Origin: Candidatus Sumerlaeota bacterium
GTDB taxonomy: Bacteria; Sumerlaeota; Sumerlaeia; Sumerlaeales; Sumerlaeaceae
Direction of reading: 5' to 3'
Assembly (NCBI GenBank): GCA_026398535.1
Contig: JAPLSQ010000082.1
Span: 20,003 to 84,002, forward strand
DNA: 64,000 nucleotides
The notes under the pieces are model-generated. The model was not told where the DNA came from. It saw only the letters and a list, made by a program, of their open reading frames with translations, and did not search any database. Positions 1 to 64,000 of this stretch are shown here, one piece after another. A program made the translations under genes and the position numbers. Every line of letters begins with the position of its first letter. The stretch's first letter is position 1.

Positions 1-355
1 AGCGCTCGCTCTCCTTGGGCGGACGCATCGTGCCCGTGATCTGGTCGCCTTTGCGCAGGTTGAACCGGCGGATTTGCGAAGGGGAGACGTAGATGTCGTC
101 CGGACCGGCCAGATAATTGTAGTCCTGCGACCGCAGAAAACCAAAACCATCCGGAAGAATCTCAAGGATGCCCTCGCCATACAGGCCGTTGTCCTTCTGC
201 GCATCCCTTTGGGTGGCGCTCGAGACCTGCACGATCTTGAAGATCAGGTCCTGTTTGCGAAGGTTGCTGTAACCTTCGATGTTGAGCTGTTTGGCCATCT
301 GGCTCAGCTCGGCGATTGTGTTTTTTTTGAGTTCCTCAATATCCATGGAAGACAT
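1..355 (-). CDS. rho: Transcription termination factor Rho, N-terminal part; the gene continues beyond the window start
   Basis: Reverse-complement translation from the ATG (complement of 353-355) reads [43 protein letters not shown]...[49 protein letters not shown]. This matches the Rho N-terminal and CSD-like RNA-binding domain. The ORF track omits it because the frame has no stop inside the window; the +74..448 ORF is its antisense. Confidence 0.8.
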
Positions 356-424
356 CTCCTTTGTTGTTTGAAAGGCGCCGCTCGCGGCCGCCAGACTCAA
401 ATTGCTCAGTGCGTCGTGTGGAAT

Positions 425-1024
425 TCAGCGTGTTATGTCAAAGCCTGATTTATCAAGGATGCCGGCAACCTGTTTGCGGGTGTCGCGCAATGCTCCATCA
501 TTGTTGATGACAAAATCAGCCATCGCCGTCTTCGCGGCATCCGGCATTTGTGCCGCAAGCCGCCGGTCAATTGCCTCCGGCGTCATTCCCGGCCTCCGGC
601 GCAACCGCCGCCGCCGGGTCTGATCGCTTACAACCACGACAACCACGCGATCCACAAGCTCCTGCATCCGGTTTTCCAGCAACAGAGGAACCATCAGCAC
701 CACGAGAGGTTTGCCTCGATGCTCTTCAATCTGGCGAATCTCCTCGGCGCGCACTTTCGGATGCACGATGGAATTTAACACATCAAGCTTGCCGCTGTCA
801 GCGAATACTGTTTCCGCCAGTTTCAGGCGGTTAAGCGTGCCGTCAGCGTTCAGAATCCCGCGTTCGAAGACAGACACAATTTCCTCGTATGCGCTGGCGC
901 CGGGCTGTTGAACCTGGCGGGTGATTTCATCAGCATCGATGACATGCGCGCCGCCAAGTTCGGTGAACATTCTGGCCACTGTGGATTTCCCACTGCCCAG
1001 TGATCCCGTTAATCCTATTATCAT
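425..1024 (-). CDS. coaE: Dephospho-CoA kinase
   Basis: P-loop GLTGSLGSGKST at the N-terminus, ~199 aa, overall CoaE layout (…HPKV…VVLMVPLLLE…). Confidence 0.85.
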   Translation of the reverse strand: MIIGLTGSLGSGKSTVARMFTELGGAHVIDADEITRQVQQPGASAYEEIVSVFERGILNADGTLNRLKLAETVFADSGKLDVLNSIVHPKVRAEEIRQIEEHRGKPLVVLMVPLLLENRMQELVDRVVVVVVSDQTRRRRLRRRPGMTPEAIDRRLAAQMPDAAKTAMADFVINNDGALRDTRKQVAGILDKSGFDITR

Positions 1025-1551
1025 TTGGAGTGATTTTTTTTCAAGGGATAAGCGGAATTAAATGACCAGTGGAGAGTCCCGATCTGCCTGACTCGTGTCC
1101 TGAATACAAGAATGCGGAAAAAAGTTTCAAATAAAATATGCAGCAAGCAATGCGATAAGAAACACCGCGCATCCGCAACCCTGCCCGGCGCAACCCTGCC
1201 TGAGTTGCTGCCATTGCAGGTAGTCGTAAACTTCATCCTCCTGATCAGAGCCGTTTTCTTCATCGGTCATGGATTATGATGATCTCCGATCCGGCCGGTT
1301 TATAGCGATGACAAATGTCATATGCGCAAAAACGGAACCGGCATCTTCCCAGAAGTTATACACAGCTTCAACAAAGAAAAGGTAGCCAAAAGAAATTTAC
1401 TACTACGACTTCCATAGATACCAAGATCCACGGAACACGGGACATACAAAACAGAGGGAAAGTGAAAGAATGAGCGCACACACGGATTTGACCCTGTGGC
1501 TCGCCCCGCCTCTGTGGTTGAAAACATTTCGAGTTTGATTGAGTCTCAGGA

Positions 1552-2493
1552 TTGAGCGCGGAACGCAGAAAGAAGAAATTTCACAACGATGACCGGAGCG
1601 TTGGCAACCGGCCGGTCGGGGCGGCTTTGCGGTGGGTTGCCAGCCGGCGATTTCCGCCGCGCCGCATGAACGCCGTCAAAACCGAACCCGCTGAGTATCC
1701 CAAGGAACCATGCCCCCAAGGCCATGTGCGCATTTTCTTTATCGGCCACAGCACGCTGCTCATCGAATTCGGCCAGATTCGCATCCTCACCGATCCGATC
1801 TTCAGCATGACGTGTTCGCCCGTGCGCGGTTCGGGTCCGCGCCGGTTTTCGCCTCCCGGCATTCCCTTCGAGCAGCTTCCGCCAATCGACGCAGTCATCG
1901 TCAGCCACAACCATTATGACCACCTCGACCGCCCGACCATCCTGCGCCTCGGCAATGAGCCGCGCTATATCGTGCCGCTGGGTCTGCGCCGATGGTTCAG
2001 GCGCCGGCGATGCAAGGACGTGCATGAGCTCGACTGGTGGCAGAGCATGGAAATTGAAGGAATGAAAATCACAGCCACCCCCGCGCAACACTGGAGCAAA
2101 CGCACACCGCTCGACACGAACAAAACACTATGGTGCAGTTTCGTGATCGAGGCCGGACTCTGCAAACTCTTTTTCATGGGCGATTCGGGCTATTTCGCGG
2201 GCTTCAAGCGCATCAGGGACAGGTTCGGCGCCATGACAATCGCCGCGCTCCCGATCGGCGCATATGCGCCACGATGGTTCATGCGTGACATCCACATGAA
2301 CCCCGAGGATGCCGTGCGCGCCTTTGACGACCTGCGGGCAAAGCATTTTGTCGCCATCCATCACAGCACTTTCCAGCTCACGGATGAAATGCCGGACGAA
2401 CCTCCGCGGCGCCTCGAGGTGGCGTGGCGCCGGGCGGGACACGACCGCGCGCGGCTTTGGATACCACAGGCCGGCGAGCATCGGCTGTTTTGA
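1552..2493 (+). CDS. MBL-fold metallo-hydrolase (NAPE-PLD/COG2220-like)
   Basis: HxHxDH-type motif (VSHNHYDHLD), 'GDSGYFAGF' and a C-terminal 'HFVAIHHSTF' typical of beta-lactamase-fold Zn hydrolases. Start codon uncertain. Confidence 0.65.
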   Translation: MSAERRKKKFHNDDRSVGNRPVGAALRWVASRRFPPRRMNAVKTEPAEYPKEPCPQGHVRIFFIGHSTLLIEFGQIRILTDPIFSMTCSPVRGSGPRRFSPPGIPFEQLPPIDAVIVSHNHYDHLDRPTILRLGNEPRYIVPLGLRRWFRRRRCKDVHELDWWQSMEIEGMKITATPAQHWSKRTPLDTNKTLWCSFVIEAGLCKLFFMGDSGYFAGFKRIRDRFGAMTIAALPIGAYAPRWFMRDIHMNPEDAVRAFDDLRAKHFVAIHHSTFQLTDEMPDEPPRRLEVAWRRAGHDRARLWIPQAGEHRLF

Positions 2494-2503
2494 GTTTCGC
2501 GTC

Positions 2504-2767
2504 ATGCAAGATTCATCATTCATGAATGATCTGCTGCTATCAGTCCGCGGGGAAAAACAAATCAGCAAAGGGCAAGGCTGGGCGCAGGCGGATGTGCAGC
2601 TTCGGCGCAGGCACAATCTGATTCCAAGCCTGATGGCAACGGTGACGGGGCTTCGCGGCCACGAGCGCAACCTTCAAACTGAACTTGCGGAAATTCGCGC
2701 GCAACCCGCCGCCACGCCCGGGCGAGGCGGGAACAGATCCCAAGGGCATCGCCCCCACGAGGGATGA
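2504..2767 (+). pseudogene. LemA-family protein remnant; only the central conserved core is present
   Basis: The 88-aa ORF contains the LemA core (…GWAQADVQLRRRHNLIPSLMATVTGLRGHERNLQTELAEIRAQ) but lacks the N-terminal TM helix and the whole C-terminal half of a normal ~190-aa LemA. Confidence 0.4.
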
Positions 2768-2931
2768 ATTTCCGAAACCGCACCCGGGCAACGACATAAA
2801 TTTATTGTTAAATAATGTTGTGGCATTCTTTTTTCCCGGTACGTTTAAACCGAATGCCAGAAAAGCATGGGTATGTTCATGCAACTATGGCATGAAGATA
2901 AATCATTTTCATGAAAGGAAGAGTGTGATTA

Positions 2932-3713
2932 TGCTGAGAAAAGCTTTTTTGATTATGACAGGAGCCTGTCTGTTGACGTCACCCGCGTTATCTGCCACGA
3001 TTGGTGATGATCTTCTTGCATACTGGCAGTTTGACGAGGGCTCGGGCACGACGACAGCCGATTACAAGGGCGAAGCAAACGGCACGACGAGCGGCGGGAT
3101 TGTTTGGACGACAGGAGCGGACGCGAAGTATGGGGGCGCCCTGCGTTATGACGGCGCCGATGGTTGCGTGCTTCTGCCCACGGGCGGCAGTCTGGCCAAC
3201 CCAAGCACTTCGGCCATGACATTTTCCGTGTGGCTCAAGGCTGATGAAGCGGTCGGCTCCATTGTGGGCAGTTACCGCAGCATTTTCAACAGTTCCGCCG
3301 GTCAGGATTACTATATCTGCTATTATGACAAGGGCAATAACCAGTTGCGCTTAAAAGTATCCTCGACCAATAGTGGCATCACCCGCATCGGAATCGCTGG
3401 CGCGGATGTGCCCGTTGACACTTGGTATCATTTCGCGGGGGTCTACGATGGCACTAACACGATTGTTTACCTCAACGGCGTTCAGAAAAGTTCTCTCACG
3501 GGCGCCAGCGGCCAGTTGAAAGACGGCCAGGTGTCGGGCATTGGCGTCAAGGGCGCCAGCGCTCAACAGTATTGGAAGGGCGTCATCGACGATCTCGCGA
3601 TCTGGAAGCGCGCACTGCCCGTGGACCAGATTCAGTTTATCTGCAACAGCAACAAACCGGTGAAAGACATTCTGAATGTGGACACCGCCGTGACGGATTG
3701 GGCGCTTTACTGA
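2932..3713 (+). CDS. Secreted LamG-like / concanavalin-A-like lectin domain protein (Laminin_G_3 type)
   Basis: Signal peptide MLRKAFLIMTGACLLTSPALSA. Motifs: YWQFDEGSG…, TFSVWLKAD, TWYHFAGVYDG…IVYLNGV, IDDLAIWKRAL. AGGAAG RBS upstream of the ATG at 2932; the ORF-track start at 2685 is too early. Confidence 0.7.
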
Positions 3714-4000
3714 GTCCGGCTGAATATCACAGATAGCAGATCAACACATACGGGCGGGATCATTTATGCACTGATTGGGGTGGGGGTAGGGCATGCTGAT
3801 GACCACATTGCGTTTGTGGGGCGTCGGGTTTGCCCTTTGAGTTGAAATGCGCCACATGGCGCGACAGATCGTCTTTCGTGAATGGCGCCGATGCCGCATA
3901 AGGCAGCAACTGGAGATGGCGCAGGCAGTTGAACTCCGGCTGGTTCTGGGCGAAATAGGGCATGGTCAGCTGGTCTCTTTTCACGTGTTGGGATTTTATG

Positions 4001-5761
4001 TCATGGCATCTTATGCTGTTTCCGCGGCCACTCGCGGCAATTGATCACGTCCCCGGCGGCAAGCCACCCTTTGCGGGCCACATTGATGCCTGTGACGATG
4101 TAGCGCAACGCCTCGATGCTGTGTGCGTCGGGGTTGATGGAGAAGCGGCACCCAAGCTGTTTGGCGCGGCGGCAGAGGCGCCAGTCGAGATCGAGCCGCT
4201 GCGGATCGCCGTTGATTTCGATGGCCGTGTCGCATTCGGCGGCGCGCGCCAGCACCTTCTCTGCGTCGAAGGGATAGGCTTCGCGCGCGAGCAGCAGACG
4301 GCCGCTGATATGACCGAGCACATCGGTGCGCGGATTCTCCACGGCGCGCAGCAGGCGGGCGGTCATGTCGGCTTCGCTCATCTGGAAGCGGCTGTGAATG
4401 GAAGCCACAACGATATCCATGGCATCCAGATATTCGTCCGGATAGTCGAGGGAGCCGTCGGTGAGAATGTCGCACTCGCAACCTTTTAGGATGCTGAACT
4501 CGGATGCGCGGAATTCTTTGTTCAACCGGTCGATTTCCTCGTGCTGGCGCGCAAGGTCGCCGCGTTTGATGCCTCGGGCGTATGCGGCCGCCTCGCTGTG
4601 GTCGCATATGGCGATGTATTCGAGCCTCCACGTGTCGCGCGCGGCCAGCGCCATATCGCGGATCGAAGCGGCGCCGTCGCTCCATGTTGAGTGGCAGTGC
4701 AGAACTCCGCGATAGTCATCGAGCGTGATGAGACGCGGCAGGTTGTGGGCTTCGGCGGCTTCGATTTCGCCCATGCCTTCGCGCAGCTCAGGGGGAATGT
4801 AATCGAGTCCGAGCGATTTGTAGAAGGCGGTTTCATCGAGAGCCGCGACGCGCTTGCCGTCGCGGGGTCCCTCCCCGGTTTTATCCGTGACGTGGAAGAT
4901 GCCGTATTCGTTGGCGCGCAGGCCTTGTTTCTTTGCGAGGCCGCGCAGTTGCGTGTTGTGCTCCTTGCTGCCCGTGAAATATTGCAGCGCGCTGGCGAAT
5001 TCATGGCCGGCCACCACGCGAAGATCGGCCTGGATGCCTGAGGACAGAAGAACGCTGGTTTTGGTCTCGCCGAAATTGATGACCTGCGCCACGCCCGGCA
5101 GTGTGATGAAATAATCCATGACATCCCGCGGATTTTCGGAGGATGCGACGAAATCGAGATCGCGGACAATTTCCTTGCACCGGCGCAGGCTTCCGGCTGT
5201 CTCAGCGCGCGCCACGGCCGTGCATGCGCGCAAGGTTTTGAGCAGGGGAGCGGCGGCGGCAAGGGCTGTCGTGTAAAGGAACTGGCCCGCGAATTTGCGC
5301 GTCTGTTCGATGCCGGCGAGAATTTTCCCGCCCGATTTTTCGCCGAATCCAGCCAACTGCGCCACCGCGCCGCTCTTGCAGGCTTCCTCGAGTTCCTGTG
5401 CCGATGTGATGCCGAGCTTTTCGTAAAGCGCGCGTATTTTTTTGGGGCCAAGGTTTGGAATGCTCATGAGCTGGCAGATGCCCGCCGGCGTGCTGCCGCG
5501 CAATTCGTCAAGATGAGACGAGTTGCCGGTTGTCGCCGTTTCGCGGATCACTTTTGCAATTGACTTGCCGATGTCCTTGATGTTTTCAAGCCGTCCTTCT
5601 TCACCGATCAGGTCGTCGAGCGCGGCGGGTTCAGCGGTAAGCGCGCGCGCGGCGTTTTCGTATGCGCGCGACTTGAAAGGATTTTCGTCGTGGAACTCGA
5701 GCAGCGCGGCAATGTCGCGCAATATGCCGGCGATGTCAGATTTGGATAATCTGTCTGACAT
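4001..5761 (-). CDS. polX: DNA polymerase X family protein with C-terminal PHP phosphoesterase domain
   Basis: N-terminal Pol-beta-like HhH region (IAALLEFHDENPFKSRAYENAARAL) and a PHP-domain metal-binding motif (HCHSTWSDG…ICDHS…); 586 aa. Confidence 0.85.
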   Translation of the reverse strand: MSDRLSKSDIAGILRDIAALLEFHDENPFKSRAYENAARALTAEPAALDDLIGEEGRLENIKDIGKSIAKVIRETATTGNSSHLDELRGSTPAGICQLMSIPNLGPKKIRALYEKLGITSAQELEEACKSGAVAQLAGFGEKSGGKILAGIEQTRKFAGQFLYTTALAAAAPLLKTLRACTAVARAETAGSLRRCKEIVRDLDFVASSENPRDVMDYFITLPGVAQVINFGETKTSVLLSSGIQADLRVVAGHEFASALQYFTGSKEHNTQLRGLAKKQGLRANEYGIFHVTDKTGEGPRDGKRVAALDETAFYKSLGLDYIPPELREGMGEIEAAEAHNLPRLITLDDYRGVLHCHSTWSDGAASIRDMALAARDTWRLEYIAICDHSEAAAYARGIKRGDLARQHEEIDRLNKEFRASEFSILKGCECDILTDGSLDYPDEYLDAMDIVVASIHSRFQMSEADMTARLLRAVENPRTDVLGHISGRLLLAREAYPFDAEKVLARAAECDTAIEINGDPQRLDLDWRLCRRAKQLGCRFSINPDAHSIEALRYIVTGINVARKGWLAAGDVINCREWPRKQHKMP

Positions 5762-5856
5762 CCTGACGCTTCAGTATCGTGGGGTTGGCGATTGACACTT
5801 GCTGTTCGTTTTCATACGCCCGCACCGAGCGGGTGGAATCCGGTTCGAGGCGTTTT

Positions 5857-7518
5857 TTAGGGCTTCTTTTCGGGATAGAGCAGGTATTTGGCGCGTATCG
5901 GGAGGAAATGGGCGACCTGTTGATCGATGAACTTGAGGTTGTTCTCGGCGGACACCTTTTCACGGATGCGTGCGCAGAGCACGGCGCTGGTGAGCCCGCG
6001 GAGCTGCATGACGTCATATTGGGGCGCGGTTTTCACGCCTGCCGAGGTTTTTTGCGGGACGTATTTTTCCCCATACTTCGCGCACAGGTATGTCATCACA
6101 CTGACGCCGAGTGCGACAGGCCGGAACTTGCGGCGGTCGGTGATGATGATGCGTCCGCCGCGGCAGGTTTTGCCCTCGCCGATATGCTGGCGCGCGAGCG
6201 TGCCCGTGGGCGTGAAGTCGGCCGCTTCGATCCGGGCGCCCGTGACAAGGCCGCTCTTGTTGATTTCATCGCACATCCCGCGGGGATCGTCGATGAAGGG
6301 TGTTCCGAAAAGATGGAACGGTTCTGTAGTGCCGCGGCCCATCGACACATTGCGTTCAGTCATCGCAATGCCGGGATAAGCCAGTGCGGCGTCGAGGTCC
6401 TGGATGTTGGGTGAAGGATTGACCCAGCGCAGTCCCGTCTGGTCGAAGCACATGTCGCGGGTCCAGTTTTGCGCCTGCACAATGGTAAGCTTGCAGCCGA
6501 GTTTGTTTTCAGCGTTGAACATCATGGCCATTTCGCCCATGGTCATGCCGTGCGCGATGGGCATTTTGAAATAGCTGGTGACGGCGCCGACAAGGTCGTC
6601 ATCGGTGAGCGGCCCGTCCACGTAGAGGCCGCCGATGGGATTGGGGCGGTCGAGTACCATAACCTCAACGCCGAGTTTGCCGCATTCCTCCATCATGTTG
6701 CCCATGTAGCCGCTGTAAGTGTAGAAACGCGCGCCGATGTCCTGCATGTCGATGACTACCACGTCGATGCCCTTCAGGTCCTGCGGGCGCGGATGGTGTG
6801 CTTTAAGGTTTGGGTCCTTGCGCGCGGTATAAAGGCTGTAGACCATAAGCCCGGTGCGGGTGTTGTGAAAATCTTCCACCTGGGTGTCGACGTTTCCGAA
6901 AAGGCCGTGTTCGGGCGAAAAGAGCGCCACAAGTTTCACGTTCGGGTGGCTGGTCATGAGGTCGAGGATGTTGACACTCTCGCGGTTAATGGCCGTGTGG
7001 TTTGTGAGCAGGGCGGCGCGCTTGCCCTTGAGCTGGCGGAAGTCGTTGCGCTGGAGAACATCGAGTCCGGTGAGTGTGGGTCCATCGCCCATCGGGCGGG
7101 AATCGGTTTTGATGACAGGCTCGCGGGCGGTCGTTGGCGGGTTTGTTTTTGCTTTCATGGCGCTTTTTAGCAGCACAGGCGCGGGAACATATGCAAGCCG
7201 GATCAGGCTTGGGCGCAAACTCACCGCGGCTGACGTGCGCGTTTGGGACGGCGAAGGCGCCGGGCAGGGATTGAGCGCGGTGGAGACCGCGGGCCAGGCT
7301 ATGATGGGCGGCGGATTGATGGCCGCGCTGACAGCCGGACCAGCGGGCGCGGCAGAGACGTCAATCATGCCCGCCATTGGAGTCTGACGCGCGGTCTGAT
7401 GAGTTGTGAGATGAACTTCGGATTGGGCCGTTATGGCGGGCCGGCGTTCGGCTCCACAGCCGCTCATACAGACAAGACCCGCAACCGGCATGATGATGAA
7501 TGAATGGAGTGGCCTCAT
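5857..7518 (-). CDS. DUF1343 (NamZ / YzbB-like exo-muramidase family) protein, apparently a lipoprotein with a long Pro/Ala/Ser-rich linker
   Basis: The C-terminal ~430 aa match the DUF1343 family throughout. The N-terminus has a lipobox-like signal (MPVAGLVCMSGC) followed by a low-complexity P/A/S linker. An alternative start at MKAKTNPP (~7159) is possible. Confidence 0.6.
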   Translation of the reverse strand: MRPLHSFIIMPVAGLVCMSGCGAERRPAITAQSEVHLTTHQTARQTPMAGMIDVSAAPAGPAVSAAINPPPIIAWPAVSTALNPCPAPSPSQTRTSAAVSLRPSLIRLAYVPAPVLLKSAMKAKTNPPTTAREPVIKTDSRPMGDGPTLTGLDVLQRNDFRQLKGKRAALLTNHTAINRESVNILDLMTSHPNVKLVALFSPEHGLFGNVDTQVEDFHNTRTGLMVYSLYTARKDPNLKAHHPRPQDLKGIDVVVIDMQDIGARFYTYSGYMGNMMEECGKLGVEVMVLDRPNPIGGLYVDGPLTDDDLVGAVTSYFKMPIAHGMTMGEMAMMFNAENKLGCKLTIVQAQNWTRDMCFDQTGLRWVNPSPNIQDLDAALAYPGIAMTERNVSMGRGTTEPFHLFGTPFIDDPRGMCDEINKSGLVTGARIEAADFTPTGTLARQHIGEGKTCRGGRIIITDRRKFRPVALGVSVMTYLCAKYGEKYVPQKTSAGVKTAPQYDVMQLRGLTSAVLCARIREKVSAENNLKFIDQQVAHFLPIRAKYLLYPEKKP

Positions 7519-7955
7519 TGATTGTCCTCAAACTGATTGACTGTGCATGATTGGTTCGGAATTGTATAAAGCATCATGGGCGATCACCAATTAAATTAAA
7601 CTGAATTTATGAATTATCCGAAAAAGAATCTGGCTGTCAAGCTTCGACGTGAAGAAAGCTATCGTGTGGAGGGCTTGGGCCGCCACGGGGGCGTGAAATT
7701 TGTCAAGGTTGTGGGTTCGCCCGGAGCTTGGCGCATCAGCGGTGTGAACGGCTTGCGGATTGAAGTTGAAGGGCGCACAGTTCACGATGCCTTGCGCCGC
7801 GCCCGGCGCAGCATCCCTTTCCGGCCTATTGTGGTCAGACGCACAGACTTCTCCGCGCGCGCAGAAAGCATGCCCGAAAAAGCGGGCATTCAAAATAAAC
7901 GGGGAAACGCGCAAACCGGAACTCCGGAAACGAATTGAACGGGGATCAGGCGGCG

Positions 7956-8495
7956 TTACAGTTCGTCAATGCCTGGGGGCAATTCGACCTCAATGCGGCG
8001 CGCCGCAAGGTTTACGTCACGCACGATCCCTTTGGCAAACGGAACAAGGAATGAGCGTCCGGCGCGCTCAACACGCAGGTAGTCATGCGCGGAGCCGGGG
8101 ATGACATCGCCGACGATTCCAATAAGGTCTCCGCTTTGCGCGTCGGTCACGCTTGCGCCGGCAAGCTCGCGGGTAAAATATTGTCCCTCAGGAAGCTCCC
8201 ACAGCGCGTCCGCGGGCGTCAATACTTCAGCGCCGGCAATCGTTCGTGCCTGATCCATGTCGTTGATGCCGTCAAAGGCGATGATGATGAATTGCTGGTG
8301 ATAATGAAACGAGCGGAAAGGGTATTGAGCGGGCGGGTTTTTTCCGACTGCAAGCCATAAGTGGGGGGACTTGATTTGTTCGAAAAGCTGTGGGGGGTTA
8401 AAATTCGGCGCCATGCGCACCTCGCCATTGCGGCCCTGTGCGCGGGTGATGTGTCCGATAGTGATCAGATCAATGTCCAACAGATCGCCGTTCAC
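7956..8495 (-). CDS. rimM: 16S rRNA processing protein RimM
   Basis: N-terminal beta-barrel plus C-terminal PRC barrel, 179 aa. Position directly downstream of rpsP and the KH protein fits the conserved cluster. Confidence 0.8.
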   Translation of the reverse strand: MNGDLLDIDLITIGHITRAQGRNGEVRMAPNFNPPQLFEQIKSPHLWLAVGKNPPAQYPFRSFHYHQQFIIIAFDGINDMDQARTIAGAEVLTPADALWELPEGQYFTRELAGASVTDAQSGDLIGIVGDVIPGSAHDYLRVERAGRSFLVPFAKGIVRDVNLAARRIEVELPPGIDEL

Positions 8496-8525
8496 GCTGA
8501 TTCAACGCGGGATTGGGCCAATGCG

Positions 8526-8798
8526 TTATTCGACGATCTGAAGGAGCGCTTTTTTTCTGAGCTTGGTCGCCGAGGCGCTGAGGATTTTGCGCAACGCCTT
8601 GGCTGTCTGGCCGCCCTTGCCGATGACTTTCCCAACGTCATCACCGGCCACTTTGAGTTCGAGAATGATTGAGTTTTCACCCTCGATGACATTAACGCGC
8701 ACTTCTTCTGAGCGGTCAACAAGCGCTTCGGAAATATACTGAATCAGATCTCTCATCTTCTGACCTTCGGATGCTGGAACGCTGCTCATAACGGTCAA
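8526..8798 (-). CDS. KH-domain RNA-binding protein (YlqC/UPF0109)
   Basis: GxxG KH motif (VIGKGGQTAKALRKIL), 90 aa, located between rpsP and rimM. Confidence 0.75.
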   Translation of the reverse strand: MTVMSSVPASEGQKMRDLIQYISEALVDRSEEVRVNVIEGENSIILELKVAGDDVGKVIGKGGQTAKALRKILSASATKLRKKALLQIVE

Positions 8799-8925
8799 CT
8801 CCGCTTCAACAATGAACTGTCAGGCAATGAAGCCTGGTCTTCAACTTATCTCAAGACTTAATGGGTCAATAACTGCAACAACTCCCGCCTTGCGGGAATG
8901 GGATAAACGCGGCTGCCGGTCTTTC

Positions 8926-9219
8926 TCACGTGTCGGCGGTTATCCGCGGGGCGGGTTTGCGCATTTCATGAAACTTCTTCATGATTCCCCGCTTGCGGAA
9001 AATCGACTTCACGGTGTCTGACGGGATAGCCCCGTTGCCAAGCCATTTCAGCGCGCGGGCCTCATCCACATCAACTTTGGGCGGATCGTTGCGCGGCTGG
9101 TAATAGCCGATAATTTCTATGAAACGTCCGTCGCGCGCTTTGCGCGAATCGGCTACGACGACGCGATAGGCTGGAGAATTAATTCTGCCGACACGCGCCA
9201 GACGTATTTTCACTGACAT
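8926..9219 (-). CDS. rpsP: 30S ribosomal protein S16
   Basis: [35 protein letters not shown]… is the canonical S16 N-terminus. Confidence 0.9.
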
Positions 9220-9412
9220 TCAATCACCTCACTATAATGTTTGCTGCTGTTTCGGCCAAACAGACAATCTAATATGATTATGCGTGTTGTTTGTTCAATT
9301 TTGCCTTTTTTCAAGGCAAGCTTCGCGACTTGTTTAGTGGCGTCCCGTGGCCATACGCAAGGGAATTCGCGGTCGCCGATTGTGCCGTATGGCCGAAACA
9401 CGGATGGATGCT

Positions 9413-12400
9413 TTATGGCACACTATTGGTGTGCTCGAGCAGTATGTTCGCGATTGTTTGCGCATTTTTCTGATCGAAAACATGGCTGTGGTCACCGGGC
9501 AGGTTGTGAATTTCCAAGCCCTGATCGGCCATTCCGCTCCATCCTGCCTGTGGATCGCGGGGCCGGGTGCCGACCACAATCGAGGCCTTGATCAGAAGCA
9601 GTTTCCCGGGGAAGAGCGCAACGGGGCGATAGTCGGTCACGGCGCGCATCTGGCATCCAATCGCCTCGGACATTTCAGCAAGATAGGATTTCACGGTGTA
9701 ACTGCTTGATTTCAGGCTTGCACGCACGGAGAAGCTGCGCATTTTGTGGCGTAAAATGTCCGCTTTGCTGCTCATGGGGCGCATCAGGAAATTCCAAAAG
9801 TAGCGTATCAGCCGGCGCCATTTCCCCGCATGGAAGGCGTTGGGGCCGTAGGAGTCGATCATGAACAGGCAGGAAACCTGCTCGCCCGCGGCGACGAGCT
9901 GGAGCGCCATTTCGTAGGCAAGAACTCCGCCAAGGCAGAAGCCGCCAATCAGGTATGGGCCGTGCGGCTGGATTTTTTGCGCCGTTTCAAGGAACTCGCG
10001 GGCGATGATTTCCACTGACCCGCTCGCGCGTGCGCCGGCAGAAAGTGAAAGCACTTCAAGCACATAGAATGGGCGGCCGCCTCCAAGGGCGCGCACGACG
10101 GGCGGGAACTGGCAGGCGCCGCTGATGCAAAAGATGGGGATTTTCGCGCCTGCGGCGCCCAATGAAATCACAGTCGCATGGTCGGAATCCGCGGAACCGG
10201 CGCTCAGGGCAGCTGCCAGTTGTGCGATCGTGGGCGCCTTGAAAAGAGCGCTCACCGGGAGATGGCGGCCAAGCCGCTTTTCAATGAGCGCTGTCATTCT
10301 GAGCATGAGCAACGAATAGCCGCCAAGATCAAAAAAGTTGTCATTGATGCCGATCGGACTTACGCGAAGCACTTCCTGCCAGATGGCGATAAGACTTGCT
10401 TCGAGTTGGTTTCGCGGTTCCGCACGAGATTCTCGGGTAATAAAAGATTCTTTGCCGGGAAGCGGCAGGGCGCGACGATCGATTTTGCCGCTTATCCCGC
10501 GCGGAAGAGCTTTCATGACGGTGTAGCTCATGGGAAGCATGTATTGAGGCAGTTTCTGGATGAGATAACGACGCAACTCCTCGCGCAGGACGTTCTGATC
10601 GCGGTCTGACGCGACATATGCCGCCAGGCCCACAATAACACCCTGGTTCCCAATGGGTCTGACGACAGCCTCACGGACAGCCGGATGGGTGGATAGGGCC
10701 TGCTCCGCCTCGCCCAACTCCACGCGGAATCCGCGTATTTGCACCTGATCGTCATTGCGTCCCAGGAACTCGATCTGGCCGTCTTCGCGGTATTTCGCCA
10801 AATCGCCTGTTTTATACATGCGGGCGCCAGGGAGTGTCTGGAAGGGATCGGGCAGGAATCTTTCGAGCGTCATGTCAGGGTTGTTCAAATAACCGCGTGC
10901 GACGTTTTCCCCGCCAAGGTAGAGTTCGCCAGCGACGCCGATTCCCGTCGGCTGCATTAATTCATCGAGTATATAACACGTGACGTTTGTGAGGGGGCGT
11001 CCGATGGGGGGACACGCATCGTCAGCATATGGGTCAACGCAGCACCATGTGCTGTCGACGGTGTTCTCCGTGGGGCCATAGCCGTTGATGAGGCTGAATG
11101 GATGTGAGGGTTTGGGGTGTCTCCGGAGGGTGTCGCCGCCTGTGAGCAGGCAGCGCAATGGGATTTCGGCGGGCCATGTTTCATCCAGCATGAGCTCCAT
11201 CAGCGCTGTCGGAATAAAACTGATTGTGATGCCTTCTTCGGCGAGCCAATCGATCATCCGGCGCGGGTCAAGGATGATTTCGGACTCGGGGATGTGAAGG
11301 CATGCGCCGGCTGCCAAGCAGGGCCAGATGTCGGCGATTGAGGCGTCAAACGCCAGACTTGCCACCATTGCGCCATGATCACGCGGAGTCATGGCGAGTT
11401 CTTTATTGTAGTGGCAAATAAGGTTGGTCAGGGAGTGATGTTCGATTTCCACGCCTTTGGGACGGCCTGTGGAACCCGACGTGTAGATGATATAAGCCCG
11501 GCTCCGGGCTGTTGCAGGGGCATGCGGCATGTCAGCGGATGCGTCGTCTGCGGGAAAGGGGACGGACGCATCCACGGGGATGAGTTTGAGTTTTGTGTCC
11601 GCCAATTGTTGTTTCAGATGCGGCTGGGTGAGGACAATTTTCGCCTGCGAGTTTTCAAGGATATAGAGGATTCGCTCGTGCGGGGCTGTGATATCGATGG
11701 GCACGAAAGAGCCGCCCGCTTTCAGCACGGCCAGACAACCAATGACGGCCTCAAATGAACGTTCCATGAAAATGGCAACAGACTGCTCAGGCTCAAGCCC
11801 CGCAGCGGCCAGTTGCCTTGCAAGACGGATTGCCCGCTGCTCAAGCTGGCCATAGCTTAAAAGTTGTCCGTTGCGCCGTAGCGCCGGCGCGGAAGGATCG
11901 CGCATTGTCTGCTCGCGCACGAAATCGTGGGCTTTTTTGTCGCGGGGAAAGTCTCTCCGCGTGGCATTCCAATCTTTGAGAAGCAGATGGCGTTCGGCGC
12001 CGCTGATCATGGGAACATCACGGATGCGGCGGGCCGGGTCGCGCGTAATTTCCTCAAGCAGAACCCGCAGATGCGAGGCCATCGTTTCCATCCGTGTTGC
12101 GTTGAAATTGCCCCCGGGCCAGCTCATCTGCACCCGCATGTCCTGCCACGCGTAAGCGCCAAGCGCGAGATAGTTGGTCTTGTCCACAAGCTTGAATGCG
12201 CGGTTGCTCCATCTGCCTCCGCGTTGCCGGAACATGGGCGTGAGCTGGATGTTGTCGAAGTCTTCAATGACATCGAAGAGCGGCATGCCCGAAGGCATGG
12301 AGCTCCATGACTGAATTCGGGCCAGCGGTGTGTGCTCATGCGGGCGGATGGCAACCTGCTGGTCATGGAGGCCCTGCAGCCACGAAATCAGAGATGCGCC

Positions 12401-13330
12401 GGGATCGGCCTGCGCGCGGAAGGGAACCATGTTCAGGAACAATCCGACCATTGTTTTTTCGGACGCGTCGCCGCGCCAATGACGGCAGGCCCGCGTGGAA
12501 CCAAACACGACATCTTCGCTGCTGGTGTGGCGCGCGAGCAGAATTGCCCACGCGCCTTGGACAAGCGTGTGCAGGGTGACGCCCTGCTCCTGGGCGAACT
12601 GGCGAAGCCGCGTGACATCGCCGGCAGGCAACCGGTATTCGATACAGCCATCCTCCGCGCTATTGCCGCCGCTGGGGGTCTTGTGTTTTCCCAGAATGGT
12701 CGGTTCGGACAGGTCTTTGAGCTGCGTTTGCCAGAATTCCCTGGGGGCCTCAAAATCGAGACTTTGCAGCCATTCAATATATTCGCTGTACGGGGGGGGG
12801 GTGGGCAGTGCCGGCGGCTCACGGCCTTCGATGAGCGCGTCGTAGATCGTGAACAGTTCATCGATAAGTATGGCGCGCGACCGTCCATCGAGCAGGATGT
12901 GATGCGATGTCCAGACAAGCTTCCATTCATGGACGCCCGATTTACTGCCGCATCGAAAGGCCGTCCAGCGCCATAATGGCGTTTCGGCAAGGTTAAATCC
13001 CCGTATGCCGTCCTCTCTGAGATAAGCTCCCAACCGGCTTTCTACTTCCCCCGGCGTCAGTCCAAAGCAATCTTGTATGTCAAGCGTGACGGGAACGGCT
13101 GCATGAACAACCTGTATGGGTTCCGGCGTTTCCTCCCAGACAAATGAGGTGCGCAGAATGCCGTGCCGATTGACAACATCCTCCCACGCCTTCAAAAAAA
13201 GATTAGTGTCCAGTTCCTCATTTAATGCGCAGACATATTGTTGCACATACAATCCCTCACCGCTTGCGGCGAGACTGTGAAACAACATACCCTGTTGTGC
13301 GGGAGAAAGAGGATAACGATCGGCCAGCAT
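9413..13330 (-). CDS. Single-module non-ribosomal peptide synthetase: condensation (starter-type) - adenylation - PCP - thioesterase (Cys-type)
   Basis: C domain: LSPAQQGMLFH and HHILLDGRS. A domain cores: YIIYTSGSTGRPKGV, NGYGPTENT, YKTGDL, GRNDDQVQIRGFRVELGEAE, GKIDRRAL. PCP: FFDLGGYSL. TE: GPYLIGGFCLGG, i.e. GxCxG instead of GxSxG. Confidence 0.9.
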   Translation of the reverse strand: MLADRYPLSPAQQGMLFHSLAASGEGLYVQQYVCALNEELDTNLFLKAWEDVVNRHGILRTSFVWEETPEPIQVVHAAVPVTLDIQDCFGLTPGEVESRLGAYLREDGIRGFNLAETPLWRWTAFRCGSKSGVHEWKLVWTSHHILLDGRSRAILIDELFTIYDALIEGREPPALPTPPPYSEYIEWLQSLDFEAPREFWQTQLKDLSEPTILGKHKTPSGGNSAEDGCIEYRLPAGDVTRLRQFAQEQGVTLHTLVQGAWAILLARHTSSEDVVFGSTRACRHWRGDASEKTMVGLFLNMVPFRAQADPGASLISWLQGLHDQQVAIRPHEHTPLARIQSWSSMPSGMPLFDVIEDFDNIQLTPMFRQRGGRWSNRAFKLVDKTNYLALGAYAWQDMRVQMSWPGGNFNATRMETMASHLRVLLEEITRDPARRIRDVPMISGAERHLLLKDWNATRRDFPRDKKAHDFVREQTMRDPSAPALRRNGQLLSYGQLEQRAIRLARQLAAAGLEPEQSVAIFMERSFEAVIGCLAVLKAGGSFVPIDITAPHERILYILENSQAKIVLTQPHLKQQLADTKLKLIPVDASVPFPADDASADMPHAPATARSRAYIIYTSGSTGRPKGVEIEHHSLTNLICHYNKELAMTPRDHGAMVASLAFDASIADIWPCLAAGACLHIPESEIILDPRRMIDWLAEEGITISFIPTALMELMLDETWPAEIPLRCLLTGGDTLRRHPKPSHPFSLINGYGPTENTVDSTWCCVDPYADDACPPIGRPLTNVTCYILDELMQPTGIGVAGELYLGGENVARGYLNNPDMTLERFLPDPFQTLPGARMYKTGDLAKYREDGQIEFLGRNDDQVQIRGFRVELGEAEQALSTHPAVREAVVRPIGNQGVIVGLAAYVASDRDQNVLREELRRYLIQKLPQYMLPMSYTVMKALPRGISGKIDRRALPLPGKESFITRESRAEPRNQLEASLIAIWQEVLRVSPIGINDNFFDLGGYSLLMLRMTALIEKRLGRHLPVSALFKAPTIAQLAAALSAGSADSDHATVISLGAAGAKIPIFCISGACQFPPVVRALGGGRPFYVLEVLSLSAGARASGSVEIIAREFLETAQKIQPHGPYLIGGFCLGGVLAYEMALQLVAAGEQVSCLFMIDSYGPNAFHAGKWRRLIRYFWNFLMRPMSSKADILRHKMRSFSVRASLKSSSYTVKSYLAEMSEAIGCQMRAVTDYRPVALFPGKLLLIKASIVVGTRPRDPQAGWSGMADQGLEIHNLPGDHSHVFDQKNAQTIANILLEHTNSVP

Positions 13331-13503
13331 AATACAAGATGATCATTCATCAGACGGGCGTTGGCATGTCAAGAGTCATGCGGTTCAGTGTTGCGTGTTT
13401 CGTCCGATGAATTATCGGCTCACATGACGTGAACGCTGATAAATGTGGAGACAAGACATGCGGGGAATCCGCATTAGCGGGCACTGCAACAGTTGCTCTT
13501 TGT

Positions 13504-15504
13504 TTATTTATTCCCGCGCGCGTTCTTCTTTTTGGTTTTTCCATCGGCGGCTGGCGGCGGGGGAGGCGGAGGGGGCGGAACGCCCGCAACAGCCTGTTTT
13601 TTAAGCTGCCGCTCTTCCTCGCGGGCCAGCTGGCGGTTGGTCAGCAGCGTTTGAAAAATCTGCCAGACATTAGATGCGTTCCAGTAGATCATGAGGCCGG
13701 CGGGCATCGAATAGAGGATAAATATCATGAAGAGCGGCATGAAGTACATCATTTGCTTCTGTGTGGGATCCATCAACTTGCTTTTCAGGCGCGCCATGGA
13801 AATCCATGTGGCCAGCATCTGGGTGAGCCCCATAAGAATGGGCAGCAGGTTTAAATAAGCTCCGACAAAGGGCAGCATCATGCCGAACGGGACAAGGTGG
13901 TCGGGCTGGGACAAATCTTTGATCCACAGGAAATGCGCGCCCTGGAGATCAATTGTGTCGTTGGAGACGCGGTACAGCCCGTAGAACACCGGCAGCTGGA
14001 GGATCATGGGCACGCAACCGCGCAGGGCGCCAAAGGGCGAGATGTTATGCTCTTTGTAGACCTTCCATGTCTGCTTGTTCTTCTCGTTTGGGTTGTCCTT
14101 GTATTTTTCGTTGATCTGGTCGAGGTAGGGCTTGATCTTTTGCATTTCGGCCATGGATTTGGCTTGGATGCGAATGCTGTGTTGGGTCAGGGGGAATGTG
14201 ACAAGCCGCACGAGAACGGTGAGCATGATGATGGCCACGCCATAGTTGTGGACATACTTGAAAATCCAGTTCAGCAGGTCGGTAAGGAACAGGTAGATGA
14301 CGCGCATGAAGGGCCATGCGTCGTGGAACATGAGTGTCTGGAGATTGAGAGCCGCGCCGTACTGATTGAGCGTGCGGTATTTTTTAGGCCCGACATAGAG
14401 CTTGTAAGTGAAAGTCTGGTTGCTGCCCGGAGGGATTTCGAGGCGGTCTGTGGCCAATTCCATTGTCAGCGGCGGCTGATGATCTTTGGTTGGCAGGTTG
14501 TGGGCGCCGGGCACGAGGGCGCGGAAGAAAAAGCGCTGTTTTCGTGCCGCGTCGTCGGGTTGGACGGGAATAAGGATGGCGGTGAAAAATTTGGATTCGA
14601 CGCCGCTCCATTGGATGCGTCCGTCCGCCTCGACGGGTTCGGAGTTGGGCTTGGGATACGCCGCGCGCACTTGGTCATCCATGCGGAACACGGCAGCGTC
14701 ATAGGCCTCCTCGCCGGTGGGCTTGTCGCCAAGGTTGCGTTCGACGAGTCCCGGCCCCCAGCGGATGATCAGACCGCGTCCGGTGTCGTCATAGACAGGG
14801 ATCGTGCTTGCGCTGTCATTGCGAAGGGTGATCTGTAGAAGCGACATGTAGCCGTCGCGGTCGAATTCGAATGACTTGGTCACACTGACGCCGCGCAAAG
14901 CAGGCGACTCATAAACAAGCAGTCCGTCGTTGCCCGCGGGCGCTGGGGCCCGGCGGCGCGTCCATTTGATATTATTGAATTCCTCATAACTGTAGGCGGC
15001 TTGTTCGCTGAAGCTGATCTGCAGGGGCCATGTTTGAGCGGGGGGTTGCGAGGGCAATAATGCGGGGATCTTGCGCACAAGTTCGATGCCTTCGCGGTTG
15101 TCCATCCGCTGTTCGAAGGATTCGCTTCCGGGATCAAGCAGGCGCCAGCTATGGATGACGGCGCCCGTGGAGTCGATGCCGATGGCATACTTGTTGGTTG
15201 TCGTGGTGGTGATTTCGCCCGGGTGGCTGACAATGGATATCGATGTGTTTTCGATCAGGCGGGGTTTGGCGGGAATGATTTCCGCGGCTGCTGCCGTGTG
15301 TGCCGGCGTGCGGGAGGTTTCCGCCGCGGCTTGGACGGACATCGCGGCGGATGTTTCATGTGATTTGGCCAGTGTGGATGTGGTGGATTTGCCCTTGCCG
15401 GCGTCGGCCGTCTGTTTGGCCGGCTGATTGCGCTGCATGAGTGTCGCAAAAAGCTGAATGATGACGAATGACAGCAACAGAAATAGCAGCCAGCGGCGGT
15501 CCAT
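13504..15504 (-). CDS. yidC: Membrane protein insertase YidC
   Basis: N-terminal TM helix, a large periplasmic domain, a C-terminal 5-TM Oxa1 core (…PFGALRGCVPMILQLPVFYGLY…) and a Pro-rich basic tail. Last gene of the rpmH-rnpA-yidD-yidC cluster. Confidence 0.9.
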   Translation of the reverse strand: MDRRWLLFLLLSFVIIQLFATLMQRNQPAKQTADAGKGKSTTSTLAKSHETSAAMSVQAAAETSRTPAHTAAAAEIIPAKPRLIENTSISIVSHPGEITTTTTNKYAIGIDSTGAVIHSWRLLDPGSESFEQRMDNREGIELVRKIPALLPSQPPAQTWPLQISFSEQAAYSYEEFNNIKWTRRRAPAPAGNDGLLVYESPALRGVSVTKSFEFDRDGYMSLLQITLRNDSASTIPVYDDTGRGLIIRWGPGLVERNLGDKPTGEEAYDAAVFRMDDQVRAAYPKPNSEPVEADGRIQWSGVESKFFTAILIPVQPDDAARKQRFFFRALVPGAHNLPTKDHQPPLTMELATDRLEIPPGSNQTFTYKLYVGPKKYRTLNQYGAALNLQTLMFHDAWPFMRVIYLFLTDLLNWIFKYVHNYGVAIIMLTVLVRLVTFPLTQHSIRIQAKSMAEMQKIKPYLDQINEKYKDNPNEKNKQTWKVYKEHNISPFGALRGCVPMILQLPVFYGLYRVSNDTIDLQGAHFLWIKDLSQPDHLVPFGMMLPFVGAYLNLLPILMGLTQMLATWISMARLKSKLMDPTQKQMMYFMPLFMIFILYSMPAGLMIYWNASNVWQIFQTLLTNRQLAREEERQLKKQAVAGVPPPPPPPPPAADGKTKKKNARGNK

Positions 15505-15551
15505 GATCGCTTAGTACCTGTCTCCGTGTGTGGAAGATGTGGTTGCCTGGT

Positions 15552-15824
15552 TCATAAACTTTTATCCATGACGCGCCGCTCATCCGCGTCGACGGGGTCG
15601 TAACCGCCTTTGCAAAAGGGATTGCAGCGCAACAGGCGCCATATAATCATTCCGAGCGCTGTCAGCAGGCGTTTGCGGCGCAAGGTCTCGATGGCATAGG
15701 CTGAGCATGATGGGTAAAACCTGCATGCGGGCGGCAGAATGGGCGCAAGTGTGATCTGATACAGCCTTACGGTTCCCGCCAGGACAGACTTGAATGGTTG
15801 TTCGATGTGCTCGGTCAGTGTCAT
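15552..15824 (-). CDS. yidD: Membrane protein insertion efficiency factor YidD
   Basis: Motif CRFYPSCSAYAIEAL…, ~90 aa, 4-bp overlap with rnpA. Confidence 0.85.
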   Translation of the reverse strand: MTLTEHIEQPFKSVLAGTVRLYQITLAPILPPACRFYPSCSAYAIETLRRKRLLTALGMIIWRLLRCNPFCKGGYDPVDADERRVMDKSL

Positions 15825-16225
15825 GATCCGCTCTCCCGGCGGTTGCCGGACATGTCCGCATCAGCGAACAATTCCGCCTGCCGCCATGCTGACATCAACT
15901 GGCTTCTGATGTCCGCGAAGCTCATTCGGGCAGCGGCGGGATTGAAATTGACGATCACCGTCGATCCGCTTTTCATACACGGGAGCGCGGCGCGGAACAC
16001 TTCACGCGCGATGCGCTTGAGCCGGTTGCGCTGAACGGCGCCGCCGGTTTTGCGTGTCGCGGTGATGCCAAGACGCGTTGGCTGGTCTGATGATTCCCGT
16101 CCGAGCACGAACACACTGGCGGCTGCCCGCCGGCGGCGGCTGCCACGCTCGTAGGCGTCAAGAAAATCGGCGCGTTTTCGCACACGATTCTCCCTGCGAA
16201 AGAAATATCGCGTCTGTTGAGCCAA
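15821..16225 (-). CDS. rnpA: Ribonuclease P protein component
   Basis: Basic ~130-aa protein (…RVRKRADF…RLGITATRKTGGAVQRNRLKR…) between rpmH and yidD. Exact start uncertain. Confidence 0.75.
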   Translation of the reverse strand: MAQQTRYFFRRENRVRKRADFLDAYERGSRRRRAAASVFVLGRESSDQPTRLGITATRKTGGAVQRNRLKRIAREVFRAALPCMKSGSTVIVNFNPAAARMSFADIRSQLMSAWRQAELFADADMSGNRRESGS

Positions 16226-16250
16226 TCCATGCCTTGAGGATCAATCACCG

Positions 16251-16406
16251 CTAACGGGATGATGGTGAATCCGAGGCCGTCAGGCGTTTGCGTCCCTTGG
16301 CGCGGCGGCGGCTGAGCACCAGGCGCCCGTTCTTGGTTGACATGCGCTCGCGGAAACCGTGTTTGTTGCGCCGTTTGCGCAGGCTTGGCTGAAATGTGCG
16401 TTTCAT
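16251..16406 (-). CDS. rpmH: 50S ribosomal protein L34
   Basis: Reverse-complement translation reads [51 protein letters not shown]. It is not in the ORF track because it is shorter than 60 aa. Confidence 0.9.
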
Positions 16407-16788
16407 CTGGATACCACCAACATCAAAAATGACAAAACCTGAAGTTCTAACAGGAAACGAGGTTAAAAATTCGGGGAATTTGCGAAACTGTTGCCGCGCG
16501 GCGCTTGAATCGTGCCGTCGCGTCCTTGTGCAAGCCCCATGATGATCAGTTTCATTTTCGATGCCGCGGCGGTTAGAATAAATATGCCGGTTCAGGTGTT
16601 CAATGGTGTCACGAAATTGACGAACATCGGCATTGACAAGAGGCCGCGTGTTCTGGTTATATTTTCGTTCGTAAGTAATATTTGTGTTGACGCGGGCTTG
16701 CCATATCGAGTTTTGTATGCCGCGTTTTGCGTTGGAGACCCGGCCAACGGGCTCCTCATTTTTACACCGGTAAGAGGTGCAAGAGCTA

Positions 16789-17034
16789 ATGTCAGTCGAA
16801 CAGAAGGTTAAAGAAATTGTTGTTCAGCAGTTGGGGGTGAATGAAGACCAGGTGACACCTGAGGCGTCGTTCATTGATGATCTTGGCGCCGATTCGCTTG
16901 ACCAGGTCGAACTTGTCATGGCATTCGAGGAAGAATTCAGCATTGAGATTCCCGACGAGGACGCCGAAAAAATCACGACCGTTGGCCAGGCCATAGAGTA
17001 CGTCAGCAAGAAAACCGCCCCGGCGGAACAGTAA
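16789..17034 (+). CDS. acpP: Acyl carrier protein
   Basis: The DSLD motif ([19 protein letters not shown]) carries the phosphopantetheine-attachment Ser; 81 aa. Start chosen at MSVEQK. Confidence 0.9.
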
Positions 17035-17130
17035 CACGGTCAGCCGGCATGCTTGCCGGATTGCGAGTCATGCAAATGATTTGAGATGTCGAGCCTCAAG
17101 TCACTATTATAGAATTATTATTTGACACCA

Positions 17131-17160
17131 GCGCCGGGAAAATGCCCGGCGCATTTTTTT
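17131..17160 (+). terminator. Rho-independent terminator/attenuator between acpP and fabF
   Basis: GC stem GCGCCGGG / CCCGGCGC with loop AAAAT followed by a run of 8 T. A second short hairpin (CCGGCA-TGCT-TGCCGG) sits at 17043-17058. Confidence 0.5.
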
Positions 17161-17173
17161 ATGAGGTAATGAT

Positions 17174-18427
17174 ATGTCGAGCAAGGAAATGAAACGCGTT
17201 GTAGTGACAGGTTTGGGCGCATTGACGCCAATCGGCAACAACGCCGATGACTACTGGCAGGGCCTGCTTGCCGGCAGGAATGGCGTGGGGCCGATCACTT
17301 ATTTTGACACGACGGATTACGACTCAAGGATCGCCGCGCAGCTCAAGGATTATAATCCCGAGAACCATTTTGACCGCAAAGAGATACGCAAAATGGACAA
17401 CTTCACCCGGTACGCGATCGTGGCCGGACGCGAGGCGATGAAGGACAGCGGTCTCGACATTGCAAAAGCGGATATCAACCGCATCGGTGTCATCATTGGC
17501 GTGGGCATGGGGGGCGTGGCCACAATTGAAGAACAGGTCCTTGTGCTCATGAAAAAAGGGGCCAAGCGTGTCAGCCCGTTCCTTATCCCGAAAATGATTC
17601 CCAACATGGCCAGCGGCATGGTGTCCATCGAGCTTGGTCTCAAGGGGCCAAACTCGTGCATCTGCACCGCCTGCGCCAGTTCGACGCACGCCATCGGCGA
17701 TTCATTCAAACTTATTCAAAGAGGCGACGCTGTCGCGATGGTCTGCGGTGGAGCCGAGTCAACTATCACGCCGGTGGCCATTGCCGGCTTCGGGAACATG
17801 CAGGCGCTGAGCCGGCACAATGATGAGCCGCACAAGGCAAGCCGTCCCTTTGACGCCAACCGCGACGGTTTTGTGATGGGGGAGGGCTCGGGCATCCTGG
17901 TGCTTGAGGATATAGACCATGCGCGCGCGCGCGGCGCCAAAATTTACGCTGAGATCGTCGGCTATGGATTGTCGGGCGACGCGTTCCACATGACAGCGCC
18001 CGCGGCCATGGGCGAAGGCGGAGCCAGAGCCATGAAGATGGCCATTGACGACGCGGGCATCACCCCCGCCGAAGTGCAATACATCAATGCTCATGGCACG
18101 AGCACGTCACTCAATGACAAGCTGGAAACACTGGCGATTAAGGCCGTGTTTGGCGACGATGCCCAAAAAGTCATGCTTTCGTCGAACAAGTCCATGATCG
18201 GACACCTGATTGGCGCGGCGGGCGCCGTGGAAGCTGTGGCCACGGTGAAGACGGTGCAGAATAATATGGTCCCTCCGACGATCAATTATGAAACACCTGA
18301 CCCGGAGTGTGATCTGGACTGTGTGCCCAACGTCGCGCGCCAAGCCGAGGTGACTTACGCGATCAGCAATTCGCTGGGCTTCGGCGGCCACAACTGCACG
18401 ATTTGTTTCAAGAAATTCATCGCCTGA
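17174..18427 (+). CDS. fabF: 3-oxoacyl-ACP synthase II
   Basis: The KAS II pattern runs full length. Active-site region …ACASSTHAIGDS…, His motifs …NAHGTST… and …GHLIGAAGA…, C-terminal …NSLGFGGHN…. Confidence 0.95.
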   Translation: MSSKEMKRVVVTGLGALTPIGNNADDYWQGLLAGRNGVGPITYFDTTDYDSRIAAQLKDYNPENHFDRKEIRKMDNFTRYAIVAGREAMKDSGLDIAKADINRIGVIIGVGMGGVATIEEQVLVLMKKGAKRVSPFLIPKMIPNMASGMVSIELGLKGPNSCICTACASSTHAIGDSFKLIQRGDAVAMVCGGAESTITPVAIAGFGNMQALSRHNDEPHKASRPFDANRDGFVMGEGSGILVLEDIDHARARGAKIYAEIVGYGLSGDAFHMTAPAAMGEGGARAMKMAIDDAGITPAEVQYINAHGTSTSLNDKLETLAIKAVFGDDAQKVMLSSNKSMIGHLIGAAGAVEAVATVKTVQNNMVPPTINYETPDPECDLDCVPNVARQAEVTYAISNSLGFGGHNCTICFKKFIA

Positions 18428-18456
18428 TCATTCATTCCCTGCCGTTGTAGTGGCAG

Positions 18457-19818
18457 TTGGACATGCCTTGCTTCGCATCCACAGCCATCGGGGCGGAAAA
18501 CCGCCTTTACAGCCCCGATTTGCCCGCGTTGAAAGCGGTTGGAGCGGCCGCGGCGCCTGCTGATACGAACTCAGCCCGCGCCATTCTTTCCCGTGCGGGA
18601 CAGCCTCTTTCGTACGGCGACCTCGCAAGCCTGCTCAAGGCCGTGCTGTTGCCGTCCGGCGCCGGAGTGGCTTCGATTGTGTGCGAGTGTTCGGCGCGGT
18701 TGCGGCGAAAATTGTTCGGCATCGCGGTCATAACCATGGCGCCGGTCGAAATAGCGAACACATGCCTTTCCGACTGTCTTTTCTGCGGGTGGCGCCGGTC
18801 AAACCAGATCATGAAACGCCTGGCGATCCCCGATGATCTGGCGATGCTGCAGGTGGAGTATCTTGTCGGTCTCGGGATTCATCACATCGAATTTGTGAGC
18901 GGGGACGACATCAAGGCCGTGCGCGAATCGCTGCCCCGTCTGATCGCGCAGACACGCGAGCTGTTCCGCAGGCGCGGCATTGACGGGATAATCTCCTTTT
19001 GCACGCTTGCGCTTACCGAGCGCCAGTACCGCGATCTGAAGAGCGCGGGCGCTGATGCCATGATTCTGTGGCAGGAAACGTATGACCGGTGTGTGTTCAA
19101 ACAGCATATCAAGGGCGGTCCGAAAGCCAGCGGGATTGACGACGACTGGAAGCAGGTGAGGGGCGGCGACGGCTGCCGGTTTCGCATCGAATCGCAGGAG
19201 CGCGCGTTGCGCGCGGGTCTGGATGTGGCGCTGGGATCGATGCTTGGCCTCAATCCCGACATATGCGCCGATTTTCTGGCCGCCGTGGATCATGCGCGGT
19301 ATCTCGCCGCGCATTATGATATTACGCCCGAGCATCCCATGATCATTGGGATGCCGATATGGAACCCCATCACGACACAGGCGACTGACCTGCGTCCGGC
19401 GCGTGCGCCCGGCATGGAGACAATCTTTCCCGCCATCGCGGGTTTGTACATGCTGGCGTTGCCGCGAAGGTCAGTGTGGATTTTTCCAAATTGCCGCGTC
19501 TCGATGGATCAGCAGATCGAGGCGGCGCGGGTTGCCGGGGTTTTCACGTCGACCGAGGTGAAACTCGGCCCGGGCGGCTATCTGCCCTCCATACTGAAAA
19601 ACATACGGCACGGCAATAGCGGGACGGAAGCCCTATGGCGGCGCGCGGCCGATCTTGTGAAACAGGCGGTGGAAAGCGAGGAGGAACTGGCACGCGTTCT
19701 GGACGAACACGAGCAGTTTGTGCATCACTATCACACGCATGAGGCCTACTTGCGGGCGATGGAGCGCGCCGGGCTGCGCCTGGCCGCGCGCGCAAGCCTG
19801 CCGGCGACAGACGATTAA
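18457..19818 (+). CDS. Radical SAM protein, ThiH/HydG/BioB-like subfamily, function unknown
   Basis: CxxxCxxC cluster motif (NTCLSDCLFCGW) preceded by a ~100-aa N-terminal extension as in ThiH/HydG; 453 aa. Lies 30 bp downstream of fabF on the same strand. Confidence 0.75.
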   Translation: MDMPCFASTAIGAENRLYSPDLPALKAVGAAAAPADTNSARAILSRAGQPLSYGDLASLLKAVLLPSGAGVASIVCECSARLRRKLFGIAVITMAPVEIANTCLSDCLFCGWRRSNQIMKRLAIPDDLAMLQVEYLVGLGIHHIEFVSGDDIKAVRESLPRLIAQTRELFRRRGIDGIISFCTLALTERQYRDLKSAGADAMILWQETYDRCVFKQHIKGGPKASGIDDDWKQVRGGDGCRFRIESQERALRAGLDVALGSMLGLNPDICADFLAAVDHARYLAAHYDITPEHPMIIGMPIWNPITTQATDLRPARAPGMETIFPAIAGLYMLALPRRSVWIFPNCRVSMDQQIEAARVAGVFTSTEVKLGPGGYLPSILKNIRHGNSGTEALWRRAADLVKQAVESEEELARVLDEHEQFVHHYHTHEAYLRAMERAGLRLAARASLPATDD

Positions 19819-19853
19819 GCCCCCCGGAGGACCGTCCGGGCTTCGCATTGTTG

Positions 19854-20531
19854 TCAATTGGGCGTTGAGGGAACGCCCGCCGATCCGCCGACAAACCGCA
19901 CGATATCGCCGGCGCTGATCGTGCCGTTTGTGGGATCGTAAAGGCGGTTGATTCCCGGCCATCCCCAGAAGACCTTGTCGAGGCCGTAGATGGCCCATTC
20001 ACCCCCGCTGTCGCCGAGCACCGCGCCTGACATGCTTCGGGCGGCGTCGGGTCCCCAGCTTTTCATGCAACAGGCCCGCAAGTCTTTGGCGCCCGCCGCC
20101 GCGCGCACTGTCCATCCCCACGAGACAAATTCGGCGGGCGTGGGCGGCGTGCGATAACGATAATCCATGTTGAAGTATTGAAAACTGCGGATGCTCGTGC
20201 CGAACAGCTTGTCGCCGATGACAAAAGGATCGCGCGGATATGAGGTGATATAGGCAATGGGGGTGGTCAGGAAACCGAACCGCTCGAGACGGTATTGCGA
20301 GTCCGCCGATCCCCACCCGTCATTTGGGGGGTATATGCTGGCGTCGCTGCAGTAGGCTTCGAGCGCGGTTGCAAGGGATCGCATGTCGGCCTTGACCCGC
20401 GAGACCTTCGAGCGCGTCTGCGCTTCCAGGAAATTGGGAACGGCGATGGCCGCGAGGATGGCGATGATCGCAACCACGATCAGCAGTTCGATGAGCGTGA
20501 AAGCGCGGTGAAGTGAGGTTTTTACGATCAT
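19854..20531 (-). CDS. Prepilin-type N-terminal cleavage/methylation domain protein with DUF1559 C-terminal domain
   Basis: N-terminus …AFTLIELLIVVAIIAILAAIAVPNFLEAQTRSKVSR… (class III signal, G/A-F-T-L-I-E-L). The C-terminus has the DUF1559 signature …YDPTNGTISAGDIVR…. Confidence 0.8.
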   Translation of the reverse strand: MIVKTSLHRAFTLIELLIVVAIIAILAAIAVPNFLEAQTRSKVSRVKADMRSLATALEAYCSDASIYPPNDGWGSADSQYRLERFGFLTTPIAYITSYPRDPFVIGDKLFGTSIRSFQYFNMDYRYRTPPTPAEFVSWGWTVRAAAGAKDLRACCMKSWGPDAARSMSGAVLGDSGGEWAIYGLDKVFWGWPGINRLYDPTNGTISAGDIVRFVGGSAGVPSTPN

Positions 20532-20553
20532 TGGATGACGGCTCAGGGAAGTG

Positions 20554-21162
20554 TCACGGTCCTGTTCGCACTATGTTCCCGCAGGAAATGGTGCCGTTGG
20601 TGGGGTCATAAGCCCAGTCCCATGGCTGATCAACCTCTGCCACGTCGCAACCTCCGTTGGCCGTGCTGCGCGCCCAGCATTGGTCAGGCCCTTTGCTCAA
20701 AAGGTCATAAAGCGCGAATGTTTTGCTCCCGGTTCCGTTGTAAACATACCATTCATAACCCTGCTCATTGTAAAATGACTTCGTGGCATACCAATAATCC
20801 TGCGTCTCGTTCCACTGAGCGTATAAATCAGCCGGTTTCAGAATACCGCCAAACGGGTCTTTGGGAATGCTTGTGATATAGGCGACTGGCGTTGTAAGAC
20901 CCGCCGCATATCTGCCATTCGACGGTTGGGGGCCGGCAGGCAAGGCCCAGCCAGGACTCCAACACACATAAGGATACTTGGCATGATCAGCGGCGTAGGA
21001 CTCAACCGCAACGCTTGCTGTTCGCAGATCGGCTTTGCAACGCGAAACCTTTGAGCGCGTCTGCGCCTCGAGGAAATTGGGCACGGCGATGGCCGCGAGG
21101 ATGGCGATGATCGCGACGACAATGAGCAATTCAATGAGGGTGAAAGCTCTTCGCATAATCAT
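20554..21162 (-). CDS. Prepilin-type N-terminal domain / DUF1559 protein, tandem paralog
   Basis: MRRAFTLIELLIVVAIIAILAAIAVPNFLEAQTRSKVSR…; C-terminal …YDPTNGTISCGNIVR…. The first ~100 nt of the coding region are ~85% identical to the neighbouring paralog. Confidence 0.8.
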   Translation of the reverse strand: MIMRRAFTLIELLIVVAIIAILAAIAVPNFLEAQTRSKVSRCKADLRTASVAVESYAADHAKYPYVCWSPGWALPAGPQPSNGRYAAGLTTPVAYITSIPKDPFGGILKPADLYAQWNETQDYWYATKSFYNEQGYEWYVYNGTGSKTFALYDLLSKGPDQCWARSTANGGCDVAEVDQPWDWAYDPTNGTISCGNIVRTGP

Positions 21163-21291
21163 AAGTATAATCCTCCTATGAAATTTGTGTGTTTATTTTA
21201 ACACGATAATAAGCATCCTGTTCAAGAAAAAGTCTGCATCTGTCATGATAATTTCGTGATGCTTGAGGTTTTCGCGCATCATGGTATTGGC

Positions 21292-22479
21292 TTATGCGCC
21301 CCGCGCCATGCCCTCGATAAGGATGCGGGCGACTTCGGGGCGGGTGAATTCAGGCGGCGGCATCTGGCCGGCGCGCAGCATCTCGCGCACCTTGGTGCCG
21401 CTGAGTGTGACGCGGTCTTCGGGGCCTCCGGGCGAAGTTTTGGCGCTGGCCATGCCGCCCGTCTTGCGGCAATAGAAGGTGTAGTCGAAAAAGAGCGGGG
21501 TGATATCGATGGCGAGCGGATCGAAATAATCGAAAATGTGGTGCGCGTCGAACGATCCGTAATAATTGCCGACGCCGGCGTGGTCGCGGCCGACAATGAA
21601 GTGCGTGCAACCATAGTTTTTTCGGATGATGGCGTGAAAAACGGCTTCGCGCGGGCCGGCGTAGCGCATCGCGGCGGGATTCACGCCGATGATCACCCTG
21701 TCGGAGGGATAGTAGTTTTCTGCCATGACCTTGTAGGTTTTCATGCGCAGTTCGGGTGAAACGTCGTCGTCCTTGGTTTTGCCCATGAGCGGGTGGAGCA
21801 GCAGACCGTCGGTGATTTCGAGCGCCACCTTGGTCATGTATTCATGCGCCCGGTGGAGGGGGTTGCGCGTCTGGAACGCGACGGTGCGGCGCCATCCGCG
21901 CCGCAGGAACTCCGCCCGCATTTGCGCTGGTGTCAGGCGCTCATCCGGGAAATCATCGTGTGAAGGCAGATTGACCACGTCGATTTCGCCGCCCAACAGC
22001 CAGCCGTTTTTCTGGTGGAGCGCGGCCACCCCGGGATGTGTCATGTCCTCCGTGCCGTAGACCATGCGCGCCTCGCGGGCTTTGTCATGCCGGTATTTGG
22101 ATTCCACATGGAGGCTGGCAAGGATGAGCCCTCCTTCATCCTTGAGCGCCACCTTGCCGCCTTCTTTGATTGATGACGCCTGCTCGTCCGGCACGGACAC
22201 GGTGACGGGGATTGTCCAAGGCAGGCCGTTGGGCAGATGCATTTGCTCGACGACGGATTCAAACTCGACGGCGGTCATGAATCCGCGCAAGGGCGACACG
22301 GCGCCAACCCCGATCAGCTCGACATCGGAGGTTTCCCATTCGTTCAGGGTGATGGCGGGAAACGTCCGGGCCAGCGCGAGAGCTTCGTCGCGCGCCGCGC
22401 CTTTAAGAACACGGTCTATCAACCCGCCTCCGTGGGGCGGGATCAGGCTGATGGGTGCGGGCTTGAAAATCTCGGGCAT
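21292..22479 (-). CDS. sat: Sulfate adenylyltransferase (ATP sulfurylase)
   Basis: QTRNPLHRAHE and GRDHAG motifs, PUA-like N-terminal domain; 395 aa. Confidence 0.9.
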   Translation of the reverse strand: MPEIFKPAPISLIPPHGGGLIDRVLKGAARDEALALARTFPAITLNEWETSDVELIGVGAVSPLRGFMTAVEFESVVEQMHLPNGLPWTIPVTVSVPDEQASSIKEGGKVALKDEGGLILASLHVESKYRHDKAREARMVYGTEDMTHPGVAALHQKNGWLLGGEIDVVNLPSHDDFPDERLTPAQMRAEFLRRGWRRTVAFQTRNPLHRAHEYMTKVALEITDGLLLHPLMGKTKDDDVSPELRMKTYKVMAENYYPSDRVIIGVNPAAMRYAGPREAVFHAIIRKNYGCTHFIVGRDHAGVGNYYGSFDAHHIFDYFDPLAIDITPLFFDYTFYCRKTGGMASAKTSPGGPEDRVTLSGTKVREMLRAGQMPPPEFTRPEVARILIEGMARGA

Positions 22480-22668
22480 GTTTTAAATATCCTTAGTTGC
22501 GTGAATTAGACAACGATTCAACCCGCTTGAAAGCGCCATGAGGCAAGCTAAATATTCACGCGCGGCGGAAGAAGAGTTCGTCTCACGAATCCGCGAGACG
22601 CACCCATTCAGATGGACACTGTGTTTTCCTGCTGGCAATTGTGGCGCGTCTGATTCAAAGGATATGCC

Positions 22669-23286
22669 ATGAAACGACCGGATGAGCGCAAATTTGAGGT
22701 TGTCAGCGCAGAATACGAAACGAGCGCGATACAACGGGTGCAATATCCGCCAGGGGATTTTCCGGAGATTGCGTTTGCGGGAAAGTCCAATGTGGGCAAG
22801 TCGTCGCTCATCAATGCGCTGGTGAACCGGCGCCAGCTCGCGCGGGTGTCGAACACTCCCGGCCGCACGCGGATGCTGAATTTTTTTATTGTGAACAGTG
22901 TGGCGCGGTTTGTTGATCTGCCCGGATATGGATTCGCGAAAGTTCCCAAGTGCGTCAAGGCGGGGTGGGAAAAAATGATCACGACGTATCTTCGCGGCAA
23001 CCGCAATCTTCGCGGAGTCGTCGCGCTCTTTGACATCCGCCGGGAGTTTACGGAAGAAGATCTTGCGCTGCCGGATTGGCTTGCCCATTTCGGCATTCCG
23101 TTCATCGCGGTCATGACGAAGAGCGACAAATTGTCGCGCGCTCAACAGACGGTGTCCGCCAGCCGCGCCCGCGCGGCGCTTGAGCGTTTCCATCCCCTGG
23201 ATGTTGTTTTATTCAGCGCGGCAACACGTCAGGGCCGCGACGAACTGCTCGGTCTGATTGGCGAACTGCTCGCCCCGCGGCAATAA
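22669..23286 (+). CDS. engB: Ribosome biogenesis GTPase EngB/YsxC
   Basis: G1 GKSNVGKSSLIN, G3 DLPGYG, G4 TKSDK; ~200 aa. Confidence 0.85.
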   Translation: MKRPDERKFEVVSAEYETSAIQRVQYPPGDFPEIAFAGKSNVGKSSLINALVNRRQLARVSNTPGRTRMLNFFIVNSVARFVDLPGYGFAKVPKCVKAGWEKMITTYLRGNRNLRGVVALFDIRREFTEEDLALPDWLAHFGIPFIAVMTKSDKLSRAQQTVSASRARAALERFHPLDVVLFSAATRQGRDELLGLIGELLAPRQ

Positions 23287-23411
23287 TAATTCGGTTCGCA
23301 ACCCGGGCCCAACCATCGTCCCGCAATCCTGAATCGCAGGGAACAATTGTTGATCAAAAATGTCATAAAAAAGCGGAATATGTATGTAAACACCATTATG
23401 ATAAACCAAGG

Positions 23412-23837
23412 ATGTTCGATATGACTGAGCGTGGCATCTTTATCACTGAATTTGACATGAGACGGTTGGGCGAACTGTTGCAGGTTGCCATGTTGTTTGG
23501 ACGAAACCAGGAGATTTACTTGAAAGCGTTGAACACCGAACTCAACAAAGCTCAGATCGTCAAGCCGCAGGAGGTTCCTGCGGATGTGGTGACCATGAAC
23601 TCAAAAGTGCGGGTCAAGTTTCTTACCAGCGGTCAATCTCATGTGTACACCCTTGTTTTTCCGTCAGACGCCAACATTGAAAAAAAGTGTATTTCGGTGC
23701 TGGCGCCCATGGGAACCGCCATTCTCGGTTACAAGGTCGGCAAGATGGTCGAGTGGGATGCGCCGAACGGTCATGAAAAGCTTGTTATCGAGGAGATCAT
23801 TTATCAACCTGAGGCGGCGGGCGATTTCCATTTATAA
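23412..23837 (+). CDS. GreA/GreB-family protein consisting of the C-terminal FKBP-like domain only (Rnk-like)
   Basis: 141 aa; …VTMNSKVRVKFLTSGQSHVYTLVFPSDANIEKKCISVLAPMGTAILGYKVGKMVEW… matches the GreA C-terminal domain as found in Rnk. Confidence 0.6.
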   Translation: MFDMTERGIFITEFDMRRLGELLQVAMLFGRNQEIYLKALNTELNKAQIVKPQEVPADVVTMNSKVRVKFLTSGQSHVYTLVFPSDANIEKKCISVLAPMGTAILGYKVGKMVEWDAPNGHEKLVIEEIIYQPEAAGDFHL

Positions 23838-23961
23838 AGAGCCAGTCCCCCTCACGTTCGCCCGATGACATGAAAAAATCTCCAGTTGCTTTTTGCTCGA
23901 ATCACGGATGGTTTCATCCCGAAGTTGAAGGAAATCGTCTTACGCAAGGATTCGGCAAATT

Positions 23962-24837
23962 ATGAGCATACTGGTTGATCGCGGGACAAAGTTGCTCATC
24001 CAGGGGATTAGCGGCAATGAGGGCGCGTTCCATGGCCGGCAGATGATTGAATATGGCACGCGGGTTGTGGGCGGAGTGGTGCCGGGGCGCGCCGGCGAAA
24101 CCGTTATTGGCGTTCCGGTTTTCAACACGATGAAGGATGCCGTGAGCGCGACAGGCGCGAACGCCTCGGTGATTTATGTTCCCGCGGCATTTGCGCCGGA
24201 TGCCGCGCTGGAGGCCATCGCCAGTGGTGTGCGTCTCGTGGTCATCATTACCGAGGGCATTCCCACGCTCGACATGATTCGTGTATGCTGGGCGGCGCGC
24301 CAGCGGGATGTCGTGGTGATCGGTCCCAATTGTCCGGGCATCATTTCGCCGGGCAAGGCCAAGGTTGGCATCATGCCCGGTCACATCCACAAGGAGGGTC
24401 GTGTCGGCGTCATTTCACGCAGCGGCACGCTGACCTACGAAATTGTCAAGGAATTGACCGTAAACGGCTTGGGACAATCCACATGCATCGGAATAGGCGG
24501 CGATCCCGTGATCGGCACAACATTTGTCGATGCGCTTGCGCTGTTCGGGAAGGATCCCGAGACAGATGCCGTCGTGCTGATAGGTGAAATCGGCGGCATG
24601 GACGAAGAGGCCGCGGCGGAGTTCACGCGGCAGAACATGACCAAGCCGGTTGTGGCGTTCATCGCCGGCCTGACGGCGCCGCAGGGAAAGCGCATGGGGC
24701 ACGCCGGCGCGATCATAGCGGGCGGCAAAGGCGCGGCCGCCGATAAAATTCAGGCGCTGACCGCCGCCGGGATTCCCGTCGCCCAACGCCCCGATCAAAT
24801 ACCCGGACTTCTCAAGCAGGCGCCGGGCCTGGGATGA
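23962..24837 (+). CDS. sucD: Succinate--CoA ligase alpha subunit (CoA-binding, ADP-forming family)
   Basis: Full-length match to SucD: …[13 protein letters not shown]…, …[11 protein letters not shown]…, phosphohistidine loop …SRSGTLTYE…. No sucC is adjacent. Confidence 0.85.
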
Positions 24838-24898
24838 AACTGATCTCCAACGCGGCGATGTCTTCTGACGGTTCCATGGGCAGTTCGCAGATGCGCCG

Positions 24899-25858
24899 TC
24901 AATTAAACAGGCATATCGCGTACAGCACGGAAAAGCCAATGATCATCATCAGCGGCGTGTCCATTGAATGAGGCGCGGTGGCCTCGGCCAGCGTCATGAT
25001 GACGGGCAGAATGGCCATGGCAACGACAAACTGGCTGATGCTGTTGAAATCGGTGAAAAACATTGCCGTGAAGATGAGCCCGCTTATGTAAACACAGGCG
25101 CTGCCGGCATACGATCTTACATATCTCCTGTCAAGACCCCACGATGGAGCCAGGTACTTTTTCTTGCCGAGATAAATGCCCACTGGCTCGGCAAGTCCGT
25201 CGCCAATTCCCACGATGAAGATGATGATAAAGACGAGATTGGGCTCAAGGATCTGCTCGAACAATTGCTTGAAAATCACGCACAAAACAAGCCCCGGCAG
25301 GATGTTGCCCAGCACGATCCATTTCAGTGTGTTGGGCCTGTCCTCGGGCCGGTCGAGGGAATTGAACTGCAGCATGAAGATCTTTGAGTTCTCCCTGATC
25401 GGCTTGATCAGCAGCAGAAAAGCGAGCAGCACCAGCAGTGATTCCCAAAGATGCGGCAGCGCTCCGAATGGATGCATTTTGCTTCCAGGGCTGGCGCTTA
25501 CGCTGATCAGGGGGACGAGATAGGCGGCAAAGTGTTGCAATTTACGGGTGTAGTTGATCTTAAAGGCGGAATCCTTGTTCGTGATGATATACCCTTTTTC
25601 GTCGATCCGGCAGAAATGCCGGCATAGGAGACCGCCGGCAAAGGACATGAGCATCATGATGGCGAGTTTTGTCAGCCCGAAGAGAAAGAAAGGCCCGTCC
25701 GACAGAAGAGCGGGCTGCAACGAACGCGTTGTGGTAAACAAGATTAACAGCGCCACCGCCCAACCGGCAAGGAAGGTCAGATCAAACGTCTTCTTCCAGT
25801 CCTGGTCATATAATCCGGCGCTGTCACCCGGCAGGATGACTCTGTTCTCCTCGGTCAT
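24899..25858 (-). CDS. Polytopic membrane protein of the CTP-transferase / polyprenol-kinase superfamily (CdsA / dolichol-kinase-like)
   Basis: Multiple TM helices and a C-terminal motif …GIGDGLAEPVGIYLGKKKYLAP… resembling the GDxxAxxxGxxxGKxKL signature of CdsA/DUF92/dolichol kinases. Confidence 0.4.
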   Translation of the reverse strand: MTEENRVILPGDSAGLYDQDWKKTFDLTFLAGWAVALLILFTTTRSLQPALLSDGPFFLFGLTKLAIMMLMSFAGGLLCRHFCRIDEKGYIITNKDSAFKINYTRKLQHFAAYLVPLISVSASPGSKMHPFGALPHLWESLLVLLAFLLLIKPIRENSKIFMLQFNSLDRPEDRPNTLKWIVLGNILPGLVLCVIFKQLFEQILEPNLVFIIIFIVGIGDGLAEPVGIYLGKKKYLAPSWGLDRRYVRSYAGSACVYISGLIFTAMFFTDFNSISQFVVAMAILPVIMTLAEATAPHSMDTPLMMIIGFSVLYAICLFN

Positions 25859-26157
25859 GTGCTGTCTCTCTCTGGCCGTTTATTCGATGGATTCTTTGCA
25901 GGTTATATGGTTGCATGATTGGGCGCGAATCCGAAAAGTCAATCCCAATGGCGCATTTGTTGTGGAACAGACTTTCAATGTGCGCCATCAATCCCCCAAC
26001 ACGTGATGGATGGATATGCCACAAACATCCGGGGCGCATCAGTTAATGCGCGAATGACAATTCGCCGGATACGCGAGATGAATCCGCGCTTCATGGTGAG
26101 CCGAAATATTCGTTGTGCGCGCTTGGCAACTGGTCCAACTTTTCCAGCACAAGCTCA

Positions 26158-27273
26158 ATGACCATGTCTTTTGATTCTCTGATGGATACGCTGCTTTCGC
26201 GGGCAATCAATTGGGATTGTCCGATGAGCGGGGACGAGTTCGACACCCTTGCCCTGAAGATTTTCGCGTATCAATATGAGCACAATGCCTTCTATCGGCG
26301 TTATTGTGACGCCCGCCGGGCAACCGCGGCGGGCAGTCCACACGATTCACAACCTGTGCCGTCGAGCTGGCTTGAAATCCCCGCTCTGCCAACAAACGCG
26401 TTCAAGCGCGCCGAAATATGCTGTTTTCCGGCGGAGCGGCGCATTGCCTTCTTTAAGACCAGCGGCACGACGGACGGCGAGACGGGAAGGCATTATTTTT
26501 CCACGCTTGCCCTCTATGAGGCCGCCATTGTTCCCAATTTCAAACAACATCTTCTGCCTGACGAGGGGCGGCTCAGGATGCTCATTCTGACTCCGCCGCC
26601 CGCGGAGACGCCGCATTCCTCGCTTGTCCACATGATGAAAGTCGTTCGCGAGCATTTCGGGACGGATGACAGCTTTTATTGTCTGCGTGAGGGAAGATGG
26701 CGGGCAAATGATATGCTTGATGCGCTTCATCAGAGTGAAACCGCGGGGGAGCCCGTGTTTCTGCTGGGCACTGTGTTCGCGTTTGTGTTCATGCTCGATG
26801 AAATGGCCGCGCGCGGCGCGAATTTCAGATTGCCAGAGGGCAGCCGCGTCATGGAAACGGGCGGTTTCAAGGGCCGCGCGCGCGAAATTCCGCGCGCTGA
26901 ATTTTACGCCAGCCTCTGCGGCGCTTTCGGCATTCCGCCACACCGCATCGTGAACGAATATGGGATGACCGAACTTTCGTCTCAATTTTACGACACGAGT
27001 CTTGCTGATGGCGCGCCCGGGAACCTGAAATCCGTTCCGCCTTGGACGCGGGTGCTGATCGTTGATCCCTTGTCCGGTCATCCAGTCCCGGATGGCGTCC
27101 CGGGGCTGATCCGTATTGTTGATCTCGCAAATCTCGGCAGTGTGATCGCCTTGCAGACCGAGGACGTTGGCATCATGCGCGGCGGCAAATTCGAGATGCT
27201 CGGCCGTGTGGCATCCGCCCCGCCGCGAGGCTGCTCACTCGCCGTGGAAGACCTGATGAATCAGCAGGGATAG
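26158..27273 (+). CDS. LuxE-family acyl-protein synthetase (ANL superfamily)
   Basis: …FFKTSGTTDGETGRHYF…, …METGGFKGRAREI…, …EYGMTELSSQFY…; ~370 aa. Start chosen at MTMSFDS; ORF-track start is 26113. Confidence 0.65.
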   Translation: MTMSFDSLMDTLLSRAINWDCPMSGDEFDTLALKIFAYQYEHNAFYRRYCDARRATAAGSPHDSQPVPSSWLEIPALPTNAFKRAEICCFPAERRIAFFKTSGTTDGETGRHYFSTLALYEAAIVPNFKQHLLPDEGRLRMLILTPPPAETPHSSLVHMMKVVREHFGTDDSFYCLREGRWRANDMLDALHQSETAGEPVFLLGTVFAFVFMLDEMAARGANFRLPEGSRVMETGGFKGRAREIPRAEFYASLCGAFGIPPHRIVNEYGMTELSSQFYDTSLADGAPGNLKSVPPWTRVLIVDPLSGHPVPDGVPGLIRIVDLANLGSVIALQTEDVGIMRGGKFEMLGRVASAPPRGCSLAVEDLMNQQG

Positions 27274-27366
27274 GACCGCTCAACATTCAGATTCGCTCGT
27301 TCATCAAAGGCGCCAACGCGTGTCTCAAGCGCTGGCGGTGGTGCGACGGACCCGCTGGCTGGTGAT

Positions 27367-28515
27367 TTATATTTCTGTTTCCGCTTGAGGATTGCCGATG
27401 ATGTCTGGCGGGACCAGCCCGGCGTAGCGCGCGAACCTGCTCTCCGGCAAGAGCGCCAGCAGGCGTTGCGCAACCGCCCGGATCCGCGCCGGCGAATCCG
27501 GGACATTCAACGGCAGTTCCGGCAGGGCTTTACCCAGCGCCCGCGCCAGGTGCGTCACGCCAAAGTAGTTCTGCCGGAGATTGTCTGTCATGAGCGCCCC
27601 AAGAAAGACGGGAACGCCGTCGTCGCGCGTCTGAAGGCGGTCATAGTTCTCCAGCGGCCGCGCGTCATCGGTGTGATGCGCGCTGTCCGGCGCTGGCAGG
27701 AGTTCTTCCAGTTCCCGCCGCGTATTGATGGCGCAGACCAGAGTCCGGGGTTGCGGATTCCGCAAGACGAAGCGCAGCGCGCGCGTGGCAATATCCTTCA
27801 CCGGCTCAAAGCCGAACAGTTCGGCGAAACGCGGCAGCCGGTTCACCGCGCAGAATGGCACACCGTATTCCGCCCAGACCAGGCATTTCATGGCAATCAG
27901 CGCGGCTTTGCCCTCATAATCACTGAAGTGCTGCTCCAATTGGCGGTTACGGAAATTGTAGGGGATCATGATGACCCGGAATTCCGGAAAGCGGCCGGCA
28001 ACTTCCCGTGCCAGCCGGACATCATGGCTTGAAAATCCTAAAAGGCGGAAGTCGCCTGCCTGCCGGCGCTTTTCCAGCAGGTTCACAAGACGTTCGCACA
28101 GCGCCGGATCGTACTGTTCTTCGACGGCGTTGACCATGAACGTGTCGAACCGGGCGCCGGGCATGATTTTTAACCGCGCGTCCAGCCAGCGGTTGAAGTA
28201 CTCCTCCACGCTCACCCCATGGGTTTTCGAGCCGGAAAAGGCGCCGAGTACCATGCCGTTCACCCAGACTCGGTCCCGCAGTCCCGTCGCCTTCAGGATT
28301 TCGGCCAGCACCGCCGCCTCATTGCGCCATGTGGTGTCGAACCATGTGACTCCGGCGGCCAGGGCGCGTTCGATCAAAGGCGCCCTCGCTTTCACGGCCG
28401 TGTCCGTCAAGGCATATCGATCCTCAAAAGCTCCCTCCTCCATGGCAAAATAATGGCCGCCGATTCCGATCCGCGACACGGGAGGAGTGCCATCCATCAA
28501 TTCATATGTCTTCAT
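27367..28515 (-). CDS. Aldo/keto reductase family oxidoreductase
   Basis: N-terminal …GIGGHYF…LAAGVTWFDTT… (AKR-like GxGxW / FDTA pattern), ~380 aa, TIM-barrel-like length. Confidence 0.5.
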   Translation of the reverse strand: MKTYELMDGTPPVSRIGIGGHYFAMEEGAFEDRYALTDTAVKARAPLIERALAAGVTWFDTTWRNEAAVLAEILKATGLRDRVWVNGMVLGAFSGSKTHGVSVEEYFNRWLDARLKIMPGARFDTFMVNAVEEQYDPALCERLVNLLEKRRQAGDFRLLGFSSHDVRLAREVAGRFPEFRVIMIPYNFRNRQLEQHFSDYEGKAALIAMKCLVWAEYGVPFCAVNRLPRFAELFGFEPVKDIATRALRFVLRNPQPRTLVCAINTRRELEELLPAPDSAHHTDDARPLENYDRLQTRDDGVPVFLGALMTDNLRQNYFGVTHLARALGKALPELPLNVPDSPARIRAVAQRLLALLPESRFARYAGLVPPDIIGNPQAETEI

Positions 28516-28946
28516 GGTAAGCCAACGTTACGCATCAGCCTCGAGGCTGCCGCCTTGGCAACCGGGCTGGTTGAATGCGCTTGTTCGTGGGTACAGATCG
28601 TCGTCGTCTGAGCTTGATTAATGGCCGTTTTTTACCTCTTGCGGGTGTCAGTTGTCAACCGGAATAGCAAAATGGTCTTCACCTTTGGGTGTGGCGGGGA
28701 TCGCTTGGCGGAGTTCGACGCCCCGCTGTCGGGTGGAGACGGCGGAGCGCAGGGCGCGCCGGCCAACAGCGGCTCATCAGTTCAGCCTGAGATCGCTTGT
28801 GAGGATGCCGATCAGATTTCAGAGAGATTTTGCCGAACGCGTGAGATGCGCCCGCGAATTCGGGTGTGTGTTGGAATTGTCTTGCGCCTTGAGCGTTCAG
28901 CAGCGATTAAAAACAAGATTCAATCAATTCCATGAGGTGGTTTTAA

Positions 28947-29765
28947 ATCTCAGGATGGAGAAGGTACGCGTAGGTGTCGTGGGAGTTGGCCATTTGGGCC
29001 AGCATCACGCGCGAATCTACGCTAAAAATCCAAAATGCGAGCTTGTGTGTGTCGTGGACATCGACGCGCATCATGCCCGGAAGATTGCCAAACAGTATAA
29101 AACCCGCTCGATGACGGATTACCGGGAGCTGTTTGGTCTTGTTGATGCGTGCAGTATTGCCGTTCCTACGGTCAGTCCTCAAGGAAGTTGTCAAGGAACC
29201 CGCCTTCATCGAGGGTCACCGTCTGGGGCCATACGATCCGCGCGTGAAGGATGTGGGCGTGGTGCTCGACCTGATGATTCATGACCTTGACATCATTCTC
29301 CAACTCGTGAATTCGCCCGTCGCCAGCGTCGAAGCCGCGGGTGTCGGCATCTATACCGACAAGGAAGACATCGCGAACGCCCGCATCCATTTCGCCAACG
29401 GCTGCATCGCCAATCTTACGGCCAGCCGCGTGACACCGGTAAAAAAACGCAAAATCCGGATTTTCCAAAAGGATGCCTATATATCCGTGGATTATATTGA
29501 GCAGGAGATGGAGATTTTCCGCAAAGTGAAGCTCCCCAACGCGCTGCCGGGGATGCCCAATGTGTCAATTGTGCGCAAAAAGGAGCGCATTGAGCGCGAA
29601 GAGCCCCTGAAACTTGAACTCGACCACTTCATCGATTGCGTAGTTCACGGCTCGGAGCCCATGGTGAAGGGCGAGCATGCGCGGGATGCGCTTGAACTGG
29701 CCGTCGAAATTTCCGGCCAGATCAAGACGCGTCTTGAACGACTTTCAATGGGATCGGGGAAATGA
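28947..29765 (+). pseudogene. Gfo/Idh/MocA-family NAD-dependent oxidoreductase, apparently disrupted (frameshift plus loss of the EKP-containing segment)
   Basis: N-terminal Rossmann part MEKVRVGVVGVGHLGQHHARIYAKNPKCELVCVVDIDAHHARKIAKQY…AVPTVS lies in one frame (ends at 29284). The C-terminal dimerisation domain (…GHRLGPYDPRVKDVGVVLDLMIHDLDIILQL…) is in another frame (29133-29765). Only ~13 codons link them where ~80 aa are expected. Confidence 0.5.
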
Positions 29766-30952
29766 ATCGGGCGGGCATCTCATCAATCATGATGCCGGAA
29801 TCGTCCGCCAAATTGATGTTTGTTGCAGGGGAGAATTCCGGCGATCAGCATGCCGCCCGCCTCATTGAAGAATTGCAGCGCCTCGAACCGCGGATCGAGT
29901 GCTTTGGTTATGGCGGCGAAAGCATGGAAAAGGCCGGGATGCGCCTTGATGAGAACCTTGCGCAGAAACTCCCGATCATTGGCTTCACCCAGGCATTTCG
30001 AAATCTTGGCGAGCTTAAAAAACTGCTCGTTCGTGCGGTGAAACTGCTCGACCACGAAAAGCCCGACGCGGTGGTTCTTGTGGATTATCCCGGGTTCAAT
30101 CTGCGTGTGGCGGCGGCCGCGAAGGCGCGCAATATTCCGGTCATCTATTACATATCGCCGCAAATCTGGGCCTGGCATCGCGAGCGGCTGAACACGATTG
30201 CGGCTTGTGTGACGCGCATGCTGGTCATTCTGCCTTTTGAAGAGGATATTTACCGCAAGGCGGGTGTTCCGGTGACTTATGTGGGGCATCCGCTGCTTGA
30301 TCAGGCCGGGTCAGGTTTGAAGCCGCGCAAGGTCATTATTGAAGAGCTGGAGATCGGCCCTGACAAGACCATCATCGGTCTGCTTCCCGGCAGCCGCGAA
30401 CCGGAAATCGTGCGTCATCTGCCGGTCATGCTTGAGGCGGCGCGGTTGATTCTGGCGCGCTGGCCCGCCGCGGAGTTTGTTCTGCCGCGGGCTTCCACGA
30501 TTTCCCGAAAACTCATCTGGAAATATCTCCCGCAGTTCCCGGATGTGAAGGTTCGCGTTGCGGAGAAGGATCATCAGGCCGTGCGCGCGGCGATGGACTT
30601 CGCCATATGCAAAAGCGGGACGTCGACGCTTGAGCTTGCGCTGCTGGGTGTGCCGATGATCGTGATCTACAAAGTGTCGCTTCCGACTTATCTGCTTGGC
30701 AGGATGCTTGTGCGGATCAAATGGCTTGGCCTGGTTAATATTGTGGCCAATGAATCGGTGGCGCCCGAACTGATTCAGAGCGACGCGACTCCCGGCAAAA
30801 TCAGCAAAAGCGTTCTGAAATATCTTCGCAATCCCGCGGCAATGTCGGCCATGAAGGAAAAGCTTGGCCGCATTCGCGCCATGATGGGTTTGCCCGGGGC
30901 TTCCCGCCGCGCCGCGCGGGAAATCATGGGCATTCTGCATCCGCCCGCCTGA
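29762..30952 (+). CDS. lpxB: Lipid-A-disaccharide synthase
   Basis: …LMFVAGENSGDQHAARLIEEL…, …GHPLLD…, GT-B fold length ~390 aa. The true start may be the internal Met at ~29792. Confidence 0.85.
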   Translation: MNRAGISSIMMPESSAKLMFVAGENSGDQHAARLIEELQRLEPRIECFGYGGESMEKAGMRLDENLAQKLPIIGFTQAFRNLGELKKLLVRAVKLLDHEKPDAVVLVDYPGFNLRVAAAAKARNIPVIYYISPQIWAWHRERLNTIAACVTRMLVILPFEEDIYRKAGVPVTYVGHPLLDQAGSGLKPRKVIIEELEIGPDKTIIGLLPGSREPEIVRHLPVMLEAARLILARWPAAEFVLPRASTISRKLIWKYLPQFPDVKVRVAEKDHQAVRAAMDFAICKSGTSTLELALLGVPMIVIYKVSLPTYLLGRMLVRIKWLGLVNIVANESVAPELIQSDATPGKISKSVLKYLRNPAAMSAMKEKLGRIRAMMGLPGASRRAAREIMGILHPPA

Positions 30953-31353
30953 ATTCAGCGCATCAGACGCAGTCATTGCCAAAAAGCGCATGCCCCCGAT
31001 ATCCTGCTCAAGTTGCACGAGCGCTTCGGGCATCCGGTTCCCGGCGCGTTGCATGACACACGGCAAATATCCGCGTGGCTGCTTCCGTCAGGATCTGACC
31101 CGGTTAGGCTTCCGCTCGTTGCCCTGAACGCGCCAGGAACCCGACGCCCTAAGTTCTGATGAAGTTACTCGTCTTGAATGAGGGCTATTCAGGGGGAAAC
31201 GATCCGTATCACCAGGATCCCGCCGCGGCGGGCGCGGGGTGTTGACGTTTGATGAAATGTGGTTGGACATCATGCTCATTCTTTTTCTTTGCCTGAAGAC
31301 GGTCTCACATGACTTCATCAAGATGAGTCATTGAAAATGAGACTGTCTCCGTC

Positions 31354-32112
31354 ATGCGCGTAGTCGTTCTCGGATCGGGCACATCGGCAGGCGTGCCGAC
31401 GCTTGGCTGCGATTGTGACGTTTGCCGCTCGATCAATCCCCGTAACAAGCGTCTGCGGTCGAGCGTCTATATTGAGGAGGCCGGCCTGCGGATGCTTGTC
31501 GACTGCGGTCCGGATTTCCGCACCCAGGCGATCAACCATTCGATCAGGGATGTGGATTGCGTGCTGTTGACGCACACCCATGCCGACCACATCAATGGCA
31601 TTGATGACCTGCGCGCATACAACATGATGCGCAATCATCCCATTGATGTTTACGCCTTGCCCGAGGCGCTCGATGAGCTGCGGCGGCGGTTCGATTATTG
31701 TTTCCGCCCCCCGCCCTTGGGCAGCATGGTGCCGGATCTCATCCTCCACAAGCTGCGCGACAACGATGATATAAGGGGCGTTGGCGTGCAAACGATCCCA
31801 ATCATCCACGGAGAGATGGAGATCATCGGATTCAGGTTCGAAAAGTTTGCCTACCTGACGGATGTCAGCCGGATACCGGAGCTGTCCTATGCGATGCTTG
31901 AGGGCTTGGAGGTTCTCATGCTCAATGCGTTGCGCCGGCGTCCGCATCCGCTGCATATGAATCTGGAGCAAGCCGTGACATCCGCCCGGCGCATCGGGGC
32001 GCGCCGGACGTGGTTCACGCATATCTGCCATGACCTTGACCACGATCAAATCAACGCCCAACTGCCGGCGGAGATGCAACTTGCCCATGATGGGCTTGTT
32101 TTCGAGATTTGA
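31354..32112 (+). CDS. MBL-fold metallo-hydrolase (PhnP / cyclic-phosphodiesterase-like)
   Basis: …LTHTHADHINGIDDLR… HxHxDH motif, 252 aa. Confidence 0.7.
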   Translation: MRVVVLGSGTSAGVPTLGCDCDVCRSINPRNKRLRSSVYIEEAGLRMLVDCGPDFRTQAINHSIRDVDCVLLTHTHADHINGIDDLRAYNMMRNHPIDVYALPEALDELRRRFDYCFRPPPLGSMVPDLILHKLRDNDDIRGVGVQTIPIIHGEMEIIGFRFEKFAYLTDVSRIPELSYAMLEGLEVLMLNALRRRPHPLHMNLEQAVTSARRIGARRTWFTHICHDLDHDQINAQLPAEMQLAHDGLVFEI

Positions 32113-32165
32113 CGGCGGACTTCAGGCAACAGGCGGCGGCATGTTTCCGCTGTCTTTATGGACTC

Positions 32166-32609
32166 TCAGGCGCGCTCGACGTGCAGTTTGATTTTGCCAT
32201 CAACTTCCGCGTGAATGTGGATGATGATGTCATGAATGCCGAGGGTTTTGATGTGTTCGTGAAGATCGATCTGTTTTTTGTCGACATGGTAGCCTTGGCT
32301 GTTGAGCGCATCGGCGATGTCGTGCGCCGTGATTGATCCGAACAGGCGGTCGCTTTCGCCCGCTTTGGCCTTGATGGACACTGAGACCCCGTCAATTTTT
32401 TTAACCAGCTCCCTGGCTTCGGACAATTTTACGGCGGCGAGTTCAAGCTGCTTTTTCTTCATTTTGTCATAACGCTTCATGTTGGCCGGAGTGGCTGGAG
32501 CGGCAAGACTGTTCGGTTCCAGGTAATTGCGAAAATAGCCGTCGGCAACCTTCACCACGCCGCCCTGGCGGCCCAGGTTCTTCACGTCGTCGAACAAGAC
32601 AACTTCCAT
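32166..32609 (-). CDS. rplI: 50S ribosomal protein L9
   Basis: MEVVLFDDVKNLGRQGGVVKVADGYFRNYL… is the canonical L9 N-domain. Start chosen at MEVVL. Confidence 0.85.
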   Translation of the reverse strand: MEVVLFDDVKNLGRQGGVVKVADGYFRNYLEPNSLAAPATPANMKRYDKMKKKQLELAAVKLSEARELVKKIDGVSVSIKAKAGESDRLFGSITAHDIADALNSQGYHVDKKQIDLHEHIKTLGIHDIIIHIHAEVDGKIKLHVERA

Positions 32610-32767
32610 GCTCATGCTGTGATTCTCCTTGCTTATGGGGCGGGCGCCGCGCAAAATGCGGTCATTCCCGTATTTTCAAACCGGGTTTCTGATGCGCGCC
32701 CGGCTGATGCAATCATTTATGCTTGCCATGCATTGTATTCATAATTTCTTGTTGAGCCTCAATTGAT

Positions 32768-33808
32768 ATGAAACGCCGAGTCATTATTCGTCTGGTGTGG
32801 ATCCTCATCTTTGCGATCCTGGTTTACACTGTCTTCGTCATCTGGAGCGATTTCCGCCAGAACCTGAAAACGTTGCGCGATTTCACCTGGCGGCTGTATC
32901 CGCTCGTGCTGGCGGCCGTGCTGGTCAATTTTGTCGTGCGGGAGCTCAAGTGGGATTATTACCGGCGCGCGGGCGGAATCAATGTGCCGCGGCTGGGCAG
33001 CTTCCTGGTTTTCTTCAGCGGCTACTCGATGTGCATTTCCCCGGGGCGCGTGGGCGAGCTGATCAAACCGTTCATGTACAAGGAATACTTCGGCCAGAAA
33101 ATGAGCCGCACGGTTCCGCTGGTCTTTTGTGAGCGGGTGTCGGACCTGCTGGGGATGATCGTGCTGGCCGCTGTCACGTTGACCGCATATATGGCCGGAG
33201 TTCAGCACAAGGGCGGCGGATGGCTTTCACCGGGGATGATTTATGGGTTCCTTGTGTTCTCCGCGGTCTTCGTGGCCGCGATGATATGGCTCATCCGCCA
33301 AAAGTCCATCATGCACCATGTTGGCGGACTGCTTTCGTTATCAAGCCGCATCGAACGTTCCCTGCATCATATAAGAGCGCTCTATCACGCGACGCATCCG
33401 CTGCTTACAGTGAAAAACCTCGCCGTCACGACGGCAATGGCGTTCTTCTCGTGGGCCTTTGAATGTTGGGCGCTCATGATCATTCTTCATGGCGTTGGGG
33501 CGGATCAGATCACGTTCGGACAGGCGACATTTGTTTTTTGCATGGCCACCATTTTCGGCGGATTCCTGTTCTTTCTGCCGGGCGGTCTGGGAGGATTCGA
33601 GGCGACAATGACCATCATGCTCAGCCTGCTGGGCGTGCTGAAATTCCAAGCAGTGTCGGCAACCTTCCTCGTCCGCCTTTCAACACTGTTCTTCGGAGTG
33701 GCCATCGGGTTCCTTTTCATCCTGATCACGTCAGCTAAGTATCACAAGCCGATCAAGTGGGATGAATTCGATAAGGCCGAGACCGAAATCGAGCGCGAAT
33801 CGCCCTGA
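32768..33808 (+). CDS. Flippase-like / lysylphosphatidylglycerol-synthase TM-region family membrane protein (UPF0104)
   Basis: ~8 predicted TM helices, 346 aa; pattern resembles PF03706 (conserved charged residues in the first cytoplasmic loop, glycine-rich TM segments). Confidence 0.55.
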   Translation: MKRRVIIRLVWILIFAILVYTVFVIWSDFRQNLKTLRDFTWRLYPLVLAAVLVNFVVRELKWDYYRRAGGINVPRLGSFLVFFSGYSMCISPGRVGELIKPFMYKEYFGQKMSRTVPLVFCERVSDLLGMIVLAAVTLTAYMAGVQHKGGGWLSPGMIYGFLVFSAVFVAAMIWLIRQKSIMHHVGGLLSLSSRIERSLHHIRALYHATHPLLTVKNLAVTTAMAFFSWAFECWALMIILHGVGADQITFGQATFVFCMATIFGGFLFFLPGGLGGFEATMTIMLSLLGVLKFQAVSATFLVRLSTLFFGVAIGFLFILITSAKYHKPIKWDEFDKAETEIERESP

Positions 33809-33905
33809 GGGAGAAGTTGCTGACTGTGCGCCTGTCAGCCGCATTTTCACTTGCTTCAGATCTGTGACAGCGGAAGTATATGTTAAAGCGGGATTGACGG
33901 ATTCA

Positions 33906-35555
33906 TTATGGCGCAAACGTCATCTTTTGCACGGCTTTCTTTATCCTGTTGACGTGGCCGCGTCCGAGCCCCTTGACCTCGCATCCAAGTTCGAAGTAGG
34001 CGCGGATTCTTGCGTCGTCGAGTATGCCAAAACAGTCGATGATGGCGGCGGGCTTGCCGATTTTGGCGACGACATCCTCCGGATCGAGATCAAGGTACTG
34101 CTTGTGGCGCACGGCGAAAACAACGGCATCGGCGCCTTTGAGCGAGATGTCGATGTCATCAATGACGCGCAATTGCTTGAGTTTTTCCTGGTTGCGGAAA
34201 AAGCGCGCCCAACTGTAGCCGGGCGAGGGGTAGGTGTCCTGCGCCTCGAATTCCCACCAGTGGGTGACATACGGGTCGTGAACGCGCAATTCGGCGCCCA
34301 TTTCGGTCAGGCGCCGCACAATGATTTCCGAGCCGCTGTAGCGGGTGTCGCCGACGTCCTCGCGGTAGGATGCGCCGAGCAACAGCACTTCGGCGGCCGC
34401 GATGGAGCGGTCCATGTTGCGAAGAGCGTCGCGCGTCATCGAGGCCACGCGAAGCGCGCGCGTGTCGTTGATGTTGATCGCCTCGGGCGTGATGCGGAAG
34501 ATGTCGTCCTCCCAGCCAAGAATATGGCGGTAGGCCCACATGCCAAGCCCGCCGTCCTTGGGCAGGCAGTAGCCTCCGATGCCGGGGCCCGGGAAGATGA
34601 TGTTGCTGTGGGTGGGGCGCACCTTGATGGCATGAATGACTTTCATGAGGTCGACGCCGTTGCGTTCGGCGAAAACGCTCCACTCGTCCAGAAACGCAAG
34701 TATCGTGGCGCGGTAGCTGTTTTCGACGATTTTGGCTGTTTCCGACTCGATGGGGCGGTCGAGCACGGTCAGCGGGTAGTCCCGCGTGTTGAGCACCTCG
34801 TTCAGAAAGCGCGCGACGCGGCGCTTGGATTCGTCGTTGACGCCGCTGCACACGCGCCAGAAATCGCGGATACTGGCCACATAATTGCGTCCCGGCATAA
34901 CCCGCTCGTAGCTGTGCGCGAGCAGAGGATCGGACGTGATGCCGCGCTGTTCGAAGACCTTTTTCACGATCGGGTAAGCCACGTACTCCGTGGTGCCGGG
35001 CGCGACCGTCGTTTCAATAAGCACAAGGGCGCCAGGCGGGATGCGCTCGGCGATGGCGTAGATGGAGTTTTCAAGCGCGGCCATGTCGGCGCGGCCGGTG
35101 CGAAGATTGCCAAGCGATTCCTTCAGGTAGTCGCACTGCACATCGACGACCACAACGTCGGCCAGTTTGAGGGCGGCCTCATTGTATGTGGCAATGAGCG
35201 TTTTCTTTTCCATAACACACCGCCGGATCATGGAATCGACCTCGGGATCCTCCGCTTTGACGGGCGACATGCCGCGGTTGAGCAGTTGGATTTTCCAGTA
35301 ACTGCGCGTGCTGGGACGCTGCATGCCGATGACGAACTTGCCCGGTTTGCCTTCGGCATCGACGGAATCCGCGACGACGCCGGCCATGACGGCGCCCACA
35401 AATCCCACGCCCACGACAACAACAATCTCCCGGCCCATCGCGCGTTCACGCACCACGATTTCGCTCAGCCGGTCGTATTCAGCCGCGTAATCCTCCTTCG
35501 CGGGAATAGGAAATTTTTCACCATCCGGGCTGATGGAATATTGCTCGGTCATCAT
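33906..35555 (-). CDS. Nucleotide-sugar dehydrogenase (UDP-glucose/GDP-mannose dehydrogenase family, WecC/TviB-like), unusually long at 549 aa
   Basis: Rossmann VVVVGVGFVGAVMAGVVAD and the catalytic-Cys signature GPGIGGYCLPKD. There are ~100 extra residues relative to typical family members. Confidence 0.8.
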   Translation of the reverse strand: MMTEQYSISPDGEKFPIPAKEDYAAEYDRLSEIVVRERAMGREIVVVVGVGFVGAVMAGVVADSVDAEGKPGKFVIGMQRPSTRSYWKIQLLNRGMSPVKAEDPEVDSMIRRCVMEKKTLIATYNEAALKLADVVVVDVQCDYLKESLGNLRTGRADMAALENSIYAIAERIPPGALVLIETTVAPGTTEYVAYPIVKKVFEQRGITSDPLLAHSYERVMPGRNYVASIRDFWRVCSGVNDESKRRVARFLNEVLNTRDYPLTVLDRPIESETAKIVENSYRATILAFLDEWSVFAERNGVDLMKVIHAIKVRPTHSNIIFPGPGIGGYCLPKDGGLGMWAYRHILGWEDDIFRITPEAININDTRALRVASMTRDALRNMDRSIAAAEVLLLGASYREDVGDTRYSGSEIIVRRLTEMGAELRVHDPYVTHWWEFEAQDTYPSPGYSWARFFRNQEKLKQLRVIDDIDISLKGADAVVFAVRHKQYLDLDPEDVVAKIGKPAAIIDCFGILDDARIRAYFELGCEVKGLGRGHVNRIKKAVQKMTFAP

Positions 35556-35712
35556 AAAGCAGCTCCTTGATTTGATAAGCAGAATTTCTCTCAGATGTTG
35601 AGTTTATCATATGGATGGCGGTTTTGTGATCTCAAGCTAAAGCTTGCCCCCCGCAAGAAAACGCGAACAACAGTCATTGTGGCCCTGGAAAGACGATGTG
35701 CAGTGTTGGGCA

Positions 35713-36603
35713 TCACGCATTTGGGCTGGCGCTCGTGTTCTTGTCGGCGGCCTGTGACCGCTTGTCGAGAATCCTGTTAAGATGATGTTTCACCGCCACA
35801 TCGTTTTCGGTGGCGCGCCATGTTTCGAGGAACTGCCGGTTCGTCTCGACGTGGCGGCCCAGCGCGCCCACAATGTCGACGCGGTGTTCGGGGTTTTCCG
35901 CTTGTGTAAGGTCGGCGCGCAGGCGGGCATTCATGTCGTTCACGGTCTCCGGCGCCAGCAGCGGTGCGTTGGCGGCGCCTATGTCAAAAATCAGTGTGGC
36001 GGCGTTGGCGCGCTCACCCGGATCGGCTTTGGGGCTGGCAAACGCCGATTGAAGAAAGACCACGGCGCGCTGGTCGGGAATGTCGGCAAAAGCGTTCTGG
36101 ATGGCAATCCGTTCGGCCGGGGCGGCTGCTTGGTCCAATGCCGGACCGAAGGCTGACAGCATGTCGTCCAACATTTCATCGCGGCCTTCGCACATCATGA
36201 TGGCCTTCAGAACGCGCTCACGCTCATCGGGGTCGCTCTGTGACTGCAGAATGCGCAGCATTTCGCCCACCGCGCTGCTGTCGCCCCGCGCCACAAGCGT
36301 GTCCAACTGGCCGGTCAGAGCTTCCGTTGAGGCTTTCGTGCCGGCCGCCGCGCCATCGCGCGATGAGGCTCTGCGGCGCGGTTTCGACACGCGAGCCGTG
36401 GCGTCGGCCTGCTTTGCGGGCGGCCGCCGGAGCAGATCGATCCGGGAATCCCGCGCCGATTCCGCCGGCGGGCGCGCGCCATCATTAAAAATCCCGGCGC
36501 GCAACTGGCGGCGCAGGATGACGAGCGGCGTCGTCAGCACGATGATGACGACGACGGTTGCCGTTATAATGATTGCGCGAGACCGCATAACTCCATCTTT
36601 CAT
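35713..36603 (-). CDS. Hypothetical protein with a single N-terminal TM anchor
   Basis: MKDGVMRSRAIIITATVVVIIVLTTPLVIL… followed by a ~270-aa soluble region with no motif I recognise. Last gene of the large-secreted-protein/FKBP operon. Confidence 0.35.
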   Translation of the reverse strand: MKDGVMRSRAIIITATVVVIIVLTTPLVILRRQLRAGIFNDGARPPAESARDSRIDLLRRPPAKQADATARVSKPRRRASSRDGAAAGTKASTEALTGQLDTLVARGDSSAVGEMLRILQSQSDPDERERVLKAIMMCEGRDEMLDDMLSAFGPALDQAAAPAERIAIQNAFADIPDQRAVVFLQSAFASPKADPGERANAATLIFDIGAANAPLLAPETVNDMNARLRADLTQAENPEHRVDIVGALGRHVETNRQFLETWRATENDVAVKHHLNRILDKRSQAADKNTSASPNA

Positions 36604-36648
36604 GAACGTCCCGCAGCCGCAATCCCGCCGCCGCGGCACATCCGCGCT

Positions 36649-37251
36649 CTACTCGACGGAAAGCAATTCCACTTCAAAGATCACCGTCGCTTTGGGCGGA
36701 ACAACGCCCGGGACGCCCATCTTGCCATATCCTTGTTCCTGCGGAATCGTTAGTTTGCGCTTGCCGCCAACTTTCATGCCGATCAGGCCCTCTTCAAATC
36801 CCGGGATGACTTTGCTGCTGCCCAGTTTGATGATAAACGGGCGAACCGAGGGCCGGAGGCTGGAGCCGAATTCCCGGCCGTTTGTTAGCGTTCCTGTGTA
36901 ATGAACCGTGACGGTGGATCCTTTGGTTGCCGCCCTGCCGGTTCCCGCCGCTATCTCCTCGCACTTCGTTCCTGACGGCAGAGTGACGACACCGCTTGTG
37001 AGCGCGGCGCCGTTGGTTGTGACAGCGGTGTCCGATGTGCTGCCAACGCTGGCGGAAGCGGCGGTTGTCATATCGGCGCGGGTCATTGTGTTTCTTTCCG
37101 GCCGGTGTGCCTGGGCAACCGTTGCCGTCGTGGCGCGCATAAACAGGGCGCTCGTGGCATCAGCCGTTTGGTTGCCGGCCTCACACAACCGGGTCAGCGC
37201 CCCCGCAACCAGGACCGCCAACGCCGTTTTCGTGATGATGTTTGTGTGCAT
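36649..37251 (-). CDS. Secreted FKBP-type peptidyl-prolyl cis-trans isomerase
   Basis: Signal peptide MHTNIITKTALAVLVAGALT; C-terminal FKBP domain …GSTVTVHYTGTLTNGREFGSS…FIIKLGSSKVIPGFEEGLIGMKVGGKRKLTIPQEQGYG…. Confidence 0.8.
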   Translation of the reverse strand: MHTNIITKTALAVLVAGALTRLCEAGNQTADATSALFMRATTATVAQAHRPERNTMTRADMTTAASASVGSTSDTAVTTNGAALTSGVVTLPSGTKCEEIAAGTGRAATKGSTVTVHYTGTLTNGREFGSSLRPSVRPFIIKLGSSKVIPGFEEGLIGMKVGGKRKLTIPQEQGYGKMGVPGVVPPKATVIFEVELLSVE

Positions 37252-37366
37252 GTGTGTCTCCAAAGGCAAATTGTTTGGTTATGATCTCGGTGTCACACTT
37301 TCCAACAGGTATTGAAAGAACGGCCGCGCCCCCTCCCCGGGGGCGCGGCCCGCGGCCGTGCTCATG

Positions 37367-47787: not shown

Positions 47788-47964
47788 GATGTCATCTCTC
47801 CTGTGTTGGTTTCTAATGATGCAACTATATGACAGCTTGTGACATGACGTTTATATGATGGCAATGTAAAAGTAATTCATAATTGCGATGGAATGAAATT
47901 CCCGCTTTATGGTTTGAAATAATCAGTTGCCCTATATGATAACATAGACACAGGAGGCAGGTTC

Positions 47965-48384
47965 ATGTCAGTACCCGAGTTGTCAGTGCAAATCCGCAAT
48001 GCTCCGGGCCAGCTTGTCCAAGTGACAACAATACTTGCCGAAGCGGGAGTGAACGTTCAGGGGGTCACCGCGTCAAGCGCGGGCAAGACCGGGTGGGTTC
48101 ACATGGTGGTGGACAAGGCCAAACTGGCTGAAGAGGCGCTGCAAGAATGCGGCATCAGCGTGGAAACGGGGGAGGCGCTTGCGATCATGATGCCCGACGA
48201 ACCGGGAGCCCTCGACTGCGCATTGCGCCTGCTCTCTGACCGCAGAATCAATGTGGATTATATCTACACCTGCCTGACCGGCTCAAAGGGAAAAGGCATG
48301 GCAATTCTCGGCGTCCAATCTCCCGGCAAAGTTGAAAAGATATTCAGGGAAAACGGCATTGAACTGTGGAACGAGGCAACATAA
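47965..48384 (+). CDS. ACT-domain protein (tandem ACT-like)
   Basis: Two repeats of the pattern ELSVQIRNAPGQLVQVTTILAEAGVNV… / …LAIMMPDEPGALDCALRLLSDRRINV…. Confidence 0.6.
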   Translation: MSVPELSVQIRNAPGQLVQVTTILAEAGVNVQGVTASSAGKTGWVHMVVDKAKLAEEALQECGISVETGEALAIMMPDEPGALDCALRLLSDRRINVDYIYTCLTGSKGKGMAILGVQSPGKVEKIFRENGIELWNEAT

Positions 48385-48511
48385 GAGCGCCGCATCACAG
48401 GCGTCTTTAAGCTGAAATGCCGCGCCCCCAACGCAATAACCAGCGGAAAAACATCTCCCGTCCAGCAGTTGCATCATTTTTTCCGTTGCCATTTCACGGC
48501 GCGCCGGGATT

Positions 48512-49642
48512 GTGCATTTCATGCGGATTGCATTGAACGCCATGCAGGTGCGCGCCGCAAAAAGCGGCGTGGGACAGTACATTAACACTCTGCTCGATTC
48601 CATGCTTCGCGCCGATCACTTCAGCCAGTTCACGCTTTATTGTTCACCTGACAACGCGGGAAGCTATGATTTCGGGGCGCGCAATTTCAAAACCATCGAA
48701 TGGGGGTTGCCAGAGGCGGGAAAGACCGCGCGACTGCTTTATGAGTACGCCTTCCTGCCGCGCGAATTGCAGTCGGGGGGCTTTGACATCTTTCATGGAA
48801 TGTCCAACTTCCTGCCCCGTAAACGCGTGTGCCCGTTCATCGTGACAATTCACGATCTGTCGTATTACGTCCATCCCGAGCGCTGTCCCTGGCTGCGCCG
48901 CCAGTACTGGTACGCGATGACGCGCCGAACAATGGCCAACGCCAATCTCATCATCACCGACAGTGAGAACTCGCGCCGCGACATCGAAACGTTTTTCCCG
49001 GGATGCGCGGCAAAAACCCGCGTCGTCCCGCTGGCGGCACACCCGCGGTTCCAGCCCGCCCTGCACGGAAGACACAAATCGGCGGTGACGGCGCGCGGAA
49101 TAACCAAACCATATGTCCTTTTTGTGGGCACGCTCGAACCGGGCAAGAACGTCGTGCGGCTCATCCGCGCTTTCGACGCCATCGCCGACGACTTTCCCGA
49201 TCACATGCTGGTCATCGTCGGCGGCCGCGGATGGATGTGCGAACCGGTATACCGCGCCGCGCGCCATGCGCGGGCCCGCGAACGCATCATGATGACAGGA
49301 CATCTGCACGACAACGAGCTGCCCGATTTCTACAGCTTCTGCGAAGTATTCGCTTTCCCGTCGCTCTACGAAGGATTCGGGATGCCGCCGCTCGAGGCCA
49401 TGGCATGCGGCGCGCCTGTCGTGACGTCAAAAACATCGTCGCTTCCCGGGGTTGTCGGCGACGCCGCCGTGATGATCGATCCCGAATCCGAGCGCGACCT
49501 GGCGGCGGCGCTGCGGCGCGTGCTTCGCGATACCGCCCTCCGCGACGATCTGCGCCATCGGGGCATCAAGCGCGCCGCAATGTTCTCGTGGGACGCAACC
49601 GCCGCGGAAACACTCAAACTCTATAAACAAATCTCCGGTTGA
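48512..49642 (+). CDS. Glycosyltransferase family 4 (GT-B fold)
   Basis: C-terminal …LFVGTLEPGKN…, …PSLYEGFGMPPLEAMACGAPVVTS… EX7E-type motif. Confidence 0.8.
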   Translation: MHFMRIALNAMQVRAAKSGVGQYINTLLDSMLRADHFSQFTLYCSPDNAGSYDFGARNFKTIEWGLPEAGKTARLLYEYAFLPRELQSGGFDIFHGMSNFLPRKRVCPFIVTIHDLSYYVHPERCPWLRRQYWYAMTRRTMANANLIITDSENSRRDIETFFPGCAAKTRVVPLAAHPRFQPALHGRHKSAVTARGITKPYVLFVGTLEPGKNVVRLIRAFDAIADDFPDHMLVIVGGRGWMCEPVYRAARHARARERIMMTGHLHDNELPDFYSFCEVFAFPSLYEGFGMPPLEAMACGAPVVTSKTSSLPGVVGDAAVMIDPESERDLAAALRRVLRDTALRDDLRHRGIKRAAMFSWDATAAETLKLYKQISG

Positions 49643-49783
49643 TGAGACGCGTTGCGGCGGATGCTCCACACCAAATAATAACTCTTGCCTTCCCGTGCTG
49701 TATTGCGGGAATACTTTAACGAATCAAAAGCCCTTACGGCTTTGGAATACACGGTCCGTTGCGGCTGATTTTCAGGGACTGAA

Positions 49784-50041
49784 ATGTTTCAGATTAAGGA
49801 GCATGAGATGAGCCATATCATTCGTGTGATCGGCAGTATGCTGTTGTTGTTGGCGCTGGCGGGTCCGGAATGCCGGGGCGGGCAAATGGATGCGGTCGCC
49901 GCCGCCGCCTCGCAGCGCGACCTGCGCGTGGGCGTCGACATCATCGACACGCTCAGCGGAGGGCCGTTGCGCGATCTCGAAAAGGGCAACTTCCTGCTCG
50001 ACCGCATCGAGGTGCGCGTCTACGACGCCGTGCCCGATTGA
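49784..50041 (+). CDS. Small hypothetical protein with signal-peptide-like N-terminus
   Basis: MSHIIRVIGSMLLLLALAGPECRGG…; ends at the start of the SBP-permease fusion ORF. Weak. Confidence 0.25.
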   Translation: MFQIKEHEMSHIIRVIGSMLLLLALAGPECRGGQMDAVAAAASQRDLRVGVDIIDTLSGGPLRDLEKGNFLLDRIEVRVYDAVPD

Positions 50042-50042
50042 T

Positions 50043-52572
50043 GGATCATGAACCAACCGTATTGTGGCATGGCCATCCTGATCATGAATCATGGGCAGGA
50101 TGGCCTGTCACTAAGAATCCGCCGCGGCGGGATGATGCTTTTTGCTTGAATATCCCTTTGCGGCGCGCATGGATCTGCCCGCGTGTCTGGGTCCTGGCGC
50201 TCATCATGATGAGCAATCTTGCGGCGGGCGTCGCGCGCGCGGCGGAACCCGGCCCTGTGACGCTTCAACTCTGGGGAATGCCCGAGCAGGATCTTTTCAC
50301 GGGCTTCGCTGAACTGCTCAAGGAATATGAGCGCGAGCATCCCGAAATACGCATCGAGCGCGGCACGCCCGGCGGCCAGACGGAACTCGATCCGCAAAAA
50401 CTCATGACCGCCTTTGTGGCGGGTTCGCCCCCGGATCTTGTCCGCATGGACCGGTTTCGTCTTGCGGGATGGGCGTCGCGCGGCGTTTTTCTGCCGCTCG
50501 ATGACCTCTTCGAGCGCGACAAAATCGGCCGCGCCGATTTTTATCCCGCCTGCCTTGACGAATGCGTCAACAACGGAAAAGTCTACGGCCTGCCGTGGAA
50601 CACCGACGCGCGCGCGTTGTGGGCGAACATGGCCGTGCTGAGACAATTCGGTTACAGCGAACCGCCAAAGGATTGGGACGAACTGCGCGCGATGGGCGCG
50701 AAAATGACCGTGCGCAAACCCAACGGCCAGATACAGACTGTCGGCTTTGTCCCGCTCATCGGCAATTCATGGCTCTACATGTATGGATGGCTCAACGGCG
50801 GGCAATTCACGTCGGCTGACCAGCGCCGCATCACGCTCACCGATGCGCGCATCGTGGAGGCGCTCACTTGGATGGCGCAGGTTTACAAGGATATTGGCGG
50901 CATCAAATCCGTCGCCGATTTCATGGCCTCATCGCAGGGAGAAGGCATCGCCGAGCCTTTCATCTCAGGCAAGATCGCGATGAAGATCGACGGCAACTGG
51001 GCGCTCGATTATGTCGCGAAGTATGCGCCCGACATGGACATTCGCGTCACTCCGCCCCCCCCCGCCAAAGGCAACCCCGGCATTTCGTGGTCGGGCGGAT
51101 TCTGCTGGAGCATCCCCGCCAACGCCCGCCACCAGGAGGAGGCGTGGGCGCTGGCGAAATTCCTCGCGTCAAAGGAGGGCTGGCTGCGGGCCGGCGTATT
51201 GCAGGCGCATGCAAACGAGCGCCGCGCGCGCGCCCAGAACCTCAAGTCCGCGTACTTCATCCCACAGCTTTCCTGCTCCAAGACCGTCAACCAGGCGCAG
51301 ATCGGCCAATTCGCGGGCGCGCTGCCGGCGCACATCCGCGAGGCATTCATCGTGAATGTCAACATCCTCGACATATGCAAATTCCGCCCCGTCCTGCCCG
51401 TGGGTGAACAGATGTGGGACGAGCAATGCCGCGCCGTCGATCAGACGCTGACGCTCGACGAATCGCCCGCCAAAGCGCTCGCCGACGCCCAGCGGCGCGT
51501 GCAGGCCGAGCTCGACAAATATTACGCACCCCCCGTCGGAACGCCCTATTCCATCGGCGCGGCATTTTTCACCATCCTGGGCGTCGTTCTGGCCGCCGGT
51601 CTTGCCGCATGGGCGGCCGCGGCGGCGCGCTGGCGCTGGACGCCGCGCGTGCGCTCCGAAGCGGCCGCCGGCCTTGTCTTCGCGCTGCCATGGCTGGCGG
51701 GATTCCTGATTTTCCTGCTGGGGCCCATGCTCGCCTCGCTGCTCATGGCCTTCAGCGAATACAACGCGCTCGCGCCCGCCCGATGGGTGGGGTTGCACAA
51801 CTTCCGAAACATGATCGGTTTCGCGCCAAACGCGGACGGACAAATGGCCGCCACCGATCCGCTGTTTTACAAATCGCTGAAAAACACGTTCATGGTAACG
51901 GCAATCGGCGTGCCGCTGGGCATCGTCGTGAGTCTGGGATTGGCCCTTCTCGTCAACAGGGAGGTGCGCGGCGCGCGCATTTACCGAACGCTCTTCTATC
52001 TGCCGGTCATCGTGCCCACCGTGGCCACGGCCATCCTGTGGATGTGGCTGCTCAACAACGAAACCGGATTGTCAGGCGCCTTTCTTTCGCCCGTCCTGCG
52101 GCTTTTCGGCCGCGACCCGATCGCATGGTTCGCCGACCCCTTCTACTCGCGGATCGCAATCGTGCTCATGGTGACATGGGGCGCCGGAAGCTCCATGGTC
52201 ATCTGGCTGGCGGGATTGAAAAACATATCCGCCACTTATTACGAGGCGGCTGCCATCGACGGCGCGGGAAAAATAGCGCAATTTTTCCTCATCACGCTCC
52301 CGCTGCTGACCCCCTACCTTTTCTTTAATCTCATCATGGGCGTCATCGGATGGCTTCAGATTTTCACGCAGGCCTACGTGCTCACCGTGCCGCCATCCTA
52401 TGGCCCCGACGATTCCCTGCTCTTTTACGTCTTCTATCTTTTTGTGCAGGGATTCCAGTATTTCAAAATGGGCTATGCGTGCGCGATGGCATGGGTGCTC
52501 TTCGTGATCGTGGCGCTCCTGACGCTTCTGCAGTTCAAGCTTGCGCCGCGCTGGGTGCATTACGATCAATAA
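50043..52572 (+). CDS. Fusion protein: ABC-transporter extracellular solute-binding protein (family 1) fused to a MalF-like inner-membrane permease
   Basis: N-terminal ~440 aa is an SBP (…VTLQLWGMPEQ…, …NGKVYGLPWNTD…, …MKIDGNWAL…). A TM linker then runs into a six-TM permease with the EAA loop …YYEAAAIDGAGKIAQFFLITLPLL…, all in one uninterrupted frame. A TTG at ~50147 would give a clean signal peptide (M)NIPLRRAWICPRVWVLALIMMSNLAAGVARA. Confidence 0.75.
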
Positions 52573-52689
52573 AGAACAGGGCTGTTTACTTGACTGCAAC
52601 CAGGCCCAAACAGGCTCTCAGACCGTCGGTTCTTACTGTTCTTCTGGCTGGTCATATGCCAGATGGCCCGAAACCACAGAGAATGAGCG

Positions 52690-53433
52690 TTAGAAACCGC
52701 CGGCTGTTGATGGACCGCCTGGGCCGGGCGTCCCCCCGGGATTGGGCATCATCGGGCCGGCCGGTTGTTGTCCCATGGCCGCATCGGGGCTCATTCCGGG
52801 CATGCCTGCGGCCGTGGCCATGCCAAGATAGGCGCCGGCGGCTGGAGTTGGGATTGTGGCTGCGGCGGCAGCCGCGGCCGCGGCCGCCGCTTTTCCTGAC
52901 GCATTGGGCTGTTTCGGCGCCAGTTCTTTGTTGTACTGGGTCACAAACTGTCCGCCGACAGCCTCGCGCCGCGCATCGCGCTGGGCAAGATCATTCTTTT
53001 CGTCATTGGCCACCTTGAGCCTGTTGGCCACATTCCGGCGAAATTCGTCATCAACCGCCGGTTGCTTCAGAATGTTTTTATAACAGGCAATGGCGGTTTC
53101 GTAATAGTTCTTTGCCTCGGTTGCCGGACGGTTGCGTCCCTGTTTGAGCGCCAGCGCGGCTGCGATCAGGTTGAGCCGGACGGCGCCGGGTTGCATCTGC
53201 GCGGCTTTGGCAAGGTTGTCATAGGCATTGATGTAATCCACGCGGTCGAGGGACTTGACGCCGTTTGCATAAAATTGCATCGCCTCGCGCGGGAACGTGG
53301 CAATTTCAGCCGCGTCGGGCAGCTTGTATTCTTCCGCGCGCGCGGACGACGCGCCGATTGTCATGCAGGCGGCCGCCATCAGCGCCAGCCCGCATTTCAT
53401 CGCTGTGTGTTGTAATTTTTCTGTGATCATCAT
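52690..53433 (-). CDS. Secreted TPR-like protein with Ala-rich and Pro/Gly-rich low-complexity C-terminus
   Basis: Signal peptide MKCGLALMAAACMTIGASSARA, TPR-like helices (…AMQFYANGVKS…NAYDNLAKAAQ…), then A12 and PG-rich tail. Confidence 0.5.
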   Translation of the reverse strand: MMITEKLQHTAMKCGLALMAAACMTIGASSARAEEYKLPDAAEIATFPREAMQFYANGVKSLDRVDYINAYDNLAKAAQMQPGAVRLNLIAAALALKQGRNRPATEAKNYYETAIACYKNILKQPAVDDEFRRNVANRLKVANDEKNDLAQRDARREAVGGQFVTQYNKELAPKQPNASGKAAAAAAAAAAATIPTPAAGAYLGMATAAGMPGMSPDAAMGQQPAGPMMPNPGGTPGPGGPSTAGGF

Positions 53434-53603
53434 TGAGGCTCCATGAGGCGCATGATATCCTGTTAATTATTGCGCCAGCGACAAAAGATTGCTCATTAAT
53501 AGTGCTGATACGAATACGCCATGAAAACCGCTGTCATGCAAAGAAAAAAATGCTTTTGACAAGACATTGGGCATATACGCAACTTAATTACGAGGTTAAA
53601 AAA

Positions 53604-54302
53604 ATGCGATCTCAGACCCGAATCAAGATTGGTTTCACACTCATCGAGCTTCTGATTGTTGTTGCGATTATCGCCATTCTCGCCGCGATCGCGGTTCCCA
53701 ATTTTCTTGAGGCGCAAGTCCGCTCGAAAACCGCGCGGGTCAAGGCCGACCTGCGAACTCTCGCAACCGCCGTCGAGTCGTATCTGACGGATCACAACAC
53801 CTATATCTCCCATATGCTTATCGAGCAGACGATCGGCGCGATCTCCGATCCCTGGAATCCTTATGATCCATCTTTCAGCGCGGCGCCAGGCTCATGGAAT
53901 GAGTTCCATTTTTCCCGCAAGATTTCCATCACCACGCCCGTGGCCTACATTACCAGCGTCCCGCTGGATCCATTTTACACGACGAACGCGCCCGTGAATC
54001 CGGGCAGCACGATCATCGCGGCGAGCAAAAATCCCATCCGCGCGGAATACATGTACAGTTTTTCCAAACAGTCGGCGGCCGACGCGGCCACGGTGGACGC
54101 GTTCATGAAGGCCTACGGCTCATGGCGTCTGTGGAGCGGCGGGCCCGACCGCTTCCGGCGCGAAATCTTCCTGCGCTCGCCCGCCAGCGAGTCCATGCGC
54201 ATCTATGACCCCACCAACGGATCGATCAGCGTGGGCGACATTTGGCGGACTCAGAAAAGCCCCGATGGCAGCAGGCCGGTCGTCCCCGGATATGTCGAGT
54301 GA
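53604..54302 (+). CDS. Prepilin-type N-terminal domain / DUF1559 protein (third paralog)
   Basis: MRSQTRIKIGFTLIELLIVVAIIAILAAIAVPNFLEAQVRSKTARVKADLRTLATAVESY…; C-terminal …YDPTNGSISVGDIWR… The ORF-track start at 53433 is too early. Confidence 0.8.
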   Translation: MRSQTRIKIGFTLIELLIVVAIIAILAAIAVPNFLEAQVRSKTARVKADLRTLATAVESYLTDHNTYISHMLIEQTIGAISDPWNPYDPSFSAAPGSWNEFHFSRKISITTPVAYITSVPLDPFYTTNAPVNPGSTIIAASKNPIRAEYMYSFSKQSAADAATVDAFMKAYGSWRLWSGGPDRFRREIFLRSPASESMRIYDPTNGSISVGDIWRTQKSPDGSRPVVPGYVE

Positions 54303-54367
54303 TTTTAAGGTTGCAGGCGGGATCGGCGATCCCGGCCGCAAAATATGATTACGGAGGAAAATGCGTT

Positions 54368-55753
54368 ATGAAAATGAAGCATGTCGTATTAACTGTGTGT
54401 TTTGCCGTGCCTGGCGTCTTTGCGTGCGCGCAGTCGGTGACAGTGGGCGCGGCGGGAACCTATCCCACCATCAGCGCGGCGCTGACCGCGGTGCAAACCG
54501 ATCCGGCCGGCCCCGACATCATCACCATTCTCGACATCGGCCCATACAACGAGGCCGGGCAGTTGCTGATTACCGGCGACCCCAACGACAATGACCTGAC
54601 GATCCAGGCGTCGGCGGGCGTCAGGCCGCTCGTGATCAGTGACTTCAACGGCGACGGCGTCATCGCCATCATTAAGAACGGCAATACGACGGTGAAGGAC
54701 CTCATCCTGATCCCCGCCGTCGGCGAAATCGGAACCCGCCCACAAGCGGCCGTTCTCATCGATGATGAAGTCTCCGATACAGGATTCAACATTTTCCTGA
54801 ACAACATTCTCATCACATCGAACGATGGCACGAACCAGCCGGTGTGCTCGCTCGACGGGCTGACATCGCCGACGATCGACCCCGGCCTCGCCTACACCTT
54901 CCGCGATGAAGGCGTCTACTCGCTGTCGAACACCAACACACAACTTCACAAGACGCTCCTGAAGGATGTGATCGTGTGCGGCCTGTTTGGCGACCAGGGA
55001 TCGGACTGTTTCCGCACGCTGCTTGACGGCACGCCCGGCTCGGAGTTCGTGGTGGGCGAAGGCTGCGTGGGTTCCTACACTTTGGGCATATCGTCTGTTA
55101 ACGCCGGCTTCCAGCCCGGCGGCAACGAGGGCGGCGCGACCACGGTGCGCGTGCGCGGAACCGAGGCGAAGCCGGTCAAACTGATCAATAATTACATGAA
55201 CGGCATGAATATGACCAATACGACCGTCGCGCCTTCCACAAAAACGCTCGAGTGGGCGATCATTGCCAATAATTCAAAATATGGCCTGGCCACGGGGGAT
55301 TCCAATGAAGACATTGATTTCAAGAATGTGACAATTGCCAACAACGGTCTGGAGTGCATCTACGCGACAAGCACGTTCTCCGGGACCTATACGGCATCGA
55401 ACTGCATCTTTGCGGGTGACGGCAACGATGGCGCCACGGACGTCATCAAGGTCATCACAAGCTCAACCGGGGTGATGTTTGTCAACGACAGCGCCATTGT
55501 GCTCAATGGCCCGCAGAAACTCGACACGGCTAATTTCGACCACGATGGCCTGAACGACAGCACGCCGTCGAACGTCTTCAAAACAAACGTGCTGGATCAG
55601 GATCCGAAGTTCGTATCCATCGCATCCGCGAATGCGGAGTTCTACACCGTGGCTAATCCCGCGTTCGGCACGGCAGGCCCGGGCGGCACACCCCTGCGCG
55701 GCGGCGGAAAGTACAATCCGGCGGCGGGCGTCAGCGACTGGACCATGTATTGA
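54368..55753 (+). CDS. Secreted hypothetical protein, Gly/Asn/Thr-rich, possibly beta-helical
   Basis: Signal peptide MKMKHVVLTVCFAVPGVFACAQS, then repetitive N/G/T/D-rich segments (…TIANNGLECIYA…, …NCIFAGDGNDGATDVIKV…) suggestive of parallel beta-helix repeats. Confidence 0.5.
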   Translation: MKMKHVVLTVCFAVPGVFACAQSVTVGAAGTYPTISAALTAVQTDPAGPDIITILDIGPYNEAGQLLITGDPNDNDLTIQASAGVRPLVISDFNGDGVIAIIKNGNTTVKDLILIPAVGEIGTRPQAAVLIDDEVSDTGFNIFLNNILITSNDGTNQPVCSLDGLTSPTIDPGLAYTFRDEGVYSLSNTNTQLHKTLLKDVIVCGLFGDQGSDCFRTLLDGTPGSEFVVGEGCVGSYTLGISSVNAGFQPGGNEGGATTVRVRGTEAKPVKLINNYMNGMNMTNTTVAPSTKTLEWAIIANNSKYGLATGDSNEDIDFKNVTIANNGLECIYATSTFSGTYTASNCIFAGDGNDGATDVIKVITSSTGVMFVNDSAIVLNGPQKLDTANFDHDGLNDSTPSNVFKTNVLDQDPKFVSIASANAEFYTVANPAFGTAGPGGTPLRGGGKYNPAAGVSDWTMY

Positions 55754-55793
55754 TCACCCGGCTTCAACACGCGGGAGCTTTAATATCTTCATG

Positions 55794-55821
55794 AAAGCGG
55801 CGGGAAACCGCCGCTTTTTTT
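55794..55821 (+). terminator. Rho-independent terminator
   Basis: AAAGCGGCGGGAAACCGCCGCTTTTTTT: 7-bp GC stem, GAAA loop, T7 tail, 40 bp after the stop of the 54368-55753 gene. Confidence 0.55.
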
Positions 55822-56008
55822 CATGATAACCGCGGACAGGCGCGCAGGCAAAGTGTTGGTTGGCGTCACTTCCTTCGAGGCGTCGTACACGGACAAGCAC
55901 GGACAAGCACGCTGGCGCGGCCGATGACGGCTGGAGAACTTCAGATGATTCTTCGCGTCCTGGCGGGAGAAGAATACACGCGAAAAAGAAGCAGAAGTGC
56001 GCGCCGCC

Positions 56009-57229
56009 TCAGACAAAGACACGTTTCGGCTGGATCTGCGCGCCGCGCGGGATGACGGCGTTTTCAGGAACGACAGCGCCCTTGCCCACAAGCGTCAGGC
56101 CGCCAAAACCCGCCAGCGCCTCTGATTGTCCGGAATCATCGGACTGTCCGGCGCCGACGCGGCAGCCGGGCATGAACCGCGCGTCCTTGTCGGCGATGAC
56201 GCCGCAGACGCGAGCGTCTTCTTCCACAACGCAGTCGTGCATGAGAATCGAGTCGCGGACGATGGCCCGCCGCCCCACGCGCACCCCGGGCGACAGGATC
56301 GAGCGTTCCACCGTGCCCTCGATATGACAGCCGGCGCCCGCCGCCATGTCCGTGACCTGCGCGCCGGGGCCATAATAGACCGGAGGTTTGAAACCCACGC
56401 CGCGGTACTCAAGGTTGGTCAGCAGCCTCCACTGGCGCATCTGTTTCAGCCCCTCGCCAAACATCATGCGGAACTGCAGGTCATAGTAATCTTTGACAGT
56501 CTCCATATACTCCCAGTTTCCGGGCATCATATAGATGCGGCTGTCAAAACCGCCCGCATGGGGTTCGAGCACATCCCGGGCGAGGTTATGCTCTTGAGAG
56601 GGCGCGTTTTGCTCAAGCAGGCTGGCCAGCACGCCGGTCTTGAAAACATAAATGCCCGTCGAGACGAGCGTGGAGGGCGGCGTTGCGGGTTTTTCGCGGA
56701 AGGCGGTCACGCGCCCGTCCCGGCCCGCGACAACATAGCCGTAGCGTTTGGCGCATTGCGCGGCGGGCATGTCGCGGGTAACAAAAGTGATGTCCGCGTT
56801 GCTTCCCCGGTGCGCCCGCGCCACATCCGCAAAATCAAGGTGATAGACATGCTCGCCGCTGAGCACGATGACATGCTCGGGTTTCATGTCCTCCACGAAA
56901 TTCATGTTCTGGTGGAGGGCGTCGGCCGTGCCTTTGTACCATTCGGTTTTCTGGATGCCGACGAATGGCGGCATGATCTTGAGCACGCGGCCGTAGCCCT
57001 CGAGGTCCCAGTGGCGGCCAACACCGACATGCCCGATGAGCGAGCCGGGAAGATATTGTATGATAATGCCGATCTGCTCGATGTGCGAATTGCACAGGTT
57101 GGACAGGGCAAAATCGGCCACGCGGTAGTTGGCCGCGAATGTGAGCGCGGCCTTCGGGCGGTTGCGCGTCAGCACGCCGTAGTGTTCCGTCCGGCCTCCC
57201 GCAAGCATGAGTGCGACCACTTTTTTCAT
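56009..57229 (-). CDS. glgC: Glucose-1-phosphate adenylyltransferase
   Basis: MKKVVALMLAGGRTEHYGVLTRNRPKAALTFAANYRVADFALSN… plus the left-handed beta-helix C-terminal domain. Start at ATG 57229. Confidence 0.9.
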   Translation of the reverse strand: MKKVVALMLAGGRTEHYGVLTRNRPKAALTFAANYRVADFALSNLCNSHIEQIGIIIQYLPGSLIGHVGVGRHWDLEGYGRVLKIMPPFVGIQKTEWYKGTADALHQNMNFVEDMKPEHVIVLSGEHVYHLDFADVARAHRGSNADITFVTRDMPAAQCAKRYGYVVAGRDGRVTAFREKPATPPSTLVSTGIYVFKTGVLASLLEQNAPSQEHNLARDVLEPHAGGFDSRIYMMPGNWEYMETVKDYYDLQFRMMFGEGLKQMRQWRLLTNLEYRGVGFKPPVYYGPGAQVTDMAAGAGCHIEGTVERSILSPGVRVGRRAIVRDSILMHDCVVEEDARVCGVIADKDARFMPGCRVGAGQSDDSGQSEALAGFGGLTLVGKGAVVPENAVIPRGAQIQPKRVFV

Positions 57230-57280
57230 GGGTTCAGGCTGCCCGGCCGCGCCCGCAGAAAGCAAATGGGAATTGGGGTT

Positions 57281-57921
57281 TCACGCTTTGCGGCCGGATT
57301 TGGCTTTGATGGCTTGCGTGATTCTTTGCATGACAATGTCGTGGAGCTGATCGACGGGCAGGCTTGCGTCGCAGCGAACCATGCGCTCAAAGCGCATCGT
57401 CTCGAAGATTTGCATCACGCGCGCCTGATAGTCGCGCCGCTCGAAAAGGTTCTGTCCGCCGCTGCGCGAGGCAGTGATGCGCGCAAGCCCATCTTCCACG
57501 GGAAGGCGAAAATAAAGGATAAGATCGGGTTGCGGGGAGAACTTTTCGTTTTCGGCGCGTATGAAATCGGGCGAAATGCCCAGCGCGCCCTGGTAGGCCA
57601 TGGAGGAAATATAGTAGCGGTCGATGCACACGACGGCGCCGCGTTCGAGGGCCGGGGCGATGTTGAGGGCGACATCCTCGCGCCGGTCGTCGAGAAAAAG
57701 CCGGAACTCATCCATGGGATCAACATGCTCGCGCCCGGCGGTCATGATTTCGCGCAGGCGGCGGCCGTGCGGGCCGTCCGTCGGTTCGCGGAGCATGACG
57801 GCGTCGCGGCCTTGCGCGGTCAGCGCCTCAACCGCCGCGCGCGCCTGCGTGGATTTCCCCGCGCCGTCAATGCCCTCGAACGCAACCAGCAAGCCGCCAA
57901 GGATTGTTGCTGTGTCCGTCA
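57281..57921 (-). CDS. tmk: Thymidylate kinase
   Basis: P-loop FEGIDGAGKSTQ, DRY motif (CIDRYYISSMAYQG), 213 aa. Start at MTDTAT (ATG 57921); the longer ORF-track N-terminus is non-coding-like. Confidence 0.85.
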
Positions 57922-58011
57922 TGTGCGCGATTTGCGGCGGTGACGCCCCCGGATGCAAGAAAGTTTGTGATGAGCTGTGGGCGGGATTGTCAGTCCCGCC
58001 CGCCGGCCCCG

Positions 58012-64000: not shown

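What the first reader, a model, noticed from the sequence alone, without database searches (positions are those of the whole stretch)
9413..13330. Stand-alone C-A-T-TE NRPS whose thioesterase uses Cys instead of Ser, embedded between ribosomal-protein and YidC clusters
A single ORF encodes a full condensation-adenylation-PCP-thioesterase module. The C domain is N-terminal, so the acyl or peptidyl donor must come in trans; a starter C domain of this kind usually N-acylates the loaded amino acid. The TE nucleophile elbow reads GFCLGG rather than GxSxG. Cys-containing NRPS thioesterases are known from beta-lactone/beta-lactam-forming systems (obafluorin ObiF1, sulfazecin SulM), where the Cys is mechanistically important. 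A lone module of this architecture in a Verrucomicrobia-like genome, flanked by rpsP-rimM on one side and rnpA-yidC on the other with no tailoring genes, is unusual. It could make a small N-acyl amino acid, a lipo-amino acid or a strained-ring product.
Basis: partly seen in the sequence, partly recalled or inferred. Interest (0 to 1): 0.65.

Follow-up and report, generated by a model that had tools for sequence, protein, structure and literature searches.

The report
Lone NRPS module with cysteine thioesterase
A single, intact peptide-synthetase gene with a cysteine (not serine) release site really does sit alone between housekeeping genes of a Candidatus Sumerlaeota bacterium.

Summary
Window 9413-13330 (- strand) is one 1305-aa ORF with C-A-PCP-TE architecture and all catalytic motifs intact. 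It lies between rnpA-yidD-yidC and rpsP-khpA-rimM, and the 64 kb window holds no other NRPS/PKS, PPTase, MbtH or tailoring gene. Cys1132 (GGFCLGG) is the TE nucleophile by Pfam and PDB alignment and by a confident model.

- The TE is AB3403-type (Cys with the triad Asp at canonical position I). It is not ObiF1/SulM-type (Asp at position II, type-II-TE-like). Cys occupies about a quarter to a third of elbows among the nearest TE relatives, and 8 of 17 stand-alone C-A-T-TE representatives have it.
- The C domain is DCL-class (276 bits to McyB-C1, against 32-44 bits to starter C domains), not a lipo-initiation starter C.
- The host is Ca. Sumerlaeota, not Verrucomicrobia.

The A-domain code is DAAFLGGVDK (Asp235 and Lys517 present), with no confident substrate call.

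The protein is a derived member of an uncharacterised family of lone C-A-A-T-TE synthetases, often found in glycan loci. All other members have a Ser elbow. This lineage lost one A domain, changed TCC to TGC, and shows relaxed constraint.

Verdict: new member of a known kind, product unknown, moderate-to-low interest.

The parts
9413..13330 (-). Whole NRPS gene, 1305 aa, C-A-PCP-TE
11981..13321 (-). Condensation domain (aa 4-450), DCL class; HHILLDG at aa 143-149 (window 12884-12904)
10484..11917 (-). Adenylation domain (aa 472-949); specificity code DAAFLGGVDK; Asp235-equivalent = Asp662 (11345-11347), Lys517-equivalent = Lys949 (10484-10486)
10205..10393 (-). Peptidyl carrier domain (aa 980-1042); phosphopantetheine Ser1006 in the rare motif GGYSL (10313-10315)
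9416..10195 (-). Thioesterase domain (aa 1046-1305), type-I, AB3403-like
9935..9937 (-). TGC codon of nucleophile Cys1132 (GGFCLGG)
9854..9856 (-). Triad Asp1159 (MIDS), canonical position I, 27 residues after the nucleophile
9488..9490 (-). Triad His1281 (PGDHSH)
13504..16225 (-). Upstream housekeeping operon rnpA-yidD-yidC (context, not part of the system)
7956..9219 (-). Downstream housekeeping genes rpsP-khpA-rimM (context); sigma70-like promoter match at 9259-9231 upstream of rpsP

Best explanation
This is an intact, probably functional but orphan single-module NRPS. It is a derived member of an uncharacterised family of lone C-A-A-T-TE synthetases, and its release domain is an AB3403-type cysteine thioesterase. 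Proposed mechanism: the A domain adenylates one alpha-amino acid (code DAAFLGGVDK, substrate unassigned) and loads it on PCP Ser1006. The N-terminal DCL-class C domain joins it to a thioester-bound donor delivered in trans, which is not encoded within 64 kb. The product passes to Cys1132 of the TE as an acyl-thioester and is released by the canonical Cys1132-His1281-Asp1159 triad through hydrolysis, cyclisation or transfer to an acceptor. Shown here: domain order, intact motifs, the nucleophile position, the triad type, the C-domain class, family membership and the lone context. Inferred: that the enzyme is active, the identity of donor and amino acid, and the release chemistry. The evidence argues against beta-lactone or beta-lactam chemistry.
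For: Architecture and motifs. Cys is the nucleophile: HMM alignments to AB3403 (GGWCFGG), NocB, EntF, FAS and Pks13; column census; AF2 model with pLDDT 81.5 and pTM 0.84 placing Cys at the beta81-86/alpha88-102 elbow, Asp right after strand 107-113 and His after strand 227-232; best fold match 4ZXH AB3403, E 4.9e-16. PMC11298585 describes AB3403 as the only other solved NRPS Cys-TE and says its Asp is at position I. C domain is DCL class. The A domain is competent for alpha-amino acids (Asp235 and Lys517 present), and its code is conserved in the family as DAAFLGTVDK or DATFLGTVDK. Family and lone context: 7 of 7 contexts examined have no second NRPS/PKS gene within the fetched flanks. The ORF is intact in three assemblies. 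GC and GC3 match the host genes.
Against: No PPTase, donor module or carrier protein lies within 64 kb. A DCL-class C domain normally follows an epimerase-containing module, and none was seen. pN/pS is 0.55-0.73, against 0.06-0.13 for pooled neighbours (Fisher p 0.027 and 0.006, though only 7 nonsynonymous and 3-4 synonymous changes). The PCP motif GGYSL is rare. The family's usual first A domain is missing. No orthologue was found in 185,579 GTDB species representatives. Together these features are also compatible with a decaying gene. Activity, substrate and product are entirely untested.
Confidence: 0.5

Rival explanations
1. Evolutionary relic. The gene is a recently relocated, degenerating remnant of a C-A-A-T-TE synthetase. 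It has lost its first A domain and its partners, is no longer under purifying selection, and makes no product.
For: pN/pS 0.55-0.73 versus 0.06-0.13 in neighbours. Nested among two-A-domain relatives in both C- and A-domain NJ trees. Derived changes at two catalytic-site motifs, GGHSL to GGYSL and GFSxG to GFCLG. No PPTase or partner nearby, whereas P0005 and P0006 have an adjacent PPTase. Absent from other Sumerlaeaceae at this locus and from GTDB representatives.
Against: A 3.9 kb frame stays open in three independent assemblies, with every C, A, T and TE core motif intact. None of the 7 amino-acid differences between alleles hits a catalytic residue. Composition matches the host, which implies long residence. 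A Cys elbow is a functional variant in AB3403-type TEs. The substitution counts are very small.
Confidence: 0.2
2. Self-contained aminoacyl or peptidyl transferase acting on a glycan or lipid. The family works without partner modules, and the C domain and/or TE transfers the PCP-bound amino acid (or a dipeptide, in the two-A-domain forms) to a sugar, polysaccharide precursor or membrane lipid.
For: All 7 contexts lack partner NRPS genes. Four of the 7 lie among GT4/GT2/PMT_2 glycosyltransferases, hexapeptide acyltransferases, a Wzx-type flippase or a Wza-type exporter. Two have a dedicated PPTase immediately downstream. The A-domain code is conserved across the family.
Against: The window gene itself, and the K. 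glycovorans and P0158 genes, are not in glycan loci. An N-terminal C domain canonically receives its own PCP in the acceptor site, so transfer to a free nucleophile is non-canonical. No biochemical precedent was found for this family.
Confidence: 0.15
3. Lipo-amino-acid synthetase of the SwrW or starter-C type. The C domain N-acylates the loaded amino acid with a fatty acyl-ACP or acyl-CoA and the TE releases an N-acyl amino acid or a dimer.
For: Lone C-A-T-TE architecture with an N-terminal C domain. Housekeeping acpP-fabF lies 3 kb away. Wild-type DCL SrfA-C has trace fatty-acyl donor activity, and three mutations make it efficient (PMC11142918).
Against: The C domain scores 4- to 8-fold higher against DCL domains than against starter C domains. 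The nearby ACP and KAS are AcpP/FabF equivalogs, not a dedicated pair. No acyl ligase is adjacent; the LuxE-like gene is 13 kb away in a lipid A region.
Confidence: 0.1
4. Strained-ring (beta-lactone or beta-lactam) forming TE, as in ObiF1 and SulM.
For: Only the shared Cys nucleophile.
Against: The triad Asp is at position I, not position II (against the criteria quoted). There is no Gln-Cys-Asn motif; the sequence is Phe-Cys-Leu. ObiF1 and SulM are absent from the TE sequence hits at E<=1 and from the top 50 fold matches. All orthologues in the family use Ser. The A code does not resemble Dap or Thr codes (comparison from my own knowledge of published codes).
Confidence: 0.03

Closest known systems
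AB3403 (ABBFA_003403) of Acinetobacter baumannii, PDB 4ZXH/4ZXI
   Same: Stand-alone C-A-PCP-TE protein of about 1300 aa. TE with a Cys nucleophile (GGWCFGG versus GGFCLGG), Asp at position I (MIDT versus MIDS) and His in a GDH motif. It is the best sequence match (E 9.6e-14) and the best fold match (E 4.9e-16, TMq 0.72) for the TE. Its product is also undefined.
   Different: TE identity is only about 22%. The C domains are unrelated in class (26 bits). AB3403 sits in an operon with a free-standing adenylating enzyme and a carrier protein, whereas this gene is alone. AB3403 was crystallised with glycine; this A domain has a different code.
Uncharacterised lone C-A-A-T-TE synthetases (e.g. Kiritimatiella glycovorans WP_052881508.1; metagenomic P0002, P0005, P0006, P0158, P0161)
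   Same: True homologues over the C domain (34-44% identity), the second A domain (46-52%) and T-TE (33-40%). Near-identical A-domain code (DAAFLGTVDK). Always the only NRPS gene in its neighbourhood.
   Different: They carry an extra A domain with no carrier of its own, have Ser at the TE elbow (TCC/TCG codon) and GGHSL in the PCP, and are often in glycan loci with an adjacent PPTase. The window protein has one A domain, Cys (TGC) and GGYSL, and lies between housekeeping operons.
ObiF1 (obafluorin) and SulM (sulfazecin) Cys thioesterases
   Same: Cys as the TE nucleophile; ObiF1 is also C-A-PCP-TE.
   Different: Their triad Asp is at position II, with Gly at position I in ObiF1. Their TEs group with type II TEs (RifR, RedJ). 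SulM has a Gln-Cys-Asn motif. None of these features holds here.
DCL condensation domains at the N-terminus of multi-protein NRPS subunits (McyB-C1, SrfA-C, TycB1)
   Same: Best sequence matches for the C domain (276, 192-199 and 198 bits). YPLSPxQxGMLFH N-terminal motif and HHxxxDG present.
   Different: Those receive a D-configured peptidyl donor from an upstream E-domain module encoded next door. No such module is in the window. The family reads HHILLDGRS where canonical DCL domains have DGWS. Only 5 residues precede the YPLSP motif, which leaves little room for an N-terminal docking helix (sequence; inference from my own knowledge).
SwrW (serrawettin W1/serratamolide synthetase), a uni-modular C-A-T-TE (own knowledge; not tested here)
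   Same: Single-protein C-A-T-TE that works with an acyl donor from primary metabolism.
   Different: SwrW uses a starter-type C domain and a Ser TE.

Membership tests
NRPS termination module (C-A-PCP-TE) | Condensation domain with HHxxxDG | tested here: met
   Pfam PF00668 E 4.5e-83; HHILLDG at aa 143
NRPS termination module (C-A-PCP-TE) | Adenylation domain with core motifs A3-A10, Asp235 and Lys517 | tested here: met
   PF00501 and PF13193; TIGR01733 416.6 bits, above the 317.4 cutoff; code DAAFLGGVDK anchored on verified 1AMU numbering
NRPS termination module (C-A-PCP-TE) | Carrier domain with GGxS phosphopantetheine site | tested here: met
   PF00550; LGGYSL with Ser1006. Tyr at the position before the Ser is rare, 5 of 369 held PCPs
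NRPS termination module (C-A-PCP-TE) | Alpha/beta-hydrolase TE with a nucleophile-Asp-His triad | tested here: met
   PF00975; Cys1132, Asp1159 and His1281 align to triad columns; model topology
Beta-lactone/beta-lactam-forming Cys-TE (ObiF1/SulM type) | Cys nucleophile | tested here: met
Beta-lactone/beta-lactam-forming Cys-TE (ObiF1/SulM type) | Triad Asp at position II (loop after the post-lid strand), with no Asp at position I | tested here: not met
   Asp1159 occupies position I and aligns with the position-I Asp of AB3403; criterion taken from PMC6668435 and PMC11298585
Beta-lactone/beta-lactam-forming Cys-TE (ObiF1/SulM type) | Groups with type II TEs (RifR/RedJ-like); SulM-specific Gln-Cys-Asn motif | tested here: not met
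   The top 50 fold matches are all type-I TEs, led by AB3403. ObiF1 and SulM are absent from the TE sequence hits. The motif here is Phe-Cys-Leu
Beta-lactone/beta-lactam-forming Cys-TE (ObiF1/SulM type) | A domain specific for a beta-hydroxy or beta-amino amino acid | tested here: inconclusive
   Code DAAFLGGVDK matches no code I know at more than 7 of 10 positions, and has no literature hit. No predictor was available
AB3403-type Cys-TE | Cys nucleophile with Asp at position I and His; closest in sequence and fold | tested here: met
AB3403-type Cys-TE | Operon with a free-standing adenylating enzyme and carrier protein that supply the donor | tested here: not met
   None within 64 kb; description of the AB3403 pathway
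Starter (lipo-initiation) C domain module | C domain of the Cs class | tested here: not met
   RzmA-Cs 44 bits and CDA-C1 32 bits, against 192-276 bits for DCL domains
DCL elongation/termination module of a multi-protein NRPS | C domain of the DCL class | tested here: met
   8F7F confirmed as SrfA-C
DCL elongation/termination module of a multi-protein NRPS | Upstream module with an epimerase domain encoded in the same cluster | tested here: not met
   No such gene in the window or in any of the 6 relatives' contexts.
Lone C-A-A-T-TE family (uncharacterised) | Homology over C, A2 and T-TE, with the conserved A2 code DAAFLG(T/G)VDK | tested here: met
Lone C-A-A-T-TE family (uncharacterised) | Two tandem A domains sharing one carrier; Ser elbow | tested here: not met
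   One A domain and a Cys elbow

The most novel reading that the evidence does not exclude
The window protein and its C-A-A-T-TE relatives form a previously unrecognised class of self-contained, partner-less NRPSs in Sumerlaeota, PVC-group and related uncultured bacteria. They would aminoacylate or peptidylate a cell-envelope glycan or lipid rather than make a diffusible secondary metabolite. In the two-A-domain forms, two A domains would share a single carrier. The Sumerlaeota enzyme would be a neofunctionalised offshoot: A1 lost, and Ser changed to Cys so that the TE holds a more reactive thioester for transfer.
Probability: 0.12. Interest if true: 0.7.

Novelty: new member of a known kind. 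Interest (0 to 1): 0.32.

Why it matters
If the enzyme is active, it would be the first NRPS product from the candidate phylum Sumerlaeota, and a second tractable example of the AB3403-type Cys/position-I-Asp thioesterase, whose chemistry is still undefined. It also points to a coherent, unstudied family of lone C-A-A-T-TE synthetases. One member is in the cultured Kiritimatiella glycovorans, which could be used to test whether these enzymes decorate envelope glycans. Practically, the result warns against treating a GxCxG elbow as a marker for beta-lactone or beta-lactam chemistry. Cys elbows are common in this TE clade, and the position of the triad Asp is the discriminating feature.

Tried and rejected
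1. The word-indexed homologue search with the TE alone returned only 16 short proteins and missed even the 99%-identical P0001. It was replaced by exhaustive HMMER.
2. The GTDB genome scan hit only through the generic PCP pattern GINDNFFD. The five gene-specific 8-mers found nothing, so there is no orthologue, and the source species is not represented in that collection.
3. A literature search for the specificity code returned nothing. Searches for Sumerlaeota NRPS and for lone C-A-T-TE enzymes gave nothing specific.
4. I looked for insertion scars and mobile-element signatures around the gene and found only short chance repeats. Promoter and terminator scans were not above shuffled expectation.
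5. The Rfam scan of the flanks gave one sub-threshold YrlA match overlapping the rpsP start, which I dismissed as chance.
6. I considered the nearby ACP-KAS pair as a dedicated acyl donor and rejected it: both exceed the AcpP/FabF equivalog cutoffs.
7. My first by-eye reading of code position 278 was Ser. The ungapped alignment anchored on 1AMU corrected it to Phe, and the mapping was validated because P0178 returns the textbook Gly code.
8. Foreign origin by composition was rejected: GC and GC3 fall within the host range.


Full report
**1. Observation**

Window 9413-13330 is a single 1305-codon ORF on the minus strand. Pfam gives Condensation (aa 4-450, E 4.5e-83), AMP-binding (472-815, E 5.5e-75) with AMP-binding_C (874-949), PP-binding (980-1042) and Thioesterase (1098-1294, E 1.2e-17). 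NCBIfam's amino-acid adenylation model TIGR01733 scores 416.6 bits against a 317.4 cutoff. All core motifs are present: HHILLDG, SGSTGRPKG, FDAS, NGYGPTE, YKTGDL, SGKIDR, LGGYSL, GGFCLGG, MIDS and GDH.

On the same strand, rnpA, yidD and yidC lie upstream, and rpsP, a KhpA-type KH protein and rimM lie downstream. I annotated the rest of the 64 kb. It contains no other NRPS/PKS gene, PPTase, MbtH protein, epimerase module or free carrier protein apart from housekeeping acpP.

**2. Is GFCLGG the nucleophile elbow?**

Yes.
- A search with the TE alone against PDB sequences aligns Cys1132 with the catalytic residue of every matched thioesterase. These include AB3403 (GGWCFGG), NocB (GGWSFGG), EntF, human FAS and Pks13.
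- Asp1159 (MIDS) aligns with MIDT of AB3403, and His1281 (PGDHS) with its GDH.
- An AlphaFold2 model of aa 1046-1305 is confident (mean pLDDT 81.5, pTM 0.84). It puts the Cys at the turn between strand 81-86 and helix 88-102, the Asp immediately after the next strand (107-113), and the His after the last strand.
- The best PDB fold match is AB3403 (4ZXH, E 4.9e-16, TMq 0.72), followed by other canonical type-I TEs.
- The Cys codon TGC (window 9935-9937) is retained in two other assemblies, so it is not an error.

**3. What kind of Cys-TE is it?**

The papers on ObiF1 and SulM state the distinguishing feature of the strained-ring TEs. Their triad Asp sits at 'position II', after the post-lid strand, with Gly at the canonical site in ObiF1. 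They group with type II TEs such as RifR and RedJ. SulM also has a Gln-Cys-Asn motif (PMC6668435; PMC11298585).

The SulM paper adds that AB3403 is the only other solved NRPS TE with a Cys nucleophile, and that it keeps the Asp at position I. The window TE has its Asp at position I and reads Phe-Cys-Leu. It does not retrieve ObiF1 or SulM at E<=1 or among the top 50 fold matches. It is therefore AB3403-type, and the analogy to beta-lactone or beta-lactam chemistry is not supported.

**4. How unusual is the Cys?**

I ran an exhaustive HMMER search of 1.84 billion representative proteins with the TE.
- Only the protein's own cluster is close. The next relatives are at most 36% identical, yet 12,155 proteins match at E<=1e-10.
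- Across 243 domain alignments from the best 150 representatives and other held relatives, the nucleophile column is Ser in 133 and Cys in 72.
- Among 145 full-length alignments, 93 are Ser-Asp/Glu-His and 34 are Cys-Asp/Glu/Asn-His.
- Among 17 representatives with a stand-alone C-A-T-TE layout, 8 have a Cys elbow.

So a Cys elbow, typically GG[FYW]C[LFI]GG, is a common variant in this clade.

**5. The C domain**

Searching aa 1-455 against PDB sequences gave two clearly separated groups.

| C domain | bits |
|---|---|
| McyB-C1 | 276 |
| PvdL | 247 |
| bacitracin synthase 3 | 222 |
| SrfA-C (8F7F; identity confirmed) | 199 |
| TycB1 | 198 |
| ObiF1 | 49 |
| RzmA-Cs | 44 |
| CDA-C1 | 32 |
| EntF | 29 |
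| AB3403 | 26 |
| VibH | 25 |

McyB-C1, SrfA-C and TycB1 accept D-configured donors from an epimerase-bearing module (my own knowledge of those pathways). The N-terminal YPLSPAQQGMLFHS motif is also of the DCL/dual type (my own knowledge of Rausch et al. 2007). The domain is therefore DCL-class.

One caveat comes from PMC11142918. Wild-type SrfA-C has trace fatty-acyl donor activity, and three mutations make it efficient. The class therefore argues against an acyl donor but does not exclude one.

**6. The A domain**

I anchored positions on GrsA-PheA. A fragment recalled from memory was verified as 1AMU residues 184-526. It returns DAWTIAAICK in the alignment, and an unrelated protein, P0178, returns the textbook Gly code DILQLGLIWK. 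Both results validate the mapping.

The window code is DAAFLGGVDK, with Asp235 and Lys517 present, so the refutation condition 'inactive A domain' is not met. By my memory of published codes, the best matches are only 7 of 10 (Leu DAWFLGNVVK, Gln DAQDLGVVDK, Glu DAWHFGGVDK). There is no literature hit. The substrate is unassigned.

**7. Lineage and locus history**

- YidC is 100% identical to MCX7019814.1 of a Candidatus Sumerlaeota MAG. The NRPS cluster includes the adjacent accession MCX7019813.1 from the same 120 kb contig. The next YidC relatives are Ca. Sumerlaea/Sumerlaeaceae at 56-62% identity. The host is Sumerlaeota (BRC1), not Verrucomicrobia.
- In three Sumerlaeaceae relatives, yidC is followed by a small Jag/KhpB-like or unknown gene. 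There is no NRPS, and rpsP is not adjacent.
- No GTDB species representative has an orthologue; the best matches are 30-39% identical and come through a generic PCP pattern.
- GC (0.577) and GC3 (0.654) fall within the range of neighbouring genes. No flanking repeats mark an insertion.

The arrangement is lineage-specific but not recent enough to look foreign.

**8. The family it belongs to**

The closest multi-domain relatives are P0002, P0005, P0006, P0158, P0161 and P0151. P0151 is Kiritimatiella glycovorans WP_052881508.1.
- They share 34-44% identity in C, 46-52% in A and 33-40% in T-TE with the window protein.
- Their layout is C-A-A-T-TE, with only about 50 residues between the two A domains and a single carrier.
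- Their second A domain has the code DAAFLGTVDK.
- P0279 is a C-A-T-TE member with DATFLGTVDK.
- Every one of them has Ser at the elbow, and the four with DNA available use TCC or TCG. The window's TGC is a single C-to-G change.
- All have GGHSL or a near variant in the PCP. The window's GGYSL is rare, at 5 of 369 held PCPs, 3 of which are its own cluster.

In neighbour-joining trees of both the C and A domains, the window protein nests among two-A-domain members, next to P0002 and P0158, while P0279 branches separately. These trees have no support values. They suggest secondary loss of the first A domain.

In all seven contexts examined, the NRPS is the only NRPS/PKS gene in the fetched flanks.
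- P0005 and P0006 lie inside loci of GT4/GT2 glycosyltransferases, hexapeptide acyltransferases and a Wzx-type flippase, with a PPTase immediately downstream.
- P0002 lies between a hexapeptide transferase and a Wza-like exporter.
- P0279 is flanked by PMT_2 and GT2 genes.
- The K. glycovorans, P0158 and window genes are in unrelated contexts.

**9. Selection**

I compared the window allele with the alleles in L001 and L002.

| Comparison | NRPS nonsyn / syn changes | NRPS pN/pS | Pooled neighbours pN/pS | Fisher p |
|---|---|---|---|---|
| Window vs L001 | 7 / 3 | 0.73 | 0.13 | 0.027 |
| Window vs L002 | 7 / 4 | 0.55 | 0.06 | 0.006 |

pS in the NRPS is also 3-4 times lower than in the neighbours. 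The counts are small, but the signal points to relaxed constraint relative to housekeeping neighbours. None of the seven replacements touches a catalytic residue.

**10. Synthesis**

Most likely (about 0.5), this is an intact, orphan, single-module NRPS with an AB3403-type Cys thioesterase. It is derived from a lone C-A-A-T-TE ancestor. It loads one unassigned amino acid, needs a thioester donor from outside the window, and releases product through an acyl-S-Cys1132 intermediate.

Rivals:
- A decaying relic (0.2).
- A partner-less aminoacyl transferase acting on envelope glycans or lipids, suggested by the family's contexts (0.15).
- A SwrW-like lipo-amino-acid synthetase (0.1).
- A beta-lactone or beta-lactam TE (0.03).

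The gene is already deposited with a generic annotation. It is a new member of a known kind. Its main value is as a pointer to an unstudied family, and as a caution that a GxCxG elbow alone does not indicate strained-ring chemistry.

Noticed in passing
L004 8700-14228 (P0006); also P0005, P0002, P0158, P0161, and P0151 at L089 10001-15442: A coherent, uncharacterised family of lone C-A-A-T-TE synthetases: two tandem A domains about 50 aa apart, one carrier, Ser TE, and a conserved second-A code DAAFLGTVDK. Members often sit in glycan loci (GT4/GT2, hexapeptide transferases, Wzx, Wza, PMT_2) with a PPTase immediately downstream. One member is in the cultured Kiritimatiella glycovorans (WP_052881508.1).
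   Followed up: partly
window 9413-13330 versus L001/L002: The NRPS shows pN/pS 0.55-0.73, against 0.06-0.13 in pooled neighbouring genes. Its synonymous divergence is 3-4 times lower than that of yidC, rnpA and fabF next door. This could mean relaxed constraint, or a different recent history such as a sweep or recombination of this segment. Counts are small.
   Followed up: partly
window 10313-10315 (Ser1006) and the preceding codon: The carrier-domain motif reads GGYSL instead of the usual GG(H/D)SL.
   Followed up: partly
window 26113-33808: A LuxE-type acyl-protein synthetase (26113-27273; well below the equivalog cutoff) lies beside an aldo/keto reductase (27367-28515), a GFO/IDH/MocA oxidoreductase (28652-29284), LpxB (29762-30952) and an LPG_synthase_TM (MprF-like) protein (32768-33808). 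This may be a membrane-lipid modification neighbourhood.
   Followed up: no
window 37367-41014 (- strand): A 1215-aa ORF with very high GC3 (0.81) and no Pfam match at E<=1e-4. Several other long ORFs (33762-35570, 54242-55753, 56126-57943) also have no family match, and some may be shadow frames.
   Followed up: no
window 18457-19818 (+ strand): A 453-aa protein directly downstream of acpP-fabF resembles radical-SAM ThiH/HydG enzymes, but far below their cutoffs (99.6 bits against 380). A homologous-looking unknown gene of about 480 aa sits next to rnpA in Sumerlaea relatives (L085, L087).
   Followed up: no
window 13331-13503, compared with L088 10132-10983: The Jag/KhpB-type KH+R3H gene that follows yidC in a Sumerlaeaceae relative is missing at this position in the window. 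The NRPS occupies the slot instead, and rpsP-khpA-rimM follows. This suggests a rearrangement breakpoint.
   Followed up: partly
P0137, P0139, P0145, P0168 and others: Many relatives in this TE clade carry tandem TE domains (TE-TE or T-TE-T-TE), frequently with Cys elbows in one or both copies. About 25 of roughly 150 representatives show this.
   Followed up: no
L003 666-4634 (P0178): Another lone-looking C-A-T-TE protein (1322 aa) has a DCL-like C domain, the textbook Gly code DILQLGLIWK, a Cys elbow (GGYCFGG, codon TGT) and Asn in the position-I Asp column. The contig is too short (5.3 kb) to judge context.
   Followed up: no
window 9101-9226 (- strand): A sub-threshold Rfam match to YrlA (29.4 bits against a gathering score of 69, E 0.0044) overlaps the start of rpsP. 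It is most likely chance.
   Followed up: yes

Follow-up and report, generated by a model that had tools for sequence, protein, structure and literature searches.

The window analyzed here, a 64-kb stretch of DNA taken as a whole, contains a reading frame in which a sugar-binding protein and a MalF-like permease appear to be joined end to end, with neither a second permease nor an ATPase beside them. This raises the question of whether the two genes are truly fused and, if they are, which other subunits could complete the importer. The reading we favor, with a probability of roughly 80%, is that one chain unites two parts of a CUT1-type importer, its receptor and the first of its membrane subunits, that the MalG partner of this chain has been relocated, and that its ATPase is unlinked.

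The plus-strand frame is open from 49870 to 52572 (900 codons, no internal stop in the ORF list and translation) and closes with a TAA codon at 52570-52572. Pfam places both halves in this one frame: SBP_bac_1 at residues 83-380 (E=5e-37; positions in the 843-aa numbering), SBP_bac_8 (E=4e-30), and BPD_transp_1 at residues 625-837 (E=2e-11; 44.5 bits against a cut-off of 26.4). SBP_bac_3 and OpuAC gave no Pfam match in the fused protein. A first-pass annotation made from the sequence had described a substrate-binding protein and an EAA-loop permease in a single uninterrupted frame, and the domain matches bear this out. Translation probably begins at TTG 50158: the N-terminus that results, M-RRAWICPRVWVLALIMMSNLAAGVARA/AEP, agrees better with those of homologues in length and shape than the annotated one does. 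The alternatives are ATG 50041, for a product of 843 aa, and ATG 50206, the annotated start, for one of 788 aa. The fused protein matches, at 100% identity, the public entry P0001, a 788-aa ‘extracellular solute-binding protein’ whose annotated start at M56 (50206) cuts off the signal peptide and leaves just MMSNLAAGVARA, without a charged n-region. A single amino-acid change between strains (n=1) was seen at window position 50138, upstream of TTG 50158. Scanning 49500-52800 for promoters and terminators returned nothing above chance. The features of the locus are collected in Table 1.

Table 1 Features of the fused gene, its predicted product, and its surroundings in the window.
Feature	Coordinates	Strand	Basis or remark
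Small upstream ORF, 85 aa (annotated 77 aa), signal-peptide-like N-terminus	49784..50041	+	TGA overlaps ATG 50041
Fused binding-protein/permease gene	50158..52572	+	Most plausible start TTG 50158, 804 codons; ORF, Pfam, homologue N-termini
Predicted Sec signal peptide	50158..50241	+	RR n-region, hydrophobic core VWVLALIMMSNLAAGV, ARA/AEP cleavage-type site; hydropathy
Periplasmic substrate-binding domain, MBP-like type II SBP fold	50242..51525	+	
9-residue linker APPVGTPYS, from last binding-domain helix to TM0	51526..51552	+	AF2 secondary structure
TM0, extra transmembrane helix IGAAFFTILGVVLAAGLAAWAAAAA, periplasm to cytoplasm	51553..51627	+	Hydropathy 2.28; AF2 helix 466-490 (804-aa numbering)
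Arg-rich cytoplasmic loop RWRWTPRVRSE	51628..51660	+	Read from sequence; obeys positive-inside rule
UgpA/MalF-type 6-TM permease core (BPD_transp_1)	51661..52569	+	Pfam, NCBIfam, PDB matches, six hydrophobic segments, AF2 helices
EAA loop/coupling helix YYEAAAIDGAGKIAQFFLITLP, ATPase docking site	52237..52302	+	Motif read from sequence
Convergent gene for 247-aa secreted-looking protein	52690..53433	-	Ends transcription unit where relatives have MalG-type partner
Canonical CUT1 operon: SBP; MalF/UgpA-type; MalG/UgpE-type	59916..61349; 58861..59721; 58012..58857	-	Pfam, NCBIfam

Hydropathy, a 46-sequence family alignment, and an AF2 model built with 46 homologues as alignment (pLDDT 88.7, pTM 0.86) concur on the order of the elements, and together they would place the binding domain in the periplasm, tethered through TM0. 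Hydrophobic N-termini equivalent to the signal peptide are present in nearly all 46 aligned homologues. Several fused homologues carry a lipobox (LxGC), which speaks for an N-terminal signal sequence that is cleaved off, and we infer such cleavage for the window protein. The junction falls inside the interval that the first-pass annotation had singled out (~51500-51600), between the end of the binding domain at 51525 and the start of TM0 at 51553. Because a periplasmic domain joined to the N-in terminus of a permease requires a return helix, a segment such as TM0 is to be expected at this point. It exceeds H19>1.6 in 44 of the 46 aligned family members (the remaining two score 1.45 and 1.53), and a K/R-rich stretch (2-8 K/R per 16 residues) follows it in all aligned homologues. 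Judged by this conservation, TM0 belongs to the design of these proteins and is no accident of read-through. A single-sequence search with the linker and TM0 retrieved 55 representative clusters at E<=1e-3, a figure unusable as family size because the region evolves too fast for a search of this kind. Three proteins may be unfused or truncated relatives: P0255 and P0266 stop just before TM0, and P0287 stops inside it.

The permease core matches the NCBIfam UgpA profile over nearly its whole length (8e-26, positions 16-294 of 295), with a score far under the equivalog cut-off, so that the core is not UgpA itself. The NCBIfam MalF profile is matched at its C-terminal positions 286-515 only, after the P2 loop. 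PDB matches were obtained to MalF (2r6g_F, 3.8e-18), AlgM1 (4tqu_M, 4.5e-17), and SugA (1.6e-8). The loop between core TM1 and TM2 spans ~53 residues and is therefore without a MalF-type P2 domain. The coupling-loop pattern EAA-X(3)-G-X(9)-I-X-LP is found in the fused protein. Across the 46 aligned sequences the Y, D, and G of the EAA loop never vary, nor does a T.P farther downstream, and the window protein keeps all 76 invariant columns. By homology, then, this is a component of a CUT1-type importer, with a MalF/UgpA-type subunit and a class-1 sugar receptor (SBP_bac_1, MBP fold) in one chain.

The architecture is widespread. More than 120 full-length fused homologues of 735-910 aa, each combining an SBP domain with BPD_transp_1, share 38-70% identity with the window protein. 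In a scan of species-representative genomes, 80 loci carried the fused gene across about eight phyla, with representatives in Armatimonadota, Planctomycetota, Gemmatimonadota, Latescibacterota, Hydrogenedentota, Verrucomicrobiota, Polyangia, and Sumerlaeaceae. One of the carriers, Oceaniferula spumae (Verrucomicrobiota), has a complete isolate genome. The first-pass annotation had urged a search for homologous fusions in related genomes, reasoning that their absence from close relatives would suggest a sequencing artefact; such fusions are not absent, and the architecture recurs down to 38% identity. Its proposal of a tethered-SBP variant is supported by domains, topology, and conservation alike, while its description of this variant as unusual for the family was overstated, given both this distribution and the Bdellovibrio precedent in the account of PMC6906923. 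The window corresponds to contig JBAXHV010000014.1 of GCA_037138735.1, a metagenome-assembled genome. A Logan assembly of run ERR15302165 contains an identical protein with the same neighbors and likewise no downstream permease.

The genes around the fused gene offer no functional clue. The small upstream ORF, the GT4 gene, the convergent 247-aa gene, and the gene for an N-methyl protein have no counterparts adjoining the fused gene in other loci. The small ORF, already noted in the first-pass annotation, has no Pfam or NCBIfam match and is probably not part of the transporter. Only 117 bp separate the stop codon of the fused gene from the convergent gene. An earlier description of the latter as a convergent TPR gene holds for its orientation, but its label is unsupported, as no Pfam match, to TPR or otherwise, was obtained at E<=0.01. 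An unfused SBP-MalF-MalG operon had also been reported on the other strand, and Pfam and NCBIfam identify all three of its genes.

No second permease, of MalG/UgpE type, adjoins the fused gene in the window. Searches by tblastn with three partner-type permeases detected no MalG-like sequence in the 64-kb window besides the gene at 58012..58857, and no malG remnant between 52573 and 58011. With an E. coli MalK sequence as the probe, no ABC ATPase was detected in the window, and almost no MalK-like ATPase genes were detected beside the fused gene among 80 related loci. These searches agree with the earlier observation that neither a second permease nor a nucleotide-binding domain lies next to the fused gene. 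A 395-aa ABC protein from locus L001 was tried as an ATPase probe and set aside as an unrelated exporter-type ATPase, and a poor probe. The canonical operon, the other sugar operon of the window, lacks an ATPase gene as well, and members of the fused family as a rule have none beside them. In CUT1 systems the ATPase is often encoded elsewhere or shared (PMC11212667). An ATPase partner is implied for the fused protein by its intact EAA loop.

The permease partner can be traced through gene order in relatives. In all six homologues looked up singly, a BPD_transp_1 gene (276-609 aa) lies directly downstream of the fused gene, and in four of these six the stop overlap is 8-11 nt. The 80 species-level loci give the same picture: of the 73 that are informative, 56 carry a MalG-like gene after the fused gene, and 14 related loci have none within the flanks examined. 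Such orphan loci occur at about eight separate places on a neighbor-joining tree without support values, and unrelated housekeeping genes stand beside two of them. Locus L012, from Sumerlaeaceae and sister to the window's locus, does have the partner. With the Sumerlaeaceae partner as query, we found a 75% identical match, P0137, intact on contig JBAXHV010000016.1 of GCA_037138735.1, where it follows by 13 nt a gene for a 592-aa polytopic membrane protein without Pfam match. P0137 is 71-77% identical to the partners adjoining the fused genes in L004, L005, L007, and L012, versus 37% identical to the window's own MalG at 58012..58857. This arrangement recurs on 12 contigs that stem from several runs, and the protein does not differ among them. 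Judging from these contigs, the two-gene module is split in the window genome, with both halves kept intact, and the fused protein would be expected to pair with the relocated MalG orthologue P0137. We found no usable explanation in the literature on scattered transporter genes in Armatimonadota.

From this arrangement we propose how the importer might work. The Sec signal peptide would direct the binding domain, N-terminal and of MBP fold, into the periplasm and then be cleaved, after which the 9-residue linker and TM0 would return the chain to the cytoplasm, where the N-in 6-TM core of UgpA/MalF type would begin. The binding domain would thereby be permanently tethered beside the translocation pore, with one copy per transporter (receptor:translocator 1:1). 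The complete complex would comprise the fused protein, one MalG/UgpE-type permease, and two MalK/MsiK-type ATPases encoded elsewhere. The binding domain would capture its substrate, probably an oligosaccharide, and dock on a heterodimer in which its own UgpA-type core is paired with the MalG orthologue, while two copies of the unlinked MalK/MsiK-type ATPase would engage the EAA loops. In most relatives the MalG-type gene comes immediately next and is translationally coupled; in the window genome the module is split.

It is possible, though we think it unlikely, that the fused genes represent an independent tethered sugar receptor spanning several phyla, a portable ‘receptor plus half-channel’ that works with a non-adjacent or alternative MalG or as a homodimer and so is more than the product of one fixed operon. 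The fused subunit may be able to use a non-adjacent or alternative MalG or to homodimerize, because it is separated from MalG at about eight places on the tree. As an aside to this reading, the hosts are diderms, where an untethered receptor would be retained in the periplasm.

The first-pass annotation had suggested a pairing with the distant MalG-like permease, here the gene at 58012-58857. Two receptor/MalF modules would then share one MalG. This gene is the only one of MalG type in the 64-kb window and lies ~5.4 kb away. ATPase sharing among CUT1 systems is established, which makes the sharing of other subunits conceivable. However, MalF-MalG interfaces are normally specific, and the permease in question is just 36-38% identical to the dedicated partners of the fused family and belongs to a complete SBP-MalF-MalG operon on the opposite strand. 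With an orthologue of the dedicated partner present elsewhere in the genome, we consider a shared MalG improbable and abandon the suggested pairing in favor of P0137.

Could the fused protein instead pair with itself, as GlnP and OpuABC do, giving two tethered binding domains and no MalG? The well-studied importers with tethered domains, GlnPQ and OpuA, are all homodimeric (PMC8025302; PMC11065425), and the 14 loci without a nearby MalG would fit such an arrangement. CUT1 translocators, on the other hand, are MalF/MalG-type heterodimers (PMC11212667), and the membrane domain here is of UgpA/MalF type, which is no homodimer-forming family. A dedicated MalG gene is moreover coupled to the fused gene in 56 of the 73 informative loci, and the window genome retains the MalG orthologue. 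Homodimerization of the window protein is thus highly improbable.

We think it just as improbable that the fused gene is a non-functional, decaying orphan, deprived of its MalG partner by a rearrangement. It has no downstream partner, unlike its closest relatives, and its neighbors are unrelated and not conserved in other loci. Against decay stand an unbroken ORF, which retains the EAA loop and every residue invariant in the family, and a partner orthologue that is likewise intact elsewhere in the assembly and identical across its 12 contigs. The separated arrangement also recurs, with intact genes, at about eight places on the tree. Between the strains represented by loci L010 and L011, the 788-codon CDS differs at five positions and all five substitutions are synonymous, an outcome with P about 8e-4 under neutrality given 24% synonymous sites. 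By this pattern of substitution, the fused gene is evidently maintained under purifying selection. The synonymous changes together with the 76 retained invariant columns make decay unlikely.

The least tenable explanation, that a lost stop or a frameshift in assembly or sequencing merged adjacent SBP and MalF genes, could draw on the normal gene order (SBP, then MalF), in which one error could join the two, and on the metagenomic origin of the window, but it is effectively refuted by the same architecture in the homologues and species-representative genomes listed above, by the identical protein in an independent assembly from another run, and by the conservation, exactly at the junction, of TM0 and its positive-inside loop, a helix that two separate genes would not have; by all these comparisons the fusion is real.

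For the fused gene with a relocated MalG partner, the immediate gain is in annotation: the start codon, the signal peptide, the MalG partner on another contig, and a function beyond ‘extracellular solute-binding protein’ can now be proposed. More generally, the family would supply a natural case, in Gram-negative-type cells, of a sugar importer whose receptor:translocator ratio is fixed at 1:1, and may help to test the effect of tethering on docking and ATPase stimulation. To our knowledge, only one such system has been studied so far, the MalE-FGK2 importer of Bdellovibrio. The tethered-receptor architecture is thus known, with a characterized precedent and many examples in databases; the split operon is mildly interesting, and current understanding of ABC importers is not overturned.

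Tethering of receptors is established for GlnPQ and OpuA of Lactococcus lactis, whose translocator subunit carries a covalently attached binding domain (PMC8025302). GlnP has an N-terminal signal sequence followed by its binding domain(s) and then the TMD, with a short linker holding the receptor near the pore (PMC8025302). The window protein resembles these importers in that its binding domain is joined covalently to a translocator subunit within a single ORF. However, GlnPQ and OpuA belong to amino-acid and compatible-solute families, have TMDs that form homodimers, bear two or four binding domains per complex, and occur mostly in Gram-positives, whereas the window protein combines a class-1 sugar SBP with a MalF/UgpA-type TMD. 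Because the usual counterpart of such a TMD is a separate subunit of MalG type, each complex would be expected to hold one binding domain.

The canonical CUT1 systems, such as E. coli UgpBAEC and MalEFGK2, Sphingomonas AlgM1M2SS-AlgQ, and mycobacterial LpqY-SugABC, share with the window family the SBP_bac_1 receptor, the BPD_transp_1 permease with its EAA loop, and the MalG/UgpE-type partner. They differ in that their receptor is separate (soluble or lipid-anchored), TM0 is absent, and the genes are normally contiguous. The binding protein nearest to the window's binding domain is CpMnBP1 of Caldanaerobius polysaccharolyticus (PDB 4R9F/4R9G), which binds manno-oligosaccharides. It is an unfused Firmicute SBP whose identity to the window domain is too low for transfer of specificity, and a link to manno-oligosaccharides is only a lead.

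A characterized precedent is MalE-FGK2, the maltose/maltodextrin transporter of Bdellovibrio bacteriovorus, whose MalE domain is PDB entry 6FFL. In this system MalE and MalF form one chain (Licht et al. 2019, Res Microbiol 170:1-12, as described in PMC6906923). According to that description, it is a CUT1-type sugar importer of a diderm with one MBP-fold domain N-terminal on a MalF-type subunit, a receptor:transporter ratio of 1:1, and separate MalG and ATPase, and in all of these points the window family would be like it. Had the two fusions a specific common descent, their binding domains should resemble each other more than they resemble unfused SBPs, and they do not. The window family looks like an independent, uncharacterized fusion of the Bdellovibrio MalE-MalF kind.

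The window encodes two CUT1-type permease sets, and a search of its whole length (1-64000) with E. coli MalK as an approximate query found no ABC ATPase gene; both sets apparently rely on an ATPase encoded elsewhere. The relocated orthologue of the MalG-type partner, on a separate contig (locus L092), begins 13 nt after the gene for a 592-aa protein, which has many hydrophobic segments and gave no match in a Pfam search. Further upstream lie genes for a 275-aa protein, also with no match, and a DUF5689 protein.

The MalG-type partner varies in size. It is ~277 aa long in Sumerlaeaceae-like relatives and 550–610 aa in Planctomycetota, Gemmatimonadota, Latescibacterota, Verrucomicrobiota and Polyangia, with long forms at loci L002 and L003 and at many of loci L014–L090. 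In long partners an insertion of ~300 residues separates the first helix from the conserved permease core and presumably forms a large periplasmic domain.

Coordinates of features at the fused gene, its neighbours and partner loci
Feature	Location	Strand	Remarks
Start region of fused gene	window 50041-50208	+	candidate starts ATG 50041, TTG 50158, annotated ATG 50206
Two genes beyond the convergent gene	window 53433-55753		prepilin-type N-terminal methylation-motif protein; 503-aa secreted-looking protein
Relocated MalG orthologue and preceding gene	L092 6209-8888		GCA_037138735.1, contig JBAXHV010000016.1
Long MalG-type partner	L002 10345-11994		
Long MalG-type partner	L003 10696-12525		

In the public annotation the fused protein begins at ATG 50206 (788 aa), a start that cuts away the signal-peptide n-region and half of the h-region. 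Either TTG 50158 or ATG 50041 is a better match to the N-termini of homologues. The sole non-synonymous change between strains, A/V at window position 50138, lies upstream of 50158. Among homologues in the 46-member alignment, P0042, P0051, P0070, P0073, P0100, P0105 and P0110 bear lipobox-like signal peptides (LPGC, LGGC, LAGC and similar), so in these members the binding domain could be held twice, by an N-terminal lipid anchor and by the C-terminal tether of TM0, the extra helix joining it to the permease core.

Beyond the convergent gene, the methylation-motif protein matches N_methyl (4.7e-7), and a Pfam search with the 503-aa protein gave no match. Similar N_methyl/SBP_bac_10 proteins are encoded upstream of the fused gene at the Phycisphaerales locus L003. 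The two strain assemblies of the window organism (L010 and L011) lose register at window ~59780 (~19577 in L010/L011), within the SBP-MalF spacer of the canonical operon, indicating an indel between the strains.

On an Armatimonadota-like contig (L019, 915-8071), another stretch resembling SBP and MalF lies ~1.7 kb downstream of the fused gene, with a MalG-like gene after it; this may represent a tandem paralogue set. One member (L040, DATKVG010000074.1) comes from a bin labelled Candidatus Bathyarchaeia archaeon, every other member being bacterial; its grouping with Hydrogenedentota-type sequences on the tree suggests mis-binning or transfer. Three proteins of 455–493 aa (P0255, P0266 and P0287) are close relatives of the binding domain, the first two ending just short of TM0 and P0287 within it. 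Each could be a relative that is unfused or anchored at its C-terminus, or a truncated gene call; all three bear on the origin of the fusion.
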